Virus record (IMG/VR): IMGVR_UViG_3300028883_000508 | Span: 1-62,645 of that record | Length of the DNA: 62,645 bases | Direction: 5' to 3' (one strand) | From: a virus | Taxonomy: Duplodnaviria > Caudoviricetes | Shown here: piece after piece, positions 1-62,645 of the stretch | Layout: each line of letters starts with the position of its first letter | Position numbering within the stretch: the stretch's first letter is position 1 | The notes under the pieces: generated by a model | The model's input: the letters and a program-made list of their open reading frames with translations, nothing else | Told to the model about the DNA's origin: nothing | Databases searched by the model: none | Position numbers and translations under genes: made by a program

Positions 1-1257
1 AATGATATCTTTAATTTCATTTGCTTTTTTATCTGTAATAACTAAATCTTCAAAAAATGGATTTGATTTTTTAACATATAGATAAAGTTTTAATTTTCTA
101 ACAAGGTCATTTGTAAGAAAATTATTGATAAACATCCAATCATTATGAGTTCTCAAAACTTTGAACATTTTTTCCATACCTTTATTGGATTTATCATCAA
201 ATTTAATTTTATCTTCATGGTTTTCAATTTCTTTCCAAGAATCACCATGTTTACCTGTATTCCATCTTTTAACAATATCATTCCAAATTTCAAATCCAAC
301 TAAATATGGATTCATTGAATATGGATTTTTAGATTTTACAAGAGCATTTGAATAATTGCATTCAGAATGTTCAGTGGCATTTAAATATCCTTCTCTAAAA
401 AGTTGTCTTAGAATTTTTTGATGCCAGAATGTAGCAAATCCTTCATTCATGTATTTTGTCTTGATATTAGGCCAAATATATTGCCCCCATGATCTAATAA
501 TTTCAAGTATATCTTTTTGCCAATCAGATAATACTCTACTATGATCTATAATATATCTTAAAATATCTTCTGTTGGTTGAACAGGTGTTCTATTTTTTAA
601 AGTTATATATAATCTTTGATTCCATTGTTCTCTATCAATATCAGCTTTATAATCTTCTTCAAATAAATCACTAAATTGAGTATCTTTTTTATCATGTTTT
701 ACTTTTTTCATTCTTTCAAATATTCTTTTAAGTTTTTCATCTTCAGTTTCTTCTTTCAACCAAGGATTAGAATGAAGCATAAGAGCATGACCAGCATCAA
801 CAGTTCTTTCAACCAAATCAATCCCATATTTTCTTTCATATTCTTCAAATCTTTGGGATGCATTAGCTAATCTACTTGCTATATTTTCATCATTCTCAAC
901 ATGATATTTATTCATTCTGAAAAAAGCAACATGCCCTACAACATGAGCAATAATCAAGGCTTGTAAAGAAAGTGTATTATCTTTCATAAGATATGCTCTT
1001 GCAGGAACAGTATTTACTACTACTTCATAAGGCAAACCAACACCAGCTTTTTCATAAATGGTTCTCGTTCTTTCATAATCCCTTCCATATTTCCAATTTG
1101 AAATTTGTCCAGGCATTCCATATGCCATAATTTCAAACATTTTTTCAGAAGGAACAATGTCAAATTCTATATCACAAAAATCAAGACCTTTTTCTTTTGC
1201 AATTTCATAAATACGAGTTTCTATTTTCTTTAATCTTTTTAATTCATTGTTTCTCAT
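1..1257 (-). CDS. spoVR: SpoVR/YcgB family protein (3' end runs off the window; absent from the ORF track)
   Basis: ATG at 1257, hand translation MRNNELKRLKKIETRIYEIAKEKGLDFCDIEFDIV...YGMPGQISNWKYGRDYE...LPYEVVVN...AYLMKDNTLSLQALIIAHVVGHVAFF, typical SpoVR motifs; follows yeaH. Confidence 0.9.
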   Translation of the reverse strand, partial: MRNNELKRLKKIETRIYEIAKEKGLDFCDIEFDIVPSEKMFEIMAYGMPGQISNWKYGRDYERTRTIYEKAGVGLPYEVVVNTVPARAYLMKDNTLSLQALIIAHVVGHVAFFRMNKYHVENDENIASRLANASQRFEEYERKYGIDLVERTVDAGHALMLHSNPWLKEETEDEKLKRIFERMKKVKHDKKDTQFSDLFEEDYKADIDREQWNQRLYITLKNRTPVQPTEDILRYIIDHSRVLSDWQKDILEIIRSWGQYIWPNIKTKYMNEGFATFWHQKILRQLFREGYLNATEHSECNYSNALVKSKNPYSMNPYLVGFEIWNDIVKRWNTGKHGDSWKEIENHEDKIKFDDKSNKGMEKMFKVLRTHNDWMFINNFLTNDLVRKLKLYLYVKKSNPFFEDLVITDKKANEIKDII

Positions 1258-1258
1258 T

Positions 1259-2620
1259 TTATTTCCCTTCAGGTTTTATTCCTAGCATATGTTTAATACA
1301 AGGCCATATATGACTTTTATCTTTTATAACGGAAAGCAAAAATCTCAATTCTTCATTTATCCAATACTTTCCATCTTTACCTAAATCACTTTCCTGAAAA
1401 CTCCATTTTTTTCTAATTTCAGGAAGTAAAGTTGAATATCCATATTGATATGCTATTTGTTCATTTTCAAGATCAGTATCAGGTTTTACTTCAACATAAC
1501 TTAGCATATTAATTTTTTTAGCTAAACTATCTTCCATTGCTGAAATGGTTTCTTGTGGACCCCAATCTTCTCCATCAGAACAATAAATAGCATATATATT
1601 CCATTCATCTATAGGATATTCAGTATCAATCATATAATTCATTTTTTTGAATGCTGTAGCTGATACTGTTCCCCCTGTTTCTCCACCATAAAAAAAGGTT
1701 TCTTCATCTACTTCTAATGCTCTATCAGTATGTTGAATAAATCTAATTTCAACAGCTTCATATTGTTTTCTCAACCAAGATACCATCCAAAATAGAAGGG
1801 ATTTCATAAGATATTTTTTATCAGGAGTCATTGATCCTGAAACATCCATCAAAGCAAATATTACAGCTTTAGAACAAATCTCAATATCTTCTTCAATTTG
1901 TTTATATCTTAAATCATCATCATGAATAAGAAAGCCAATAGGTTCATTTCCATTTAATTCACCATCATTAATAATTCTAATTGCTTCTGTAATATCTCCT
2001 TTAGCTTGTTGTAATGCTTTAGCTGCTTTAACTTGAACTTCTTCAAAATCTTTATCATCTTTAAGGCATGTATTTGCAATTACTTCTTGAATAAAAAGAA
2101 CATGTCTTTTTATTGCTTCTTTCATAGTTCTTTTTTTATGTATTCTTGAATATACACCTTTTTTAGAAATGGATTCAAATTTCCATCCTTTAGGTATCTC
2201 AATGGAATTTTTTTTCTTTGGATCTAGCCAAGGCAAACCAAGATCTTCAAACATTACATCAAGTAGATAATCAATATCTACTTCAGTTTCCATATCACCA
2301 CCTTCACCATGCCCTTTTCCACCTGCTGAACCTTGTCCTGTTCCTGATTTTGGTCTTCTTCCGATAATATCACCTGTTTCACCATCACCTTGACCAATAC
2401 CACCCCCACCACCATCTGTATTTCCATGAATAAAACGATAGTCTTTAAGACCCTTTACAGGCACTCTAACTTTCTTTTTTCCATCAGTAGTAATAATTGA
2501 TTCATTGCCTATAACATTTCTTACATTTTTCTTTATAGCTTCTTCAATCTTTTTTTGATGCCTTGATGCATCTTTTTGTCCTTTTTTAATAGGCCAATCT
2601 GAATGATATACAATTGTCAT
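1259..2620 (-). CDS. yeaH: YeaH/YhbH (DUF444) vWA-domain protein
   Basis: KDASRHQKKI N-terminus, Gly-rich linker, DDDLRY, MIDAS MDVSGSM, ETGGT, SDGEDW; lies between prkA and spoVR. Confidence 0.92.
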   Translation of the reverse strand: MTIVYHSDWPIKKGQKDASRHQKKIEEAIKKNVRNVIGNESIITTDGKKKVRVPVKGLKDYRFIHGNTDGGGGGIGQGDGETGDIIGRRPKSGTGQGSAGGKGHGEGGDMETEVDIDYLLDVMFEDLGLPWLDPKKKNSIEIPKGWKFESISKKGVYSRIHKKRTMKEAIKRHVLFIQEVIANTCLKDDKDFEEVQVKAAKALQQAKGDITEAIRIINDGELNGNEPIGFLIHDDDLRYKQIEEDIEICSKAVIFALMDVSGSMTPDKKYLMKSLLFWMVSWLRKQYEAVEIRFIQHTDRALEVDEETFFYGGETGGTVSATAFKKMNYMIDTEYPIDEWNIYAIYCSDGEDWGPQETISAMEDSLAKKINMLSYVEVKPDTDLENEQIAYQYGYSTLLPEIRKKWSFQESDLGKDGKYWINEELRFLLSVIKDKSHIWPCIKHMLGIKPEGK

Positions 2621-2643
2621 GTTTTATACCCTTTTATTTTGTG

Positions 2644-2692
2644 TCGATAGTTATTATTCATGGTCATAGAGCTATCGAAAGTGCCATGAACA
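2644..2692 (-). other. Predicted H-type RNA pseudoknot between prkA and yeaH
   Basis: Interleaved inverted repeats TCGATAG 2644-2650/CTATCGA 2672-2678 and TTCATGG 2657-2663/CCATGAA 2684-2690. Confidence 0.45.
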
Positions 2693-2712
2693 CTATTATA
2701 TAATTTAATTTA

Positions 2713-4701
2713 TTAACTTTCCCTTCTAAGTACTTCTCCGACAAACCCCAACAAAGCATTTGCACAATGTTGACAATATCCCTTTTTCTGTAAAGTTCTA
2801 AGAGCTTTTGTACGTCTTGATTTAGTTTTTGCATTAGTGGATACAGTATTTGCAATTGATAGAGTAACTACATTTTTAAGATCATTCATCAATTTCTTTT
2901 CAATTGCATCTTTCAAAGGCTTATATGTATCCCATTTCCATTCTTTTCCTTCTTCCAAACAATCAGCTTTATATACAAACACTCCTTTACGGAATTCACG
3001 TTTGGATTCATTGGGAACAGGAATAAGTTCTTCTACTGCTCTCATGATTTTTTCATCTGGATTACGATATTCGCCAGTAATGCTATCTAAAATAGTTTCA
3101 TCTTTACAAAATGCTTTACAATTAGTATCATACCGAATAAAAAGTTCATCGGCTTGATCATCAAATGCATGGACAAATGCTTTACTTACTTCTTTTTTTG
3201 CAAATTCTTTATATTCTGCTACAACTGAATCTTCTTTAGCTGTTAGCAATTCCATATAAGATTGATTGTCTTTTTCTTGTCCACCAATATGATGCTGAAA
3301 ATTATCTCTTAATGCTCTAATCATATCAAGTGCAGTAATACACCCTTGATATTTATCATCTCCTGTTTCTACTGATTCTTTTTGACCAAGAGCAATATTA
3401 ATTGCATTAGTAATGAATCTTGGAGAAATACCATGCATACACTCTCCATTTTCTCTACCTTCTTCTCTAATGATTTTAACATCTTTATCTTTTCCTTTGG
3501 TAAATTCTTCAAGATATTCATCATTATAGAGTTTCATCTTTTTGATCAAAGCAATCTTTTTGGAAGGATACAACCTTGTCAAAATTGCAAATTGAGCAGC
3601 AACTTCTAGTGTGCCAGGACTGATATGGATATTAGAAAATTCAGATTCGGCAATAAGTTTTTTGTAAATCTCAATTTCATCCTTAATAGTATCATTCCAA
3701 GGAACTTTAATATGATACATACGATCATGTAATGCTTCATTTGCAGGATCATTTCTGAATTTATCAAATTCAGTTTGATTCGTATGAGAAAGAATCAATT
3801 CATCCAAAGACATTTGTGGAAATCCAGGTGCTTTAATAACACCTTCTTGGGCAAGAGTGATTAATACATGATGGAATTTAATATCTGCTTTTAGGATTTC
3901 AATATATTCCACAACCCCTCTATTAGCAACTTGCAATTCACCATCAAATTGATATGCCCTTGGATCACTTTCTCCATACATATGCAACTTGGACATATTT
4001 ACTTTACCAATCAATTCCGTAATATCTTGAGACTTAGGATCAGATGGAGTAAAAGTACCAATGCCTGTTCTTTTTTGTTCAGACAATTTAATCATTTCGA
4101 CAGGAAGATCATGCCATCTTACAAATCCTTCTTGATCTGTAAAATCTTGGTCAAGAATAAATTGGCAATAAGGACAAAGATTTCCTTCTATTTTTACCCC
4201 CAATTTTTGATTCCATTCTTCTCTAAATTGTTCAGGAATGGCATGAAGTGGATCTTCATGAATTGGACAACCTTTAATTGCATAGATAGGAGTTTGATCA
4301 GTTTCCAATCCCCTTTTAATCAAAGTAGAAATTGTTGATTTGCCTGAAGAAACTGGACCCATCAACATCATGATACGTTTACCTGTTTCAGTTCTCCTTG
4401 CAGAAGCTTTAAGAAACTTCATCATATCATGAATTGCTTCATAACAACCAAAGATTTTTCCATCAAAGAATTTATACCTAACAAGATCTTCATACCCTTT
4501 GGTTTTTCGATTTTCAGGAACAGCTTCAATTCCACTTCTCATAATCATATTATAGATTCTTGCAGGTGCAAGCATAGCAATTTCAGGATGCTCTTGAATA
4601 ATCTGCATATAATCAATAATACTTCCATCCCATCTTGACGGACCCACTTCTTCTTGTTGTTTTAGAGCAATTTCTCTAAAATCCTCATTCATTAGAACCA
4701 T
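2713..4701 (-). CDS. prkA: PrkA/YeaG family AAA+ ATPase / serine protein kinase
   Basis: Walker A GPVSSGKST, CPIHEDPL, SDPKSQDITELIG, FDGELQVANRG, GYCQHCA C-terminus; ATG 4701 has GGAG upstream. Confidence 0.95.
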   Translation of the reverse strand: MVLMNEDFREIALKQQEEVGPSRWDGSIIDYMQIIQEHPEIAMLAPARIYNMIMRSGIEAVPENRKTKGYEDLVRYKFFDGKIFGCYEAIHDMMKFLKASARRTETGKRIMMLMGPVSSGKSTISTLIKRGLETDQTPIYAIKGCPIHEDPLHAIPEQFREEWNQKLGVKIEGNLCPYCQFILDQDFTDQEGFVRWHDLPVEMIKLSEQKRTGIGTFTPSDPKSQDITELIGKVNMSKLHMYGESDPRAYQFDGELQVANRGVVEYIEILKADIKFHHVLITLAQEGVIKAPGFPQMSLDELILSHTNQTEFDKFRNDPANEALHDRMYHIKVPWNDTIKDEIEIYKKLIAESEFSNIHISPGTLEVAAQFAILTRLYPSKKIALIKKMKLYNDEYLEEFTKGKDKDVKIIREEGRENGECMHGISPRFITNAINIALGQKESVETGDDKYQGCITALDMIRALRDNFQHHIGGQEKDNQSYMELLTAKEDSVVAEYKEFAKKEVSKAFVHAFDDQADELFIRYDTNCKAFCKDETILDSITGEYRNPDEKIMRAVEELIPVPNESKREFRKGVFVYKADCLEEGKEWKWDTYKPLKDAIEKKLMNDLKNVVTLSIANTVSTNAKTKSRRTKALRTLQKKGYCQHCANALLGFVGEVLRRES

Positions 4702-4712
4702 TTTTTCTCCTT

Positions 4713-5174
4713 TCACACATCTATTATTTGTTTTGGTTTTTTATCTTCTAACACTTTGAGTAAATCTTCTCTTGATGTTACAAGTACATTTGTTTGATTT
4801 GCTGGTCTTACTCCCCTTGCCTCTTTTATCTCAATTTCTTTAGCTTTTAATTGTACTAATGCCCTTCTAACTTCCATATAATCACCATAATTTTCATCCG
4901 ATATTATTTCTTTTGATGCTTGTGTCACAGAATTAATTATGGTACTTGCTACTTCTGCTAATCTTGCACTAAAATTTCCGTTATTCATTTCATGCTGAAT
5001 CTTTTCTAATAATTGATTAGCATTATATATGTTCTTTTTTAATGCATCAATGGCATTATCATAATCTATATTTGTTTCAAAGTCAACTATTTTTTCTTCA
5101 ATATCTCTATCTAAATTATCTGCATCAGAAAATATTTGATCTAAACCCCTTAAATCTAATTCATTTGTTGTCAT
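4713..5174 (-). CDS. Terminase small subunit, T4 gp16-like
   Basis: 153 aa helical protein; SARLAEVASTII and NQTNVLVTSREDLLKVL resemble the gp16 PRAxEV and NxxFVGSTxELxxLL motifs. Confidence 0.6.
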   Translation of the reverse strand: MTTNELDLRGLDQIFSDADNLDRDIEEKIVDFETNIDYDNAIDALKKNIYNANQLLEKIQHEMNNGNFSARLAEVASTIINSVTQASKEIISDENYGDYMEVRRALVQLKAKEIEIKEARGVRPANQTNVLVTSREDLLKVLEDKKPKQIIDV

Positions 5175-5259
5175 TATCGCTATATACCCCCCCTTTTTTT
5201 AAAAATACATATTCTATATATATTTAGCTCTTTTATCAGAAAAAAATTGAAAAGTCAAG

Positions 5260-5289
5260 TTAACAATTGATGTTTGAATGTGTTATAAT
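5260..5289 (+). promoter_or_regulatory. Promoter TTAACA-N18-TATAAT with TG extension
   Basis: TTAACA 5260-5265, TGT, TATAAT 5284-5289; same architecture at four other sites. Confidence 0.6.
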
Positions 5290-5318
5290 AGTTAAAAATT
5301 TAAAGGAGACTGAAATTT

Positions 5319-5915
5319 ATGAAAAATATTGATCATTATAGTGTAAATATAGAAAATCCTGAATCATGGGATCAATGGTTCTATAATATGTGCAAAACTG
5401 TTGCTTCAAATTCAAAATGTCTTTCAAGAAAAATTGGTGCTGTTATTGCATTAGGACATACAATAATATCAACGGGATACAACGGACCACCTAGAGGTGT
5501 TCGAACTTGTGATAAAAGATGGTTAGTAGATTTTGATATGAGAAAAAAAGCAGGATTTAACCAAGAAGTTAATGAATTGTATTTATTATATGAAAAAAAA
5601 TTAAAAGGTATTTGTCCAAGATATATCCCTGAAATGGGATTTAAATCAGGGCAAGGATTAGAATGGTGTGTAGCTGGTCATGCTGAACGTAATGCAATTG
5701 TAAATGCAGCAAGACATGGATTACATCAACTCAAAGGAACAAAAATTTATATGACTTGTGGAATTCCATGCACCCCTTGTTTAATTGAAATTATCAATTC
5801 TGGTATTGATGAAATTATTTGTGTTAAAAAGGATTCTTTTTATGATCAATCGGCAGCATATTTATTAAAAGAAAGTAATATAAAAGTTAGACAATATGAT
5901 TTTTTAGAGGATTAA
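5319..5915 (+). CDS. dCMP deaminase
   Basis: SKCLSRKIGAVI, STGYNGPP, HAERNAI, PCTPC zinc motifs. Confidence 0.93.
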   Translation: MKNIDHYSVNIENPESWDQWFYNMCKTVASNSKCLSRKIGAVIALGHTIISTGYNGPPRGVRTCDKRWLVDFDMRKKAGFNQEVNELYLLYEKKLKGICPRYIPEMGFKSGQGLEWCVAGHAERNAIVNAARHGLHQLKGTKIYMTCGIPCTPCLIEIINSGIDEIICVKKDSFYDQSAAYLLKESNIKVRQYDFLED

Positions 5916-5919
5916 TATT

Positions 5920-6294
5920 ATGGTAATTTGGATAACAGGCAGATCAAGTTCAGGTAAAACAGTATATTCTAAAAGATTAAAAAGATTATTTGAAGAATTT
6001 GGAAAAAAAGTCTTGCTTCTAGATGGAGATACTGTTAGAGAACAAATAGGAAATCAAAGTTATGAAGATGAAGATAGAGAAAAGCATATTATGGCTATAG
6101 CTGATTTTGCTGCTATTGCTGAAAGACAAGGATTTATTGTTATTATAGCTTTAGTGTCTCCTAAAAAAGAATGGAGAATGAAAGCAAGAAAGAAATTTGA
6201 AAAATCAATGTTAATTTATATGCCATGTGGTAAATTATGGGAAGGAACAGAATATGAAGAACCAGACCATGAAGAAATGATGGTGGAAGGATAA
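5920..6294 (+). CDS. cysC: Adenylylsulfate (APS) kinase-like protein, short form
   Basis: VIWITGRSSSGKT P-loop, LLDGDTVR, ALVSP, YEEP; shorter than canonical CysC. Confidence 0.75.
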   Translation: MVIWITGRSSSGKTVYSKRLKRLFEEFGKKVLLLDGDTVREQIGNQSYEDEDREKHIMAIADFAAIAERQGFIVIIALVSPKKEWRMKARKKFEKSMLIYMPCGKLWEGTEYEEPDHEEMMVEG

Positions 6295-6297
6295 TAT

Positions 6298-6684
6298 ATG
6301 AGCAAAAAAGTTATTGATTTAGATAAAAATGAAAGAAATATAATAGAAGAACAATTAGAAAGTATTTCTACTTCTTTAGGTATGGATTCATATGAATCTT
6401 ATGGAAATGAAAGTAATAGTGTACTTAAAGATTTGATAGGAATGTGCTATAATTGTAAAAATCTATATTATTGTAAGACTGAATTTAGTAATGTATATGC
6501 TTATTGTAGCATATTTGAATTTAAATTAAGTGGACAAAATAGAATTACTGAATGTAATTTACATTCTCCAAAAAATGTATTGACTTTACAAGAAATGTAT
6601 TCTATGGCATATCTTATTGATCCAGCAGAAGAAAAAATAGAAGGATTTATTTCTAATAATCCTAAATTGAGGAATAAAAAATAA
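6298..6684 (+). CDS. Hypothetical Cys-containing protein
   Basis: 128 aa ORF in operon; CYNC and further Cys. Confidence 0.7.
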   Translation: MSKKVIDLDKNERNIIEEQLESISTSLGMDSYESYGNESNSVLKDLIGMCYNCKNLYYCKTEFSNVYAYCSIFEFKLSGQNRITECNLHSPKNVLTLQEMYSMAYLIDPAEEKIEGFISNNPKLRNKK

Positions 6685-6704
6685 ATAAAAAAAGGAAAAT
6701 AATA

Positions 6705-7013
6705 ATGGGAAAGGGAATTGAGGCATTAAAATTGATTCAAGAGAAAATGGGAAATACATCTTTATCTGTTGATGAAAACAGATATATAAAAGTATTTTTT
6801 GAACTAATGAAAAATATAGATAGTACTTTACATTATGAAGGTATAGAATATTCAATAGGTAATTTGGAAAGATATAGAAAGTTAACCAAATATATTTTTT
6901 GGTGTATACATGATAGTCTTTATTATAATATAAATCATGCTTTAAAATCTCTTGAAAAAAGCAAGTTAAAAATAGAAACAGAAACAAAATTATTGGAATG
7001 TATTGATGATTAA
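6705..7013 (+). CDS. Hypothetical protein
   Basis: 102 aa ORF with AAGGA upstream. Confidence 0.65.
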   Translation: MGKGIEALKLIQEKMGNTSLSVDENRYIKVFFELMKNIDSTLHYEGIEYSIGNLERYRKLTKYIFWCIHDSLYYNINHALKSLEKSKLKIETETKLLECIDD

Positions 7014-7033
7014 AGAATAAGCAATGAAGCTAT

Positions 7034-7072
7034 AAAAAAAGGGAAGTGCCTAAACACTTCCCTTTATTTTTT
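7034..7072. terminator. Bidirectional intrinsic terminator
   Basis: AAAGGGAAGTG-cctaaa-CACTTCCCTTT flanked by A and T runs, between convergent genes. Confidence 0.85.
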
Positions 7073-7085
7073 AACTATTTACTAA

Positions 7086-8321
7086 TTACTGTGGCAGATT
7101 AGACAACTGAACTAGTTGATAATACTCTCTCGCACCGAATAAGTGGTTGTGAATTGCATATCTACTCATTAATCCCACTGTTGGATGGAATGAATTTTCA
7201 AATACTGCTCTACTTGCTAACAACTGAATGTAAGGCAAGTAAATAACACCCGTATCATATTCTGATGGTCCCTTATAACCAACAATTAATTGATCTCTAC
7301 TCTCAAAGGTATCTCTATAAACAACAAGTCTACCATCAAGTGAACCAATTCTACTGACACCAGTAGGTTGAGTGGTTACATCACCAGGAACAGGAGCAAT
7401 AGCAAAAGCCGCTAGAGTTTCTAGAATAGCAACAGCTCTTGGATTACCAACAATCCAATTACCTGAACCACGTCTAGTATTGATAGCAATGTCTTGGGTT
7501 CTTCTGATGATATGGTGATATAGTTCTCTATATCTTTCCATTTCCCATCTACCCTTAACACCTTGAGCACTTGCCAAGAAATCCCATGTAGTATCATAAC
7601 CACTAACACCCCTTACGGTAGCATCAATAGCTGCAATAAGTTCACGGTCAATTTCTTGGGTAATTTCATACGCAAGAATGTCCATCATTTCTTCCTCTAG
7701 ATTCAAACCATGCATAGCTTTCAAATCTTGAGCAATTTCTAATGACCATCTACTTCTCAATTTTCTAGTTTTAGCTTCTACTTGAGTTTTTTCAACTGTC
7801 AGGTTGACTTCTCTGATATGAGTACCAGCACCAATTCCAAGTCCGATATCATTACCTACACCACTACCTGATTTTGAGCCTAAAGCTTCACCAGCAGATG
7901 TAATATAAGATCCTGAATAACTTGAATCAATGTTATTGTATCCCAATTCAGTACTATTAGCAGTATAAGTTCCAGCAGATGTTCCTGCTCTAAATCTCAA
8001 GGCAAAAGCAAGTCCAACTGGCCCTGTCAATGGTTGAACACCAACTAACTGATGTGCTACCAATTCAGGGAAAGTTCTTCTGACCATAGGTACTGCAATT
8101 TTATGAAACATACCTGAAGTTGGATAAGTAGCACCATCAATACCTCTACCATCACCTGCTCCAAGAGAATCTGCTCCTTGACCCCAACCTGTAGTTTCCA
8201 TTAAGAAATTATGTTGGTTTTCAAGCATTATTGCAGTAGACTTTCTAACTCTGTCAGATTCGATCTCTCTACCTTCTTTGAGAACAGCATCCCACTTTTT
8301 AACTAAGTCTCTAATATTCAT
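7086..8321 (-). CDS. gp23: Major capsid protein, T4 gp23-like
   Basis: LVGVQPLTGPVGLAFALR, VEAKTRKLRSRWSLEIAQDLKAMHG, VGYKG, YLPY, GLMSRY. Confidence 0.97.
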   Translation of the reverse strand: MNIRDLVKKWDAVLKEGREIESDRVRKSTAIMLENQHNFLMETTGWGQGADSLGAGDGRGIDGATYPTSGMFHKIAVPMVRRTFPELVAHQLVGVQPLTGPVGLAFALRFRAGTSAGTYTANSTELGYNNIDSSYSGSYITSAGEALGSKSGSGVGNDIGLGIGAGTHIREVNLTVEKTQVEAKTRKLRSRWSLEIAQDLKAMHGLNLEEEMMDILAYEITQEIDRELIAAIDATVRGVSGYDTTWDFLASAQGVKGRWEMERYRELYHHIIRRTQDIAINTRRGSGNWIVGNPRAVAILETLAAFAIAPVPGDVTTQPTGVSRIGSLDGRLVVYRDTFESRDQLIVGYKGPSEYDTGVIYLPYIQLLASRAVFENSFHPTVGLMSRYAIHNHLFGAREYYQLVQLSNLPQ

Positions 8322-8365
8322 AAGTCTTCCCTCCTGTTTTTTTTGTACTTCAAAACAGTTTTAAA

Positions 8366-9175
8366 TTACATTTTATTTTCTTTCAAAACTGTAAGATATC
8401 TGTTTAAATAAGCATCAAAAGGACCAGTATCTTCATCAAGATCTTCATCTTCTTCATTTAATACTTTTCCTTTACCATGTTTTTCAGATTCATCTTTTTT
8501 ATCATCTTTCTTTTTCTTTTTCTTTTTATCATTGTCTTCATCATCATCATCGTCTTCGTCTTCGTCTTCATCATCATTTTCTTTATAAGCCTCAACAATG
8601 AAGTCAAATTTTTTGTCGATTTCATTTCTGTCTTTAACACCTTCCAACATTTGCATAACATGAGTAGATTGTTCAGTAGTCAATCCATCACATTTCTTAT
8701 ACAAATAAAGTTCAGCAGCTAAATCTTGAGCATCACCAGTGACCTCAAGTTTATCAGAAATTGATTCATCCAATTTTGATCTTAGATTTTGAATTTCAGT
8801 TTTAGCTTCTTTCAATAAAGCTTTTACTTCTTCATCCAATAATCCTTCATCAACACCAAGTCTAACTTTGAATTGCTCAATCAGATCAGAGTAAAGTTCA
8901 CCCTTTCTTGCATACTCAAGAACTTTTTCAGGAATTTGCATTTGCTCATCAAGAATCTCATCCACAAAATTTGAAAATTTTGAGGTTATATCTTCTTTGT
9001 AGGCATCAAACTTTTCCTCATATTGTTCAATGAGCTTATCCTTCTCTGTTTGTAGTAATTCATCTACTGCTTCTTTGGCTTTCAATTCAATTAGAGTTTC
9101 CAATTTTTCTTTGATTGAATTTTGTTCCTTTTCTTCTAATTTTTGAACACCAAGCATTTCAAGAAGTTTATCCAT
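8366..9175 (-). CDS. gp22: Prohead core scaffold protein, gp22-like
   Basis: Acidic coiled-coil protein directly upstream of the capsid gene; C-terminal DAYL motif. Confidence 0.8.
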   Translation of the reverse strand: MDKLLEMLGVQKLEEKEQNSIKEKLETLIELKAKEAVDELLQTEKDKLIEQYEEKFDAYKEDITSKFSNFVDEILDEQMQIPEKVLEYARKGELYSDLIEQFKVRLGVDEGLLDEEVKALLKEAKTEIQNLRSKLDESISDKLEVTGDAQDLAAELYLYKKCDGLTTEQSTHVMQMLEGVKDRNEIDKKFDFIVEAYKENDDEDEDEDDDDDEDNDKKKKKKKDDKKDESEKHGKGKVLNEEDEDLDEDTGPFDAYLNRYLTVLKENKM

Positions 9176-9208
9176 AAGCTTATCCTCCTATACTATTTTC
9201 TATACATA

Positions 9209-9216
9209 TATTTATA
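9209..9216 (-). promoter_or_regulatory. T4-type late promoter TATAAATA
   Basis: Exact TATAAATA 33 nt upstream of the scaffold gene. Confidence 0.6.
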
Positions 9217-9234
9217 ATAAATAGTTGAAATGTA

Positions 9235-9286
9235 TAAAAAAAGCCCAAAAGTGTGATATACACACACTTTTAGGCTCTATTTTTTT
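9235..9286 (-). terminator. Intrinsic terminator
   Basis: AGCCTAAAAGTGTG/CACACTTTTGGGCT stem followed by a T run on the minus strand. Confidence 0.75.
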
Positions 9287-9304
9287 ATATTATATTTTTA
9301 TATT

Positions 9305-9886
9305 TTAAGTTCTTGTCATAAATACTTTCTTCAAATTTCCTCTTGAAATTAATTCTTGACCTAAAAGTTCTCTGTATATATCATTCAATTGAGCAGTACC
9401 ATAATTTTTTACAAACATATTAGCCTCAGAACCTAATTTATGTTTCTTTTTTATTTTTTCTATATCTTTTTTCATTTGAGGTATTTGTATTTTCATTACA
9501 AAATCATGTACAGCAATTCTCAAATCTTTAAATACAATATCAGCTATAGCAGAATCATCTATAAAATCTTCTACACTACCTTCATCAAGATCTTTTGATT
9601 CTTTAAATACTTTTTGTGATTGAGTAGCAGATATATTTGGGTTTTTTCCTTTAGCAATTTTCTCAACATATTGTATAACTTCTTTAGGTGGGTTTTTTAT
9701 ATAATATTTTATTTTACGATTTTGATCAATATGAGCTATTTTTTCATAATCACCATGAACTTCTTTGGCACGATTCCATACAGATATACCATTACCCATA
9801 TGCCCAGAACCAAGATCAAATTTTTTCTTTCTTTCAAGAATAGAATTTTCATATGCTTCTAGAATTTTTTCATTTATTTCATCCAT
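9305..9886 (-). CDS. Putative internal head protein
   Basis: In head module; leader NEKILEAYENSILE with candidate gp21 I/L-x-E sites. Confidence 0.5.
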   Translation of the reverse strand: MDEINEKILEAYENSILERKKKFDLGSGHMGNGISVWNRAKEVHGDYEKIAHIDQNRKIKYYIKNPPKEVIQYVEKIAKGKNPNISATQSQKVFKESKDLDEGSVEDFIDDSAIADIVFKDLRIAVHDFVMKIQIPQMKKDIEKIKKKHKLGSEANMFVKNYGTAQLNDIYRELLGQELISRGNLKKVFMTRT

Positions 9887-9888
9887 TA

Positions 9889-10377
9889 TTATTCTCCAAA
9901 TAATCCTAAAAATGTATCAGCATCTTTTTTAGATAATTTTTTAGCAATTTTTATAGTCTCAGGTTTTAATTTCATATCTCCATACATATCTTTGCCAACT
10001 TCTTCCCAATAACCTAAAAATTTTTTAGTTCCTATACTTATAAAATAACGTAATGTACTTAAATCAGGTGGCATATGACCAATTTTCTTATGTGCTTTAG
10101 CTATATCAACTAATACATCTGCTTCTTTTTTTCTTCCATTTACAATAGCATCAAATACAGCATTTTCTGTATGATAATTCCAATCTTCTAAATCATCTAA
10201 AATTTGTCTAACATTTACATCTTCTTTTTTTGGTTTAAATCCAAATGTTTTAGAAAGATAATCAGAAAATGCTTTATGAGCATATTTCCCACCTTTACCA
10301 ACTATATTAGCTAATGTCTGCATTGATCTATCAAATTCAGTTTCATTTGCTTCTTTGATATATTTTCTTAATTTCAT
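9889..10377 (-). CDS. Putative internal head protein
   Basis: N-terminus MKLRKYIKE resembles the T4 capsid-targeting sequence. Confidence 0.55.
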   Translation of the reverse strand: MKLRKYIKEANETEFDRSMQTLANIVGKGGKYAHKAFSDYLSKTFGFKPKKEDVNVRQILDDLEDWNYHTENAVFDAIVNGRKKEADVLVDIAKAHKKIGHMPPDLSTLRYFISIGTKKFLGYWEEVGKDMYGDMKLKPETIKIAKKLSKKDADTFLGLFGE

Positions 10378-10385
10378 AATTTCTC

Positions 10386-10679
10386 CTATTTTTTAAATAT
10401 TGCTTTAGAAGTATTATAAATCCATTCAGCTTGAGCTTTAGAAAAACCTTTATTCTTTTCATATGATTTTCTTGTACCTATTGCTTGTTTATAAATATCA
10501 TTTTTCTCCTGGCCCTTTAAAGCACCTATAATAGCATCTAGTGTTTTTTTAGCATCTTCAGTAGCATCTTCAGATAACATATATTGTTCTCTAATAACTT
10601 TATCATATGCACTAAGAATTCTACTATTTTCATCTGTGGCATTAAAATCTCTATTTAATCTTTTTGGATATAATTTCAT
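10386..10679 (-). CDS. Putative internal head protein
   Basis: Leader NSRILSAYDKVIRE...MLSE shared with neighbours. Confidence 0.5.
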   Translation of the reverse strand: MKLYPKRLNRDFNATDENSRILSAYDKVIREQYMLSEDATEDAKKTLDAIIGALKGQEKNDIYKQAIGTRKSYEKNKGFSKAQAEWIYNTSKAIFKK

Positions 10680-10743
10680 AATATTTACCTCTTATATTTT
10701 ATTTTTATTTAATTCGTAATGTGTCTTATCCATTTTATCTTTA

Positions 10744-10776
10744 TTATCTTTTAAAACTTTTTTCATATAATGTCAT
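10744..10776 (-). pseudogene. Truncated relic of an internal-protein gene (MTLYEKSFKR*)
   Basis: AGGAG then ATGACATTATATGAAAAAA, identical to the first 19 nt of the gene starting at 11402; stop after 10 codons. Confidence 0.5.
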
Positions 10777-10790
10777 TTTATTCTCCTATT

Positions 10791-11402
10791 TTATACAAGT
10801 TTTTTCAAATTTTTAGCATCTTCAAATTTAAGCATTAAATTAAGAACTCTAGCTGCTGCTTCTATTATTGATCTTTGTATTGGTCCTGCACTAGCTTGTT
10901 TTTTATGTATTACACCAAATTCATCTGATGGTCTATTTCTCCATTTTACAACATCATAACTACCATAGACAGTTATTGAATTTCCACCACCTTCACCATA
11001 CATGAATTCATCAGTAACTTTTTTAGATATTTCAGATTCTATTTTCTTAACAAGTTTATCTCTGAATTTCCAATCTAATTCAACAAAAACAAAAGTATTT
11101 CCACCCCTTAAAATATCTCCTGTTGCTTGATCTCTTTGATACCATTCATGTTTTTCAGCTACTTCTTTTATTTTATTTATATATGGTAATGCTTTGATGG
11201 TTTTTAAAGTGACTCTAATAGATCCATCATATCTTACCCCTACATCTCTATTTGTAAGTTTAAGTTTCTTTTTAAGAACTTCTCTAATTTCTTTTGTTTT
11301 TTCTGACCCTTCATTTACAAGAATTTGATTATAAGCTTCTTGAATTTTATCATTTTTATCAAGATTTGAAGATCTTTTGATTGTTTTTTCATATAATGTC
11401 AT
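10791..11402 (-). CDS. Putative internal head protein
   Basis: Leader NDKIQEAYNQILVNE; immediately downstream of the prohead protease. Confidence 0.5.
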   Translation of the reverse strand: MTLYEKTIKRSSNLDKNDKIQEAYNQILVNEGSEKTKEIREVLKKKLKLTNRDVGVRYDGSIRVTLKTIKALPYINKIKEVAEKHEWYQRDQATGDILRGGNTFVFVELDWKFRDKLVKKIESEISKKVTDEFMYGEGGGNSITVYGSYDVVKWRNRPSDEFGVIHKKQASAGPIQRSIIEAAARVLNLMLKFEDAKNLKKLV

Positions 11403-11406
11403 TATT

Positions 11407-12165
11407 TTATCCCTTTAATTTCTTTATTTGAGCATCAGTAAATTTAAATTTTGTTCTTAGTATTTTCTCTGCTTCTTTTGCACTTGGCCCACCCAACATT
11501 CCTTTTGCTGGATTTTTTACTGTATCCATACAAATTTTCTTTTGATGTTTATTAGCAACATCAACACCTTCAAACATTACATCAATAGTTTCCATCAAAT
11601 AATTAAAATATACTTCTTGTGCTTTTTTTATTTGTTCTTCTTTTATATTTTCATCCTTCATTCCTGGTAAAACAAAACTAGTTCCTTCATAAATACCATT
11701 TACCCATGAAGGATTATTAGAAGGATCAGTAACCAAATCCCATGTAATCAAATGAAAGTCTTCATTTACATAACCATCATCATTAACAGTACCTAATCCT
11801 CTTGAACTAATACCCATTTGTCCTTCTCTAACAAGAGTTTTAGCAATTTGGCCCATTGGAGTATCAAGAATCTTAGCTTTACCATAAAGATCATTTCCTC
11901 TCCATTCTAATTGAGTAGTTCTAAGAGCAATTTTATCAGGATTTACTTCAGGATTAGGTGGATGGCCTAATTCTCCCCATAAACATTTCTTTTCAACTTT
12001 TTGCTGAACTTTTGATACTTCTCTTTCTAGTAAATCTTTTTTATATACTCTTTTGTTATTATTTTTAAGTTCCGCTGAAGAAAAAATACCAACTGCATAC
12101 ATATCTTTAGTTTTTTTATCCTCATGCAACTCAAAATCATATGACATTTCTGTTATCAGTTTCAT
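11407..12165 (-). CDS. gp21: Prohead protease, T4 gp21-like
   Basis: MKLITE, NNNKRVY, GELGHP, ILDTPMG, GISSRGLG, DLVTDPS. Confidence 0.96.
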   Translation of the reverse strand: MKLITEMSYDFELHEDKKTKDMYAVGIFSSAELKNNNKRVYKKDLLEREVSKVQQKVEKKCLWGELGHPPNPEVNPDKIALRTTQLEWRGNDLYGKAKILDTPMGQIAKTLVREGQMGISSRGLGTVNDDGYVNEDFHLITWDLVTDPSNNPSWVNGIYEGTSFVLPGMKDENIKEEQIKKAQEVYFNYLMETIDVMFEGVDVANKHQKKICMDTVKNPAKGMLGGPSAKEAEKILRTKFKFTDAQIKKLKG

Positions 12166-12177
12166 GTTATATCTCCT

Positions 12178-12381
12178 TTATTCATCATCTCCTGTTTTAT
12201 CATCCAGATCTACATTAGCATCAGGAGCAGGATTAATATCTTGTGATAATCCTAATTTGTTTTTCAAAAAAACATCTCTTTTTCCAGCAATTTCTTGAGA
12301 AATAATTTCTTTTGCATCTACATATTGATCATTTTCAAAACTATCTAATGCTTTTCTAATCGCTTTTTTATTCATTTTCAC
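12178..12381 (-). CDS. Small prohead core protein (gp67-like position)
   Basis: 67 aa with acidic tail, between portal and protease. Confidence 0.5.
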   Translation of the reverse strand: MKMNKKAIRKALDSFENDQYVDAKEIISQEIAGKRDVFLKNKLGLSQDINPAPDANVDLDDKTGDDE

Positions 12382-12394
12382 ATTCTCCTTTTTT

Positions 12395-12637
12395 TTAATA
12401 TTTTTTTACTAAAAGTTTAGCATAATCATGTGCATCTCTTTCGTTAGGGAATATTTTTGTTATTTCAAGAAATTTATTAGCATCAATATCTTTTAATCTA
12501 ACACCATATCCATCCATATTTTCTTTTCCCCAAACAGCCACAACATGTGATTCTATGCCATACTCTTTATTTTGATAAATTTTAATAGGTTTTTTCTTTC
12601 CTTCATTTAAGTATTTATCTATTTTATTTAAATTCAT
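12395..12637 (-). CDS. Putative internal head protein
   Basis: N-terminus MNLNKIDKYLNE; preceded by TATAAATA. Confidence 0.5.
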   Translation of the reverse strand: MNLNKIDKYLNEGKKKPIKIYQNKEYGIESHVVAVWGKENMDGYGVRLKDIDANKFLEITKIFPNERDAHDYAKLLVKKY

Positions 12638-12652
12638 ATTTACCTCTCAATA

Positions 12653-12660
12653 TATTTATA
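12653..12660 (-). promoter_or_regulatory. T4-type late promoter TATAAATA (within tandem TAAATA repeats)
   Basis: Exact match upstream of the gene starting at 12637. Confidence 0.55.
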
Positions 12661-12677
12661 TTTATATTTATATTTAT

Positions 12678-14267
12678 TTACCAACTTGATCCACCACCAC
12701 CACCTTCTTCTTCAGCAAGTCCTAATTTAACATCTTTTTGTTTACCATCAACATTGGCTTGAATTTCTTCATCATCCCATTTTAAATATCTTTTCATTAA
12801 ATAATATTTAGACATTTCAGGTCTATCAGCAAGTTGTTGATAATTAGAAAATCTTGAATCATTGAACATTTGTTCCATCTGTTCTTTGTATTTAGATGGT
12901 GGATTCATAGTTATTAATATTTTTTTAGTTGTAAGATCATATTCTTTTTTCATTCCTTTAAACTCTAAATGTAAAAGGAACATATCAGTAAAATCTTTAC
13001 AAAGTTTTTTCTGTTGTCTCTCTAAAAATTTTGCCCATTTAATTTCATCTCTTGAAATTTCTGAAGTTTGTTGACCACCAAATAATGATTCTGCATCTCT
13101 CCCTTCTTGAGAAGCAGTAACTCTTGAACCTGGATATTTTAATGCTCTATAAAGTTTTTTCTGAAAATAATAAACATCATCAAGTTCACTGAACATATTG
13201 GTATTACCCCCAATAGTATCAATACTTGACCCTCTACCTTCAGCAGATTGTGGTAAATAAAAGTTTTCTAGAATGCCCATAACATCAGGTTCATGAGTTA
13301 AATTACCTGTTGTTGGATCATATGACTGTTTCTTAGTCATTTTGTTTTTTATCATTTCCACATATTTTAATGCCTTTTCTCTTGGCATATTACCTGTATC
13401 AATTCTAAATACATATCTTTCAGGAGCACGAACAACTCTCATAATAATAACTGATGTTTCCAATAATTTTAATTGATTAAATGGTACTTTTGCTTTTTCT
13501 AAATATCCTATAATTTCATATCTTGTTCTTCCATAGATACCATTATCAATAAATCCTATTTGATTAGGATCAAATAATATCAAATCTTTTTTATCTCTTT
13601 CTCTTGCTTCTTCAATTGATGCTGGTTTTTTTGTTTTGGGTTTTAAATATTGAATATATGAAATTATTTGCCCTGAAATTGGATCATAAAAGAAATCCAT
13701 TGTATCTGATGGGAGTCTTTTTATATTAATTATACCTTTTTTTGGTTTAGTTTTATCAATTACTCTTTCATAATATATTCTACCATCAACATAAAAAGTC
13801 CAAAGTAAATCCCAAACTTTAGTTTTCATATCAAGTTTTTCTCTGAAAAGTTCATTGAATTCTTTCTTTAAATTTTTTACTATATTTTCATTACTTTGTA
13901 GATTTTTATCTAATATATCTAAATGAAATACATCACCAATATCATCTTCTTGAGTTGATTCATTTACAGCATCTTCAATTACATCTGATATTTCAGGAGT
14001 AGTAGCCATTACTCTATATTCATTCATTCTTTGGACTTCATTTTCAAATACTCTATTTATATAAGTATTATAAAATAAATTAAATCCTTGAACTTGAATA
14101 TTAGTGTAACCTGGAATTTCAGCTAAAGTTTCCCATCCTTCCCCTTTTTGATTTATAATTTTTTTTATACTTCTATTATATTCACCCATTCCTTTAAAAG
14201 ATTTTATTTCTTCTTTTAATATAGGTTTTGGATTTTTACCCCATTTCATTCCTAAAAATTTGCCCAT
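12678..14267 (-). CDS. gp20: Portal protein, T4 gp20-like
   Basis: FYVDGRIY, NQLKLLETSVIIMRVVRAPERYVFRIDTGNMP, YFQKKLYRALKYPGSR, EISRDEIKW. Confidence 0.96.
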   Translation of the reverse strand: MGKFLGMKWGKNPKPILKEEIKSFKGMGEYNRSIKKIINQKGEGWETLAEIPGYTNIQVQGFNLFYNTYINRVFENEVQRMNEYRVMATTPEISDVIEDAVNESTQEDDIGDVFHLDILDKNLQSNENIVKNLKKEFNELFREKLDMKTKVWDLLWTFYVDGRIYYERVIDKTKPKKGIINIKRLPSDTMDFFYDPISGQIISYIQYLKPKTKKPASIEEARERDKKDLILFDPNQIGFIDNGIYGRTRYEIIGYLEKAKVPFNQLKLLETSVIIMRVVRAPERYVFRIDTGNMPREKALKYVEMIKNKMTKKQSYDPTTGNLTHEPDVMGILENFYLPQSAEGRGSSIDTIGGNTNMFSELDDVYYFQKKLYRALKYPGSRVTASQEGRDAESLFGGQQTSEISRDEIKWAKFLERQQKKLCKDFTDMFLLHLEFKGMKKEYDLTTKKILITMNPPSKYKEQMEQMFNDSRFSNYQQLADRPEMSKYYLMKRYLKWDDEEIQANVDGKQKDVKLGLAEEEGGGGGSSW

Positions 14268-14280
14268 TATTTTTCACTCC

Positions 14281-14664
14281 TTAAAACAAAATTAAATTAA
14301 GATCATATTTTTTTAAAGGATCATCTACTGTACCAGCACCAGAAGCAGTAACAATACCCTTTTGTTTTTTAAATTTTCCCTTATTATCATCCCACATTAT
14401 AGTAAATCTCCATTCTTTTGCATCAGGCATTACTACTTCTTTATTATATTTTTTGTAATCAGAACTATCAATATGCCAATTAAGATTAAGTTCATCAAAA
14501 GTATTCCATATACATTGTGGACCTTGCCAATAACTATCCTTATATAATTTATTATAAGTACATTTTTTAGTAGATTTGTATATTAAAGTCTTTAATTTTG
14601 CTTTAGATAAACCATCTGCTCCTAATCCTGTACCCTTTTCAATTAAATATTTTTTTAACTTCAT
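14281..14664 (-). CDS. Putative internal head protein
   Basis: N-terminus MKLKKYLIE; GGAG and TAAATA upstream. Confidence 0.55.
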   Translation of the reverse strand: MKLKKYLIEKGTGLGADGLSKAKLKTLIYKSTKKCTYNKLYKDSYWQGPQCIWNTFDELNLNWHIDSSDYKKYNKEVVMPDAKEWRFTIMWDDNKGKFKKQKGIVTASGAGTVDDPLKKYDLNLILF

Positions 14665-14736
14665 TTAAATAATCTCCTAAATATATTTAGTGTTCTGTTT
14701 ATATTTAGATTTTTTTATCTAAAAATTCTTTTTGTC

Positions 14737-14964
14737 TTAATAATTAATTTCAACATTTGGATTCATTTTAATAAAATCTATTATCTCATTTATATTATCA
14801 TGTACTATTCTTCTATTTATAAATAATTCATTGTCGTGGTAATCTTTAGCCAATTTAAATTTATTAGGAGTAGTAGGACATACATGAAACCATAATCCTT
14901 TGATATATGGCCTTAGAATGGGATCAAGATGGTATTTTTGCTCTATAAACTTTCCAATGTTCAA
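14737..14964 (-). CDS. Hypothetical protein
   Basis: 75 aa ORF, TTG start uncertain. Confidence 0.45.
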   Translation of the reverse strand: MNIGKFIEQKYHLDPILRPYIKGLWFHVCPTTPNKFKLAKDYHDNELFINRRIVHDNINEIIDFIKMNPNVEINY

Positions 14965-15010
14965 AAAAGAATTTTATTTTAAAAATATTCATTGTATATA
15001 TGATCTATTA

Positions 15011-15054
15011 TTCCAAGATTTTTTTGTTCTAACATCAGATCTTTCATAATCATC
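15011..15054 (-). repeat. 44-bp copy of 19394-19437 (gene relic)
   Basis: 42/44 identical; encodes DDYERSDVRTKKSW versus DDYGRSDVRTRKSW. Confidence 0.8.
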
Positions 15055-15367
15055 CCATTCCATATCCACAAATATTTTCTAATCCTTTTGGTTTATCAAT
15101 TTGTTTGTATCCACTGTTCCATTTATACCAATATATTTCACTAGTAAATCCATATATTCCTTCTTTATGTCCTTCTATAATACAATATGGATAATGTCCT
15201 TCTTCATACATATCTCCATAATTATCCTCAACTGCTTCTTTTGCATTTTCTAAATCAATAAAATATCCAATACATCTTTTTCCTAAACTCCATTCTTTAA
15301 TTCCTTTATTGAATTTATTATGATTAAATGGAGATATTCTTTTAATTGTAGTTATTGTGTATATCAT
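15050..15367 (-). CDS. Hypothetical phage protein
   Basis: 105 aa with AAGGA upstream. Confidence 0.7.
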   Translation of the reverse strand: MIYTITTIKRISPFNHNKFNKGIKEWSLGKRCIGYFIDLENAKEAVEDNYGDMYEEGHYPYCIIEGHKEGIYGFTSEIYWYKWNSGYKQIDKPKGLENICGYGMG

Positions 15368-15714
15368 CTTTAAAATTCCTTTCTATTTTAGAAAATATTT
15401 TTTACTATATTGTATTATTTCTACTATTGAATGGGAAAATGGATCTATAAAATATTTTGAGGTAGGATAAAAATAGGTTATATCACTAAAAAATTGCATA
15501 TTATCATTTATATGGTTATAATGCAAAACATTGTAAGTTAAGTTGTCAAGTATGTCTATAAAACAATCAAAAGAATCAAGAGACAACTATTTCCTTACAT
15601 AAAAACCTAAACATATTTCCTGTTTTGATTTAATTTCTTGAACAGGAAAATCAGTAATCATAGGAATATAACATATTCTCCTTTACATTTTTTTTTAATT
15701 AAGATTAATAGTAA

Positions 15715-16944
15715 CTAACTATGTGAAGGACATTCACCATTACAACCACAATCAGATGGGTCACAATTGCAATGACTGTCACATATACATGCAATTCTTG
15801 TTGCATTAATTTTTGTTTGTAAATCTGTTATATCAGTAGCATAAATTATACTACCAGATGGACTACCAGATTGAGCTAAAAAACTAGTTGTTACTAATGA
15901 TCCAAATCCACTATCATTTACTACTTCATTATTAGCTTCTTTTATATCATTAAAATGATTTCTTAATATAGTACCACCTGATACAACTCCACTTGTCCAT
16001 AAATATCCAGAAAAATCATTATTAGAACATGCAATATCTCCTGGTGTATGAGTATCACAATAATCAGGTTCACCTGAATTAAATCTTCTAATACCATTAA
16101 CTCTTTCATCATCAATTGCAATTTGAAGTTCTTCTAAATGACTTGCTCTTATATAATCAAGAGCTACAATAGAAGTAAAAGTATATTCATTTGAACATAC
16201 AGGAGCATTTCCAGTACAAATTTGATTACTTCCACAATCATTTGTACAAGAATCACCACTTGAGCTTGATCCTGATTCACAATTAAAAGCTACTTGCATT
16301 GATATATCACATACATCATCATTTTCATCATGAGGCCAAGATTTTGTTCCTGTTGGACCTGTAGATGGATAATAATATCCTGATGCTAACCACATTCTTC
16401 CTGTTTTACCAATATCAAAAAAACTAGTAACTCCCACTGGTGGATTTAGATATGTGGGATTAAAAACATTAAGACCATCATTAGCAACTAACATTGGTAT
16501 ACTAAATACAAGTGACCCTGAATTATTTATATCTATTGAAGGAGTATCAATACTATCATTTTCTGCTCTATCATCTGAAGCACCTGCTATTGCATCTATT
16601 ATATCATCAAGATCAACCCCTCTTAAACAAGTAATAAAACCACACCAATATTCACTATTAGTTTGAGTCCATGTATAACTAGATGGTTCTGTAGAATAAT
16701 TAACTATTTCTTTAGTATAAAGTAAAAGTTGTCTATCTGCTTCATCTCCATCTGATTTTCTTAGAACAAGATCCCATCCTGAAGGTGGATTTATTGTATT
16801 TCTATCAATACTACCAACTACAGCTACAAAAAGATCATTATTTTGTCCTGTTGGTTTATCTATCTCTATACTAGTACTTTGACTTACATCACCAAAAAAA
16901 TTTTTAGAATATCCTGTAGTTGTATCAATAATTGTAATTGCCAT
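15715..16944 (-). CDS. Cys-rich putative virion/fibre-associated protein, candidate radical SAM substrate
   Basis: PPSGW...EPSSYTWT beta domain, three IxxxHxxELxxxI-like repeats, C-terminal CICDSHCNCDPSDCGCNGEC. Confidence 0.6.
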   Translation of the reverse strand: MAITIIDTTTGYSKNFFGDVSQSTSIEIDKPTGQNNDLFVAVVGSIDRNTINPPSGWDLVLRKSDGDEADRQLLLYTKEIVNYSTEPSSYTWTQTNSEYWCGFITCLRGVDLDDIIDAIAGASDDRAENDSIDTPSIDINNSGSLVFSIPMLVANDGLNVFNPTYLNPPVGVTSFFDIGKTGRMWLASGYYYPSTGPTGTKSWPHDENDDVCDISMQVAFNCESGSSSSGDSCTNDCGSNQICTGNAPVCSNEYTFTSIVALDYIRASHLEELQIAIDDERVNGIRRFNSGEPDYCDTHTPGDIACSNNDFSGYLWTSGVVSGGTILRNHFNDIKEANNEVVNDSGFGSLVTTSFLAQSGSPSGSIIYATDITDLQTKINATRIACICDSHCNCDPSDCGCNGECPSHS

Positions 16945-16948
16945 AATA

Positions 16949-19120
16949 TTATTTCCTTATTAATATAGACTCAATAGCAGCACCTACCTTACCTACCATT
17001 TGATAATATTCACATAATTCTTTTTGAACAGGATAATCATACCATCTATCTAAATGAGTCTTTTTTTTACTTTCTTCATATTTTCTTACATTACATCTCA
17101 AACATGAACCAGCTATACATTGTTGGCATTCTTCAGGTTCAATATGATTATTTTCATAAAGACTATTTGCTTTCTGTATACTATTTATAAAATTTTTATC
17201 AAAAATATTTGTGTATTTAAGATCATTAGAACATCTTGAATAAATTGCACCATGACAATTATATACTTCTCCATTAGTATCTATACATGCCATACTTTTT
17301 CCAGTAGCACAAAAAGCTTTATTACTTCTAAATATATTTGACAAAAAATATTTATGTTTTCTATAAAATTCTATTTCTTTTGTAGCTATTCCAATTAAAT
17401 ATTCTTCTATTATTTCTTTATTTTTTTCAAATTCTACATCATAATAGTCCATAGTTAAAGAATATTTTATTTTAGGACCATATATACTATGTAATTTTTC
17501 AAAATCTTCCCATGATTGAATTATAAAATTATAATTTTTCCAAGTTAAAGTAGATTTTAATCCATATTCAATACCATAACGATGTAATTCATTTATAGCA
17601 TTTTTTACAATATCAGAAGTAGATTTACCTTTTTTATCTTTTCTAAGTTTATCGTGAATTGGATTTCCATCATAAGATACTTGAACAGTTAGTTTTTTTA
17701 TATTAGAATCAATAAAAGGCTGTTCTTTTAATCTTCTATAGGTAGGCATCATTTCATTTGTAGTTGAACCATTAGTATATATAAAGAAAGCTATTCTTAT
17801 ATCTTTTCTGAATGTTTCCATTAAAGCTTTACATAATGGCATATTGAGAGTAGGTTCTCCCCCCCATAATATAAGTTTTATACCAGAATATTGTGATTTA
17901 AACCATTCAGATGCTAATAATTCTTTTATTCTTTTAGTAAGAATTTTTATATCTAAAAGATTTTCTTTAAGAATATGATTTTTCTCAAAACAATTATGAA
18001 CAGCAAATCCATTAGCTATATATGTTCCACTTTCTGTTTCTATATTATAAACTTTTTTAATTCCTAAATTTTCTATTTTTTTTATCTTTTCACTATTTAA
18101 AAGTTTATTATCATATATAACTTCAAATCCTTTTCTTTTAATAGATGGTTGTGTTATCTGTATAAATTTTATTCTATCAAAATATTTGCAAAATCTAATT
18201 GATTTACAAATATTATTTTCTTCTTTAAATTCTATGGATAATTTATTTAATCCATCTTTTATTTCATTAATAATATTTTCATCTGTATTATAAATTCTTA
18301 TAAAACCTTTTTGATGAGAACCTTCAGCATCAAATATACCTGATAAAAATCCACATAAGTATTCATATGTTTTATTTTTTCTAAAATTATTATTTATTAA
18401 AAAATTTAATTTTTCATATGTATCTCTTTTTCCAGAAAATATTGCTTCGGATATTATATTATGTTTTTTTGATATTTCAAAATCTCTTAATACATAATTA
18501 ATCTTAATATCATCTAAATATTTTTTAGTTCTTTCTATAGGTTCTTTATCTTTTAAAGCTAATCTAAAAAGAAATATATCATATTCTGGCCCATGATGAT
18601 TTTCTTTATAATTTTTTAAAGTTCCATCTCCTAATATAATACCTAATAAATATCCAATTTTATAATCATAGTTTATAGGACATGGTTTATTTTCATCATA
18701 CCATATACCCATTACTTTTTGGTTAATTTTATAATCACCAGCTTCTTTCATTCCATAATTATGATTACTTCTATTATTATATATTCGATGATTTTTTGTT
18801 ATATTAAGAAATTTATTATTTTCAAGAGTTATTCTTATTACTTCATCTTCTCTTTCAAATAAATTTAAAACTTTGGCAGGTTTTATTTTACGATGTTTAT
18901 ATTTTTCTTTATATTCATCAAAACCAAGTACTTCATCACCAATTTTTATATCTTTTATTTCTTTAATAGAAAAATCAGACATAAAAATTTTAGAATCATC
19001 TGTTAGGCAATAAGTACACCTAAAATTACATTTTTGAGTAGTAGTTATTTCTAATCCATATATTCCTTTCTGTATTTCACAATCTTTTTTCGATTCTTTT
19101 CTCAAATCTGTTAATTTCAT
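16949..19120 (-). CDS. Radical SAM/SPASM protein containing an intein
   Basis: CNFRCTY|C(FE) motif after splicing, WGGEPTLN, YTNG, VSYDG, SPASM cysteines CATG...NCHG...CQQC...CLRC. Confidence 0.92.
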   Translation of the reverse strand: MKLTDLRKESKKDCEIQKGIYGLEITTTQKCNFRCTYCLTDDSKIFMSDFSIKEIKDIKIGDEVLGFDEYKEKYKHRKIKPAKVLNLFEREDEVIRITLENNKFLNITKNHRIYNNRSNHNYGMKEAGDYKINQKVMGIWYDENKPCPINYDYKIGYLLGIILGDGTLKNYKENHHGPEYDIFLFRLALKDKEPIERTKKYLDDIKINYVLRDFEISKKHNIISEAIFSGKRDTYEKLNFLINNNFRKNKTYEYLCGFLSGIFDAEGSHQKGFIRIYNTDENIINEIKDGLNKLSIEFKEENNICKSIRFCKYFDRIKFIQITQPSIKRKGFEVIYDNKLLNSEKIKKIENLGIKKVYNIETESGTYIANGFAVHNCFEKNHILKENLLDIKILTKRIKELLASEWFKSQYSGIKLILWGGEPTLNMPLCKALMETFRKDIRIAFFIYTNGSTTNEMMPTYRRLKEQPFIDSNIKKLTVQVSYDGNPIHDKLRKDKKGKSTSDIVKNAINELHRYGIEYGLKSTLTWKNYNFIIQSWEDFEKLHSIYGPKIKYSLTMDYYDVEFEKNKEIIEEYLIGIATKEIEFYRKHKYFLSNIFRSNKAFCATGKSMACIDTNGEVYNCHGAIYSRCSNDLKYTNIFDKNFINSIQKANSLYENNHIEPEECQQCIAGSCLRCNVRKYEESKKKTHLDRWYDYPVQKELCEYYQMVGKVGAAIESILIRK
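17993..19009 (-). mobile_element. Intein (339 aa) with LAGLIDADG homing endonuclease
   Basis: Begins CLTDDS, ends GFAVHN, +1 residue Cys; YLLGIILGDG and FLSGIFDAEG blocks. Confidence 0.93.
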
Positions 19121-19274
19121 CTTCCACCTTTTTATCTATAGCAATAATTTGATTTTTATATTCTTGTGCTTTATCTAACAGTAATTTAGCAAAATCAGAA
19201 TCAATATGTTTAACAAATTTTGCACATTCAACTAGTGCTATAGAAGCATTATATAATAATCTATTTCTGTTCAT
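19077..19274 (-). CDS. Hypothetical protein (65 aa)
   Basis: ATG 19274 with AAAGGA just after tRNA-Gly; the longer ORF-track start overlaps the tRNA. Confidence 0.6.
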   Translation of the reverse strand: MNRNRLLYNASIALVECAKFVKHIDSDFAKLLLDKAQEYKNQIIAIDKKVEDEINRFEKRIEKRL

Positions 19275-19285
19275 ATGTTTTCCTT

Positions 19286-19359
19286 TGGAGCGAATGGAGA
19301 GATTTGAACTCTCATTAACAGATTGGAAGTCTGTCAGTCTACCATTGACGTACACCCGC
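19286..19359 (-). tRNA. tRNA-Gly(TCC)
   Basis: GCGGGTG/CATTCGC acceptor, ACAGA-CTTCCAA-TCTGT, GAGAG-TTCAAAT-CTCTC, encoded CCA. Confidence 0.92.
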
Positions 19360-19683
19360 ATTTTTCATCCATTGTTTTTCTATTTTTCTATTTTTCCAAG
19401 ATTTTCTTGTTCTAACATCAGATCTTCCATAATCATCATATGCATTAGGAAGATTTGGTGATTTTCTTTTCCCTCTTACATATCCTTCATATGCAAAGGA
19501 AAGTTTTCTTTCTTGAGTAGATTTTGGTTTTTTACACCAACAATAGAAATATCTTCTGTATTTACTATTAGCACTTACAACAAAAGGTACAGGATCAATT
19601 CTAAATCTGTAAGTATGTTTAGGATATCCTATTCCTGGTTTTGCCCATCTTCTACATGCAGGTAATTTTTCACCATATTTCAT
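19339..19683 (-). CDS. Basic hypothetical phage protein
   Basis: GGAG upstream; KPKSTQER...LPNAYDD...SWK...KQW; stop lies inside tRNA-Gly. Confidence 0.75.
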   Translation of the reverse strand: MKYGEKLPACRRWAKPGIGYPKHTYRFRIDPVPFVVSANSKYRRYFYCWCKKPKSTQERKLSFAYEGYVRGKRKSPNLPNAYDDYGRSDVRTRKSWKNRKIEKQWMKNAGVRQW

Positions 19684-19710
19684 TTTTTTATCTCCTAAAT
19701 TAAAGTTAAA

Positions 19711-19941
19711 TTAGAAAATATCAAAAATATAATTACTCATTTTTTTCTCCTTCTCTTTTTTTTCATGTATTCTTGCTAAAGATTCCATTGCCCATTTTTC
19801 CATTTCAGGAGTTATATCCTTTTGTTCAGTAACAATCAATCCAATAGCTGTTAAAGCAGCAAAATCAGATAGTTCATCAAATCTCCAAGCTGTTACTGCT
19901 TCTTCTATTTGCTTCATTTTTTCTTTTATTTTCATTTTCAT
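19711..19941 (-). CDS. Hypothetical protein, probably leaderless
   Basis: ATG 19941 is 7 nt after the -10 box; the ORF-track extension overlaps tRNA-His. Confidence 0.6.
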   Translation of the reverse strand: MKMKIKEKMKQIEEAVTAWRFDELSDFAALTAIGLIVTEQKDITPEMEKWAMESLARIHEKKEKEKKMSNYIFDIF

Positions 19942-19947
19942 TTCCAT

Positions 19948-19976
19948 AGTATATTTTTTAAATAAACTATTGTCAA
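19948..19976 (-). promoter_or_regulatory. Sigma70-type promoter
   Basis: TTGACA-17 nt-TATACT. Confidence 0.75.
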
Positions 19977-19985
19977 GATAAATTT

Positions 19986-20063
19986 TGGGGTGGATGTGGA
20001 GAATCGAACTCCAATCATACAAGAGCCACAATCTTGCTCTTTACCATTTAAGATACATCCACC
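19986..20063 (-). tRNA. tRNA-His(GTG)
   Basis: G-1, GTGGATG/CATCCAC, C73, CAAGA-TTGTGGC-TCTTG, TGGAG-TTCGATT-CTCCA, CCA. Confidence 0.92.
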
Positions 20064-20075
20064 ATATTTACCATT

Positions 20076-20151
20076 TGGGGCCGATGAAAGGACTTGAACC
20101 CTCAACATTCTCCTTACAAAAGAGCTACTCTGCCAATTGAGTTACATCGGC
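20076..20151 (-). tRNA. tRNA-Thr(TGT)
   Basis: GCCGATG/CATCGGC, ACTC/GAGT D stem, loop TTTGTAA, GAGGG-TTCAAGT-CCTTT, CCA. Confidence 0.9.
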
Positions 20152-20152
20152 A

Positions 20153-21331
20153 CTAACATACATCTTTAAAAATGATACTAGGTATCACAACATCACTATA
20201 CATGTCAAGTTTATTTTTAAATGGTTTAATTACATCAAGACAATATTTAATTTCCTCTTTTATTGTTCTTGTAGGTACATATCCTTTGCTTGTAAGATTT
20301 TTAGTGATAAAATTATAATAATGATCCCCTGTAAATTCTGTTCTTGGTCCTTCAATCCATTGAGCAGTTGCATCAATTCCTATTTCCTTGCTTACATTAA
20401 TTACCATTGTAGCTATATCATTCATTGAATGCCATTCACTTAATTGATTCCATGTTTGAACTTCACCAGATTTAGCAGGATTATTAAGAGCAATCATTAA
20501 TGCTTGTATGCAATCATTTAGGCTTAAAAAGCTTCTCTGATGCTTTCCTTCACCATAAACTGTCAAAGGAATACCTAATATAGCCTGTACGATAAATCTA
20601 TTTAAGACTGTTCCACCAGCTTCATCAAAATCAAATCTAGAAAAAATATTATATTTATTAATTTCTGTTGTATATGAACCAAAAACAACACCTTGCATTA
20701 TATCAGTACATTTAAGTTTCCATGCTCTAGTAAGATAATCAATCAAATATGTTGATGCTACTTTACTTGTATGATATATACTTCCTGGCTTTCTTGGAAA
20801 TATAACTCTATTACTTTTCCTTCCTTTATGTTCAAAAGAAAAAAATCCTTCTTCAATATCAACATTTCCATAATGATCATATTCACCAGCAGTACCAATA
20901 GTAATATAATGACAATCAGGACAATGTTTTTTAATTGACCACAAAATATTATTAGTTCCTATAATATTATTATTCAATACTTTTTGTGCTTTTTCCTTTG
21001 ATATCATACTATATGGACCTGAAGGATTATGAGCAAGATTAAAAATTGCTTCTGGTTTATAATCTCTAACACATTGATCAAAATATGTATCTTGACCAGC
21101 AACATCAACATCTTCAAAATAAAATGGAACATCAGTCCTATAAAAATCTCTAAATCTTTTTATTTTTTCATTCATATCAAGAATAGGAATTGCAGATATT
21201 GACACCATATCTTCTTTAATCCATTTTCTTCTCCAAAAATTATCAAAACCAAAAACATCATATCCTTCACTCAATAATCTTTGAGTTAAAGCATTACCAA
21301 TATAACCATCACAACCAATAACAAATATCAT
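20153..21331 (-). CDS. sqdB: UDP-sulfoquinovose synthase (SqdB/Agl3-like extended SDR)
   Basis: GCDGYIG, PSGPYSM, GTAGEY, DIEEG, PGSIYHTSK, TDIMQGVVFG, RFDFDEAGGTVLNRF, PLTVYGEG, NQLSE. Confidence 0.85.
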   Translation of the reverse strand: MIFVIGCDGYIGNALTQRLLSEGYDVFGFDNFWRRKWIKEDMVSISAIPILDMNEKIKRFRDFYRTDVPFYFEDVDVAGQDTYFDQCVRDYKPEAIFNLAHNPSGPYSMISKEKAQKVLNNNIIGTNNILWSIKKHCPDCHYITIGTAGEYDHYGNVDIEEGFFSFEHKGRKSNRVIFPRKPGSIYHTSKVASTYLIDYLTRAWKLKCTDIMQGVVFGSYTTEINKYNIFSRFDFDEAGGTVLNRFIVQAILGIPLTVYGEGKHQRSFLSLNDCIQALMIALNNPAKSGEVQTWNQLSEWHSMNDIATMVINVSKEIGIDATAQWIEGPRTEFTGDHYYNFITKNLTSKGYVPTRTIKEEIKYCLDVIKPFKNKLDMYSDVVIPSIIFKDVC

Positions 21332-21341
21332 ATCATCCCCC

Positions 21342-21566
21342 TTACATCATCTCTTTTTTTGTTTTAGCATTCCATTTATCATTAAATTGATTTAAAAAAT
21401 CCCCATCAACTAACATTAAATTTCCATTACTTGATTTGAATATAACATACCCATCATTATCTATTTTTTTATTTTCTATTCTATCTTCTATTTCAGATTT
21501 TATTTCTTGTAATTGTTTTTCTAAAGATTCCATTCTTGCTAAAATTGTTTTATTATTTGTTAACAT
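21342..21566 (-). CDS. Hypothetical protein
   Basis: 74 aa ORF in operon. Confidence 0.6.
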   Translation of the reverse strand: MLTNNKTILARMESLEKQLQEIKSEIEDRIENKKIDNDGYVIFKSSNGNLMLVDGDFLNQFNDKWNAKTKKEMM

Positions 21567-21568
21567 AT

Positions 21569-21829
21569 CTATTCTCCTTTTTCTGGTAGTCTTACATTTT
21601 CTCCCCTTGATTTTGCTTCATTATAAAGTCTATAATACTGACTAGTATTTCCCGACCAATCACATATATCTGATTTAGGATCATATTTTAGATCAAATCT
21701 TGTTCCTTTTTTTGGAAATACTCTTTTAGCATCTTGCCCACATTTGGGGCATTTTACTTTTTTTACATTATGTTTTTCCAAACTATCAAATTCATTACCA
21801 CATGGGCATGAAAAGTCATAAATTGGCAT
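21569..21829 (-). CDS. FmdB-family zinc-ribbon protein
   Basis: MPIYDFSCPCG...CPKCG. Confidence 0.8.
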   Translation of the reverse strand: MPIYDFSCPCGNEFDSLEKHNVKKVKCPKCGQDAKRVFPKKGTRFDLKYDPKSDICDWSGNTSQYYRLYNEAKSRGENVRLPEKGE

Positions 21830-22014
21830 TACTCCCCCTTAGAATATCCATTTTTTTCTGAATACCCATTCATTATAAAATTACTTGATGATATAATTTT
21901 TATAGCATTTCCTTTACATTTCCAACAAGTTATTTTCTTTATATTACTATTTATCGGATATCTTCTTGATTCTACATTACCACAATTTTTACATTTAAAT
22001 TCATAAATTGGCAT
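21829..22014 (-). CDS. FmdB-family zinc-ribbon protein
   Basis: MPIYEFKCKNCG...CWKC...KIISSSNF. Confidence 0.8.
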   Translation of the reverse strand: MPIYEFKCKNCGNVESRRYPINSNIKKITCWKCKGNAIKIISSSNFIMNGYSEKNGYSKGE

Positions 22015-22597
22015 TTATTTTACTCCTTAATCTAATATCATTTAATTCTAAATCAGGCATTTTAGGACAACTATACATCATATCTTCAAATATTCTATTA
22101 TTAAATTTATTTTTTATTTTAAAAAGCTTTACATAACAATGTTCTAAAACAATATCAATATCTAAAGAAATAAATATATTTTCAAAAATATTTTGATATT
22201 CTTTATTTATGATATAATCTAAAATAATAAAATCATAATCTTCTTCTGGCTTTATAGTTATAGTTCCTAAAGGTTTATATATCATATTATCTTTAGTTTT
22301 GTTAATATTATTTTCAAGTAATTTTTTAGAAGAAGATATGTTTTTTAAAGTATATAATGTCAAATATGGATGATATGGAATAAAATTAACATCATATCTA
22401 ATTAACCAACTTTTTATATAATCAAATGTTCTTTTAAATATTTTTTTATTTATTTCAAATTCAAAATAAAATTCTTTTTCGTTTCTTTTTGATCCATCAG
22501 AATTTTCTCTTAATACTTTTTTCATGAAATTTTCTTCTGTAGGACCAATACTTGTTTGAATAATCTTTTTTTCACCCACATATTCTCTAAATTTCAT
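22001..22597 (-). CDS. Hypothetical protein with capsid-targeting-like leader
   Basis: MKFREYVGE N-terminus; GGAG upstream. Confidence 0.6.
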   Translation of the reverse strand: MKFREYVGEKKIIQTSIGPTEENFMKKVLRENSDGSKRNEKEFYFEFEINKKIFKRTFDYIKSWLIRYDVNFIPYHPYLTLYTLKNISSSKKLLENNINKTKDNMIYKPLGTITIKPEEDYDFIILDYIINKEYQNIFENIFISLDIDIVLEHCYVKLFKIKNKFNNRIFEDMMYSCPKMPDLELNDIRLRSKINANL

Positions 22598-22638
22598 TAT
22601 ACTATCCTTTTTTATTAGTTAATTCTATATAAACATAT

Positions 22639-23466
22639 TTAACTTTCATTAATAAACCTTTTTATCCCATTTATAATAATATCAGGACTTGTATCTTTAT
22701 TTGAAGGTATTACATAGCAATTTTTATTTCCAAAATTATATATACCATCTTCTCTATATTGACCTGGATTTTCCCCCCAACTAAAAACATTTTTTTGTTG
22801 AAGATTACTAATACTTGTCCAATAAGATAATGGAGTTATTATTGCTTTTGCATTTGATATATAATTGATGATATATTTAAATCCTGATTCATAATAATCA
22901 ATTTTATTTAATATTATATTATCCTTTGAAAACCATGTATCAGTATTTCCAACTACAACTATATCACAAAACGATTTTAACCAATTATAAATATAAGCAA
23001 GTTTTTCTAATTTTTCTTGTTTAGCAGGTATAAATATAATCTTATTTCTATATTCTTCTAAATTTTCATCAATAATATTTATTTCTTCAAATATTTTATT
23101 ATAAATGCTATATGGAATAGATGTTTTGGAATAAGAAAGATGATGTATTTCAATATCTTTTCTATTACAATTTTCTCTTTTTAATATTTCTTCTTTAAAT
23201 GCTTTTAAAATAATTCCGAAATCTTTTTTATTAATTTTTTTATGAATATATCCTTTTTGATTTTTTTCATCTCTTGAAAATTGTTGATATACTGGTATTA
23301 TATTTTCTTTAGGTATAAAATCATATAAAAAAAGTCTGTTAATATGTGTACTTAAATAAATCTTATCCCATTCAACAGCTTTAGATAACCATCTTGCATA
23401 TGGTCTAAATGTTAATATTTCTTCTTTAAATGATCCTATATATGGCCCAATCGCTAATATCTTCAT
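22639..23466 (-). CDS. Putative GT-B glycosyltransferase (GT9-like)
   Basis: GPYIGSF N-terminal loop; ISNAKAIITPLSYWTSI...VFSWG resembles the GT9 C-domain. Confidence 0.45.
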   Translation of the reverse strand: MKILAIGPYIGSFKEEILTFRPYARWLSKAVEWDKIYLSTHINRLFLYDFIPKENIIPVYQQFSRDEKNQKGYIHKKINKKDFGIILKAFKEEILKRENCNRKDIEIHHLSYSKTSIPYSIYNKIFEEINIIDENLEEYRNKIIFIPAKQEKLEKLAYIYNWLKSFCDIVVVGNTDTWFSKDNIILNKIDYYESGFKYIINYISNAKAIITPLSYWTSISNLQQKNVFSWGENPGQYREDGIYNFGNKNCYVIPSNKDTSPDIIINGIKRFINES

Positions 23467-23943
23467 TTATACCTGTTCATTATTACCAATAATGATTACA
23501 TTTCCCTTCCATTTATCTAGAATTTCCATTTTTTCATCATATATTTTTTTATTTACTGCAATAACTTCAGTATTTCTAAGTAGATCTTCAAATATACCTT
23601 CCATTAGAAAAAAATTTCTTTCTTCTTTACTAAGATTCAATAAATTAAAGAGAATTTTATTATTTTTTCTAAAGAAACTAATTATATTAGCATCTTTTTT
23701 ATTCATAACATAATACTTCTTTTCAGTCCTTCTCAAGATAGAATTATATTCTCTTATATTATCTTCAATAACGAATCTATTTGTTTTTGGAAATAATTGT
23801 AATACTTGATTTACTAATTCATAAGTTGGCATTGCAAAATCAAGTTTAATTAAATGTACTCTATGTATTTTTTGATATGTATTAGAACTGTAGTTTTCCT
23901 CATTTACTTTAATATAATCTGTTCCTATTGCTGTTATTCTCAT
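23467..23943 (-). CDS. Hypothetical protein
   Basis: 158 aa ORF abutting its neighbours. Confidence 0.7.
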   Translation of the reverse strand: MRITAIGTDYIKVNEENYSSNTYQKIHRVHLIKLDFAMPTYELVNQVLQLFPKTNRFVIEDNIREYNSILRRTEKKYYVMNKKDANIISFFRKNNKILFNLLNLSKEERNFFLMEGIFEDLLRNTEVIAVNKKIYDEKMEILDKWKGNVIIIGNNEQV

Positions 23944-23946
23944 CTG

Positions 23947-24960
23947 TTACCCCCTTAACATTTTTAATATAGATAGTTTAGTATAGGCTGTTGAATAGCT
24001 TACAGAATTTTGGGTAATCAACTCATAAACATTAATCCCTTGTTCTTTTCTTACTACATAACTATTTATATCTTCTTTGTCTCTAAAATCAGAGGTATAG
24101 ATAAAATATTTTACTTTTTTAGCATAATCATTTTTCTTCATGAATTTAGCTAAAGCTTTATATGCTTCAGAATCATTATCCAAAGCTATTATCACATTTT
24201 TATTTGTAAAATTTAATAATTCTTTTATTAAATCATTTGATATTTCTTTTCCTAAACATGAAGTTCCTTGGTGATCTTCTACCATAAAAGCATCAATCAA
24301 TCCTTCATGTATTATAATGTTTTTATTTTTATCGAATTTATATTTGTTGAGTATACATAGTTCTTTTGGAGCCACAGGATTATCATATTTAGGTTCAATA
24401 CTAGTACCTGGAATTCTTCTTGCTTGAAAATATATTATGTTTTTATTTTCATTGAATATTGGAATTATAATCCTATTTCTATATTTTCCAGAATAGCATA
24501 TATATATTTCATAAGATTTTGGAATTCTTCTTGATTTATAGAATTTTTTTAATGCATTTACATATCTATTATCATCTTTTAAAGTATAACATTTCTCTTT
24601 TATAAAATTAAAATTATCTTCTTCTATTTCTTTTTTAATAGGAACAGGTCTTTTCTTATATGTTCCCATTTGTTTTTTTATTGATTTTTTATTATATTTA
24701 AATATTTCTTTTTTTGCATCATCATATGATAGACCTTTTACTATAGAATAAATTTCAATAAAATTTCCATGTCTACCACAATTCCAACAATGCCACCCAG
24801 GAACACCATTATTCCAATCCATATTGAATCTTTTTTTGTAGGGATTTTTTTCGCTATCTCCACATAAAATACATCTTGCTAAAAAATGAGTTCCATTATT
24901 AGTTACTTTGGTTTGTTCAAAGTTTTGTAACATAAATTGTTGAATAAATTCTAAATCCAC
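23947..24960 (-). CDS. gp61: DNA primase, T4 gp61-like
   Basis: CILCGDS...CWNCG zinc domain, RIIIP, FQAR, EGLIDA, LDND TOPRIM, EDIN. Confidence 0.93.
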   Translation of the reverse strand: MDLEFIQQFMLQNFEQTKVTNNGTHFLARCILCGDSEKNPYKKRFNMDWNNGVPGWHCWNCGRHGNFIEIYSIVKGLSYDDAKKEIFKYNKKSIKKQMGTYKKRPVPIKKEIEEDNFNFIKEKCYTLKDDNRYVNALKKFYKSRRIPKSYEIYICYSGKYRNRIIIPIFNENKNIIYFQARRIPGTSIEPKYDNPVAPKELCILNKYKFDKNKNIIIHEGLIDAFMVEDHQGTSCLGKEISNDLIKELLNFTNKNVIIALDNDSEAYKALAKFMKKNDYAKKVKYFIYTSDFRDKEDINSYVVRKEQGINVYELITQNSVSYSTAYTKLSILKMLRG

Positions 24961-25118
24961 TATGCTTCCTCATAAGAAGGACAAGAAAAATCAAATGGTG
25001 TGTATAAAATACTTTTGCCATTATCTTTTTCTTTCCATACTCCTAATTTACAATATATTTCTCCATTCTTTTTTTTACAATTAAAACAAGACGTACATAA
25101 CCTAATTTCTACGTTCAT
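24960..25118 (-). CDS. Small Cys-rich protein (52 aa, absent from the ORF track)
   Basis: MNVEIRLCTSCFNCKKKNGEIYC...SCPSYEEA*; TAG overlaps the primase GTG. Confidence 0.6.
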   Translation of the reverse strand: MNVEIRLCTSCFNCKKKNGEIYCKLGVWKEKDNGKSILYTPFDFSCPSYEEA

Positions 25119-25470
25119 ATTCTTCACTAAATTTTCTCCTTATATCTGGTGGAAATAACTTAAAAAAACTTCTATAATCTGAATCACTACATATATTAAA
25201 CATATCTGCCATTATACACATTATTTCAATTGTAGAAATATTATTTCCATGTTGTCTTTTTAATTTATTATATATTTTTTTTACTGATTTTTTTAAAGAT
25301 AAGTGTATTGATTGTCTTGATATGTTTAATATATTTCCTATATCATCTCCTGACATATGTTTTCCATTTTCAAAAGCTACACATTCTATTTTATCTTTAT
25401 TTTTTTCAAAAAATAAAGTATAATCTTTATTAGATACAATTTTTTTCATATTTATTCCTTTATATATCAC
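25102..25470 (-). CDS. HTH DNA-binding protein (sigma region 4-like)
   Basis: MSGDDIGNILNISRQSIHLSLKKS. Confidence 0.6.
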   Translation of the reverse strand: MIYKGINMKKIVSNKDYTLFFEKNKDKIECVAFENGKHMSGDDIGNILNISRQSIHLSLKKSVKKIYNKLKRQHGNNISTIEIMCIMADMFNICSDSDYRSFFKLFPPDIRRKFSEEYERRN

Positions 25471-28294
25471 ATGATCCTGTACTGCAAGTTCTTTCTTCTT
25501 GATCTTGTATTATATTACCTTCCTTTATATATTTTTTTATTTCTTTTTTAGTTAATGGATTTAATATCTGTCCTTCTCTTGAACCATCAACATAAACAGT
25601 ACATCCTTTTAAATCTCTAATATACTCAAGTAGTAAATTACTTAATTGTTCTGATTTAAATTCTTTTGGGCAATTAATAGTTTTTGATACAGCACCATCA
25701 ACATATCTTTGAACTGCTACTTGTGTTTCAAAATGATCTTCAGGTTTTAAATTAAAACTATCAACATACCAATCTGGTGTTTTTTCATTATTTTCTATTA
25801 TTTTTTTATAGATGGGATGAATATATGCTCTATCACTTATCTCATCATGCCTTAGATATGCTTTACAGAATAATGGTTCAATGCTACTTGTTACTTCTGG
25901 TAGTAATGATATAGTTCCAGTAGGTGCTATGGCAAGCAATGTAACATTTCTAATTCCATATTTTTTAATATCCATTCTTGTTTTTGCTGGTAATGATTTA
26001 ATGAAGTGTGCTTTTGAATACTCTCTACTATCAAATTTTGGGAAAGGTTCTTTTTCTTCTGCAAGTTTAATGGAAGACTCATAAGCAAAATTTCTTATAT
26101 TCTCCATTAAAGTATTAGTGACTCTTATTGCTTCTTGTGATCCATATTTAACCCCCTTTGAAAATAAATACTCAGCAAGGCCCATAACACCTAATCCAAT
26201 TCTTCTGCCATCAAATGCTTTACGTTTTACATCTTCAATAACATATCTATTTACTTGAATAATATTATCTAAAAATCTAACAGCATTATGAACTGTTTTT
26301 TCCATTAATTGCCAATTAGTATTAGTTTTTCCTGTAATAAAATTTGGTAATACTAAACTACCAAGACAGCAAACCCCATGAGCACCTAATGGAACTTCTC
26401 CACAAGGGTTGGTACTATTATGAACAACAATACCATTAGCTATTAAAGAATGTGTAACATTAGTTTCAACATCATATACTTCTTGTTCTCCTAAAGACTT
26501 AATAGATTTAACTTTAAACATTCCATAATATTTTTCATTCCATATACTTCCAAATTCATAATCATTTAAAATATTACTTTTTTCTGAATGTTTACTACCA
26601 ATTAATTTTTTAAAAGCCATACATGATAATTTTCTACTAATATTAACAGTATATGCAGTAAAAAGTTTTTCATTTAATTTTGATATCCTTGATCCAATAG
26701 ATGATGGAATACCAAATTCATTTAACATTATTTGTATTCTTTCTGCTATATTTTTCTTTGATGTTACAAGAGTTATTTTTTTACCTTTTCCTGTATTTCC
26801 ATTACCAACTCTTTGTATACTACCATCTGAATCATATAAACCAGAAATAAAACCACGTTTAAAACTTGGAGATTCTTGTAGAACATCATCTGATATAAAT
26901 TTACTGCTTCTTCTTGTTCCTCTCATATATCCATATTCATTTACATCACAATAATAACCCCATCTTTTAAAATACTCAACCACATCTTTAGATGAAGTTG
27001 TTAATTCAAAAGATTTACTTCCATTAGAACTTCTATGCCAATTTGTATGTCTACCTGAAAGAATTAAATTATTAATTTTTGTTTCAACAAAATTCATCAT
27101 ATCTTCTTCATTTTCATTAAAACAAAAACCATATTGTGTTGTATTATTATTTTTACAAATCCATCCATCTCCAACTAATAAACCAAGTAAATAACCATTA
27201 TCAAATTCTTTTTCATTTTCTAAATTATTGACAAAATGTTGAGAAATAGAATTTTGAACATACATATAATCTTCTTTGACTTTTAAATTTTTTACTTCTT
27301 TCCATCCATCTTTTGTCCATACTTTATGATTATCTGTAAGTTTTATTTTTTGATTATTTTGAAGTTTAATTTCAAATATTTCTTTTACACCTGATTTAAA
27401 ACCAATTCCATCTTCAATAAATGTTCCTTGAGAACCAATAACTCTTAAATCAGATATTGTTTTTACTTTCTTATCTACCAAATCTTTGATAGGAATAAGC
27501 CCTTTGGTAGTTGAAATAAGAGTATCACCAGTAAAACAAAGGATAGGATCAAAATAATAGCTGTTATTTGATCTAAGATTATCCCAATTAATTAATCCTG
27601 GTTCTGCACATTTAACCATATTAGTTAAAATTAAATCCCATATTTCTCTTGCTTTAAGTGTAATCCATTGTTTATTTCCCCATTTTAAATTCCAATCACT
27701 ATCTGCTTCCACAGCTTCAAGAAAATCTTCTATTACTCCAACTGAAATATTGAAGCAATTAAGTTCTCCATCTACTAATTTTGCATTTATGAATTTAATG
27801 ATATCTGGATGGGTTACAAGCATCATAGCTAATGCAGCAGCACGTCTAGCTCCACCAGTTTTAATACAATTAGCACCTGCATTTGCCCATTTTAGAAATG
27901 AAATTGGTCCTGAAGATTCTCCACCTTTTTGAATAATAGGTGCATTTTCTGGTCTTAAAAAGGATGCATTGCATCCAACTCCCCCACCTTCCGACCAAAG
28001 AACTCCACAATTTTTTTGAAAATCACCAATTTGATCCATTGAATCTTCTAATGGTTCAACATAACAATTAAATAATGATCCTCTTGGTCTTCCTATATTT
28101 CTTAAAATTCTTCCACCTGGAAGAAATAACATATTGTATACATCTGAAGCAAAAATATCAGTCCATTCTTTAAAATTTGGTTCTATTTGTGCTCCACCTA
28201 TACCAACTCTTTCTGATAATTCTTGCCATGTTTCATTTTCATACATAGCATATCTACTTTTTAAAATAATATTCGAATTTTTACTTAAAACCAT
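25460..28294 (-). CDS. nrdJ: Class II (B12-dependent) ribonucleotide reductase with intein
   Basis: FLPGGR, LFNCYV, GGARRAA, FNISV, TNPCGE, RIGLGVMG, IAPTGT, VSKTIN, C-terminal CSTGSCDI. Confidence 0.93.
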   Translation of the reverse strand: MVLSKNSNIILKSRYAMYENETWQELSERVGIGGAQIEPNFKEWTDIFASDVYNMLFLPGGRILRNIGRPRGSLFNCYVEPLEDSMDQIGDFQKNCGVLWSEGGGVGCNASFLRPENAPIIQKGGESSGPISFLKWANAGANCIKTGGARRAAALAMMLVTHPDIIKFINAKLVDGELNCFNISVGVIEDFLEAVEADSDWNLKWGNKQWITLKAREIWDLILTNMVKCAEPGLINWDNLRSNNSYYFDPILCFTGDTLISTTKGLIPIKDLVDKKVKTISDLRVIGSQGTFIEDGIGFKSGVKEIFEIKLQNNQKIKLTDNHKVWTKDGWKEVKNLKVKEDYMYVQNSISQHFVNNLENEKEFDNGYLLGLLVGDGWICKNNNTTQYGFCFNENEEDMMNFVETKINNLILSGRHTNWHRSSNGSKSFELTTSSKDVVEYFKRWGYYCDVNEYGYMRGTRRSSKFISDDVLQESPSFKRGFISGLYDSDGSIQRVGNGNTGKGKKITLVTSKKNIAERIQIMLNEFGIPSSIGSRISKLNEKLFTAYTVNISRKLSCMAFKKLIGSKHSEKSNILNDYEFGSIWNEKYYGMFKVKSIKSLGEQEVYDVETNVTHSLIANGIVVHNSTNPCGEVPLGAHGVCCLGSLVLPNFITGKTNTNWQLMEKTVHNAVRFLDNIIQVNRYVIEDVKRKAFDGRRIGLGVMGLAEYLFSKGVKYGSQEAIRVTNTLMENIRNFAYESSIKLAEEKEPFPKFDSREYSKAHFIKSLPAKTRMDIKKYGIRNVTLLAIAPTGTISLLPEVTSSIEPLFCKAYLRHDEISDRAYIHPIYKKIIENNEKTPDWYVDSFNLKPEDHFETQVAVQRYVDGAVSKTINCPKEFKSEQLSNLLLEYIRDLKGCTVYVDGSREGQILNPLTKKEIKKYIKEGNIIQDQEERTCSTGSCDI
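26417..27538 (-). mobile_element. Intein (374 aa) with LAGLIDADG homing endonuclease in NrdJ
   Basis: CFTGDT...GIVVHN|S-TNPC; YLLGLLVGDG and FISGLYDSDG. Confidence 0.93.
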
Positions 28295-28886
28295 TACTCC
28301 TTTCCTCCATGTAGTTTATTTCATATTTTCTTTTATCTACATGAAAATGCTTGTATATTCCCATAACACTACATTCATTAAAATGTGCAATTCGTTCACC
28401 ACAAGAATAACAATAAATAATTTTTGTTTTTATAGTTGCATAAGAATTATCTGTTCCTATTTCTCCTGTATATAATACTCTATGATAATCTTCTTTAAAT
28501 AAAATATCAAATACATCTCCACATCTATTACATTTTACAGTGGTATATCTATATTCTGATGGATTACAAAACATTTCCCATATTTTATGAAATGATGTTG
28601 GCATTTTTTCACTTGATCTTCTTAATATTTCTCCAAGCATTGACCGTAAATAATTTAAATCACAACCATAACTTATATTTTCATATATTCTAATTATTAC
28701 TTCATAGAATTCTTTAAAATTAGGAAAATATATTCTATTAGGGTTTTTTATTTCTTCTTTAATTTCTTTTTCTTTTTCTTTTTCTTTTTCTTCTTTAATT
28801 GATGCTTGAATTGATTTTTGAATGTTTATCCAATCTCCATTTATATCAGATTCAATATCATCAAGAATATTATTCTGATTTTTCAT
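28281..28886 (-). CDS. Hypothetical zinc-binding protein
   Basis: Likely start MKNQNN; CNRCG and CYSCG. Confidence 0.6.
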   Translation of the reverse strand: MKNQNNILDDIESDINGDWINIQKSIQASIKEEKEKEKEKEIKEEIKNPNRIYFPNFKEFYEVIIRIYENISYGCDLNYLRSMLGEILRRSSEKMPTSFHKIWEMFCNPSEYRYTTVKCNRCGDVFDILFKEDYHRVLYTGEIGTDNSYATIKTKIIYCYSCGERIAHFNECSVMGIYKHFHVDKRKYEINYMEERSNGFK

Positions 28887-29136
28887 CTGACCCCCATCCA
28901 CAATTAGGACAAAAAATCCATCCTTCTTCCATTGCTGAATCACAATTTGGGCAAAAAATACCTATTTTTTCTCTTACCCATTTTTCTAAACTCATTTGAA
29001 TTAATTTAGCTGTATATCCAATAGGATCTTTAAAACCATATTCTTCTTTCATAAAATCAGATTTAATATATTTTATTTCTTCTATATTAACATCAAATCC
29101 AATTACTACTTCTATTGTTGTTTTTTGTTCAGACAT
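28870..29136 (-). CDS. Zinc-ribbon protein
   Basis: FCPNCD...FCPNCG. Confidence 0.7.
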   Translation of the reverse strand: MSEQKTTIEVVIGFDVNIEEIKYIKSDFMKEEYGFKDPIGYTAKLIQMSLEKWVREKIGIFCPNCDSAMEEGWIFCPNCGWGSDEKSE

Positions 29137-30086
29137 TAGTATAATACCTGTAATTTATTTTCTATTTTATGGATATTATCTTTAAATGCATTCATATTAT
29201 ATTTTTCAAACCAAAGATATACATTATCTATTGGTGGAAGATTATAACTATTATTATAGCATTTTAAAATTCTATCTTCAATAGTATTTGGTATTTTATC
29301 AAAATCCATAAGAAGTCTGTTTCTCTTTAAATTTTTATGTAAATTAACTTCTCCATATAATTTGTTACTATACCCACCTTCAATAAATCCCTTAATATTA
29401 TTTTTAATTTTTTCAAATGATTTTTCTCCGAATCCTGGTCTTTTTTTATTTTTAGTTTCTTCTGTAAGACCCCAATCATCAGGAGTTATGATATTTGGTA
29501 TATCATCTTTTTTTTGCCCACAAAATACCAATTTTAATAGAAAATCCTTTATGTCTTCAAAATCATCTGGACAATAAAGGACTTGTGAAATAGGGTCATA
29601 AACCCTTAGATTTTTTTTCTTAGCAAAACATTGAAAATAATCTTCATCTCTTGCAATAATCACACATGGATTTTTAAAATGTTTTACTAATACTCCAATT
29701 ACATCATCAGCTTCAGCAGATTTTATTTTTATAATTTTAAAAGGCATATGATGTTTAAATTCATTAGCTAATTTATTCATCATAGAATAAAGTTCTTTCC
29801 AATTATATCTTGAATCTTTCTTTTTAATTTTTCTTGATTCTTTGTATCTACTATATGCTGCTTTTCTCCAACTATTTGAATCATCAATAGCAAGAATTAC
29901 TTCTGTAACATTTTTGAATTTCCATAAAGTTGTATAAATGGAATTAAAAACATTATACATCCAAAGACCCCATTGTATATTATTAGGATCTTCAATTATT
30001 TCTTTAACACCAAAAAAACTTCTAATTACTAAATTATTAAAATCAAACAACAATGTAACATCTTTACCAATATCAACAGATTCCAT
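29136..30086 (-). CDS. rnh: T4 RNase H-like 5'-3' exonuclease
   Basis: LFDFNN, SWRK...YKESR, AEADDVIG, DEDYFQ, GQKKDDIPNI, LMDFDKIP. Confidence 0.9.
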   Translation of the reverse strand: MESVDIGKDVTLLFDFNNLVIRSFFGVKEIIEDPNNIQWGLWMYNVFNSIYTTLWKFKNVTEVILAIDDSNSWRKAAYSRYKESRKIKKKDSRYNWKELYSMMNKLANEFKHHMPFKIIKIKSAEADDVIGVLVKHFKNPCVIIARDEDYFQCFAKKKNLRVYDPISQVLYCPDDFEDIKDFLLKLVFCGQKKDDIPNIITPDDWGLTEETKNKKRPGFGEKSFEKIKNNIKGFIEGGYSNKLYGEVNLHKNLKRNRLLMDFDKIPNTIEDRILKCYNNSYNLPPIDNVYLWFEKYNMNAFKDNIHKIENKLQVLY

Positions 30087-30102
30087 TATATCTCCTTACA
30101 TT

Positions 30103-30417
30103 TTATTTTATTTTTCTCATATATTTATCCTTTTCATGTTGAATCCAAAATGATTGTTTATATCTACTTCCTTGCATAAACTTTTGAGCATTTGTACCTG
30201 ATTTAAATCTAATTCTTTGTCTTCCATGAGTCATATTTTGATAAAATTCATCATGTCCAACTTTGAATACAGGTAAATTATCTCTTTTGTTTATTGCATC
30301 AGCAAACACTCCCTTTACAGGAGTTTCAATTTTTTCTGGTTGTTCTACAGCTTGATCTTTATCCTTTGCTATTTGTGCTTCGGGACTATCTTGAAAATTC
30401 CCTGCTAACTCTCCCAT
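30103..30417 (-). CDS. Hypothetical protein
   Basis: 104 aa with AGGAG upstream. Confidence 0.7.
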   Translation of the reverse strand: MGELAGNFQDSPEAQIAKDKDQAVEQPEKIETPVKGVFADAINKRDNLPVFKVGHDEFYQNMTHGRQRIRFKSGTNAQKFMQGSRYKQSFWIQHEKDKYMRKIK

Positions 30418-30461
30418 ATTATTTCTCCTTATACCTCTTTATCTGATTGAGGTTTCTTTAT

Positions 30462-30845
30462 TTAAAATTCATTTTGAATTTCCTTTAGTAATTTTTCATC
30501 ATCTAATGTCAATTCTTCTTTTTTCATTATTTTCTTTATTATTTTCTTTACAATTCCTTCTTTTTTCTTTTCTTTCTCTATTTTTTCACTAGGACCAATT
30601 CTTATTTGCTGTATTGCTTTATCAGAACCATCAAAAACACCTTTTATTCGTTTATATCTTAATCTCATTTCACTATCAGAGTCAAGATAGTATTTCATAA
30701 GTGGGGTTCTTATTTTACTTCTATGATCTTCTATGAATTCTTTTAAATTTTTACTTCCAACTTGTTCAGGATTCATGAATTGATCAAATAACCATATTAT
30801 AGCTATATCAGCAAATTCATCTGTTGTCAAATTTAAAGTAGCCAT
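30462..30845 (-). CDS. Hypothetical protein
   Basis: 127 aa ORF in operon. Confidence 0.7.
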   Translation of the reverse strand: MATLNLTTDEFADIAIIWLFDQFMNPEQVGSKNLKEFIEDHRSKIRTPLMKYYLDSDSEMRLRYKRIKGVFDGSDKAIQQIRIGPSEKIEKEKKKEGIVKKIIKKIMKKEELTLDDEKLLKEIQNEF

Positions 30846-30846
30846 T

Positions 30847-31380
30847 TTATATTACCATCCCTATTTCCCTTATATCATCTGGTTTCACTATATCAAAAAA
30901 ATCCTCTAAATCGTAAAGGAAACAGCTTCTAAGAGCATTTTCTTTGTTCCATGATATACTGATATGATTTAAATTTTTAAGTTTGATATTCAGCCTCTCT
31001 TGTGTATATTTATCTATTCCTACTATTCTTTTCCTGCCTTTTTTTCTATAAATTAACATTGGATGCTTTTTTGCTTTATTAGCATCATTACATGATTGTT
31101 TCCAAAATTCTTCAATGCCAAATTTAGTTGTTGTAAAATGTTGCCAAAAAGATGTACTTGGATATCCATTTTTACATTCAACACTAAAAATATCTATAAA
31201 AAATTTAGAATCAGGATGTAAATATGTTATATCTCCTGTCATATGATAATTTTCAATATGAACAGTAGCTAATCCACCACTAGCATCTTGTCTCCAAAAC
31301 ATATATGGTTTTGTTTTACCTGTCAACCATTTTGTTAAAAATTTAGAAATATTTCTTTCAAAATCCCCACCTTTTGCCAT
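30847..31380 (-). CDS. Holliday junction resolvase (Hjc/T5 D14-like PD-(D/E)xK)
   Basis: KGGDFER, SGG, GDI, VECK. Confidence 0.8.
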   Translation of the reverse strand: MAKGGDFERNISKFLTKWLTGKTKPYMFWRQDASGGLATVHIENYHMTGDITYLHPDSKFFIDIFSVECKNGYPSTSFWQHFTTTKFGIEEFWKQSCNDANKAKKHPMLIYRKKGRKRIVGIDKYTQERLNIKLKNLNHISISWNKENALRSCFLYDLEDFFDIVKPDDIREIGMVI

Positions 31381-31412
31381 AAATTTACTCCTAAAAACAC
31401 AAATGCTAATAG

Positions 31413-31420
31413 TATTTATA
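31413..31420 (-). promoter_or_regulatory. T4-type late promoter TATAAATA
   Basis: Exact match upstream of the resolvase gene. Confidence 0.5.
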
Positions 31421-31429
31421 TATTTTAGG

Positions 31430-31469
31430 AAAAAAAAATAGGAAGATTGATTACCAATCTTCCTATTTT
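31430..31469 (-). terminator. Intrinsic terminator closing the ubiquitin-like operon region
   Basis: 15-bp perfect stem AAAATAGGAAGATTG/CAATCTTCCTATTTT with T run. Confidence 0.8.
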
Positions 31470-31542
31470 GGTTATATCTACCAATATAACCTAAAAACTA
31501 ATAAAATCTTTTTTAATTGAGAAAAATAGCGTCCTATTTTTC

Positions 31543-31609
31543 TTCTTCTAATTTAATATTCTTCTAATTTAATATTCTTCTAATTTAATTTAATTTAATT
31601 TAATTTAAC
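31543..31609. repeat. 16-bp tandem repeat (about 3 copies) followed by (TAATT)n
   Basis: Unit TTCTTCTAATTTAATA. Confidence 0.85.
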
Positions 31610-31698
31610 TTTAGCATGGGAAGAAGGATTATATTATTTAATTCATAATGCTTCGACGGATGCCATATTTTAATCATTTTTAATATTCTTTATTTAAA

Positions 31699-31770
31699 GT
31701 ATTTTAGTATTTTAGTATTCTATTTTAGTATTCTATTTTAGTATTCTATTTTAGTATTCTATTTTAGTAT
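31699..31770. repeat. 13-bp tandem repeat (about 5 copies)
   Basis: Unit TATTTTAGTATTC. Confidence 0.85.
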
Positions 31771-31813
31771 CGAACAATCAATTTAACCACCCCCCTTTAA
31801 TAATTTATATTTT

Positions 31814-33136
31814 CTACTTTTTTTCAATTTGATTATAAGGATAAGCATCTCCATTATTTGAAAAATGATATCTCTTTCCATGAGTAGTAGTTACAGATAC
31901 AGGATTAGTAGTTTTACTAAGATATTCAATAGGCTTATCGTCTACCTTTCCATCTATAATTTGTTGTGTATTATCACTCATAGTTTTTAGAAAAAATTCA
32001 TTTTTCAATTGTTTTTCTTCATCAGTCGGTTTTTCTTTTTTTGGTTTTACTTTTGCTTTAACTGTAATAAGACCACCACAAGGAGTTTTTACTCTTGCTA
32101 TACCAACTATATTAAACCCCCCTGTTTTCCTATTTCTACCTGCCAAAAGACTTAAATTATGATTGCTATTGATAAATGCATTATCATGTCCACTAAAAGA
32201 TGGATTATTTTCATCTCCTGCTCCCATTTCATGATGGGAATGAATTACACCAATAATAGATAGTTTATTAAATTCCTCATTATTAACTTTATCAACAAGA
32301 ACACTAGATGTTCTTTGATCAGGAAGATAAAGATCATTTACATGATATACATCATCTTTTACTTCACCAATAAGATAAGCAAGCCACTCTCTTGCACCTG
32401 CCCATTTCATGTACATCATTGCTTTTGTTTTTGCTTGTTTATTCATAAAAACTTCAACAAATTTTTTGACTTTACTGCAAGCAGTAACACGATCAATTTC
32501 TACTTCCCAAAATGTTTCTTGTTTTTTAAATTGATCCCACATTAAAGGTTGTTTTGTTTTTTTAACTTTACCAAAACCAAAACCAGGAAATTTTTGTGGA
32601 ATATTCGATTCATTATTTTTATCTAAATCAAAATCATTTTCAGTTAATTCTTCTATCGGATTTTCATTTCTAATTTTTTCTTGTTTTTCAAACCATACAG
32701 TATCACTATTTTCATCAAGTACTTTTCCAGTTATCATATAGTGATACTCGTTTAGTATATTTCTTACTTGATTCAATTCCAATCCAAATGCAATTGCAAT
32801 ATCTTGGATAGACCACCCACTTTCATTTGCCATACTTATAATTTGTATTTCAATTTTATCAGGTGTAACAGATTTATCATTTTTCATATGATTTACCATT
32901 CCTTTCATTCTTTCTTTTGTTTTTTGTAATTTATTATTTAATTTTCTTTTACGTTTCATTTTATTTTTATGTTCTTTTCGAACTCTTTGAACATGTCTTT
33001 CAGAAACTTGAAGTTCATTAACAATAATACTAGTAGGTGTGTTTACATCTTTTTCAAGATACTCAATAATAGATTGTTTTTTATTAACATAACCTTTCAA
33101 TTTTAAATCCTTTCTCAATTGTTTAATATACCCCAT
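31814..33136 (-). CDS. JAB/MPN+ metalloprotease (deubiquitinase-like) with N-terminal HTH-like segments
   Basis: EWLAYL...IHSHH...FSGHD JAMM motif; TSIIVNELQVSERHVQRV and WSIQDIAIAFGLELNQVRNIL. Confidence 0.85.
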   Translation of the reverse strand: MGYIKQLRKDLKLKGYVNKKQSIIEYLEKDVNTPTSIIVNELQVSERHVQRVRKEHKNKMKRKRKLNNKLQKTKERMKGMVNHMKNDKSVTPDKIEIQIISMANESGWSIQDIAIAFGLELNQVRNILNEYHYMITGKVLDENSDTVWFEKQEKIRNENPIEELTENDFDLDKNNESNIPQKFPGFGFGKVKKTKQPLMWDQFKKQETFWEVEIDRVTACSKVKKFVEVFMNKQAKTKAMMYMKWAGAREWLAYLIGEVKDDVYHVNDLYLPDQRTSSVLVDKVNNEEFNKLSIIGVIHSHHEMGAGDENNPSFSGHDNAFINSNHNLSLLAGRNRKTGGFNIVGIARVKTPCGGLITVKAKVKPKKEKPTDEEKQLKNEFFLKTMSDNTQQIIDGKVDDKPIEYLSKTTNPVSVTTTHGKRYHFSNNGDAYPYNQIEKK

Positions 33137-33163
33137 GATATCACATCATGGGGTATATGTCAA
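33126..33163 (-). promoter_or_regulatory. Internal sigma70 promoter overlapped by a perfect 14-bp inverted repeat
   Basis: TTGACA-17-TATCAT; arms ATATACCCCATGAT 33126-33139 / ATCATGGGGTATAT 33145-33158. Confidence 0.65.
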
Positions 33164-33171
33164 TTCTTTTT

Positions 33172-33759
33172 TTACCTATCAAATCGAAATAAATGTTTAA
33201 CTGAAGAAATACATTCAGCATTAGGATATTTCATGATTTTTGCAACCGCAAGAGCAGCAACTATAACAGCAGGAACAACCCATGATGGAACTACTGTATA
33301 TCCATTGGTAGATTCCCCCCATTCAGAAACAGTATTATGAATCCCAAATCCTTCTCCATCATACCCTGCCTTAAAATATTTTGATCCCATTTTTTTAGCA
33401 ATGGCTTGATTTTCAATTTGTGATTTTCCATCATCCGTACAATCAACAACCCAATCAAATCCACTTGTAATATCAGAGAATTTAAATGGATAAGAATAGA
33501 CAGTAGCTTCATCTCTTAAAGATATAATAGCCATTTTTGTAATATCTGCTTTGTTTTTTCCAAGATATTTATATGGAATATCAAGACGATTGAGATTATG
33601 TTCTTCTAGAATGTCAGGATCAAATAATTCAAGATGATCTACCCCACTCATTGCAAGAAATTTAGCTACCCAATATCCAATACCACCACAACCAACAACA
33701 GCAACTTTTTTAGGATGATTTAATTTAAGCTTTTCTTGCCTATTATACAAATCAGACAT
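33172..33759 (-). CDS. ThiF/E1-like ubiquitin-like activating enzyme
   Basis: LYNRQ, VVGCGGIG, DPDILEEHNLNR, KNKA, VVDCTD. Confidence 0.92.
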   Translation of the reverse strand: MSDLYNRQEKLKLNHPKKVAVVGCGGIGYWVAKFLAMSGVDHLELFDPDILEEHNLNRLDIPYKYLGKNKADITKMAIISLRDEATVYSYPFKFSDITSGFDWVVDCTDDGKSQIENQAIAKKMGSKYFKAGYDGEGFGIHNTVSEWGESTNGYTVVPSWVVPAVIVAALAVAKIMKYPNAECISSVKHLFRFDR

Positions 33760-33776
33760 TTTAAAAATCCTTTCAA

Positions 33777-34673
33777 TTAAATTGTTTGCCAAACATCTTC
33801 AAGTTCTTCATTATCTTCAAGTTCTACAGTAGATGGTTCTACTTCATCAACTTTTTTAACATTTCTGATTAATGTTTCTATCCTTGGTAAACCAGCAGGA
33901 TTTCTTATTGCAAGACTATTATTATTAATTGTTTCTAAAACAGCTTCAGCATCTTTAGCACACAACAAGATATCATCTGGATGATTCCATTTTTTATCAT
34001 ATTTCCAATTACCCCAACAATCACCATGCCCCATTTGATGATAATGCTGAAATGATGGTAATTGTAATCCTCTTGTTGTTGGTTTTTTTGTTGAAACAGA
34101 AGTTATTTTACTTCCTTTTGTTTTTATTAAAATAATCATATCTTTTTTCATTCTTGATACAAGTCTAGAAGGAATTGGTTTTCTAACTTTATCACCTACA
34201 TTTGTATCATTATATACAATAAACCTTGGATTATATACACCTCTATAAATCCAAGTCAATTCATCATTTTCTTTTCCTTTAACAATAGAAAGTCCTTTAA
34301 GTAAATGAGCTTCTGTTATATCAGGCATCATAGCTGCTTTACTATACTTTTTTTTCATTTGAGCTTCTTTTCTATCAAGCTCTTGTTGTTTTTGTTGATG
34401 TAATATCAATAATTGATTGATTTTAGAATTGATTTTATCTCTAATTCTTTGCTGTTGAGTATTTAACTTTTCTTTGAACTCTTTACGCAACTTTTCTTCA
34501 ACATTTTCATCACTGACAATTTCTAAATCAGTAAATTTAAATGTTTTTCCACCGAAAGTTAAAGAAAGACCTTCTGCTTTAAGATCATCAACTGAAATTG
34601 ATTCAAGTTCAGCTAACATTTCTTCATGTCTTGACTTTACTTCAGTATCAAAAGTTGAGAATACATCAGACAT
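33777..34673 (-). CDS. Putative prokaryotic E2-like conjugating enzyme with N-terminal coiled coil
   Basis: FQHYHQMGHGDCWG resembles the E2 HPN...GxxC(L/W)G site; between Ubl and E1. Confidence 0.6.
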   Translation of the reverse strand: MSDVFSTFDTEVKSRHEEMLAELESISVDDLKAEGLSLTFGGKTFKFTDLEIVSDENVEEKLRKEFKEKLNTQQQRIRDKINSKINQLLILHQQKQQELDRKEAQMKKKYSKAAMMPDITEAHLLKGLSIVKGKENDELTWIYRGVYNPRFIVYNDTNVGDKVRKPIPSRLVSRMKKDMIILIKTKGSKITSVSTKKPTTRGLQLPSFQHYHQMGHGDCWGNWKYDKKWNHPDDILLCAKDAEAVLETINNNSLAIRNPAGLPRIETLIRNVKKVDEVEPSTVELEDNEELEDVWQTI

Positions 34674-34714
34674 TATATATAACTCCAATCAAAAGTATTT
34701 TTTTTTATTATAGA

Positions 34715-34752
34715 TAGTTTAATGGGGAGATAATTCTCCCCATTCCAAACTA
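34715..34752 (-). terminator. Stem-loop between Ubl and E2 (partial terminator or mRNA stabiliser)
   Basis: AATGGGGAGA-4 nt-TCTCCCCATT plus outer TAGTTT/AAACTA; no U tract on the sense strand. Confidence 0.6.
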
Positions 34753-34766
34753 ACTAACTTTAATTA

Positions 34767-35045
34767 CTATCCTGCTTCATCAAATGGCCTAATTTCAACA
34801 GACATTTGATCGGTTACTTCAGCAGGTGCCGAACTTGGTCGAACTTCAGTACCATTCAACCACACCTTGAATTTACCGAAACCTGCTTGCAATGCAACAG
34901 ATTGAACGGATTGAAGGAAAGGTGCTCCAACTTCAAGGTTCTGATAAGAACCATTAACAAGAATACTTGCTCCATCGGGCCTATCAGTGGTAGGAACATC
35001 ATCCATATCATCATTACCCATGTCACCGTCAAAAAAATCATTCAT
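34767..35045 (-). CDS. Ubiquitin-like (beta-grasp) protein ending in Gly
   Basis: Acidic N-tail, SILVNG, helix FLQSVQSVALQAG, FKVWLNGTEV, SVEIRPFDEAG-stop; AAGGAG upstream; first gene of the E2-E1-JAB operon. Confidence 0.75.
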   Translation of the reverse strand: MNDFFDGDMGNDDMDDVPTTDRPDGASILVNGSYQNLEVGAPFLQSVQSVALQAGFGKFKVWLNGTEVRPSSAPAEVTDQMSVEIRPFDEAG

Positions 35046-35101
35046 CTTAATTTCTCCTTTTTTAGTTAATTTGGTTCGAAAACCATTTTTATTTTAACAA
35101 T

Positions 35102-35191
35102 CTTATATCACACTTTACACAAGATTGTCAACAACTTTTTTAATCTCAATTTCTAAAAAACAATCATATTCTAAATATAATTGTTTGTCAA
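35102..35191 (-). promoter_or_regulatory. Two tandem sigma70-type promoters upstream of Ubl
   Basis: TTGACA-17-TATGAT (35191-35163) and TTGACA-18-TATAAG (35131-35102), each within an identical AAAAAGTTGTTGACAA, 60 bp apart. Confidence 0.7.
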
Positions 35192-35200
35192 CAACTTTTT

Positions 35201-35419
35201 TTATAAATTTTTAATTGCCCATTCTAAAGCTTCATCCAAACTATATGGATTATTAAAATTATAACCATTATGAAATTTAACTTTTATACCATCTTTATAC
35301 ATTATAAATCCATTATGATTGTTAAAATAATATTGATTCCTTACTTTATAAACAACACCTTCAACCTTTTTTTGTTTGGATTTGGCTTTATTTTTTCCTG
35401 TAAGTCCAATTGTATTCAT
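35201..35419 (-). CDS. Hypothetical protein
   Basis: 72 aa with AGGAG, downstream of a sigma54-like promoter. Confidence 0.7.
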   Translation of the reverse strand: MNTIGLTGKNKAKSKQKKVEGVVYKVRNQYYFNNHNGFIMYKDGIKVKFHNGYNFNNPYSLDEALEWAIKNL

Positions 35420-35455
35420 CTAACATCTCCTTAATTCAAAGTCAATGTTTTTTAT

Positions 35456-35537
35456 TGCAATCGGTATGCCAAAAATCACTATTAATAATTTCAATAACTT
35501 ATAAATATATTTATATTTTTACTGACAATTTTTGTCA
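35456..35537 (-). promoter_or_regulatory. Sigma54 (-24/-12) promoter with upstream palindrome
   Basis: TGGCAT-ACCGA-TTGCA 35471-35456; TGACAAAAATTGTCA 35537-35523. Confidence 0.65.
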
Positions 35538-35550
35538 AAAAACTAACAAT

Positions 35551-36288
35551 TTACAAATTTTCCCTAGAAATCAATGAATATTTTTCTTCATTATTCTCTG
35601 AAAATGCATAAATACAACCTAATCCTTGATCTTCTTGATATGCTATTTTTAAGGTAAAGTTTTTATCAATATCCATTTCAATACAATGAAAAAAATTAAC
35701 CATATCATTATAAACATATGCTAATGATATATTTTCCATTTCAATATCATCCAGTTCAAAATTAACATCGTTTGAATATCTATTGGTCTTATCAGATGTT
35801 TCAATATACATTTTATTATTATGTACTCCGAAATATACTTTACCAAATCTTGATCCAATTTTCTTTATTTTTTCAAATTTATCTATAAATTCTTGATCAA
35901 TTTTCATTTCAAAAAACCAATCTACATTTTGTACATCATTACTTCCAAGTCTTTTTACAGCAGCAGATGAACAAAATCCAACTTTAATATTTTGTTCTCC
36001 ATCTCTAAATTTCATAAACATATCTGTTAATGAAAGTTCTACTTCTTCATTATCAAATAATGCAATAAATGGAATTAAATTATTACTTGGATCACCAAAA
36101 TTAAAAACTAGTTCTTCATTAGTATCCAATACATTATTTTCTACATTCAAAATTGAAATAGAAGTATTGTTTCCATTCAATGAATTACATTGAATTCTAT
36201 CACTAAATCTTAACTGCAATGTTTCTATACCAAGATTCAGAGTAGCTTTTGTTACCACATCTTTAAAATTTTTGATATTTATTCTCAT
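35551..36288 (-). CDS. gp45: Sliding clamp, gp45-like
   Basis: 245 aa beta-rich acidic protein following the clamp loader genes. Confidence 0.65.
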   Translation of the reverse strand: MRINIKNFKDVVTKATLNLGIETLQLRFSDRIQCNSLNGNNTSISILNVENNVLDTNEELVFNFGDPSNNLIPFIALFDNEEVELSLTDMFMKFRDGEQNIKVGFCSSAAVKRLGSNDVQNVDWFFEMKIDQEFIDKFEKIKKIGSRFGKVYFGVHNNKMYIETSDKTNRYSNDVNFELDDIEMENISLAYVYNDMVNFFHCIEMDIDKNFTLKIAYQEDQGLGCIYAFSENNEEKYSLISRENL

Positions 36289-36658
36289 ATTTCCCCCTTA
36301 CATTTTTATTAATAATATATGTTAAAATCATCTTACATTCTCTTGTTGATAATGTAGGATTAAATTCTTTTAATTTTTCAATTCTTTTTTTCATCTTATC
36401 ATCTTCTTTTCGTTTCTTTATAAAATTTAGATATCTTTTACCTACTGGAATAGAACTCATATAATAATCATATACAATTTCATCAGGAAGTAAAAATAAA
36501 TATTTATTAATATCATCTACTTTTGAAATTAATTCTTTATTCATACTCAAGAATAAAGAAAGAATATATGATCCTGCTATTTTCTTATCATAAGAAACTG
36601 TTTTTCTTTTACTTTGTATTTGATTCAAGAATGTGAAAAGATTTACTTTATCTGCCAT
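36263..36658 (-). CDS. gp62: Clamp loader small subunit, gp62-like
   Basis: LFTFLNQI...YILSLFLS...YDYY...KRYLNFIK; adjacent to gp44. Confidence 0.75.
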   Translation of the reverse strand: MADKVNLFTFLNQIQSKRKTVSYDKKIAGSYILSLFLSMNKELISKVDDINKYLFLLPDEIVYDYYMSSIPVGKRYLNFIKKRKEDDKMKKRIEKLKEFNPTLSTRECKMILTYIINKNVRGKYENKYQKF

Positions 36659-37560
36659 TATATAACCTTATTATAAATAAAATCAACTATCATTCTCATA
36701 AAATTGATTTCTTTTATTGCTATTGTTGCATCTCTATAAAGATGTTCTCCTATTCCAAGTATTGCCCCCCCAGGTTCTTTGAATTCTCCTACATTATCAT
36801 ATATATATTCATAAAGTTCTGGATAAGGAATATAATTTGATCTAAGTTCTTCTCTAATAGATTCAATATCTTTTTTCAGAATCAATTTAAATATTTTTTC
36901 AAATAAAACTTCTGAAGCATATATTTTTGATCCTGTAAGTTCACCATTAATAACATTTTCTTGTAAAACATTAATACATTTTCTAATATCAGGATATGTT
37001 TTTTTAATTATTTCAAGAACAGTTTTTCCTTCAAATTTAATTTTTTCTTGTCTAAGAATATTGAGACAAAATTTACCAATATCTTTTTTAGGTGGATTAT
37101 CAAATTTAATAACTTGGCATCTACTTTTTATTTCTGGTATCACATAATTTTCATAATTACAAATCAAAATAAATCTACAAATTCTATATGTATCTTCCAT
37201 TAATTGTCTTAAAAGTTTTTGTGCTCCTTGAGGACCACTTGTTAAAGAATCACATTCATTCAATACAACTACTTTCATATCTTTCATACACATTGCAGTA
37301 GCAAATGGTCTAATTTTATTTCTAAAAACATCAATACCATTTTCATCAGAAGCATTAATCCACATATAATCAATATTATCTTTCTCAATAAGAAGATTAG
37401 TAAAACATCCTTTACCTATTCCTGGTGTTCCATATAAAAGTAAATTAGGTAATTCTTCCATAGATTTATTCAATTTACCTTTAATTTCTTCATTAAGTAT
37501 TATATCATTGAAATTTTTTGGTTGATATTTATATACCCACAAATTTTTTCTTAAATCCAT
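36658..37560 (-). CDS. gp44: Clamp loader large subunit, gp44-like
   Basis: LWVYKYQP, GTPGIGK, INASDE, FILICNY, IKSRC, PDIRKCIN. Confidence 0.93.
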   Translation of the reverse strand: MDLRKNLWVYKYQPKNFNDIILNEEIKGKLNKSMEELPNLLLYGTPGIGKGCFTNLLIEKDNIDYMWINASDENGIDVFRNKIRPFATAMCMKDMKVVVLNECDSLTSGPQGAQKLLRQLMEDTYRICRFILICNYENYVIPEIKSRCQVIKFDNPPKKDIGKFCLNILRQEKIKFEGKTVLEIIKKTYPDIRKCINVLQENVINGELTGSKIYASEVLFEKIFKLILKKDIESIREELRSNYIPYPELYEYIYDNVGEFKEPGGAILGIGEHLYRDATIAIKEINFMRMIVDFIYNKVI

Positions 37561-37585
37561 CTTATCTCCTTTTTCATTTTTTATT

Positions 37586-37666
37586 ACTATAACACATCTT
37601 GAATGAAATTGTTAAATAAAAAATTTTTAAAAAAAATTAACAATTAATACTTCTTTATGTTATAGT
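37586..37666. promoter_or_regulatory. Back-to-back TTAACA-N18-TATAGT promoters at the strand switch
   Basis: Minus 37615-37586 and plus 37637-37666, both with TGT before the -10. Confidence 0.65.
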
Positions 37667-37699
37667 AATAAAAAATAATAATATAATGGAGAATTAATT

Positions 37700-38140
37700 A
37701 TGGATAACGATGAATTGAAAGAAAAATTCATAAGGTTTTTAAGAGAACAATCAAAGAAAAATGAAAATAAAGATGGTACAAATAAATTTTTTAAAAGAGC
37801 ATTTTGGTTTAGTAGATGCCTTAGAGTTTTAAATGTAAATAAATTAGGTCAAGATCTTATTGGTTATATACAAGAAGAAACATGGGGTCAATATAGTAGT
37901 AAATGGGTCAATATAGGAAATTATTATGAAATAGATAAAAAATGTTTTTATTCTACAAAATCAAATAATGGAAATAAAACAAAAAGAGCTATTGAAAATT
38001 TAAAATCATTAGGATTGATAGAATTTAAAAATAGTAATGGATTAAAAGAAGATATATGTATTGCTATAGATTTTAATACAGATAATTGGATTTTAAATGA
38101 AAAACAAAGAAAAATTATTGATATAATTACAAATAAATAA
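37700..38140 (+). CDS. Winged-helix protein resembling the lambda-O-type initiator N-domain
   Basis: YIQEETWG...TKRAIENLKSLGLIE...IDFNTDNW; iterons follow directly. Confidence 0.5.
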   Translation: MDNDELKEKFIRFLREQSKKNENKDGTNKFFKRAFWFSRCLRVLNVNKLGQDLIGYIQEETWGQYSSKWVNIGNYYEIDKKCFYSTKSNNGNKTKRAIENLKSLGLIEFKNSNGLKEDICIAIDFNTDNWILNEKQRKIIDIITNK

Positions 38141-38192
38141 TGAAATATATTTCATATATATACTTTATATATATTTATCAGTATATACAAAA

Positions 38193-38262
38193 CATATACT
38201 GACAAAATGTCCGTATATACTGACAAAATGTCCGTATATACTGACAAAATGTCCGTATATAC
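38193..38262. repeat. Three 21-bp direct repeats (iteron-like)
   Basis: TATATACTGACAAAATGTCCG x3 (one mismatch) plus a partial copy; inverted half-site TCAGTATATA at 38178-38187. Confidence 0.9.
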
Positions 38263-38341
38263 GCACTTAACTTAGAGGAATTATTATGAATTTTTACACC
38301 ATAGAGTTTAGAGAGTTAAGAGAGAGTATATTAAAGTTTAA

Positions 38342-38417
38342 ATCTAGTTCTAGAACTAGATATAATTTACTAGCGTAAATTATAAAGGGATTTTCGAACT
38401 AAAGTTCTCAATCCCTT
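38342..38417. repeat. Three consecutive palindromes/hairpins
   Basis: ATCTAGTTCTAGAACTAGAT; TATAATTTAC-tagc-GTAAATTATA; AAGGGATT...GAACT-aa-AGTTC...AATCCCTT. Confidence 0.8.
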
Positions 38418-38477
38418 GAAAAAGTTTTTTTAGAAGTAAATTTTAGAAGTAAAATAAATTATATTGGAGAATAAATT

Positions 38478-39122
38478 ATGTTAATTGGAATTGTAGGATT
38501 TATAGGAAGTGGTAAAGGAACAGTAGGAGATTATTTGGAAAGTTCTTGGCAATTTAAAAAAGATTCTTTTGCTAATCCACTAAAAGATGCTTTATCAATA
38601 ATTTTTGGATGGGATAGAGAACTTTTAGAAGGACAAACAAAAGAGAGTAGAGAATGGAGAGAAAAAATAGATTATGGATGGTCTAAAATTATTGGTAAAG
38701 AAATATCTCCAAGAATAGCAATGCAATTATTTGGTACAGAATGTATAAGAAATGTATTTCATCCTAATGTATGGTCTGCATCTTTAATAAAAAGATATGA
38801 GACTTTTTATCATGATGTAGTAGTAACAGATTGTAGATTCAAAAATGAAATTAAATCCATTAAAGATGCAGGTGGTTATATTATTAAAGTTAAAAGAGGG
38901 GATAATCCAGAATGGTATGAAAGATATAAAAAACATATAAATAATCCTCTAAAAATAAAAGAGCTAAGAGATAACGGAATTATTCCACATGTATCTGAAA
39001 CTGATTGGATTGGATCAAAATTTGATATCATAATAGAAAATAATAATTCACTAATGGATTTATATGCAAATATTGACATTAATATGCATATATTATATAA
39101 TATGAAAAATAGGAAAATATAA
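38478..39122 (+). CDS. Deoxynucleoside monophosphate kinase (gp1-like)
   Basis: GFIGSGKGT, FANPLKD, PRIAMQLFGTE, VTDCRFKNE, HVSE. Confidence 0.92.
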   Translation: MLIGIVGFIGSGKGTVGDYLESSWQFKKDSFANPLKDALSIIFGWDRELLEGQTKESREWREKIDYGWSKIIGKEISPRIAMQLFGTECIRNVFHPNVWSASLIKRYETFYHDVVVTDCRFKNEIKSIKDAGGYIIKVKRGDNPEWYERYKKHINNPLKIKELRDNGIIPHVSETDWIGSKFDIIIENNNSLMDLYANIDINMHILYNMKNRKI

Positions 39123-39125
39123 ATC

Positions 39126-39350
39126 ATGAAAAATAGAGACAGAACACAAATAGAGGAAAAAAATATGATTTCAAATATATTTGAAATTATAGAAAATCCA
39201 AGAAAACCAAATGGGGATATTGGAGATTTAAAATGTGATTTTTGTGAATGTCAAACAAGTGCATATGTTAAATTAACTACAGGATCAAAAATTTGTAAAG
39301 GTTGTTTATATGATACAATAAATGAAATCAATAAAGTCATTCTTAAATGA
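39126..39350 (+). CDS. Small zinc-finger protein
   Basis: CDFC...ICKGC. Confidence 0.6.
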   Translation: MKNRDRTQIEEKNMISNIFEIIENPRKPNGDIGDLKCDFCECQTSAYVKLTTGSKICKGCLYDTINEINKVILK

Positions 39351-39369
39351 ATTTTAGTAATCAAATCTA

Positions 39370-39491
39370 TGACAAAAATTGTCAAAGTTTGTCAATAATT
39401 GTCACTTTTTTGTATAGACAATTATACCCAAAAAATTAAGTTACTGAAATCATTACATAAAAAAAATATTTATTCTGGCATGGGATGTGCT
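39370..39491 (+). promoter_or_regulatory. Sigma54 (-24/-12) promoter with upstream palindrome and phased TGTCA repeats
   Basis: TGGCAT-GGGAT-GTGCT 39476-39491; TGACAAAAATTGTCA 39370-39384; TGTCA at 39390 and 39400. Confidence 0.6.
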
Positions 39492-39526
39492 TATATATAT
39501 AGTGAACCTAAACGAAAGGATATAAA

Positions 39527-39730
39527 ATGAAAATCACTATTGATACCAAGTATACGAAAACTTACAAGACTGAAAAAAATTTGGATAAAGCAGTTGAAAA
39601 AATGAATCTTCCAGATGATGTTCGATGGATTTTAGTTAAAGCTGATAATGATAAATATACTGCGGTCTTTGTAAATTCAGGTATCTATATGAGCATGATT
39701 GCTCATAATGGTTTTAAGGTTCTTGGCTAA
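39527..39730 (+). CDS. Hypothetical protein
   Basis: 67 aa with AAGGA. Confidence 0.75.
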   Translation: MKITIDTKYTKTYKTEKNLDKAVEKMNLPDDVRWILVKADNDKYTAVFVNSGIYMSMIAHNGFKVLG

Positions 39731-39750
39731 AATCAAATAAAGGATTTAAA

Positions 39751-40113
39751 ATGATTCATATTTCTAATACTGATCTTAGTGATCTTCATAAAGATGCTTT
39801 TGGTTTTCGTCCTAGAGGAATTTACCAAGAATGGTGGGATGAAAAAGAATTAGAAAATGAATATAATTTTCTTAATTCTATTTGTGAACAGAATATGAAA
39901 GATGAAGCTGTACTTGAAGCTTCATCTTTGGTTAATTTTGAGAATCTTATCAAAAAAACTATTGAATATGGTGCTGATGATCGTGAAACTGCAATAAAAT
40001 GGTTAGTTGATAGCGAAAATTTGGAATTCAATGAATATGATCTTCAATATTTCTTTTGGAAATATGGTTTGTCATATGAAATTCAAAATAAATGGGCAAA
40101 AGAATTGACATAA
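39751..40113 (+). CDS. Hypothetical phage protein
   Basis: SDLHKDAFGFRPRG motif; AAGGA upstream. Confidence 0.75.
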   Translation: MIHISNTDLSDLHKDAFGFRPRGIYQEWWDEKELENEYNFLNSICEQNMKDEAVLEASSLVNFENLIKKTIEYGADDRETAIKWLVDSENLEFNEYDLQYFFWKYGLSYEIQNKWAKELT

Positions 40114-40129
40114 AGAAAGGAATATTATT

Positions 40130-40333
40130 ATGTTGATGGGATTTAAATGTGAAGTTAAAAAAGGACAAGCAATGGATGTTGTTGCTGTAACTTATGATCC
40201 TTTCAAATGGTTTCCAGAACTTAAACAGGCATTTAAAAATTTCAATATAAATGAAATCACGATTGAACTTGATCCTTGTGATTCTCCTGTAGGTGTTGTA
40301 AAAACTATATTTAAAATAAAAAAGGTTAAATAA
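40130..40333 (+). CDS. Hypothetical protein
   Basis: 67 aa with AAGGA. Confidence 0.65.
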   Translation: MLMGFKCEVKKGQAMDVVAVTYDPFKWFPELKQAFKNFNINEITIELDPCDSPVGVVKTIFKIKKVK

Positions 40334-40349
40334 TAGAGAGGAATATAAA

Positions 40350-41078
40350 ATGACTATATCTACTGGTAAACTTCCTCATGGTATAAAAGAAAAAAATAAT
40401 ACTATGGGTTTGAATTTTATTCTTTTTTTGTTTATTATTAATATTTTCATTTTTATTTTCATTTTTAGATTTGATATTGGTAAATTTGTTTATGATAATT
40501 ATAAAATTGAAAATCTTTGGATGGAAAAAATAACATCTAAAGATTATATCGAAGATGATATAAAAAATGATTTTTTGCATGTTGATATTGATGTTATTTT
40601 ATTAGATGGATGTTATATTAAAGTTGATTATGATATATATACCATTATTGATGATAAATATAAAAATAATCATACAATTAATAATACAATTAACATAGTT
40701 AGAAAATATTTTTCAAGTTTTAATACTATGGAAGTTGTTAATAATATTGAAAAACATAAAAAATTATTAACTGAAAAATTTAAAACAAATCCTTTTATTG
40801 AAGATATTATTGTTAATAAAATTATATTACCAGCAAAAATTAAACAATTTCTTGATGAAATTAGATTTAATGAACTTAGACTTGAATATAAAAGAAATAA
40901 ACATTATATGGAGATGGAAATTCTTAAAATGCAAAAAGAAAAACAATTATATGAATCAGAAATATTGAAAAAAAAGGAAGATTTACATTATATGGAGATG
41001 GAAATTCTTAAAATGCAAAAAGAAAAACAATTATATGAATCAGAAATATTGAAAAAAAAGGAAGATTCAAAAAAATAA
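40350..41078 (+). CDS. Membrane-anchored protein, SPFH/band-7-like, with duplicated C-terminal coil
   Basis: N-terminal TM, IEDIIVNKIILPAKIKQ, 28-aa duplication. Confidence 0.5.
   Translation: MTISTGKLPHGIKEKNNTMGLNFILFLFIINIFIFIFIFRFDIGKFVYDNYKIENLWMEKITSKDYIEDDIKNDFLHVDIDVILLDGCYIKVDYDIYTIIDDKYKNNHTINNTINIVRKYFSSFNTMEVVNNIEKHKKLLTEKFKTNPFIEDIIVNKIILPAKIKQFLDEIRFNELRLEYKRNKHYMEMEILKMQKEKQLYESEILKKKEDLHYMEMEILKMQKEKQLYESEILKKKEDSKK
40901..41067 (+). repeat. Exact 83-bp duplication, period 84
   Basis: 40901-40983 equals 40985-41067. Confidence 0.9.
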
Positions 41079-41146
41079 TTATTGACAATAAATTATTTTT
41101 TTGATAAAAAAGGAAATATTAAATATTAAATTGAAAGGATAATATC

Positions 41147-41410
41147 ATGGAAGAAGAATATGGTAAAGCAGAATTTTTACCGAAACGTGAAGTTAAAAGG
41201 GAACAATGTATTAAGGCATGTATTGGTTGTAATAAAATGTATTCTGGTCATAATATTGGTGATGTGTGTATTGCATATGTAGATCCGAAAAAAGCTCATA
41301 GACTTGGTGTATGTGCTTTGAAATCAAATAAAGTTGAACTTGTTGAAGGTAAAAAGAAGACCAACCCCTTGAAAGCAAGTAAACGATCTAGAAGGAGAGG
41401 CATTAGATAG
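41147..41410 (+). CDS. PxxKW-family-like Cys-rich small protein
   Basis: CIGC...CIAYVDPKKAHRLGVC...NPLKASKR. Confidence 0.6.
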   Translation: MEEEYGKAEFLPKREVKREQCIKACIGCNKMYSGHNIGDVCIAYVDPKKAHRLGVCALKSNKVELVEGKKKTNPLKASKRSRRRGIR

Positions 41411-41565
41411 TGGATGAGAAAAAAGAAGGATGGTATATCATAGATGATGAAAGATGTTATTTACAAAAATTAAGCAATAAATGGTTTGTATGGAGTCCTA
41501 ATGGATGGAGAAGATATAAAAATGAAAAATTAATTAAAATAGAGAAAGTAGAAGAAATGGGCTAA
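41410..41565 (+). CDS. Hypothetical protein (51 aa, absent from the ORF track)
   Basis: GTG overlaps the upstream TAG; MDEKKEGWYIIDDERCYL...EEMG*. Confidence 0.5.
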   Translation: MDEKKEGWYIIDDERCYLQKLSNKWFVWSPNGWRRYKNEKLIKIEKVEEMG

Positions 41566-41613
41566 AAAATATAAATACCTTTTACAGTTAAAAAAATGTA
41601 GGGGGTATTTATA

Positions 41614-41886
41614 ATGAATAAATCAGATTTAGTAAAGTATGTATCCGATAAAACTTTAATAACGATAAAGGATGCTGGTATTATTGTTGATGTATTTTTA
41701 AATGGAATTAAACAGGGATTGGAAAAAGGTGATAGGATTAAAATAAAGGATTTTGGTTCATTTTTTTTGCAATCAAGAGAATCAAGAATGGCTTTAAATC
41801 CTAGAACTCAAGAAAATATTGAAGTTCCTGCTAAAAATTTCATTAAATTTAAATCATCAAAAATATTGCATAAAATGGTGAATTGA
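41614..41886 (+). CDS. HU/IHF family DNA-binding protein
   Basis: MNKSDLV, FGSF, ALNPRTQE, VPAK, FKSSK. Confidence 0.93.
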   Translation: MNKSDLVKYVSDKTLITIKDAGIIVDVFLNGIKQGLEKGDRIKIKDFGSFFLQSRESRMALNPRTQENIEVPAKNFIKFKSSKILHKMVN

Positions 41887-42150
41887 ATGTCTTTTGATTT
41901 AATTGATATAAAGGCAAAAATAGATATAGATGATTTGATTGATACTGTAACTTTTGAATTGGATGAAGAAAAATCGTTTAAAATGATAACTGAAATTGAT
42001 AGTTCAATGATGAATTGGGAGTTTACAATTAAAGTTTATAATCATTTTAAAAAACTTTATGAAGAATTTAAAGATCAAGAAGTAGAAGAAGATGCTGTAG
42101 AAGAAGATGTTTTTGAAGTAACTGAAGATGGATTAACATTAGAAGAATAA
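41887..42150 (+). CDS. Acidic hypothetical protein
   Basis: 87 aa abutting HU. Confidence 0.65.
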   Translation: MSFDLIDIKAKIDIDDLIDTVTFELDEEKSFKMITEIDSSMMNWEFTIKVYNHFKKLYEEFKDQEVEEDAVEEDVFEVTEDGLTLEE

Positions 42151-42155
42151 ATTAT

Positions 42156-42234
42156 CGGGTAGTAGTCTAGTCTGGTCTAAGATGGGGGTTTTGGATACCT
42201 CAGATCGCAAGTTCAAATCTTGCCTACCCGACCA
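42156..42234 (+). tRNA. tRNA-Pro(TGG)
   Basis: CGGGTAG/CTACCCG, GGGGT-TTTGGAT-ACCTC, GCAAG-TTCAAAT-CTTGC, CCA. Confidence 0.92.
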
Positions 42235-42258
42235 TATATTTTTATGAAAGGAATAAAT

Positions 42259-42990
42259 ATGGAATTAATTGAATTTGATCATGATAAATATGATTTAAAA
42301 ATGTTATTAGATGCTAAATATCCATTTTTGGAAAAGATGAGGGATAGAGCACCAGGAACTTATAAACATTGTCAAAATGTATCAAGTCTTTGTGAAGCAG
42401 TAGCATTGGAATTGGATATTGATTCAACTTTAATGAGAGTATTGGGCATGTATCATGATGCAGGAAAAATATCTTTTCCTGAATGTTTTTATGAAAATCA
42501 AAATGGTTCAGGTAATATGCATGATAATTTAGATCCAATGATTTCATTTCATTTACTTACAAAACATGTTGCTGATGGAGCATTAATACTTGTTCAATTA
42601 GAAGATTTTCCTTCAGAATTAATCACACCTATAACTCAACATCATGGAAATACTATTTTAAAATCATTATCTAATAAATCTGAAGTAGCTGAAGAAATGT
42701 TTAGATATAAAAATACTTCTCCACCTACTACATTAGAAGCTGCTATTCTTATGATTTGTGATTCTGTTGATGCTACTATAAGAAGCAAGGAAAACACAGA
42801 AACAATTGGAATTGAAGATATTAGAAATATAATTAGAAATACTATTGAACGACTTGAATCTGATGATCAATTAGATGAAGTAAAAGTTGGTGATTTAAAA
42901 AGAATTAAGAAAGCACTTCAAAGAGATTTGGAATCCAAATATCATAAAAGAGATTCTAAAGCTTATGAAGATGATGAAGAAAAAATTTAA
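42259..42990 (+). CDS. Stand-alone HD phosphohydrolase resembling the PgpH/YqfF HD domain
   Basis: APGTYKH, YHDAGK, FYENQ, HDNLDP, KHV, QHHG, EAAILMICDS; ATG 42259 with AAGGA. Confidence 0.85.
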   Translation: MELIEFDHDKYDLKMLLDAKYPFLEKMRDRAPGTYKHCQNVSSLCEAVALELDIDSTLMRVLGMYHDAGKISFPECFYENQNGSGNMHDNLDPMISFHLLTKHVADGALILVQLEDFPSELITPITQHHGNTILKSLSNKSEVAEEMFRYKNTSPPTTLEAAILMICDSVDATIRSKENTETIGIEDIRNIIRNTIERLESDDQLDEVKVGDLKRIKKALQRDLESKYHKRDSKAYEDDEEKI

Positions 42991-43007
42991 AAAAATAAAA
43001 AAAATAT

Positions 43008-43037
43008 TTAACATTTATGTTTATAATATGTTATATA
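43008..43037 (+). promoter_or_regulatory. TTAACA-N18-TATATA promoter
   Basis: Same spacing and TGT extension as the other four sites. Confidence 0.5.
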
Positions 43038-43069
43038 TGAAAAGAATTCATTAAAGGGGGATAAAAAAT

Positions 43070-43357
43070 ATGCCAAGATGTGTAAAATGCAAGGGAATGT
43101 TTCCACCTAATTATGTGGAAGTTATTCCAGATTCAAATCCAAATTTAGAAGGAGAATATCCAAAACATTGTTTTTTTTGTAAAAATAATGTAGATGAGGT
43201 AGAAAGAGAAACGGAACATAATTCAGGAAAATATATAAAATATACTAAAAAACAATGTTTAGAAGATTATAGAATATTTTTAGCAAAATTAAAAGATAGT
43301 AAAAATGTTAAAGATATCATGAATAAAACTAATTCTTCGGGGATCATTCTCAATTGA
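43070..43357 (+). CDS. Zinc-binding hypothetical protein
   Basis: CVKC...CFFC. Confidence 0.7.
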   Translation: MPRCVKCKGMFPPNYVEVIPDSNPNLEGEYPKHCFFCKNNVDEVERETEHNSGKYIKYTKKQCLEDYRIFLAKLKDSKNVKDIMNKTNSSGIILN

Positions 43358-44451
43358 AAAAATTAAAGCCTGTCAAAAAACCTGCTAAACTTGGTTTTCT
43401 TAGCTATATTGGTGATACTCAAGGTTGTGGTACAATTCGTGTAATCTACCCATATTTTTTATTAAATCATGTTAGAAAAAAAAATTTAATGTGTCATTCT
43501 ACTTATTTACAAAATTATGTTTCTGATATAGATTGGTATAATCCTTTTACTTTTGTTCAATTTCAAAGAAGTGCAAATGAAGCTCATCTAAAGTTAATTC
43601 AGCATTTTAAAAATACAGTACAAAAGAAATTTCCTATTCCTGTAATATATGAAATAGATGATATGTTATTTAATATACCTAAATGGAACTATGCATCTTT
43701 ATATTACAATCAATCAGAAGATATTGTTAAAAAAATAATGGGTGCTTGTGATGGTATGATTACTTCTACTTCAAAGCTGAAAGAAGTATATTCACAATAT
43801 TGTAAAAGAATATCTGTTATTCCTAATCATTTGCCTAAATTTATTTGGGGTGAAATATATCCTGCTCATGAATATTATAATAGAAAAAATAAAGTTAAAA
43901 TATTATGGGGTGGTAGTCAAAATCATTTTGCAATGGAAAAAATAGTTGGTAAGGAAAATAAAGGTGGTGATTTTGGGAAAGATCTTATGTATTTTATCAG
44001 AAAAACAGTAGATAAATATGAATGGCATTTTATGGGTGCAATTCCTGAAGAATTGAACGATATAAAAAAGAAAGTTAATTTTCATCCTTGGCATAGTATA
44101 TTTGAATATCCTTCAGCATTGAAATCAATTGAGCCTGATATATGTCTTGCACCTTTACAAGATGTTGAATTTAATCATTGTAAAAGTAATATAAAATCTT
44201 TGGAATATGCTGCTTGTGGTGCTGTTGGTGTTTATTCTGATGTTACTCCTTACAAATTTCAATCTTTAAGATCTAAAACTGATGAAGAAATGATTGCTCA
44301 TATTGAAAAGCTTGCAGAAGATGTAACTTATAGAGAAAAGATTTATAAGAAAGATTATCAAAGAGTTAAATCTCAATTATGGTGGGAAGAAAATAATAAT
44401 ATCAATAAGTATATAAATACATATCTTTCTATGTTTGGACAGTGTTTATGA
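43354..44451 (+). CDS. Glycosyltransferase (GT-B, GT4-like)
   Basis: GCGTIR, YEIDD, VIPNHL, WGGSQNH, DICLAPL, FNHCKSNIKSLEY. Confidence 0.85.
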   Translation: MKKLKPVKKPAKLGFLSYIGDTQGCGTIRVIYPYFLLNHVRKKNLMCHSTYLQNYVSDIDWYNPFTFVQFQRSANEAHLKLIQHFKNTVQKKFPIPVIYEIDDMLFNIPKWNYASLYYNQSEDIVKKIMGACDGMITSTSKLKEVYSQYCKRISVIPNHLPKFIWGEIYPAHEYYNRKNKVKILWGGSQNHFAMEKIVGKENKGGDFGKDLMYFIRKTVDKYEWHFMGAIPEELNDIKKKVNFHPWHSIFEYPSALKSIEPDICLAPLQDVEFNHCKSNIKSLEYAACGAVGVYSDVTPYKFQSLRSKTDEEMIAHIEKLAEDVTYREKIYKKDYQRVKSQLWWEENNNINKYINTYLSMFGQCL

Positions 44452-44660
44452 TGAAAGAAAAAATATGGATATCATGTGATAATTGTAAATTACAATGGAT
44501 ATGTAGAGTAAAACATGGGTTTGAAGAACCATTACTTTTTACAAGACATGTTACTGATGATTATCCACAATTAGCTAAAGAATTTTATGAATTATTGGCT
44601 AAAAATTGTAATAATCGTTCTTTATATTTAGAAGAAATCGAAAGTGAGGAAGATGATTAA
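44448..44660 (+). CDS. Small Cys-containing hypothetical protein
   Basis: CDNC...C...C. Confidence 0.6.
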   Translation: MMKEKIWISCDNCKLQWICRVKHGFEEPLLFTRHVTDDYPQLAKEFYELLAKNCNNRSLYLEEIESEEDD

Positions 44661-45271
44661 TGTCTGTAACTCCTGAACATATTGAAGAAATTTATTTTCA
44701 ATTTAGGAAAGCTCAAGCGGATTTTAATAATCGTGGATATAGAATGCCGAAAGATTTTGAACTTCATTTTAATACAAAATTTAAGGAACAAAATAAGAAA
44801 GCATTAATAAAAATAACTGGATGGTTTTTAACTAAATGGCAAAATATTAATCCATATGATTATTTTATATGTGGGTTTGAACTTTATAAAAGTTTTACTT
44901 ATATGAAATTTTTTGATGAAAAGATATTATTACTTTATAAAACAAGAGATAAAAATAAAAAAAGAAATGTAAAGATAACAAAAAAAAAGTTAATTGAATC
45001 TGCTTGTTTTGTTAAAAAGTGGATGAATGAAAATAATGGTACTTTATATGATTATATAAATAGTAGAGAGGGGTATCAAAGAATAGCAATAGATCATTAT
45101 TTGAAAGATAAAATTGATGCATCTTTTTTGGTATTTTTGATTAAAAAAGGAATGATATTAACTGATAATGAAAGAAGTGTTATTCCTTATGTTCAAGCAA
45201 ATTTTAGAAAGATTACATTTGCATTAAACGATATGAAAGATTTTTTGAAAAAATTAGAGAGGAAATTATGA
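44660..45271 (+). CDS. Hypothetical protein, possibly gp59-like helicase loader
   Basis: 203 aa basic helical protein near gp32; resemblance is weak. Confidence 0.4.
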   Translation: MSVTPEHIEEIYFQFRKAQADFNNRGYRMPKDFELHFNTKFKEQNKKALIKITGWFLTKWQNINPYDYFICGFELYKSFTYMKFFDEKILLLYKTRDKNKKRNVKITKKKLIESACFVKKWMNENNGTLYDYINSREGYQRIAIDHYLKDKIDASFLVFLIKKGMILTDNERSVIPYVQANFRKITFALNDMKDFLKKLERKL

Positions 45272-45444
45272 CAACACAACTTAAAGGAGATATGATTAGA
45301 GATATACCTAAAGGAGATATGCTAAAAAATAGACTTCCAGAAGGTGAAATGTTAGTTTCTGAAGGACCAACAGGAAATGCCTTATGGAAAAAGAAAAAGA
45401 AATTAAATGAAAATGATAATGAAAACAATCAGTTAAATGAATAA
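45268..45444 (+). CDS. Hypothetical protein (58 aa, absent from the ORF track)
   Basis: GAGGA then an ATGA overlap; MTTQLKGDMIRDIPKGDML...NQLNE*. Confidence 0.6.
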   Translation: MTTQLKGDMIRDIPKGDMLKNRLPEGEMLVSEGPTGNALWKKKKKLNENDNENNQLNE

Positions 45445-45555
45445 TTTTAAATCCCATCAAAATCCTAAATTGTGTAATTTTTTACATATAAATTGTGTAA
45501 AATGGTAGAAAACTTCCTACATCACTGAAAATATTAGAAAAAATCAAAATAAGTA

Positions 45556-45584
45556 TTGACAATATATTTTTGTTATTATATAGT
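45556..45584 (+). promoter_or_regulatory. Sigma70-type promoter
   Basis: TTGACA-17-TATAGT. Confidence 0.7.
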
Positions 45585-45619
45585 TATCCCATAATGAATG
45601 ATTAATGAAGGGGGTGATT

Positions 45620-45703
45620 ATGGTTAAGTATGTTTGTTATTTAATGATTTTTTTGAATTTTATCATCATTGGTTTTATTCATATTAATCAAATATTGGGC
45701 TAA
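45620..45703 (+). CDS. 27-aa hydrophobic peptide
   Basis: Strong AAGGGGGTG then MVKYVCYLMIFLNFIIIGFIHINQILG*. Confidence 0.45.
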   Translation: MVKYVCYLMIFLNFIIIGFIHINQILG

Positions 45704-45739
45704 AAAAACAAAAACAAAAACAAAAACAAAAACAAAAAC
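45704..45739. repeat. (AAAAAC)6 simple sequence repeat
   Basis: Six exact hexamers before the RBS of the gene at 45761. Confidence 0.9.
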
Positions 45740-45760
45740 AAATTTGAAAGGAAAAGAATT

Positions 45761-46834
45761 ATGAAACAGAATTTTTTTATCGTGTGTTTGATTTTGGCAA
45801 TGGTAGCTTTTGCTGGTAATTCAGCAATGGCAGGTGGTATTAATATTCATAATAATACTCATCATAATACAACTAACTTTGATTATTCAACAGATAATCA
45901 AGGTGGTCAAGGTGGTCAAGGTGGTCAAGGGGGTAATGCTGTTATTGAAAAAGGTGCAGTAAAGAATTGTAATACCAATTTGAATGCAAACAAGAATACC
46001 AATTTGAATGCAAACAAGAATACCAATTTGAATACAAACAAGAATACCAATTTGAATACCAATTTGAATACAAACAAGAATACCAATTTGAATACCAATT
46101 TGAATACAAACAAACAGGGTCAACTTCAGGGTCAACTTCAGGGTCAACTTCAGGGTCAACTTCAGAAAGCAGAAGCAAATAACAATGGCAATAATAATGG
46201 AAATATGAATGGAAATATGAATGGTAATAATTCCAATAATGCCAAGTTGACTGTTAATCAGAATTTTGAGGATAAACGAGATCATATTACTGGTCCTGCA
46301 ATTCTCAAATCTGATTCTAAACTTACTGATGGAAAGAAGTTTGTTGCTAAAACTGTTGGTTCAATTTGGGAAAGGGTAAATGGTATTTCAGAGAAACAAG
46401 CTAAAAAGATTCTCAAAGGTGCCAGTGATAGTGATATTGAAACAAAAGTTACTGTTCTCTATGAAATGAATTATCGTTCCAATTATATTACCAAGGGGGT
46501 TAGTGGTGATTATATGGGAACAATTATTGTATTTCCTGATGGAAATGATGTTTCAGTAGGGGGAATGGAAGCAAAAGCTATTTTGAAAGCAATTGATTTG
46601 GGTGCTACACATATGGATAGGATTCACATGAGTACAGGTAAAGTTGCTCATGGAGATTCTTGGAATATTGGTATAGGTGGTGGGGCATCTATCATGGAAG
46701 ATGGTGGGGATCTTGCTATTGCTCCTAACGGTGGATTGGGCATTGGTGAAGCATCTGCATTGAATGAATTTTTACCTGAAATGGTATTTGAAGTCTATAA
46801 TGATCCAAGTTTCATTAAACCATTGAAGAAGTAA
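45761..46834 (+). CDS. Secreted protein with N/Q-rich low-complexity repeats
   Basis: Signal peptide ending AMA; (QGG)3, NTNLN(A/T)NK repeats, (QGQL)4. Confidence 0.75.
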   Translation: MKQNFFIVCLILAMVAFAGNSAMAGGINIHNNTHHNTTNFDYSTDNQGGQGGQGGQGGNAVIEKGAVKNCNTNLNANKNTNLNANKNTNLNTNKNTNLNTNLNTNKNTNLNTNLNTNKQGQLQGQLQGQLQGQLQKAEANNNGNNNGNMNGNMNGNNSNNAKLTVNQNFEDKRDHITGPAILKSDSKLTDGKKFVAKTVGSIWERVNGISEKQAKKILKGASDSDIETKVTVLYEMNYRSNYITKGVSGDYMGTIIVFPDGNDVSVGGMEAKAILKAIDLGATHMDRIHMSTGKVAHGDSWNIGIGGGASIMEDGGDLAIAPNGGLGIGEASALNEFLPEMVFEVYNDPSFIKPLKK

Positions 46835-46859
46835 AATATATTTTCATAATAATCTCCTG

Positions 46860-46895
46860 AAAATGGTGGGGTTTATCCCCATCATTTTTTTTGTT
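46860..46895 (+). terminator. Intrinsic terminator
   Basis: AAAATGGTGGGG-tttat-CCCCATCATTTT plus T run. Confidence 0.85.
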
Positions 46896-46914
46896 TTTTT
46901 TTTTAAAAAAATAT

Positions 46915-46944
46915 TTAACATTTTAATTCAATATGTGTTATAGT
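46915..46944 (+). promoter_or_regulatory. TTAACA-N18-TATAGT promoter upstream of gp32
   Basis: TTAACA 46915, TGT, TATAGT 46939. Confidence 0.6.
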
Positions 46945-46998
46945 ATAAAAAAATAAAAAACTTGTATTGTTTATTACATACAGGGAAGGAGAAGTATA

Positions 46999-48006
46999 AT
47001 GAGTAAATGGATTAAAAAGGAATTATTTGAAAGTTTTGTAAAAGAAAAGATTAAAGAAAAAGATACAACTCAAGGTGGATTTAGAAGATCGGATTTACTT
47101 TGGGAAACTCCTGAAAAGGGTACTATTGAACAAGCAAAAGTCTATGAAGGTAGATTTGTTCCAGATCCTACAGGAGAGTTTTATAAGAGGTACTACTATC
47201 ATTTTTGGCAATCAGGGGATAATTGGATTTTTGTTTTATGTCCAAAAACTCATGATTTTAAAGAATATTGTCCATTCTGTTCTTCAACAGCTAAACTTTA
47301 TAATGGTTCATCTCAAGACAAGAAACAAGCATATAATCTTAAACGAAAAGAAAGATATGTTGGTAATTGGTATATTGTGAAAGATCAAAGAGATGATGAT
47401 AGAGATTCAGAAAAGAAAGTTGTTGGTAAAGTAAAACTTTATGAATTTCCATCTGTTGTAGAAAAAAAATTGAAGAAAGAAATTACAGATAGAGATCAAG
47501 GATATGGTCCTCAAGTTTTTGATCCATCAGAAAATGGCAGAAACTTTATTCTTAATGTTCTTTCTACAAAGAAACAAGAAGATGGTAGACAATGGCCTGA
47601 TTATTCAAATTCTGATTTTTCAAGAAGACAATCTTCTTTGGGTACTGAAGAAGAAATTGATGCTTTTATGAAAACATGTGTTAATCTTAATGATTATATT
47701 AAGTCAATGGAAACGGATAAGGATAAACAGGTAGAAATTCTTAAAAATGAATTTCTTTGGGAACTTGTTGAAGCAGAATGTCTTGAAAGGGGATATTTAG
47801 ATGTAGAAACATCTACATCTGCATCTAATCAAGAAGAAAAGAAAGAAGAAAAGAAAGAAGAAAAGAAAGAAGAAGATTCTTTTGATTCTGGAAAAGTTGA
47901 AAAGAAAGAAGAAAAGAAAGAAGAAAAGAAAGAGGAATCAAAACCCGAAAAATCAGAAGATGATTATGATGATGATGATTTGCTTGCAGAATTAGATAAT
48001 TTATAA
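46999..48006 (+). CDS. gp32: ssDNA-binding protein, T4 gp32-like
   Basis: RFVP, HFWQ, CPKT...CPFC, GKVKLYEF, FDP..GRNF, PDYSNSDF, acidic tail DDDDLLAEL. Confidence 0.9.
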   Translation: MSKWIKKELFESFVKEKIKEKDTTQGGFRRSDLLWETPEKGTIEQAKVYEGRFVPDPTGEFYKRYYYHFWQSGDNWIFVLCPKTHDFKEYCPFCSSTAKLYNGSSQDKKQAYNLKRKERYVGNWYIVKDQRDDDRDSEKKVVGKVKLYEFPSVVEKKLKKEITDRDQGYGPQVFDPSENGRNFILNVLSTKKQEDGRQWPDYSNSDFSRRQSSLGTEEEIDAFMKTCVNLNDYIKSMETDKDKQVEILKNEFLWELVEAECLERGYLDVETSTSASNQEEKKEEKKEEKKEEDSFDSGKVEKKEEKKEEKKEESKPEKSEDDYDDDDLLAELDNL

Positions 48007-48021
48007 AGGAGATAGTTTGCT

Positions 48022-48303
48022 ATGGAAAAATCTGAATGTAGTGGAGAGATAAATGAATTAACCTTAATAGATGAAAAAAATATTGCATGGCAAACAATAA
48101 GATGGAAGAATAGAAGGAGAATGGCATGGTGTTCTGTATGGGCATTGTTATCTATAATCCTTCTATTCTTTTTTGCTCCTATTTCTGATACAAGATTGTC
48201 TATTATTGTTGAACCTATATCATTGATGGCATTTGTTTTTGGTGGTGTTATTGCATCATATATGGGTTTTACTGCAATGGAAAAATGGAAAATGGGTAAA
48301 TAA
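48022..48303 (+). CDS. Two-TM membrane protein (holin-like)
   Basis: WKNRRRMAW followed by two hydrophobic helices. Confidence 0.55.
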   Translation: MEKSECSGEINELTLIDEKNIAWQTIRWKNRRRMAWCSVWALLSIILLFFFAPISDTRLSIIVEPISLMAFVFGGVIASYMGFTAMEKWKMGK

Positions 48304-48316
48304 AAAGGATATAAAT

Positions 48317-48607
48317 ATGCCATATACAAAACAAAAAGATAGAACAATGCATGAAGTTATTGATGAACTTGTTGAACATCATATAAAAGTAAAAGGTGAT
48401 TTGAATTATACAATTTGTGAACTTGTTGGTCAATTATGTCTTAGAGATGGTGGATTAAGTTATACATCTACAAGTAATTGGATTGATGGTGTTCATGGGG
48501 CTGAAAGAGAACTTACTAGAAGATTACTTGGTCCTTATGAAGATTTGAAAGCTAAACAAAATGGTGATGTTGAGAGTTTTATTGAATTATTGAGAACAAT
48601 GAAATAG
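48317..48607 (+). CDS. Hypothetical phage protein
   Basis: MPYTKQ..R, GDLNY, ELTRRLLGPYEDLK..NGDV; start reassigned to the ATG with AAGGA. Confidence 0.75.
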   Translation: MPYTKQKDRTMHEVIDELVEHHIKVKGDLNYTICELVGQLCLRDGGLSYTSTSNWIDGVHGAERELTRRLLGPYEDLKAKQNGDVESFIELLRTMK

Positions 48608-48616
48608 GAGTGTTTA

Positions 48617-51409
48617 ATGAAATTAAGTAATATGTTGAAGAAGGAATCTCAAGTTATTTCTAATGATGATAAAGTAGGAAATAGAAAGGATTGTACTGAT
48701 TTATTGATATCAGCAAGATTTGGTGAAGATCATTTACATCATATTTTACCTGCACAACCTGTAGTAGATCAAATTGTAGATGATTTATTGGCTTATACTT
48801 CAGAAAAATTCAATAAAAACATTGGAAAATCATCTGATAAAAAAGAAGAAACAAATAAAGCACCAGAAGAAGTTATATTTCATAATAGACAAGCTTTTGG
48901 TGATATTCTAACTATGACTTGTGCTATAAGGGATTTTAAAGCTAAATTTCCAAAAACAAGAGTTGGTGTTCATACAACAGCTATGCATATTTGGGATAAC
49001 AATCCTCATATAGATCATTCATTCAGAATGGGATCATTATCATCTAATAAAGCTACAGTAAAAATTGGTCCTGGTTTTTTGACTAATAAATCAGGTTTAT
49101 GGGATTACCATATGGCAAATGCTTTTCGTATGGATATTCAAAATAAAATGAATCTTAAATTTACTCAAGGACCAATTAAACCTGATATTTGGTTTACTCA
49201 AGAGGAATATGATAGAAAACCTTTGATTGATGGTCCTTATTGGATTTTTATTTATGGTGGTGAACCTGGATGGCCTAGTAAACAATATCATAGATGGCAA
49301 GAGGTAATTGATATTTTAAAAGATGATATTCAGTTTGTTCAATTGGGTGTAAAGGGGCATCCATATCCAAGACTTAAAAATGTCATAGATTTTGTTGGTC
49401 GAACTGAAGATAGAAATACAGGTATAAGGGATCTATTTAATATTTTTCTTCATTCTCAAGGTTCTATGGGGCTTGTATCTATGCATATGCATCTTTCAGC
49501 GGCATTTAATAATCCTTGTGTTGTTTTAGCTGGTGGAAGGGAACCTGCTTCTTTTACTCAATATTATGGGCATCAATATGTACAAACTAATGGTGTATTG
49601 CCTTGTGTTGAAACAAAGGCATGTTGGGCTTGTAAACTTGAAGGATGTAAAAATTTAGTTGATCCAACTAATCCACCAACTGAAGGTCATAATACTTTAA
49701 AAATTCCTAAATGTGTTGATATTATTGATCCTGAAGAAATAGCTGAAGGTGTTAGAAAATATTATAAGGGTGGTAGACTTGAGTATGGAAAGAAAATTCC
49801 TAATAAATTTTTTAAAAATATAGTAAGAGAAAAGAAAATATTTAGTGTTCCTAAGACTGATAAAGTAGATAATTCTATTTTAAAGAATTATGGGTTTGAA
49901 TGGGGTGGGGGTAGTGTTACTAATAGAGATTGGTTATTTATGTGTGATGTTTTTAAAACATATAATGTCAAATCTGTTCTTGAATTTGGAGCAGGTTTAT
50001 CTACATTACTTATAGGAAATAAAATAGATACTGTTGTAACATTTGAAACACAAAAAGAATGGATAAAAAAGATAAGTGAATTAGCAACAGGAAGCAATAA
50101 TCATATTTTTCATTGGGATGGAAGAAATATTGATATAAATACTGATGATTTTAAAGATATACAATTTGATTTAGCTTTTGTGGATGGTCCTGCTGGTGGA
50201 CAAAATAGAGAATTTTCTACTAAATATGCATCTGAATTGTCTAATCTTGTTATTGTTCATGATGCTGGTAGGGAATGGGAAAGAAAATGGCAAGAAAAAT
50301 ATCTATCGAAAGATTTTAATATGGTTTCAAAAGGTGGGCATCGTTGTCATTTTTGGGTAAAAAAAGAAATATGTAATAAACAAAAGAAAAAACATGATGC
50401 AGAAGTAAAAGCAAAAATTGAAAATGATGATAGAAAATCTTTTAGAATGATTACAACATGTAGAGGATTTGGTGGTTCTGAAAGATCATCTCTTTTTATT
50501 ATGAATGATATGCTTAGTAGGGGATATAGAGTTGAACTTATTTCTACTGGTAATATTTCAGGTGAATATAAAAAGAATATTCCAAGTGATGTTATTGTAA
50601 GACCGTGGAATGATATGAAAGAACCTGTTGATATTGTTACTTTTTATGCTTCTGATACAATTTGGAATTATAATAAACCTCAATATCTTGATATAATGGA
50701 TAAATTGAATTGTAAGAGAAAAGTATTTATTTTAAACTATCAATTGGGTGGGGCAGGTAAAGTAGAATGGACAAAAAATTGGGATTTATATATGTTCCTT
50801 AATTCTACTAAAGAAAGTGAATTAAGAAAAGTATATCCTGATTTTAAATCAAAAATTCTTCCACCACCTACTGATTTAGATTCATTTTTCAAAATAAATG
50901 TTGATTATAATACTCCAATTAAACTTATAAGACATAATTCTCAAAAAGATGCTAAACATCCTGAATATACTAATGAATTGATTATACAGATTTTGGATGA
51001 AATAAGTGATAATATTCAGTTTTATTATATGCCAGCAAGAAGCACAACATTTAATCATCCTAATGTTCATAAGTTTAGAGTAAATCAAATTCCTGTACCT
51101 GAATTTTTATCTAATGGTAATTTATTTTGGTATCATTTACCACCTGGATATCAAGACCAAGGACCAAGAGTTATTATAGAAGCTATGGCTTGTGGATTGC
51201 CTTGTATTGGTGATAATTCTTATGGTGCTAAAGACAGGATTACTCCTGAAACTGGATGGTTATGTGATGATGTGAGTGATTATATTGAAGTAATAAAGGA
51301 AATAAATAATAATCCATCTGTTTTGAAACAGAAAGGTGAAGCTGCAAGAGAAAGAGCTAAAGCTGAATTTGTTCCTACAAGATGGGCAGATTGCATCATA
51401 GGGGAATAA
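48617..51409 (+). CDS. Multidomain GT9-like glycosyltransferase / SAM methyltransferase / GT4-like glycosyltransferase
   Basis: FGDIL...MHLSAAF (GT9); VLEFGAGLST...AFVDGP..VHD (MTase); GFGGSE...RVIIEAMACGLP (GT4). Confidence 0.85.
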   Translation: MKLSNMLKKESQVISNDDKVGNRKDCTDLLISARFGEDHLHHILPAQPVVDQIVDDLLAYTSEKFNKNIGKSSDKKEETNKAPEEVIFHNRQAFGDILTMTCAIRDFKAKFPKTRVGVHTTAMHIWDNNPHIDHSFRMGSLSSNKATVKIGPGFLTNKSGLWDYHMANAFRMDIQNKMNLKFTQGPIKPDIWFTQEEYDRKPLIDGPYWIFIYGGEPGWPSKQYHRWQEVIDILKDDIQFVQLGVKGHPYPRLKNVIDFVGRTEDRNTGIRDLFNIFLHSQGSMGLVSMHMHLSAAFNNPCVVLAGGREPASFTQYYGHQYVQTNGVLPCVETKACWACKLEGCKNLVDPTNPPTEGHNTLKIPKCVDIIDPEEIAEGVRKYYKGGRLEYGKKIPNKFFKNIVREKKIFSVPKTDKVDNSILKNYGFEWGGGSVTNRDWLFMCDVFKTYNVKSVLEFGAGLSTLLIGNKIDTVVTFETQKEWIKKISELATGSNNHIFHWDGRNIDINTDDFKDIQFDLAFVDGPAGGQNREFSTKYASELSNLVIVHDAGREWERKWQEKYLSKDFNMVSKGGHRCHFWVKKEICNKQKKKHDAEVKAKIENDDRKSFRMITTCRGFGGSERSSLFIMNDMLSRGYRVELISTGNISGEYKKNIPSDVIVRPWNDMKEPVDIVTFYASDTIWNYNKPQYLDIMDKLNCKRKVFILNYQLGGAGKVEWTKNWDLYMFLNSTKESELRKVYPDFKSKILPPPTDLDSFFKINVDYNTPIKLIRHNSQKDAKHPEYTNELIIQILDEISDNIQFYYMPARSTTFNHPNVHKFRVNQIPVPEFLSNGNLFWYHLPPGYQDQGPRVIIEAMACGLPCIGDNSYGAKDRITPETGWLCDDVSDYIEVIKEINNNPSVLKQKGEAARERAKAEFVPTRWADCIIGE

Positions 51410-51411
51410 TT

Positions 51412-52011
51412 ATGGAAAATATTAGAAGTTCATATAAAGACAATGATTATGGTAATGTTTTTAGAGCATTAATTTTAGCTCAAAAACCAAATTTAGTTGT
51501 GGAATGTGGAGTTCTTGATGGATATTCAACATTTAATATAGGTCAAGCAATAAAATTTAATAGAGAAAAAAGAAATATAATTTGTTCTTTTTTTGCATAT
51601 GATCTTTGGGAAGATTATGAATATAAACATGGTGATTATTCTGAAGTAGAAAATATGTTAAATGAACAAGGATTGGATGATTATGTTTTTTTAACTGAAG
51701 GGGATGCTTTTTTTGTTTATAATGTATTTGAAGATAAATCAATTGATTTTCTTCATATGGATATTTCTAATAATGGGGATACTATTATTAAAACATTAGA
51801 ATTATGGGGGGATAAAATATCAGATAATGGTATAATTGCTTTTGAAGGTGGGTCTGAAGATCGTGATAATGTTGAATGGATGATTAAATATGGATTTCCA
51901 TCAATAAGGGAAGTATTAATTAATAATCCTATAGTATATGAAAATTGGGATGTTCAGATACTTGATTCATTTCCTTCAATGTCTTTATTGTTTCCTAAAA
52001 AGAGAAAATAA
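51412..52011 (+). CDS. Class I SAM-dependent methyltransferase
   Basis: VVECGVLDGYST, YDLW, IDFLHMD. Confidence 0.8.
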   Translation: MENIRSSYKDNDYGNVFRALILAQKPNLVVECGVLDGYSTFNIGQAIKFNREKRNIICSFFAYDLWEDYEYKHGDYSEVENMLNEQGLDDYVFLTEGDAFFVYNVFEDKSIDFLHMDISNNGDTIIKTLELWGDKISDNGIIAFEGGSEDRDNVEWMIKYGFPSIREVLINNPIVYENWDVQILDSFPSMSLLFPKKRK

Positions 52012-52205
52012 TGAATTACGATGATATTTTAGGAATATATGAGATATGTGAAAGATGTGGTGAAGAAGTGGGAGAAAAATATAGACAAAATACATTTTAT
52101 CCAAATGAAAATGATAATTGGGTTGTGTTATGTAAATTATGTAGAAAAGAAAATGATGAATATTGGGCTGAAATGTGGAGAGAATATTATAGTGGATGTT
52201 TATGA
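52011..52205 (+). CDS. Small zinc-finger protein
   Basis: CERC...LCKLC. Confidence 0.65.
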   Translation: MNYDDILGIYEICERCGEEVGEKYRQNTFYPNENDNWVVLCKLCRKENDEYWAEMWREYYSGCL

Positions 52206-52218
52206 GAGGTAAAAAATA

Positions 52219-52863
52219 ATGAGTATAACAGCTATTAATGAATATCATAAGCTTTATGAGAGTAATAGAATATGGGAAAAGAATTCATTTTTTGGTATAC
52301 CTATGTGGAAATTACCAATGGATGCTTTTGTTATTCAAGAGTTGATAATTAAAACAAGACCAGAATATATTATTGAAACTGGAACAGGGCATGGTGGGTC
52401 TGCTTTATTTTATGCTTCTATTTGTGAATTATTAGGAGAAGGTAAAGTAATTACAATTGATATAAAAAATTATCATAAGTCAATTGAACAAATACAAAAA
52501 TATAAATGGTCTGATAGAATTAAATTTATAAATGGTGGTAGTACTAATCAGTTAATTGTTGAAGAAGTATATAAAAATGTAGAGAATTCTAAAAAATGCA
52601 TGGTTATTTTGGATTCTTGGCATACTAAACAACATGTATATGATGAAATGAATTTATATTCCCATTTTGTTCCTGTTGGTGGATATATGATTGTAGAAGA
52701 CTCTCATGCTGCTGGTAATCCTGTTCCTTGGGAATGGGATGATGAAGGACCAATGGGAGCAATAAATTTATGGCTTGAAGAAAATAATGAATGGGTTGTG
52801 GATTATGAATGTGAGAAACATCTTTTAACCTTCAACCCTTCTGGTTACTTGCGTAGGATATAA
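52219..52863 (+). CDS. CmcI / rhamnosyl O-methyltransferase family protein
   Basis: PMDAFVIQE, IIETGTGHGGS, VILDSWH, YMIVED, NPSGYL. Confidence 0.88.
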   Translation: MSITAINEYHKLYESNRIWEKNSFFGIPMWKLPMDAFVIQELIIKTRPEYIIETGTGHGGSALFYASICELLGEGKVITIDIKNYHKSIEQIQKYKWSDRIKFINGGSTNQLIVEEVYKNVENSKKCMVILDSWHTKQHVYDEMNLYSHFVPVGGYMIVEDSHAAGNPVPWEWDDEGPMGAINLWLEENNEWVVDYECEKHLLTFNPSGYLRRI

Positions 52864-52882
52864 TATAAAAAAGGAGAGTAAT

Positions 52883-53368
52883 ATGTTTAATGGTAATAGA
52901 AAACTTTGTTATTTAGTAGGTCAAATTTCTCCAAAATATAAAATTACATATGATTGGAGAAAATATGTAATAGATGAAATGAAAGAATATAATGATCAAA
53001 TTGGTTTTATTGATCCATGTGCAAATGCTTTTAACAAAAAATTGGTTCAAAATAAAGAATATGCTGTTACTTTAAAAACAAGAAGTACTGGAATTGATAT
53101 TTTACCACATAAGGATTATACTTTTGTTTTAGAATCAGATATAGCATTAGTTAATATGACTCAATATGATCCAAATAAACCTTTGCTTGGATCATTTTTT
53201 GAGCTTGCTTGGTATTTTGCTAATCCTGAAAAGACAGTAATTGGATTTGCTGATGATTTGGATAGTTATTTATGTCAACATCCTTTTGTTCAGGAAGCAG
53301 TAAATGTTTGGTGTGGTAGTGTTGAGGAAGCAGTATTTATGATGCAGAAATATTTTATAAATGCATAG
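52883..53368 (+). CDS. Nucleoside 2-deoxyribosyltransferase-like protein
   Basis: YLVGQI, DWR, IDP, ESDIALV, GSFFELAW, HPF. Confidence 0.7.
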   Translation: MFNGNRKLCYLVGQISPKYKITYDWRKYVIDEMKEYNDQIGFIDPCANAFNKKLVQNKEYAVTLKTRSTGIDILPHKDYTFVLESDIALVNMTQYDPNKPLLGSFFELAWYFANPEKTVIGFADDLDSYLCQHPFVQEAVNVWCGSVEEAVFMMQKYFINA

Positions 53369-53377
53369 GGGAAAACA

Positions 53378-54481
53378 ATGAAACAAATTCCAATGTTTAA
53401 AGTGGCAATGGAACCAGAAGTAAATCATGATTTATTGAGTGTTATTCATTCAGGATGGATTGGGCAATGTTCTAAAGTTAATGAATTTGAAGAAGAACTT
53501 TCTAAAGTATTTGATAATGATAAGATTCTTACTTTATCTGCTGGTACACATGGATTATCTCTTGCTCTTAGACTTATTGGTGTTGGTCCTGGGGATGAAG
53601 TTATATCTTCTCCATTAACATGTACGGCAACTAATATGCCTATTCTACAACAAGGTGCAGATATAGTTTGGGCAGATGTGAAAGAAGATTTAAATATTAA
53701 TCCTAAATCAATTGAAGAAAATATTACAGAAAAAACAAAAGCTATTATAGTAGTTCATTGGGGGGGATATCCTTGTGATATGAAAGAAATATCTGAAATA
53801 TCAAAAAAATATAATATTCCTGTAATAGAAGATGCTGCTCATGCATATGGAAGTACTTATGAATTACATTTAATAGGAGATTGTTATTATTCTGATTATA
53901 CAATATTTAGTTTTCAAGCTATCAAACATCTTACTTGTGTTGATGGTGGTGCTTTATGTTGTAGAAATTTGGATGATTATAAACGTGGGAAACTTTTAAG
54001 ATGGTATGGAATTGATAGAGAATCACCTAGAACTGATTTTCGGTGTGAGTCTGATATTTTAGAATGGGGGTATAAGTTTCATATGAATGATGTATGTGCT
54101 ACTATTGGTTTAAATAATATGGAACTTGCAAAAGAAAATATATATGTAGCTTCTAATAATGCTAGATGGTATGAAACAGAATTAATTCCATTTAGCGGAA
54201 TTGAGATACCACAAATTTCAGATGATAGAGAATCTTCATATTGGCTTTTTACTATGTTAGTAGAAAATAGATCTGATTTTACTCATATGATGGGCAGTAA
54301 AGGAATTTCTGTATCAAGAGTGCATGAAAGAAATGATAAACATACTTGTTTTTATAAATATAAAAAAGAACTTCCTGGTCTTGAATCTATAATTGATAGA
54401 ATGATATGTATACCTGTTGGATGGTGGGTGACAAAAGAAGATCGTGAATATATTTTGGATTCTATTAAAGGGGGATGGTAA
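53378..54481 (+). CDS. DegT/DnrJ/EryC1/StrS sugar aminotransferase
   Basis: GPGDEVI, VHWGG, VIEDAAHA, FSFQAIKHL, GYKFHM. Confidence 0.93.
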   Translation: MKQIPMFKVAMEPEVNHDLLSVIHSGWIGQCSKVNEFEEELSKVFDNDKILTLSAGTHGLSLALRLIGVGPGDEVISSPLTCTATNMPILQQGADIVWADVKEDLNINPKSIEENITEKTKAIIVVHWGGYPCDMKEISEISKKYNIPVIEDAAHAYGSTYELHLIGDCYYSDYTIFSFQAIKHLTCVDGGALCCRNLDDYKRGKLLRWYGIDRESPRTDFRCESDILEWGYKFHMNDVCATIGLNNMELAKENIYVASNNARWYETELIPFSGIEIPQISDDRESSYWLFTMLVENRSDFTHMMGSKGISVSRVHERNDKHTCFYKYKKELPGLESIIDRMICIPVGWWVTKEDREYILDSIKGGW

Positions 54482-54482
54482 A

Positions 54483-54959
54483 ATGTATGGAGATTTATTA
54501 GATTCTTTAGAAAAAGATATAGATGGTTTAGATATAAATAAGTATAATATATTCTATAGAATTATGGATGATATTATAAATTTAAATAATATAAATAGAT
54601 GTAATAATTCTTCTTTATGTATTTTACCATTAGAAGAATATTTAAAAGAATATTGTACTATAAAATTCAATATTGGAAGACAAATAGGTAAGACAGAATA
54701 TATAAAAAGAAAAGCAAAAGAAAATGATGTTATCATAATTTTAAATAATGCTATGAGAAATTATTTTAGAAATGTTAATTCTGATTTGTTTACAATAAAT
54801 CAATTTTTGAATGAAAAATTTGATAAAAGATATGATTCAATATGGTTTGATAATTTTTCTTTTTGTAGTAGATATATTAGTAAAAGAGAATATATAGAAG
54901 AAGTGTTATATATTAAATTTGCAAAAGATAGAAAACAAACTTTTATTTTATTAGGGTAA
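54483..54959 (+). CDS. Hypothetical protein with P-loop-like motif
   Basis: IGRQIGKT. Confidence 0.55.
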   Translation: MYGDLLDSLEKDIDGLDINKYNIFYRIMDDIINLNNINRCNNSSLCILPLEEYLKEYCTIKFNIGRQIGKTEYIKRKAKENDVIIILNNAMRNYFRNVNSDLFTINQFLNEKFDKRYDSIWFDNFSFCSRYISKREYIEEVLYIKFAKDRKQTFILLG

Positions 54960-54978
54960 TGTTAAGGGATATTTTATT

Positions 54979-55635
54979 TTGGTAATTATAACAGGATTGG
55001 GTAGATGTGGTACTTCAATTTTAATGAAGTATTTAAAGGAAGTTGGTTTTAATATAGGTAAAAATGTAAATTGGCATGATGAAGTAAGGGCAGGATATGA
55101 ACTTTCTACATTTTATACGATTGTTGATGATCTTTATCATAGATACTGTAAGTTTGGTGAACCAATAAATTTAGAAGATGAATGTTTGGGTACTTATTGG
55201 AAGGGAAAGTCTTATAAAGAGGCTTTTAGCTTGATTGATAATGATGATAGACAAGGAAAGGTTGATGTTGTTAAAGATCCAAGAATAACTTGGCATCCTG
55301 ATATTATTGAAGCAATATGGGGTATAAGAAAAGATATTAAATTAATTATATGTCATAGAGATATAGAATCAATTTATAAATCAAGAAAATCTTTACCTAT
55401 ACAATATGATGATCCTAAACCAAGAAAATCTTTGATGGAATATCAAGTAGATTTTGCAGAGTTTTATACAAGAGTTTTAAAATTGGGAATACCATATGAA
55501 TTAATGTTTTTTCCAGATTTTTTAAAAGATTTTGAATATTTATTTTTTTCTTTGGCAAAAGTAGAATTAATCCATGTATATAATAAAGGGTATGAGGTAT
55601 GGGAAAAATTAATTGATGAGGATTTATTAAAATAA
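54979..55635 (+). CDS. Sulfotransferase family protein
   Basis: ITGLGRCGTS 5'-PSB loop, KDPR, ICHRD...S 3'-PB-like. Confidence 0.7.
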   Translation: MVIITGLGRCGTSILMKYLKEVGFNIGKNVNWHDEVRAGYELSTFYTIVDDLYHRYCKFGEPINLEDECLGTYWKGKSYKEAFSLIDNDDRQGKVDVVKDPRITWHPDIIEAIWGIRKDIKLIICHRDIESIYKSRKSLPIQYDDPKPRKSLMEYQVDFAEFYTRVLKLGIPYELMFFPDFLKDFEYLFFSLAKVELIHVYNKGYEVWEKLIDEDLLK

Positions 55636-56264
55636 TGGAACATGAAGGATTAAAGAATTTATATAAACAAGTAGTAAGTGGAAGTTTTAATTGGGATAGA
55701 TGGGGTCTTTTAAGTGTTTTATCAGATTATGTTTTATATTATACTCAAGGAGATATATTAGAAATTGGTTGTGGAGAATCTTCTATTCATTTATCTAAAT
55801 TAGCAGAGAAGTATAATAGAAAATGTTATCATGTAGAATTTTCTAAGAGTGGTGTAGAGAATATGAAAAATACTAAAGGGTATTTTGGTAAAAATTCTCA
55901 AGTGTTTAATATGAAATCTAATGATTTTTTTGATTCTATAAAAATAGCTGGTATTGGAGAACCAAAATTAGCCTTGGCTTTTATTGATGGGGATCATCTT
56001 TATAATCAAGTAAGAAAAGATTTTGTGAATGTTCTTCATTGTATTTGTGAAAATGGATATATATTTTTACATGATACACTTCCACCAACAAAAGATTGGA
56101 TATCAGAAAATAAATGTGGAACAGTATATAAATTAAGACAAGAATTAGAGGAAAGAAAAGATTTAGAAATATTTACTTTTAATAAATCTGCATTTGATGT
56201 TGGTCTTACAATGATTAAAAATAAGAAGCATAGAAAATGGGAAAATAATGGTATCAAAAAGTGA
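55635..56264 (+). CDS. Class I SAM-dependent methyltransferase
   Basis: ILEIGCGES, AFIDGDH, GYIFLHDT. Confidence 0.85.
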   Translation: MEHEGLKNLYKQVVSGSFNWDRWGLLSVLSDYVLYYTQGDILEIGCGESSIHLSKLAEKYNRKCYHVEFSKSGVENMKNTKGYFGKNSQVFNMKSNDFFDSIKIAGIGEPKLALAFIDGDHLYNQVRKDFVNVLHCICENGYIFLHDTLPPTKDWISENKCGTVYKLRQELEERKDLEIFTFNKSAFDVGLTMIKNKKHRKWENNGIKK

Positions 56265-57318
56265 TAAATATATTAAAAATAATCCATTATCAAAAACAGA
56301 TACAGCTATTATAGTTACATCTTATGTTGGTCATTTAATCTTTTTAAAAAATACATTACAAAAATATAAAGAAACAGGTAAATATGTCATATGTTCTTAT
56401 GATAGACATAATGATATTGTTCCAAATGATATAATGAATATACCTGATGCATGGGTATTTAAACATGAAACATTTGGTGCTGAAAAAAGAAATGGGTGGT
56501 TATGGGATATAGTATATGCTGCTGGAATAATAAACATATTTCCTAATATAAAATATATTTTTACAGTAAATGGTGATTGTATTTGGGAAACTCCACAAAA
56601 TATTGATGATATAATAAAGTTATTAGGTGATAATGATATAATGAGTGCTTCTTCTGGTGGTGGAATGATTCATACTTGTAATGTTATTTGGAAAAGAGGA
56701 TGTTTTTTACTTTTTATTGATAATTTAAGAAAAAAACTTAATAATAATATACCTGAATCATATTCTCCTGAAGTTCTTTTAAGAGATTATGCAAAAGAAA
56801 TGGGAATTAAAAATAAAGTAGTTTCTAAACAACCTTTATATCCTAAAAATCATTTTTATGAGGGTAAAGTAGATCATTATAGTGCATATAATCAAGATTC
56901 TACATGGAAAGAGATTTTAGGATATAGAAATCTTGGTGCTGAACATAAAGCTTCTTGTCTTGAACATTTAGAACCTGTTGAAAAAAAATATATTGATTTG
57001 AGAAATAATGGTCAATTTTTTAGTAAACATGAAGGAAGTAGTTTATATCAATATTATAATACAGGGGATAGAAGATGGTTATATATGTATTATGATCAAG
57101 GAGAAGATTCTTTTTTTAATAGAAGATATTTTCCATTGGAATATTATGGAAATAAAGTACTACATGATGATTCTATGAGAGAAATATTTGGACCATATAG
57201 TGAACGTGGAAAATGGTTTGATAGATGGAAATATAATAGCTATATAATAAAAGATAAAGAATATGAGAATAGATGGAAGAAATTTATAAAAGAAAAGGGG
57301 TATGATATTTATGAATAA
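56248..57318 (+). CDS. Putative GT-A glycosyltransferase, paralog of 58286-59224
   Basis: AIIVTSY, YIFTVNGDCI, LGDNDIM, TWKEILGYR shared with the paralog. Confidence 0.5.
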   Translation: MVSKSDKYIKNNPLSKTDTAIIVTSYVGHLIFLKNTLQKYKETGKYVICSYDRHNDIVPNDIMNIPDAWVFKHETFGAEKRNGWLWDIVYAAGIINIFPNIKYIFTVNGDCIWETPQNIDDIIKLLGDNDIMSASSGGGMIHTCNVIWKRGCFLLFIDNLRKKLNNNIPESYSPEVLLRDYAKEMGIKNKVVSKQPLYPKNHFYEGKVDHYSAYNQDSTWKEILGYRNLGAEHKASCLEHLEPVEKKYIDLRNNGQFFSKHEGSSLYQYYNTGDRRWLYMYYDQGEDSFFNRRYFPLEYYGNKVLHDDSMREIFGPYSERGKWFDRWKYNSYIIKDKEYENRWKKFIKEKGYDIYE

Positions 57319-58267
57319 TATAGAAATTAAAGATTTAGGAATAAAAGCAGGAATGACGAGTAATCAAATAAACAAATTAAAAAATAAAAAAAGGAATAAT
57401 TTACTTAAAAAAGATATACCCAAAAAAGATATACCTAAAGTTAAAACAGAAAAACTACCTTCTGCCCGTATTTTAAATTTGAAAAAAGATTAATATGATG
57501 AAAGAGATTTTAAATTATCTTCAATTGCATATGGTTTACCTACAAAAAAAGATTATACATCTCAAATGAGTTCTGTTAAGGATCAGAAATCATTAGGTAG
57601 TTGTGTTGGTTTTGCTGTAACAGCAATGAAAGAATGGCAGGAACAACAAGAGCATTTGAGAGAAGTTAAAAAAGGTAAAAAATATAAAAGAGAAGAAGAT
57701 CATTATGATTTATCAGAAGCATGGGTTTATTGGAAGTGTAAAGAAATTGATCCTTGGCCCAATCAAGAAGGAACGAGCATTAGATGTGCCATGCAAGTTC
57801 TTAATAAAATTGGTATTCCTTGTGAGAATGCATATTCATATAGTGATAAATACAAAGGTGAACCTAAATCATGGGCAAAACTTATTGCTAAATGGGGATT
57901 AATTAAATCATATTATAGATGTTCTGATTTAAATGCTCTTAAAACTGCTTTAGCAAATAATGGACCAGTTGTTATTGGTATAGCTTGTTTTAGAGAAATT
58001 TTTTATGTAGGTGATAATGGTAATGTTCCATATCCTAAAAATCCTAATGAGTTATTAGGGGGTCATGCTATTTGTGCTGTTGGATATGATGATAATACAC
58101 AAAAAATAAAATTTAAAAATAGTTGGGGAACTAAATGGGGTCAAAATGGATATGGATATATTTCATATAGTTATATTAGAGATTTTATGTGGGATTCTTG
58201 GGTGGCAAGGGATTTGAGAGTAGATACTAAAATTCTTAGAGAAAGAGCAAAAGATGAATTAATATAA
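57311..58267 (+). pseudogene. Papain-like C1 cysteine peptidase interrupted by an in-frame TAA at 57491-57493
   Basis: LKKD*YDERDF...LPTKKDY...VKDQKSLGSCVGFA, GGHAICAVGYDD, KNSWGTKWG all in one frame. Confidence 0.7.
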
Positions 58268-58285
58268 ATTGTGGGGGGAAAAATT

Positions 58286-59224
58286 ATGACTGTAACTAGA
58301 TCTTTTGTTAAGAGTTTACCAAAAGGTTCAAAGAAAGATCATTATGCTTATATTCTTAATGATATGATGAAGAATGATAAATGGGCAATGAAAGCATTTA
58401 AAAAAGTTGGTGTTTTGTTAACTTCTCATCCAGGCAATAGACCATTTTTAAAAGCATCATTAGAAAGTCATAAGAAATTAGGATTTTGGACAACATTAGT
58501 ATATGATAATTATTTTGATCCGAATAATCAGCAAATATCATATGAACAATGTATGCCAAAAAGAGATGTTTATGATATGGTAGATACTTTTTTAATACCT
58601 CATCATCAAACATGGGGTGGTGTTCTTTATCCTTATTTTTGGCTACTTTATTTTGGAGTTCATACTATGGGGTCATTTGAGTATATATTTTGTTCTAATG
58701 GTGATTGTATTCTTGAAAAACCTGAAGGATTTCCTAAAATTATGGAAATGTTAGGTGATGGGGATATAATGGGATGTGGATATGAAAATAATAATGGCAG
58801 AGAATTATTTAATACTACTTCTTTTATAGCTAAGACTTCAGCTATTCAAAAAATAATGATTCATTTTAGGGATCATTTAATTGGTATTGATAAATATGAA
58901 AAATATGCAGAAAGATTAGGTAATACTGAAGGTAGATTTGCTATTGCAATAAAAGAATTAGGTTTGAAAATTAAGAAAGTACCAAAAAATCCTGTTAATA
59001 CTCAGGTAAATAAACCAGGAGGGACTTGGTATGATATATTAGGATTTAGACATATTCATGGTGAATGGAATAATGCATATAGAAGAAAACAGATTCCACC
59101 CCATCCAAAATATATTGATGATAGATATATTACAGCTAAAGTTAATTTATGTAAAGAATACTATAAAGAAAAAGATGAAAAAAAGAAAAATAAAATACTT
59201 CAAAAATGGTGGGGAACAAGATAA
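58286..59224 (+). CDS. Putative GT-A glycosyltransferase, paralog of 56248-57318
   Basis: VLLTSH, YIFCSNGDCI, LGDGDIM, TWYDILGFR. Confidence 0.5.
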   Translation: MTVTRSFVKSLPKGSKKDHYAYILNDMMKNDKWAMKAFKKVGVLLTSHPGNRPFLKASLESHKKLGFWTTLVYDNYFDPNNQQISYEQCMPKRDVYDMVDTFLIPHHQTWGGVLYPYFWLLYFGVHTMGSFEYIFCSNGDCILEKPEGFPKIMEMLGDGDIMGCGYENNNGRELFNTTSFIAKTSAIQKIMIHFRDHLIGIDKYEKYAERLGNTEGRFAIAIKELGLKIKKVPKNPVNTQVNKPGGTWYDILGFRHIHGEWNNAYRRKQIPPHPKYIDDRYITAKVNLCKEYYKEKDEKKKNKILQKWWGTR

Positions 59225-59238
59225 AATTGTTATTTATT

Positions 59239-59246
59239 TATAAATA
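59239..59246 (+). promoter_or_regulatory. T4-type late promoter TATAAATA
   Basis: Exact match upstream of the structural-like genes. Confidence 0.6.
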
Positions 59247-59266
59247 CTAATTAGAGGTTTTATATT

Positions 59267-59503
59267 ATGATAGTTTTTTCAGGAAGCAGGTTAAAAGCAA
59301 CAGACGTAGATGGTAATACTCAATCTATTGGTGTTGTTGGTCAAGAACAAGATGAACTTAAAGTTGCTGATGATATTAATAGAGAACTTCTTTATACTAT
59401 TATAAAAGAATTAAAAATTCTTAATTATCATATGTCTATAATGACAGATAATATTATAACTGAAAGAGATATAGATTCAGAAATGAGTAAAATTTTTAGG
59501 TAA
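59267..59503 (+). CDS. Putative virion protein
   Basis: First gene after the late promoter. Confidence 0.55.
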   Translation: MIVFSGSRLKATDVDGNTQSIGVVGQEQDELKVADDINRELLYTIIKELKILNYHMSIMTDNIITERDIDSEMSKIFR

Positions 59504-59515
59504 TGGAGATATAAA

Positions 59516-60076
59516 ATGATAAAAGATGGAACAGGAAAAGGCTATTTAGCAAAAGTTGATAGTAAAAATCGTTTAAGATGTTATGTAGTTATTGAAGATG
59601 AAGCTTCATATATAAACAGAATAGAAAAAGAATCATATTCAGTTACTTTTAGTGGGGCTATTAGTGCTTCATCTGCTGATAATTTTGTTTTTTATATTAA
59701 AAATACTCATGATTCTAAAGATATGGTTATTAAAAGAATCAAACATCGTTGTAGTGGTGATAATGGTACTGTTAGTTTTTGGTTAAATGTTTCAGGGACT
59801 CCTGGTGGAAGTTTGACTACTATTACTCCTTCAAATAGAAATGCTATTTCTAATAATGCTGCTAATTGTACTGTTTATAAGAGTTCTAATATAACAGGTT
59901 TGAGTGGTGGTAGGCAAGTAGGTAGTGTATTTGGTAAAGATGGAGAAGAATTTGAAATGGTTGATCCTTGTTCTGGATTTATTATTCCACCTAACGGGGT
60001 TTTTGCTTTGAAAGTAAATAATACTACTGCTTCTCATTATGGTGGTGTTTCAATTTATTTTAGAGATGTAGAATAA
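59516..60076 (+). CDS. Putative virion structural protein (paralog family)
   Basis: MIKDGTGKGYLAKVDSKNRL; YIKNT; GLSGG. Confidence 0.6.
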   Translation: MIKDGTGKGYLAKVDSKNRLRCYVVIEDEASYINRIEKESYSVTFSGAISASSADNFVFYIKNTHDSKDMVIKRIKHRCSGDNGTVSFWLNVSGTPGGSLTTITPSNRNAISNNAANCTVYKSSNITGLSGGRQVGSVFGKDGEEFEMVDPCSGFIIPPNGVFALKVNNTTASHYGGVSIYFRDVE

Positions 60077-60091
60077 AAAGGAGATATAAAA

Positions 60092-60649
60092 ATGGGGTTA
60101 TTAATAGAAGATGGTAAGGGAAGGGGATATACAGCAGAAGTAAATCGTAATAATCAATTAAAAATTTCATCGGCGGCATATACTATTGAGCATTATATTA
60201 ATCATCAAAAGGGTAGAGCATTTACAATGTCTGTTGAAGTATCTGCTTCTGCTGATGATGCATGTGTTATTTATATTAAAAATACATCTTCTATATATGA
60301 TTTAGTAATAGAAGGGATATGGATATATGTGTCTGGTGCATGTGAAGTATATGCAAAATTAAATGATGATGGTACACCTACAAGTACAACTAATATATCT
60401 CCTGTCAATTTAAATACTTCTTCTGGTGTTTCTTCTGAAGGAGATTTTTATAGAGGAAATAATATTGGTGGTTTATCTGGTGGGGATGAAATAGTTAGAT
60501 TAAAGTTTACTGCTGAAACACAAACAACATATTTTAATTATGATCAAGATGTTATTCTTGGTAATAATGGAGTACATACTATTTATGTTGAACCAAATGG
60601 TACTAATATAATAGTATCCTTACCTTTTAATTATCATAGGACAGATTAA
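60092..60649 (+). CDS. Putative virion structural protein (paralog family)
   Basis: LIEDGKGRGYTAEVNRNNQL; YIKNT; GLSGG. Confidence 0.6.
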   Translation: MGLLIEDGKGRGYTAEVNRNNQLKISSAAYTIEHYINHQKGRAFTMSVEVSASADDACVIYIKNTSSIYDLVIEGIWIYVSGACEVYAKLNDDGTPTSTTNISPVNLNTSSGVSSEGDFYRGNNIGGLSGGDEIVRLKFTAETQTTYFNYDQDVILGNNGVHTIYVEPNGTNIIVSLPFNYHRTD

Positions 60650-60655
60650 TAGATT

Positions 60656-61786
60656 ATGTCAATGGATATAAAAATAATAAATGGAAGGGGTAATAAATCT
60701 AAAGCATCTGTTTCTGATGATGGATTTTTAAGAGTTGATACTAAACCATATTATGAATATAAAAATGCTGTAAGGTATTTTGTGAATAATACATATGGTA
60801 GAAATATGAATATTAATGCTTCTCCATCGGCAAGTACAAATGAAGATATTCATAATGGTGAAGATGATACTTATTGGACAGCATCCGTTATCGAAGGTGG
60901 TACTTTGGATTTTGATTTTTCAAGTACAGATCAAAGCTATAATGGAACCCAATCTTTTCGATGGAATGCTGAAGATGGAGATATTGCTCAATTTTTACAT
61001 CCAGGTGGTGTTGATTTAGATTTAAGTAGTTTTATAGAGTTGAGTGGGTATGTATATTTTAATGATTGGGATCAAACTGGTGTGAAAGAAGTATTATTTT
61101 ATGGATATGATACTGGTACTGATTCTATAATAGGTAATACAGTAAATTTGGCAGATTATATTAATACATTAGATTTAAACCAATGGCAACCTTTTATTAT
61201 TCCACTTTCTGATATGGGTCTTTCAGGTGAAACAATTAATGCTATAAGAACAGAAATTGTTGAATCTGGCCCAGGTGGACCACCAAGGGGATATCTTGAT
61301 GATTTTGAATTAATAGGATTAAAAGAAGGGTTAATAAGTCCAGTAGATTATATATTATCTCCTAGAAAAGGAGAATATTTATCAGTTGAAACATTAAATT
61401 TTATATTTGTTAATTCTTATGATTCAAGTTTATTAAATGGAACTATGAATAATTTGTCATATGATAATATTATTGGATATAAACCTATAAATGGCATTCT
61501 TTATAGAAGATTTTCTGAAGAAGTTTTAGAATTTAATATAATATTGAGAAGTTTATTTGATTTTCTTTCAATTCCAGACCTTTATATAACAGATTCCATG
61601 TGTGATGGAACAGATACACTTTTAAAAATGACATATTCATTTATTGAATCAGGAATTTTGAAAGATTCAAAAAAAGATTATATTTCTTTAAGATTGGCAG
61701 ACGATTTTAGTAATTTTAAACAATTTAGGGTATCTGCTGGATGTAAATCAAGATCAGAAAAATATATACAGGATAGGATAGAATAA
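60656..61786 (+). CDS. Putative virion protein with carbohydrate-binding-like beta domain
   Basis: Related N-terminus IINGRGNKSKASVSDDGFL; WQPFIIPLSD...YLDDFEL. Confidence 0.55.
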   Translation: MSMDIKIINGRGNKSKASVSDDGFLRVDTKPYYEYKNAVRYFVNNTYGRNMNINASPSASTNEDIHNGEDDTYWTASVIEGGTLDFDFSSTDQSYNGTQSFRWNAEDGDIAQFLHPGGVDLDLSSFIELSGYVYFNDWDQTGVKEVLFYGYDTGTDSIIGNTVNLADYINTLDLNQWQPFIIPLSDMGLSGETINAIRTEIVESGPGGPPRGYLDDFELIGLKEGLISPVDYILSPRKGEYLSVETLNFIFVNSYDSSLLNGTMNNLSYDNIIGYKPINGILYRRFSEEVLEFNIILRSLFDFLSIPDLYITDSMCDGTDTLLKMTYSFIESGILKDSKKDYISLRLADDFSNFKQFRVSAGCKSRSEKYIQDRIE

Positions 61787-61799
61787 AAGAAAATTTATT

Positions 61800-62645
61800 A
61801 TGGTTAGTGTAAATAAAGGAGAAAATATAGAATTATCCCTTCAGCTTATAAAAAGTGATGGTATAAGTGTAGAAGAAGAAGCAACTATTTCATATAGAAT
61901 ATTTGATTTTTCTGCTACAGTTGAATTGGTTTCATCTCAAACTGCTTCTTATAATTCTGTTACTCAATCATATGTTGATACATTAATTCCAAGTTCATCA
62001 TGGATAAATCAAGAAGTTGGACATTATTTAATAATTTGGTCTGTTGCTGATACTACTGATGATTTCAATTCTGTTTATACTGAACAATTGAATATAGATA
62101 TAGATGAAGCTAATATTACTGAAATAAATACTAATATTCTTTCAGCTTCAGCAAATATAATAAGTGATATTGATGTTCTTTCTGGATTGATTTCTACTAT
62201 TAATGATGATCTTAAAAGATTACTTGGATTGACACATGAGAATATTTTTATTGATAATCCAACATATGATAGTGATTGTAATTTGGTTTCAGCTAGAGTG
62301 AGAATTTATTCTAATGCTGCTTCGGTAGGTACTGGAAGTAATGTTATTGGAATATATCAAATAAATTCACCATCTTCTGCTCCTGGTAAGTTTATTACTT
62401 GGGAACAGATAAGAATTTCAAGCAGTTCAAGTAGTTCTTCAAGTTCTGAAAGTTCATCTTCAATTAGTAGTTCAAGCTCTGAATCAAGTTCTTCTTCTTC
62501 AAGCTCTGAATCAAGTTCTTCTTCTTCAAGCTCTGAATCAAGTTCTTCTTCTTCAAGCTCTAAAAGTTCAAGTTCTTCTTCAAGCTCTAAAAGTTCAAGT
62601 TCTTCTTCAAGCTCTAAAAGTTCTAGTAGCAGTTCAAAATCAAGT
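61800..62645 (+). CDS. Putative virion protein with poly-Ser tract (partial; absent from the ORF track)
   Basis: ATG 61800, MVSVNKGENIELSLQL..., open to the window end; Ser tract from about 62418. Confidence 0.75.
   Translation, partial: MVSVNKGENIELSLQLIKSDGISVEEEATISYRIFDFSATVELVSSQTASYNSVTQSYVDTLIPSSSWINQEVGHYLIIWSVADTTDDFNSVYTEQLNIDIDEANITEINTNILSASANIISDIDVLSGLISTINDDLKRLLGLTHENIFIDNPTYDSDCNLVSARVRIYSNAASVGTGSNVIGIYQINSPSSAPGKFITWEQIRISSSSSSSSSSESSSSISSSSSESSSSSSSSESSSSSSSSESSSSSSSSKSSSSSSSSKSSSSSSSSKSSSSSSKSS
62418..62645 (+). repeat. Poly-Ser coding tandem repeats
   Basis: TCAAGTTCTTCTTCTTCAAGCTCTGAA-type 27-bp units. Confidence 0.85.

Follow-up and report, generated by a model that had tools for sequence, protein, structure and literature searches.

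What does a T4-like phage do with a radical SAM (rSAM) enzyme whose gene lies directly before that of a large Cys-rich protein, and is this protein the substrate of the enzyme? The locus is part of a 62,645 nt stretch of phage DNA, all of which was analysed and which we call the window. A sequence-only reading had proposed that an rSAM/SPASM enzyme installs thioether crosslinks in a structural protein of the virion. That reading made no mention of the intein, of the small-protein gene or of the two-module build of the 409-aa protein, all of which are described below.

A three-gene unit in an uncultured T4-like phage

Three genes, all on the minus strand, form a unit at positions 15715–19274 of the window and encode a 65-aa small protein, the rSAM and the 409-aa Cys-rich protein (Table 1). 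The stop codon of the rSAM ORF (16949–19120, 723 aa) is separated by 4 nt from the ATG of the downstream ORF (15715–16944), the same gap that had been reported before. The small-protein gene starts 11 nt past a tRNA-Gly and overlaps the start of the rSAM gene by 44 nt.

Table 1. Features of the three-gene unit, with positions in the window.
Feature	Position	Strand	Description	Basis
Small-protein gene	19077..19274	(-)	65 aa, all-helical; predicted adaptor between rSAM and Cys-rich protein	
rSAM N-extein	19010..19120	(-)	37 aa, ending ...C31-x3-C35-x2	Aligns with intein-less homologues, e.g. L003
Intein	17993..19009	(-)	339 aa, LAGLIDADG homing endonuclease, rSAM residues 38–376; splicing predicted	Pfam, intein-less homologues
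rSAM C-extein	16949..17992	(-)	347 aa + stop; rSAM core and SPASM-like domain	PF04055, NCBIfam, invariant Cys
N-domain of Cys-rich protein	16297..16944	(-)	Residues ~1–216, all-beta, two jelly-roll halves	AF2, pLDDT 86
Gly/Ser linker and N-terminal Cys cluster	16195..16296	(-)	Residues 217–250 (C222, C233, C237, C243, C250)	pLDDT < 50
C-module core	15790..16194	(-)	Residues 251–385, three strand-helix repeats (I.A.H..EL..AI..ER)	Alignments A3, A7; AF2
Cys-rich C tail	15715..15789	(-)	CICDSHCNCDPSDCGCNGECPSHS + stop, 7 Cys, candidate modification sites (C-x-x-D/N/E)	pLDDT < 50

The source is an uncultured T4-like phage. Portal_T4 (Pfam, E = 1e-96) together with a major head protein (phrog_138, E = 9e-83), a protease (phrog_207) and a scaffold (phrog_237) in the window places it with the Straboviridae-type phages. 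Replication genes flank the cassette on one side and head genes on the other; it is not located with tail-fibre genes. No T4-type late promoter was found upstream of it. The sequence TATAAATA occurs at 33 sites in the window against 24.3 ± 4.9 in shuffled sequences (at least 33 in 8 of 100 shuffles) and is thus not enriched; none of its sites lies just upstream of the cassette.

The arrangement recurs in other phages. The C-terminal module of the 409-aa protein (C-module) was found at 31 distinct loci (L003, L005–L034). Of these, 23 include upstream DNA, and each of the 23 has an rSAM gene immediately upstream; the remaining eight (L014, L015, L016, L023, L029, L030, L031 and L033) are uninformative, as they begin inside or at the gene. 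The small protein is encoded upstream of the rSAM in all 15 loci with enough sequence (14 by tblastn, L026 by frame reading). From the side of the enzyme, 42 IMG/VR phage loci with a strong full-length rSAM match (L036–L077) were sampled; a Cys-rich homologue recognized by HMM is adjacent in 32, seven further loci have an adjoining ORF with 17–86 Cys in repeat arrays, and three have no adjoining Cys-rich protein. Loss of this linkage had been named in the sequence-only reading as grounds for abandoning its proposal; the linkage holds in both directions (23/23 and 39/42), although many of the loci counted are closely related to one another and are not independent events.

The radical SAM enzyme and its intein

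The 723-aa ORF contains a 339-aa insert, without which the enzyme proper consists of 37 + 347 aa. The insertion point is within the CX3CX2C motif of the rSAM, and the residue that follows the insert (Cys+1, C377) is the third ligand of this motif; C31-x3-C35-x2-C377 is restored only when the insert is removed. Pfam finds LAGLIDADG_3 (38.5 bits, cutoff 22.5), Hint, and Intein_splicing, which at 33.9 bits narrowly misses its cutoff of 35.8. The insert reads C38...ITKNH...VHN376/C377 and has the expected intein blocks (Cys1, T-x-x-H, C-terminal His-Asn and Cys+1) as well as both LAGLIDADG motifs (LLGIILGDG and FLSGIFDAEG). It is absent from 13 full-length relatives of the rSAM, and an intein in L008 occupies the identical site (54% identity over 158 aa). 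By these sequence features the insert is a class 1 intein with a LAGLIDADG homing endonuclease. Its position within a cluster-binding motif makes it a natural test case for conditional splicing.

The enzyme is a member of the radical SAM superfamily [PF04055, 35.7 bits (cutoff 29.5)]. In alignment A6 the GGEP motif and the third cluster Cys are invariant, and seven C-terminal Cys are conserved without exception in the 15 sequences. Their pattern, C-x12-G-x4-C ... C-x2-C-x4-C-x2-C ... C, is a shortened form of the SPASM reference motif (CX9-15GX4C ... CX2CX5CX3C ... C). The SPASM model TIGR04085 gives 22.4 bits against a cutoff of 27, PF13186 (SPASM) is not among the Pfam matches reported for the window enzyme, and the C-terminal region can be aligned to the SPASM portion of anSME. 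Among the NCBIfam models PapB scores highest [NF047865, 71.2 bits for the window C-extein and 73 bits for the L003 enzyme (equivalog cutoff 340)]. Weaker matches include TIGR03942 [anaerobic sulfatase maturase, 41.5 bits (equivalog cutoff 349)], TIGR03906 [QhpD, 38 bits (cutoff 453)], DynA and cyclophane-forming maturases. TIGR04463, the CrpC family, is reached by the L003 enzyme with 32.5 bits (equivalog cutoff 525) and is absent from the 16 NCBIfam families listed for the window C-extein. The cutoff of every curated NCBIfam family is far above the score of the rSAM. Among solved structures, anSME (4K36–4K39, E = 1e-12) is the best relative that aligns along the whole enzyme, and CteB (5WGG, E = 3e-12) is a relative over the enzyme core. 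With the first Cys of the cluster motif at residue 31 (26 in L003), there is no space for an N-terminal domain and hence for an N-terminal RRE. The PapB, anSME and CteB matches and the seven invariant Cys point to an rSAM of the SPASM/peptide-maturase type, in keeping with the earlier assignment as rSAM/SPASM, with the SPASM model itself staying under its cutoff.

An IMG/VR scan with the single C-extein protein returned no relative, and the relatives reported here were recovered with small alignments. The closest cultured relatives of the rSAM are those of Campylobacter phages of the CP220 group (~31% identity). In these phages the rSAM has no Cys-rich neighbour; in CP220 its neighbours are Cys-poor, and a search of the CP220 record for a C-module homologue gave no match at E ≤ 10.

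The Cys-rich protein, its relatives and the small protein

In the 409-aa protein a jelly-roll domain is fused to a Cys-rich module of 190 aa, which in most cases occurs on its own. AlphaFold2 (AF2) bears out the beta-rich N-domain described previously, and the three helical repeats quoted there, which lie at residues 265, 326 and 367, are recovered as helices at residues 267–281, 328–345 and 369–384 (50–64, 111–128 and 152–167 of the modelled part). The Cys-dense tail is equally real, with seven of the 17 Cys of the protein in the 20 residues 386–405. AF2 is confident over the C-module core (residues 249–386), and the Cys tails are predicted to be flexible. Pfam, PHROGs and NCBIfam recognize no family in the 409-aa protein. 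When the PDB was searched with a profile of the Cys-rich family, no match at E ≤ 1 was returned, and Foldseek found none at E ≤ 0.001 for the N-domain or, against the PDB, for the C-module.

The N-domain shows a weak fold likeness to TNF/C1q-like and phage RBP head domains; VIA-align matches it to the C-terminal domain of Pgp3 [Z = 5.3, r.m.s.d. = 3.0 (102 aligned)] and to the Tuc2009 RBP head (Z = 4.9). In the AF2 model these matches suggest jelly rolls and are no evidence for function. Homologues of its sequence are located in large surface proteins with Big_9, cadherin, Calx-beta and fn3 domains, and there is a match to a Rhodococcus phage minor tail protein (E = 7e-4). In the same protein pairs the identity is 29–32% in the N-domain and 45–61% in the C-module, as expected for a binding tip, and N-terminal binding domains are joined to the C-module through Gly linkers. 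The N-domain is likely to be a binding module. For the C-module the best VIA-align candidate, the BARA domain [Z = 6.6, r.m.s.d. = 3.5 (113 aligned)], is within the noise range of the tool and was rejected. Matches in BFVD are weak, to rudivirus proteins (E = 7e-3) and to a gut phage protein labelled ‘SCIFF’ (E = 0.29, not significant). The ESM Atlas returned no feature matches and weak structure rows (TM 0.33–0.55); one viral cluster there is tagged Pfam PF27846, ‘tSAM_targ_Cxxx_rpt’.

A link to the virion comes from a sister family, to which the Cys-rich family is homologous (hhalign 99.5%, E = 3e-22, 142 columns). Peptidase_S74 is an intramolecular chaperone that marks trimeric phage fibres. 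Four of the ten sister members tested (L043, L061, L064 and L067) pass the Pfam model PF13884 with 28.6–40.9 bits (cutoff 22), one is just below the cutoff, and the domain directly follows the Cys tail in 8 of 13 aligned sister members, an arrangement resembling S74 phage fibres and spikes of the endosialidase type. The window protein differs in having no Pfam match to Peptidase_S74; it has no match to a PHROG structural family either, and NCBIfam gave chance-level rows only for nine sister proteins. No S74 fibre with an rSAM partner was found in the literature. The earlier claim of a structural protein is therefore plausible in so far as homologues carry the phage-fibre chaperone domain, and by their example the 409-aa protein would be located in the virion. 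Most likely the Cys-rich protein is an appendage or decoration of the virion, fibre-like and probably trimeric.

The Cys follow a spacing rule. In 31 family members, 308 of 457 Cys have D, E, N or Q at +3 (107 expected from composition), as do 266 of 436 in 26 sister proteins (96 expected from shuffles). The window protein has such a residue after 9 of its 17 Cys; the mean of shuffled sequences is 4.09, and at least nine are reached in 16 of 2000 shuffles. The +3 D/N/E is kept across very divergent families and in expanded repeats.

The small protein (alignment A5) has no family in Pfam, PHROG or NCBIfam, the last giving only two chance-level rows (E = 0.015–0.017). A three-chain complex model places it between enzyme and substrate with a score of 0.72, against 0.00 for the best of three controls. 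In the calibration, 58 of 80 solved complexes and 2 of 110 mismatched pairs attained this score, with the difference that the present model used its own alignments and three chains. The runs have at least 68% of contacts in common, and the partner pLDDT is 76. The C-terminal helix of the small protein contacts rSAM residues 231–239, 254–256, 321–326 and 366–374, and its N-terminal half contacts substrate residues 32–64. The model points to an adaptor role of the 65-aa protein.

A proposed maturation unit and its competitors

We consider it about an even chance that the three genes are a conserved phage maturation unit, consisting of an adaptor, an intein-interrupted SPASM-type rSAM and a protein substrate, in which a fibre-like virion protein is bridged by thioethers. 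The rSAM would be active only after the intein has spliced out and the cluster motif has been restored. The adaptor would dock the folded core, by its first repeat, onto the SPASM/C-terminal face of the enzyme, which would abstract hydrogen from Asp, Asn or Glu side chains three residues past Cys. Thioether (ranthionine-type) bridges would then form in the flexible Cys-rich tails that flank the three-repeat core. The outcome would be staples that are insensitive to redox state, in a protein that is synthesized in the reducing cytoplasm, and such crosslinks may serve where disulfides cannot form in an anaerobic cytoplasm, as was suggested previously. The N-terminal jelly-roll of the substrate would be a fast-evolving binding domain. 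Several observations speak against the proposal: the rSAM scores under the curated family cutoffs, the absence of S74 and PHROG structural matches in the window protein, the position of the cassette and its missing late promoter, the rSAM of the CP220 group with no Cys-rich neighbour, the resemblance of the tails to metal-thiolate sites, and, in the window, decayed flanking genes and the loss of the Tyr tail.

To our knowledge, enzyme-made sulfur–carbon bridges have so far been shown only in cellular proteins and peptides. The PapB/PapA (freyrasin) and CteB/CteA (SCIFF) systems, to which the phage enzyme is related by its best NCBIfam match and by a solved structure, connect Cys with an acidic or polar side chain located a few positions further on. 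Their substrates are short leader–core peptides recognized by a fused RRE, whereas the phage substrate is folded, has 190–409 aa and is predicted to be recognized through the separate helical protein. QhpD is a SPASM rSAM that installs Cys-to-Asp/Glu thioethers in QhpC, a protein subunit of quinohemoprotein amine dehydrogenase; QhpC is a small enzyme subunit, however, and the phage locus has no amine dehydrogenase genes. The enzyme anSME resembles the phage rSAM in its length of about 370 aa, its rSAM core with SPASM and no RRE, and its protein substrate, but no sulfatase gene is seen at the phage locus. According to PMC13692751, which names QhpD/QhpC as a precedent, the Crp system of Methanococcus voltae likewise has a SPASM rSAM gene beside that of a large Cys-rich protein; the archaeal CrpA, with C-X-X-(Q/D) motifs, is ranthionine-crosslinked by the rSAM, the links are demonstrated on a 28.8-kDa protein and not a peptide, and a third small/related protein (CrpB) improves modification. 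It differs in that CrpC is a TIGR04463 member with an N-terminal RRE, for which the phage enzyme has no room; the substrate families are unrelated in sequence, and Crp is cellular whereas the phage unit is viral and known from sequence. The literature yielded no description of an rSAM-modified phage structural protein, nor of ‘Cxxx repeat’ together with ‘radical SAM’; Data set 1 of PMC13692751 (CrpA-like proteins) may list viral members.

The Cys tails could instead be metal-thiolate sites (Zn, Fe or Fe-S) that hold the termini together or are arrayed along the axis of a trimeric fibre, the rSAM doing something other than making thioethers or the Cys-rich protein being its partner and not its substrate. 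The C tail has three C-x-C motifs and a conserved His, and AF2 gives no model of the tails, a frequent outcome for metal sites when alignments are shallow. T4 gp37 and gp12 bind metal via repeated motifs, with His-x-His sites in T4 fibres. We nevertheless regard this as unlikely in view of the strict linkage of the three genes, one for a SPASM enzyme of the peptide-maturase type and one for an adaptor predicted to bridge, and of the conserved D/N/E at +3 of Cys, a spacing not needed for simple thiolate ligation and seen in the CrpA motifs.

That the rSAM modifies the Cys-rich protein by another chemistry, namely formylglycine formation (anSME-like), sactionine formation or C-C/C-O links to a Tyr-rich end, is quite unlikely. 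The best full-length solved relative, anSME, does modify proteins and has no RRE, DynA and cyclophane-forming maturases are among the weak matches, and most family members end in DDYYYYYP. On reading the tails of the family alignment, however, the sulfatase-type motif C/S-x-P/A-x-R was not seen, and the Tyr tail is missing from the window protein and several other members, whereas C-x-x-D/N/E is general.

Decay of the cassette to a non-functional state in the window phage is improbable too. The 202-aa gene that follows the module at the other loci is absent here, what is left of the next gene (15401–15670) is stop-interrupted, the protein ends in CPSHS with SYY-stop following in the +1 frame, and an intein has invaded the enzyme gene; yet all three ORFs are intact, the intein motifs are complete, the C-extein retains all A6-invariant columns, including the seven SPASM Cys and GGEP, and lack of the Tyr tail is natural in the family. 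Least probable is a long RiPP precursor, with the folded core as leader and the Cys-rich C-terminal peptide cut off and released as an active ranthipeptide or sactipeptide, as the C-terminal position of the Cys, the RiPP maturase as best enzyme match and the ‘SCIFF’ label might suggest: the substrates are 150–436 aa long, no cassette read contains a protease or exporter (and no protease or transporter family is among the L003 and L025 neighbours), a second Cys cluster lies on the N-terminal side, N-terminal binding domains are fused through Gly linkers, the tail is internal in relatives, where the S74 fibre chaperone comes next, and repeat arrays reach 86 Cys, as in fibrous proteins.

Returning to thioether maturation, the rSAM probably acts on the 409-aa protein and the chemistry on its Cys may well be thioether formation. 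We put forward more tentatively, and at somewhat less than an even chance, that rSAM thioethers and a small adaptor are used by many uncultured phages, ranging from T4-like to jumbo phages, to staple a fibre or decoration protein in the host, as a general and undescribed maturation step that yields redox-proof crosslinks. In the window phage this step would also be intein-gated, the first Cys of the intein standing in for the third Fe-S ligand, and splicing and cluster assembly may be coupled. The compact trio of adaptor, enzyme and folded substrate with short C-x-x-D/N tags would be portable and usable for protein stapling, and a function would be at hand for the radical SAM genes whose presence in Campylobacter phages and other large phages has puzzled annotators. 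Covalent stabilization of virions is known as isopeptide chainmail (HK97) and as disulfides. If the proposal is true, enzyme-made thioethers would be a third, redox-insensitive form, and RiPP chemistry would have been brought into virus assembly.

Conserved linkage and an intein-split enzyme

The proposal that a SPASM radical SAM (rSAM) enzyme puts thioether crosslinks into a Cys-rich phage structural protein depends on the two genes staying together, and their linkage proved conserved both in loci collected from the Cys-rich side (23/23) and in those collected from the rSAM side (39/42). The first set comprises 31 distinct loci (1 IMG/VR, 27 metagenomic, 3 in MAGs) bearing the C-module, the Cys-rich C-terminal part of the 409-aa protein, with module identities reaching down to 32%. 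The rSAM gene lies immediately upstream of the module gene wherever upstream DNA exists; the other eight loci start inside or at the module gene and are uninformative on this neighbour. A small helical protein precedes rSAM in all 15 loci that are long enough (14 by tblastn, L026 by reading frame). When IMG/VR was scanned with an rSAM profile, 53 loci came up, of which 42 match the rSAM strongly over its full length (26-41% identity). A Cys-rich homologue adjoins in 32 of these by HMM, and in seven more the adjoining ORF has 17-86 Cys in repeat arrays (e.g. CNYxCTCx) that the HMMs leave unscored; an adjoining Cys-rich protein is absent in 3/42. These counts overstate the number of independent events, since many loci are closely related. 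The association spans contigs of 8.6 kb to 315 kb and GC contents of 0.22 to 0.41, and no cultured carrier of the cassette was found in INPHARED.

In most rSAM-side loci one or two extra rSAM paralogues, weakly related, precede the small protein in tandem (e.g. L043 1744-2748, L055 672-2973). In L003, the closest relative in IMG/VR, two additional rSAM/SPASM genes lie a few genes further downstream (8894-10510 and 11432-12352), and one of them is joined to a sulfotransferase domain (PF00685, E 7e-10). This fusion, taken with the acidic DDYYYYYP at the end of the Cys-rich protein, raises the idea that tyrosines might be sulfated.

Features of the cassette and its surroundings in the window
Feature	Coordinates	Strand	Remarks
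Gene remnant	15401-15670	-	stop-interrupted; next to the Cys-rich gene
Cys-rich protein, 409 aa	15715-16944	-	ORF; 17 Cys
rSAM ORF, 723 aa	16949-19120	-	stop 4 nt before ATG of the 409-aa ORF
Intein, 339 aa, residues 38-376 of the rSAM ORF	17993-19009	-	intein blocks, Pfam, intein-less relatives
65-aa ORF	19077-19274	-	overlaps rSAM start; all-helical
tRNA-Gly	19286-19359	-	directly precedes the 65-aa ORF
tRNA-Gly(tcc), tRNA-His(gtg), tRNA-Tyr(gta)	19286-20151	-	directly upstream of the cassette
Two adjoining small paralogues, 86 and 61 aa	21569-22014	-	paired CxxC; begin MPIY(D/E)F
Ribonucleotide reductase (RNR) large subunit	25460-28294	-	phrog_84, E 8e-113
Intein-like insert in RNR	~26417-27382	-	LAGLIDADG endonuclease
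tRNA-Pro(tgg)	42156-42234	+

The ORFs bear out the 4-nt gap between the two genes as well as the length, the three repeats and the Cys-dense tail described for the 409-aa protein. The reading of the upstream gene as one rSAM/SPASM enzyme holds for its radical SAM domain and SPASM-like Cys, but the ORF also houses an intein. Its first residue is Cys, a T-x-x-H block and two LAGLIDADG motifs lie within it, and it closes with His-Asn, after which comes Cys; Pfam gives 38.5 bits for LAGLIDADG_3 (cutoff 22.5) and 33.9 bits for Intein_splicing (cutoff 35.8). It interrupts the cluster motif of the radical SAM domain (C31-x3-C35-x2-[intein]-C377), which reads CNxxCxYCFE without an insert in 13 full-length relatives; L008, one further locus, carries an intein at this very site (54% identity over 158 aa). 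With the intein removed, the mature enzyme would have ~384 residues, and its third cluster ligand would be the intein +1 nucleophile. Before splicing, the CX3CX2C string is completed by Cys1 of the intein itself.

Two-part build of the Cys-rich protein and its virion role

An exhaustive HMMER search with the 409-aa protein returned 547 matches at E <= 0.001 in two sets. Residues 1 to ~230 match a domain of large multidomain proteins (up to 2611 aa), and residues 232-409 recur as stand-alone proteins (142-210 aa) and in a few fusions (284-435 aa). By these alignments the protein is a fusion of an N-domain and the C-module, which are joined in the fusions by a Gly-rich linker. Stand-alone C-modules start with MPCTCNAICDNDC, contain three I.A.H..EL..AI..ER repeats and end in CICDSHC.CD..CGCNGECPSDDYYYYYP; in the window protein the repeats lie at residues 265, 326 and 367, and seven of the 17 Cys fall within residues 386-405. 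The C-module model has a confident three-helix core (residues 249-386) flanked by Cys-rich tails with pLDDT < 50, and fold searches and a PDB profile search found no convincing match among solved or viral folds. The N-domain is modelled as two β-sandwich halves (pLDDT 86). The fold search gave weak hits to TNF/C1q-like jelly rolls and to the heads of receptor-binding proteins from phages (best hit Z 5.3, rmsd 3.0, 102 aligned), a likeness that is only suggestive. By sequence, its relatives lie within surface proteins that carry Big_9, cadherin, Calx-beta and fn3 domains, and one forms part of a minor tail protein from a Rhodococcus phage (E 7e-4).

The window protein ends CPSHS-stop, while the +1 frame runs on to SYY-stop across a tandem AGTTAGTT (15700-15730, minus strand). 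Relatives end in Tyr runs, and a short Tyr tail was probably lost here to a small duplication or indel, unless this is a sequencing error. Directly after rSAM in L055 (4101-5195) comes a protein of 364 aa whose 86 Cys fall in octad repeats (CICDCNHA / CTCNCNYS type); the variation in repeat number resembles that of a fibrous protein.

Peptidase_S74, the endosialidase chaperone domain, serves trimeric fibres and spikes of phages as their intramolecular chaperone. Homology links the window family to the sister family, the Cys-rich proteins of the rSAM-side loci, with an hhalign probability of 99.5% (E 3e-22, 142 columns). In 8/13 aligned members the sister Cys tail (DCICNSDC.CN.VC.CHNDCGCNY) runs on into SD.RLK and then a C-terminal domain, which Pfam identifies as Peptidase_S74 in four of ten proteins tested (28.6-40.9 bits, cutoff 22), with one more just under the cutoff. 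Sister forms that lack S74 stop at the point where S74 forms would be cut. In a tblastn search with an S74-bearing sister protein, only the S74 part matches annotated structural proteins of cultured phages. For the same protein pairs, identity is 29-32% in the N-domain versus 45-61% in the C-module, a divergence that would fit a conserved anchor carrying a binding tip that can be exchanged. Because of the S74 homology in the sister family and this divergence, the Cys-rich protein is best read, as far as sequence comparison goes, as a fibre-like virion appendage or decoration. The suggestion of a structural protein thus gains from its sister family, but the window protein itself has no S74 domain and matched no PHROG structural family, and its gene sits between replication and head genes.

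Enzyme type, partner protein and substrate motifs

The enzyme matches PF04055 (radical SAM) above the Pfam cutoff. Seven C-terminal Cys are invariant in 15/15 sequences in a SPASM-like pattern with shortened spacing, and the SPASM model scores 22.4 bits, slightly below its cutoff of 27. Among curated families PapB, a ranthipeptide maturase, scores highest (71 bits, cutoff 340), followed, for the window enzyme part after the intein, by DynA, anSME, a Nif11-type maturase and QhpD; only the L003 enzyme matches the CrpC family (TIGR04463, 32.5 bits). By the scores of these two sequences the enzyme is a member of none of the matched curated families. Its closest solved relatives are anSME across the full length (E 1e-12) and CteB across the core and, like anSME, it has no N-terminal recognition domain.

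The 65-aa protein belongs to no known family in Pfam, PHROG or NCBIfam. The intein-less L003 enzyme, its substrate and the small protein, each with its own alignment, were modelled as a three-chain complex, which scored 0.72 (runs 0.72, 0.70, 0.76) versus 0.00 for the best of three controls; this mark was reached by 58/80 solved complexes and 2/110 mismatched pairs in the calibration, from which the present job differs in using custom alignments and three chains. The runs have at least 68% of contacts in common (partner pLDDT 76). As modelled, the small protein packs its C-terminal helix against the SPASM/C-terminal face of the enzyme and its N-terminal half against the first strand-helix repeat of the substrate. 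This arrangement suggests a stand-alone adaptor standing in for the fused RRE of RiPP maturases.

Among 31 family members, 308/457 Cys have D/E/N/Q at position +3 versus 107 expected from composition, and eight conserved Cys do so in at least 25 members. The 26 sister proteins give 266/436 versus 96 from shuffles, expanded repeat arrays included, and the window protein 9/17 versus a shuffle mean of 4.09 (16/2000 shuffles reach 9). According to PMC13692751 (2026), the SPASM enzyme CrpC of Methanococcus voltae forms ranthionine links in CrpA, a protein of 28.8 kDa that is rich in Cys and carries C-X-X-Q/D motifs, and a third protein, CrpB, increases the yield. On every feature compared, the predicted phage unit resembles that system, but it falls outside the CrpC/CrpA families. 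The main rival to crosslinking is that the CxC-rich tails bind metal; it is also possible that the rSAM enzyme carries out other chemistry.

The cassette copy in the window may be decaying. It lacks both the Tyr tail and a 202-aa gene (phrog_25260) that comes after the Cys-rich gene in the other long loci, and the gene beyond survives as a remnant, whereas the three ORFs and all invariant residues are intact. That the Cys-rich protein yields a released RiPP is unlikely: the cassette has no protease or exporter in the loci read, Cys clusters stand at both ends, further domains are fused at the N terminus, S74 follows the tail in relatives, and the repeats expand.

Phage setting and relation to known systems

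The window is a 62.6-kb piece of a T4-like phage of low GC (~27%) with T4-type portal (Portal_T4, E 1e-96), major head protein, prohead protease and scaffold genes. The cassette lies between these head genes and upstream replication and nucleotide-metabolism genes (primase, intein-bearing ribonucleotide reductase, exonuclease). Since the RNR gene also has an intein-like insert (22% identity to the rSAM intein), the phage has at least two inteins. Eleven nucleotides separate tRNA-Gly from the 65-aa gene start, similarly in L003. One of the CxxC paralogues, which we take to resemble zinc-ribbon proteins, has a homologue in L003. The remnant derives from a gene for 296 aa, whose intact copy in L003 is 59% identical over residues 109-217; the genes beyond it are likewise absent from the window. 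The coding strand switches at ~37600-38400, where GC skew also changes sign.

In the QhpD/QhpC system a SPASM enzyme makes protein-level thioether staples. Such stapling is likewise already known for CrpC/CrpA (PMC13692751); no description of SPASM thioether stapling of a phage protein was found in the literature. The Campylobacter phage literature mentions radical SAM genes merely as an oddity (PMC3322345), and in the CP220 record the rSAM neighbours include no Cys-rich partner. The automatic Atlas label on a mostly viral cluster is the recent Pfam family PF27846 'tSAM_targ_Cxxx_rpt', by which curators may have flagged such rSAM targets already. The rSAM intein, the third gene and the fusion build of the 409-aa protein had escaped the sequence-only reading. 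Special to the window copy are the intein in the cluster motif, the predicted separate adaptor and the fusion to a candidate jelly-roll domain.

Follow-up and report, generated by a model that had tools for sequence, protein, structure and literature searches.

Locus and gene content

The locus raises the question of whether a bacterial virus encodes a ubiquitin-like (Ubl) conjugation pathway of its own, as the first-pass annotation had proposed for four neighbouring genes. The window, that is the whole stretch of 62,645 nucleotides that was analysed, was found to be a T4-like myovirus record, in line with its earlier reading as phage DNA. The four genes described there as co-oriented were recovered as four open reading frames, all on the minus strand.

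34767..35045, minus strand: candidate ubiquitin-like modifier, 92 aa, ending EIRPFDEAG-stop
33777..34673, minus strand: E2-like protein, 298 aa (open reading frame 33777-34688, 303 aa)
33172..33759, minus strand: minimal E1, a 195-aa ThiF-type adenylation domain (open reading frame 33172-33792)
31814..33136, minus strand: HTH and JAB/JAMM metallopeptidase, 428-440 aa

The gene order Ubl-E2-E1-JAB was found to be conserved in 5/5 IMG/VR loci retrieved through the E2-like protein and, up to the contig limits, in 10/10 metagenome loci. With the neighbouring clamp-loader gene as an independent anchor, the cassette was present in 11 of 12 related IMG/VR loci, each time at the same site directly after the sliding-clamp gene, and the identity of the E1 dropped in parallel with that of the clamp loader. 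The synteny search that had been suggested as a check thus returned a conserved order and a conserved place. The surroundings of the cassette are a block of replication genes: those for the clamp and nuclease flank it, and an RNase H gene is also among its neighbours. The carriers, as a group, are uncultured large T4-like marine phages. No close relative was found among GenBank phages, and the papers searched gave no description of a cassette of this kind in a phage. Metagenomic relatives are numerous for all four proteins; at a threshold of E <= 0.001, the small, middle and JAB proteins were found to have 83, 99 and 160 homologues, respectively. Judged by these counts and by the invariant motifs described below, the conservation of the cassette genes is far beyond chance.

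The candidate modifier

The small protein was found to contain an acidic, disordered-looking N-terminus followed by a conserved core and an invariant P-x-D-[EV]-A-G at the C-terminus. The A-G pair was invariant in all 38 aligned homologues and terminal in 34 of them, whereas the other four carried 4-7 extra residues after the Gly. The pair was likewise kept in the small protein of 10/10 loci, with a short tail after the Gly in two. The Gly is thus kept throughout, either already free or placed such that cleavage would expose it. A beta-grasp modifier is predicted from the language-model features of ESM-Atlas, in which the nearest named clusters were those of ThiS (0.90-0.91), the one line of evidence that points to this fold. 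No Pfam family was matched, ThiS (PF02597) not even at E 10; a profile search of PDB sequences with the small protein returned no Ubl; and hhalign against E. coli ThiS and MoaD gave a probability of 0.1.

The E1 adenylating enzyme

The E1 gene likely starts at the ATG at 33759, with GAAAGGA ahead. The protein was found to contain the motifs GCGGIG, NLNR and DCTD, on which its assignment to the ThiF/E1 group had been based, and that assignment was borne out by Pfam ThiF (PF00899; 3.7e-22, 79.1 bits against a cut-off of 28.1), by hhalign with E. coli ThiF (96.4%) and by the invariance of the motifs. The ATP/Mg site of ThiF/E1 enzymes is formed by a Gly-rich loop, an Asp after strand 2, NxxR, a Lys and the Asp of DxTD; the corresponding RQ, GxGGxG, DPD, NxxR, K and DCTD residues were invariant in 6/6 orthologues. 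The best PDB sequence matches were PaaA (1.6e-9) and MccB (4e-9) followed by SUMO E1 (1.7e-8), and these matches span the shared Rossmann part only (residues 19-110).

In canonical E1s, the catalytic Cys is located in the crossover loop or inserted into it, as described in PMC11601596. The alignment of the six orthologues was found to contain neither a crossover-loop Cys nor CxxC zinc motifs; the sole invariant Cys lies in DCTD and none follows further on. An identity as a canonical ubiquitin-activating E1 was rejected on this ground. The cassette is thus not a canonical E1-thioester set, and its description as the minimal ubiquitination set does not hold in the canonical form.

The E2-like protein

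The gene of the middle protein likely starts at the ATG at 34673, with a GGAG site ahead, as previously annotated. The protein contains HYHQMGHGDCWG. In the numbering of the 303-aa open reading frame, it consists of a small N-terminal domain, a 58-residue helix and a UBC-like domain (residues 119-290), followed by an acidic tail in which D298 and W300 do not vary. The residues H215-Y216-H217 and C224 (HYH-x6-C motif) were invariant in 37/37 aligned sequences, the Y-H and the C in 23/23 sequences with distant relatives included, and C224 was retained even in relatives at 20-30% identity. In the modelled secondary structure, the H-Y-H and the Cys seven residues on fall in the loop that leads from the last strand to the long helix. 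In E2s, the HPN and the catalytic Cys occupy the same loop.

By prediction, the C-terminal domain of the middle protein is an alpha/beta fold that resembles E2/UBC folds and nothing else comparably, and the invariant Cys follows the H-x-N/H position in the modelled loop as in E2s. The check suggested for this gene, for a UBC fold with a Cys in the active site, accordingly gave a UBC-like fold with an invariant Cys in the expected loop. No family was matched in Pfam, PHROG, NCBIfam or PADLOC; no Pfam family was reached at E <= 0.1, including UQ_con and Prok-E2; and 47/47 distant relatives had no family above the cut-off. The family comprises 226 representative clusters without a Pfam entry and is therefore sizeable and unannotated. 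The H-x-H...D-C residues could also form a metal site.

The JAB protein

The JAB gene likely starts at the TTG at 33100, with GAAAGGA ahead. The protein was found to contain a LuxR/homeodomain-like HTH at residues 96-131, which is absent in more distant orthologues, followed by a JAB domain at about 205-360. The JAMM motif reported for it (E...HSHH...SGHD) is intact, and E250, H299-S-H301-H302 and S315-G-x-D318 were invariant in 22/22 aligned homologues. The window protein scored 19 bits against Prok-JAB (PF14464; cut-off 25), and this family was recorded for 17 among the 120 JAB homologues listed. The modifier had been read as already ending in Gly, with the JAB protein as a deconjugase. The terminal Gly held for most homologues but not for those with tails; since such short tails occur, the JAB protein probably acts in processing too, besides its role in deconjugation.

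Promoter-like sites, hairpins and terminator-like element

The following elements were found around and between the genes.

35163..35195, minus strand: promoter-like site P1, GTTGTTGACA, 17-base spacer, TATGAT, preceded by an A-rich stretch
35102..35135, minus strand: promoter-like site P2, second GTTGTTGACA copy, TTGACA, 18-base spacer, TGaTATAAG
34711..34756, minus strand: stable RNA hairpin in the spacer that separates the small gene from the E2-like gene
33117..33165, minus strand: hairpin between the E1 and JAB genes, in overlap with a TTGACA promoter-like site
31435..31469, both strands: terminator-like hairpin, 345 bases past the JAB gene

Ahead of the first gene, the sequence AAAAAGTTGTTGACAA occurs in two copies at a distance of 60 bases. 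P1 was found with 11/12 matches in a sigma-70 scan; P2 was absent from the list of that scan, whose rule demands T at the last base. The scan of the region gave 24 promoter-like sites against 28.7 expected and is therefore, taken alone, not above chance. TTGACA boxes upstream of the first gene were found in 8/10 related loci, with tandem copies in 5/10. Of the two tandem TTGACA promoters that had been annotated, both boxes are thus present and recur in related loci, but the second fails the scan rule.

The hairpin at 34711..34756 (-22.2 kcal/mol, z -5.0, 0/200 shuffles as stable) is possibly an attenuator or stabiliser, and two loci (L001 and L002) were found to contain hairpins of other sequence in the same spacer. 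The hairpin at 33117..33165 reached -22.6 kcal/mol (z -6.1); the promoter-like site that it overlaps is TTGACA-17-TATCAT (11/12 matches) with a TG ahead of the second hexamer. The hairpin at 31435..31469 is probably the end of the transcription unit.

Comparison with known systems

Membership of the cassette in the described bacterial systems was considered and rejected in each case. BilD has the IAD-AAD-CYS architecture described in PMC11601596 and PMC10557695 and is a large enzyme that includes a zinc site and a catalytic Cys domain, whereas the phage E1 is one 195-aa adenylation domain with neither zinc site nor CYS domain; the assignment to Bil was dropped on this architecture. Bil is moreover host-encoded and targets phage tails, whereas the cassette is phage-encoded, with a fixed, core-like place and early promoters, and no sequence match was found between Bil and the phage E2-like or small protein. 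The Bub (6E) systems have a fused Ubl-E2, a JAB-E1 or E2-E1 and a DUF6527 serine protease, and their E2 has Ser/His and forms oxyesters. The phage genes are four and separate, the E2-like protein has an invariant Cys, and DUF6527 was not found among the 49 Pfam-scanned open reading frames; Bub was set aside on these three points. In type II CBASS, Cap2 is an E2-E1 fusion that conjugates the CD-NTase, with no Ubl, and a nucleotidyltransferase and an effector are present; the phage cassette has a separate small modifier and neither of the latter. The PADLOC matches of the cassette span the E1 adenylation part only, and type II CBASS was rejected because clamp, nuclease and RNase H genes, and not those for a CD-NTase and an effector, adjoin the cassette.

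The cassette resembles ThiS-ThiF and MoaD-MoeB in that a Gly-ending small carrier adjoins a ThiF-family enzyme of about 200-250 aa. It differs from these pairs in having an E2-like protein and a JAB in place of acceptor enzymes, in the A-G terminus of the carrier, and in the E1 itself (195 aa without CxxC motifs, against 251 aa for E. coli ThiF). UBA5-UFC1-UFM1 and Atg7-Atg3-Atg8 are minimal eukaryotic cascades whose E1s have a catalytic Cys and which need E3-like factors; their likeness to the phage cassette is one of shared folds. The TAPI Ubl of lambda/T1 with the gpK JAB-NlpC is, by the account in PMC1779556, the only Ubl-JAB pair long known in phages. That pair belongs to a tail module without E1/E2, in which the Ubl is cleaved and not conjugated, whereas the present genes belong to the replication block and follow early-type promoters. 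Asgard archaeal viruses (Nidhogg) are also viruses of prokaryotes with ThiF/E1 homologues; in 10.1101/2021.07.29.454249, these are E1 homologues only, proposed to exploit host Ubl and E2, whereas the phage described here has the whole set.

Proposed pathway and alternatives

The best explanation, to which a probability of about 0.6 is given, is an early-expressed, vertically inherited and self-contained phage Ubl conjugation cascade, with proteins as the presumed acceptors. Gene content, conservation, synteny and the ThiF and JAMM motifs are observed and the E2-like fold is modelled, and the fold of the modifier, each chemical step and the target are inferred. The cassette would be expressed early in infection from host-type promoters. 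The 195-aa E1, which probably forms homodimers as other minimal E1s do, would adenylate the C-terminal Gly of the modifier with ATP. Because the crossover region of the E1 has no cysteine, the E2~Ubl thioester would arise either by direct attack of Cys224 of the E2-like protein on the acyl-adenylate or, in the manner of Bub systems, by way of an invariant E1 residue, Tyr or Ser. The E2-like protein would then pass the modifier to a target amino group without a separate E3, and targeting could be by its N-terminal coiled-coil part and its acidic D-[VI]-W tail. The JAB peptidase would trim the C-terminal tails of some homologues and reverse the conjugation. Neither an E3 gene nor a target was assigned for the cassette, and this was counted against the conjugation reading.

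The nearness of the E1 to ThiF/MoeB in family models and of the small protein to ThiS in the Atlas suggests an unlikely alternative in which the small protein is a ThiS/MoaD-type carrier. It would be adenylated by the E1 and converted by a host persulfide to a thiocarboxylate, for thio-modification, with a nucleotide, tRNA, cofactor or cysteine as possible acceptors. Sulfur would be relayed over the Cys of the middle protein, and the release of an adduct would fall to the JAB, as it does to Mec+ in the case of CysO. An E1 without Cys suits this alternative, as sulfur-carrier E1s need none for adenylation, and PMC1779556 describes clusters of JAB, ThiS-like and E1 genes with a link to sulfur assimilation. 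The window does contain an APS kinase gene (5920-6294), but it lies 28 kb off on the opposite strand and adjoins a deaminase, and PAPS could be put to use in a sugar-modification cluster that the window also has. The first-pass annotation had noted no sulfur genes nearby, which stands for thiamine, molybdopterin and thiolation enzymes in the 49 Pfam-scanned open reading frames (ThiG, MoaE, TtuA/NcsA-like, rhodanese and cysteine desulfurase were not found) but has to be qualified for the APS kinase. The carrier ends in A-G and not G-G, and the middle protein is E2-like, a fold that is not known as a sulfur relay. A still less probable peptide-modifying enzyme of the MccB/PaaA or RiPP style would modify the small protein chemically at its C-terminus, as a phosphoramidate or thiolactone or by cyclisation, with the JAB as a maturation peptidase; the product would be a modified peptide or protein and not a tag. 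Very little weight is given to this alternative. PaaA and MccB are the top PDB matches of the E1, just ahead of SUMO E1, and ThiF-like RiPP enzymes are described as an expanding class; these matches are, however, confined to the Rossmann part, the substrate would be no short variable-core peptide but a 92-aa protein that is conserved, its core included, and this alternative does not account for the E2-like partner and its invariant Cys.

The machinery may also be real and the acceptor not a protein lysine. The Atg8 lipidation arm consists of a minimal E1 and E2 with no E3, a layout that the phage set matches. On this reading the modifier would be joined to a lipid head group, in the way that Atg7-Atg3 acts on Atg8, or else to an amine of the cell envelope, to a nucleotide or to DNA. 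The place between the clamp and nuclease genes and the DNA-binding-type HTH domains on the JAB were counted in its favour; this HTH part is, however, missing in more distant orthologues, the E2-like protein has no sequence sign of a lipid or nucleic-acid site, and the chance of a non-protein acceptor is considered low. The characterised bacterial Ubl systems are all antiphage in the accounts of PMC11601596 and 10.1101/2023.09.04.556158, and this was counted in favour of a counter-defence role, in which the cassette would mainly serve to disarm Ubl-based immunity of the host (Bil, Bub, type II CBASS). The JAB would strip host modifiers from phage proteins, and the E1, E2 and Ubl would compete with or mis-load the host enzymes. 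Early-type promoters suit the timing of anti-defence. Such genes are usually patchy, however, whereas the cassette is fixed in place and its divergence tracks the clamp loader; stripping would need the deconjugase alone; and no sequence likeness to Bil/Bub components was found except in the shared adenylation domain, which leaves this role improbable.

A bolder form of the conjugation cascade is put forward as speculation, with the odds well against it. A complete Ubl tagging cascade would be a vertically inherited part of the replication block in a clade of large T4-like phages, in which an E1 of 195 aa that has no catalytic Cys, and would be the smallest known, passes the adenylated modifier straight to a new E2 family. 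It would tag the replication proteins encoded next door, e.g. the sliding clamp, or else host proteins for take-over, with the acidic D-[VI]-W tail as a docking peptide. If true, clamp tagging would be a viral parallel to the ubiquitination and SUMOylation of PCNA.

Significance

The transfer of an adenylated Ubl to an E2 without an E1 thioester is directly testable with this Cys-less E1 and the very small E1-E2 pair, and small ATP-driven ligases of this type are of interest as protein-ligation tools. Eukaryotic viruses exploit ubiquitin, and the characterised bacterial ubiquitination-like systems (Bil, Bub and type II CBASS) are host-owned and antiphage. A conserved set that is complete on the phage side would reverse this picture and show that bacterial viruses tag proteins as well.

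Gene layout and transcription signals

The four genes of the cassette were found on the minus strand at the positions assigned by the first-pass annotation, and a terminator-like hairpin lies beyond the last of them.

34767-35045, minus strand, small gene (92 aa, candidate Ubl)
33777-34673, minus strand, gene of the middle, E2-like protein (298 aa)
33172-33759, minus strand, ThiF-type E1 gene (195 aa)
31814-33136, minus strand, ORF of the JAB protein (HTH and JAMM)
31435-31469, reads on both strands, terminator-like hairpin, 345 bases after the JAB gene at the end of a repeat-filled spacer

Judging by ribosome-binding sites and orthologue starts, translation of the middle protein probably begins at ATG 34673, that of the E1 at ATG 33759 and that of the JAB protein at TTG 33100. 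The tandem promoters proposed earlier were recovered 5′ of the first gene as two AAAAAGTTGTTGACAA copies spaced 60 bases apart. The first copy belongs to a sigma-70-type site with 11/12 matches and the second reads TTGACA-18-TGaTATAAG; in DNA so rich in A+T, the sigma-70 scan as a whole found no more sites than chance would give (24 against 28.7 expected). TTGACA boxes with A-rich upstream stretches were found to precede the first gene in 8 of the 10 related loci, five of which contained two copies. We infer that these promoters fit T4-type early transcription by the host polymerase.

A stable hairpin was found 3′ of the small gene (-22.2 kcal/mol, z -5.0) and another between the E1 and JAB genes (-22.6 kcal/mol, z -6.1). 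In two related loci (L001 and L002), hairpins of other sequence were also present in the spacer that separates the small gene from the E2-like gene. The 430-base non-coding spacer 3′ of the JAB gene was found to contain three tandem arrays (31543-31770), made of a 13-base unit repeated 4.8 times with 100% matches, a 16-base unit repeated 3.9 times and a 5-base unit repeated 12 times.

E1 protein

The E1 was found to match Pfam ThiF at 3.7e-22 and was aligned with E. coli ThiF by hhalign up to the DCTD motif with a probability of 96.4%. The PADLOC Cap2 models and the NCBIfam ThiF/MoeB models matched the same N-terminal part, and the best PDB sequence matches (PaaA, MccB and the SUMO E1) all fell within residues 19-110. 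The expected ATP-site residues were all conserved in six orthologues, in which the sole invariant cysteine was that of DCTD. The 86 residues after DCTD contained no Cys and no CxxC pair, and were found to contain invariant Tyr154 and Ser159. Judged from its sequence, this E1 cannot form the E1 thioester of a canonical cascade. Among the systems compared, the Cys-less trait was common only to the Bub E1s, in which an invariant crossover-loop Tyr is described as holding the modifier as an oxyester (PMC11601596).

Middle protein

The middle protein had no match in the Pfam, PHROG, NCBIfam or PADLOC families, and 99 homologues of similar length were found. With a profile of its C-terminal domain, a search of 1.84 billion proteins retrieved 226 representative clusters (99 at E <= 1e-10), and none of the 47 distant relatives tested contained a Pfam family above cut-off. 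The candidate active-site motif was found to contain invariant H215-Y216-H217 and C224 in the homologues, and the Tyr-His and the Cys were still invariant in relatives of 20-30% identity. The secondary structure of the predicted model locates these residues in the long loop that leads from the last strand into the main helix; E2s have HPN and the catalytic Cys in such a position.

The full-length model gave only coiled-coil matches to its long helix in Foldseek and VIA, and the C-terminal domain was therefore folded alone. Foldseek returned nothing below E 0.1 for the domain model. In BFVD, the E2-like model matched four phage proteins, all uncharacterised and none from a named family (probability 0.87-0.99, E 0.002-0.03). 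Among PDB sequences, the single match to the E2-like profile was at chance level. On the predicted model, we accept an E2-like fold for the middle protein, with a candidate for the catalytic Cys, and class it as a new E2-like family and not as a member of a curated one.

The acidic C-terminal tail (33777-33815) contained D298 and W300, invariant in 37/37 homologues, within the motif D-[VI]-W, after which x-x-[ILV] is frequent. This tail looks like a short docking motif and may resemble SSB-type acidic tips or Atg8-interaction motifs.

The distant members of the family (P0385-P0449) were found to be 320-613 aa in length with other N- and C-terminal domains, including SH3-like GD-x-V segments and CxxC pairs. 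Their contigs measure about 35-45 kb, and one cluster, of 53 members, has a partial copy in a bacterial MAG. Individual members used as single-protein queries had no match in IMG/VR or in GenBank phages.

Small protein

The alignment of the small protein was found to contain a variable acidic N-terminus and a conserved core, followed by an invariant P-x-D-[EV]-A-G end. The first-pass annotation had described a Ubl that already ends in Gly, with the JAB acting as a deconjugase. The sequence ends at the Gly in 34 of the 38 homologues, which agrees with that description, but the remaining four continue past it for 4-7 residues, and the JAB would then probably act in maturation too; among the ten loci, tails after the Gly were found in two. 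The sequence pattern of these ends is that of a modifier probably activated at its terminal Gly and matured by a peptidase in some lineages.

No match to a Ubl family was found in Pfam, in a six-frame search with ThiS (PF02597) or in the PDB profile search, and hhalign comparisons with E. coli ThiS and MoaD were negative. Only the language-model features of the ESM-Atlas placed the small protein beside clusters of a Ubl kind, named ThiS (0.90-0.91, with 179-186 shared features). Its putative identity as a Ubl is the weakest link of the reading.

JAB protein

The JAMM motif reported earlier was found to be complete, with E250, H299-S-H301-H302 and S315-G-x-D318 invariant in 22 aligned homologues out of 160 found, and its loop is longer than the textbook spacing. 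The protein of the window scored 19 bits, just below the Pfam cut-off of 25, and PF14464 was present on 17 of the 120 homologues listed. The N-terminal half contained HTH motifs (HTH_23 at 1.8e-5); against the PDB, the single sequence had no match and the profile gave only weak LuxR-type HTH matches. The HTH is not a core feature of the protein, because zinc-ribbon-like or short segments replace this half in more distant orthologues.

The N- and C-terminal additions of the orthologues in three related loci (L001 4637-6232, L004 7373-8458 and L013 4065-5627) were very different. Additions of the orthologues included zinc-ribbon-like CxxC pairs, HTH domains, long acidic tails and a 300-residue extension.

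Phage and genome context

The window covers an entire linear IMG/VR virus record (62,645 bases), with a G+C content of about 27% and a CheckV completeness estimate of 24%. It was found to contain T4-type structural genes (major head protein, portal and prohead protease), T4-type replication and nucleotide genes (primase, ribonucleotide reductase, RNase H-type exonuclease, sliding clamp, both clamp-loader subunits and a gp32-type SSB) and four tRNA genes. The major head protein was only 33-35% identical to that of the nearest deposited phages, which are T4-like cyanophages and Methylophilales phages, and contigs bearing homologues of the cassette proteins reach 232-240 kb. These data make the window a fragment from the genome of a large bacterial myovirus of T4-like type, uncultured and deeply branching. 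Other features of the window were as follows.

5319-6294, plus strand, dCMP-deaminase-type gene with a short APS kinase gene immediately behind it (5920-6294; PF01583, 4e-22)
16949-19120, minus strand, 723-aa radical-SAM protein with intein-like matches (Hint, intein-splicing, LAGLIDADG) in its first half
20153-21331, epimerase/dehydratase gene
25460-28294, minus strand, ribonucleotide reductase large subunit (944 aa), of which residues 361-447, lying between its two reductase parts, match an endonuclease PHROG
about 37600-38400, switch of transcription direction and GC skew, with genes to the left almost all on the minus strand and genes to the right on the plus strand
43354-57318, plus strand, sugar-modification block with glycosyltransferases (43354-44451 and 48617-51409), three Methyltransf_24 genes, a rhamnosyl O-methyltransferase/CmcI gene and a DegT-type aminotransferase gene
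57566-58267, plus strand, papain-family cysteine peptidase gene (PF00112, 2.2e-15)

The radical-SAM and reductase genes, both of replication or nucleotide metabolism, appear, from these matches, to be interrupted by inteins. The cumulative GC skew reaches its minimum at 36-38 kb, and the divergent point adjoins the clamp-loader genes. The sugar block and the epimerase/dehydratase gene suggest that the phage carries out glycan or DNA-sugar modification. APS kinase, which activates sulfur, is an unusual enzyme for a phage to encode; its role could be in sulfation of the glycans that the sugar genes suggest, or it could be relevant to a sulfur-carrier role of the cassette.

Linkage and distribution

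The order clamp loader, clamp, small gene, E2-like gene, E1 gene and JAB gene was conserved in all five IMG/VR loci found through the E2-like protein, and the order from clamp loader to JAB was the same in 10/10 metagenome loci as far as their short contigs extend. The related IMG/VR loci required alignment queries, and single-protein IMG/VR scans with the E2-like protein and with the clamp returned nothing. A separate, independent search with the clamp loader as anchor yielded 15 loci, 12 of which contained a clamp loader at least 44% identical to that of the window (five of these 12 contigs were identical to ones found earlier). The cassette follows the clamp gene in 11 of the 12, including one contig that stops within the E2-like gene and two with about 1.2 kb inserted; the twelfth contained other ORFs for 1.6 kb up to the contig end. 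The insertions (L027 4046-5233 and L030 11335-12570) separate either the small gene from the E2-like gene or the clamp from the small gene. The remaining three loci, in which clamp-loader identity is about 30%, lack the cassette.

Among 50,697 GenBank phage records, neither the E2-like protein nor the two distant members of its family used as queries had a relative; the DNA had no match, and the E1 gave just remote ThiF matches.

The identity of the E1 drops from 72 to 42% alongside that of the clamp loader, from 78 to 44%. Because of this parallel fall and the fixed place, the cassette is, on sequence comparison, an old and vertically kept part of the replication block of the clade and not a sporadic accessory gene.

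Alternative readings and known systems

A sulfur-carrier role is possible for the cassette, and is favoured by a ThiF-type E1 without Cys beyond DCTD, by the likeness of the small protein to ThiS in the Atlas and by the APS kinase gene at 5920-6294. Such a role leaves the E2-like protein unexplained, however, and no acceptor enzyme, rhodanese or desulfurase was found among the 49 ORFs scanned, in line with the earlier remark that no thiamine, molybdopterin or tRNA-thiolation genes lie nearby, though the APS kinase gene is present. Joining of the modifier to a non-protein acceptor, peptide modification of the MccB/PaaA kind and counter-defence against host Ubl systems stand as further rivals. 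A tail-assembly Ubl-JAB role was rejected for the wrong module and the wrong timing.

The cassette is nearest to Bil in its parts list and to Bub in its E1 chemistry, and membership of Bil, Bub or type II CBASS was rejected since their defining features are lacking. The phage precedents are the lambda-type TAPI-gpK pair, which comes without an E1 or E2 (PMC1779556), and E1 homologues alone in Asgard viruses (10.1101/2021.07.29.454249). Full-text literature searches found no description of a phage Ubl-E1-E2-JAB set; the supplementary tables of the Bil and Bub papers could list phage or prophage copies.

Proposed mechanism

The simplest reading of the mechanism is a Ubl conjugation cascade, to which we give a probability of about 0.6. 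The E1 would adenylate the terminal Gly of the small protein, and the acyl group would be taken by Cys224 of the E2-like protein, either directly or via the E1 Tyr or Ser. The modifier would then be transferred to an amine on the target without an E3, and the JAB would mature the tailed precursors and reverse the conjugation. The hairpin 3′ of the small gene could fix a high ratio of modifier to enzyme. Because of the early-type promoters, the fixed position next to the clamp genes and the E2-like protein's invariant acidic tail (D-[VI]-W), the replisome or early host proteins are reasonable guesses, and no more, for the targets that the phage may modify.
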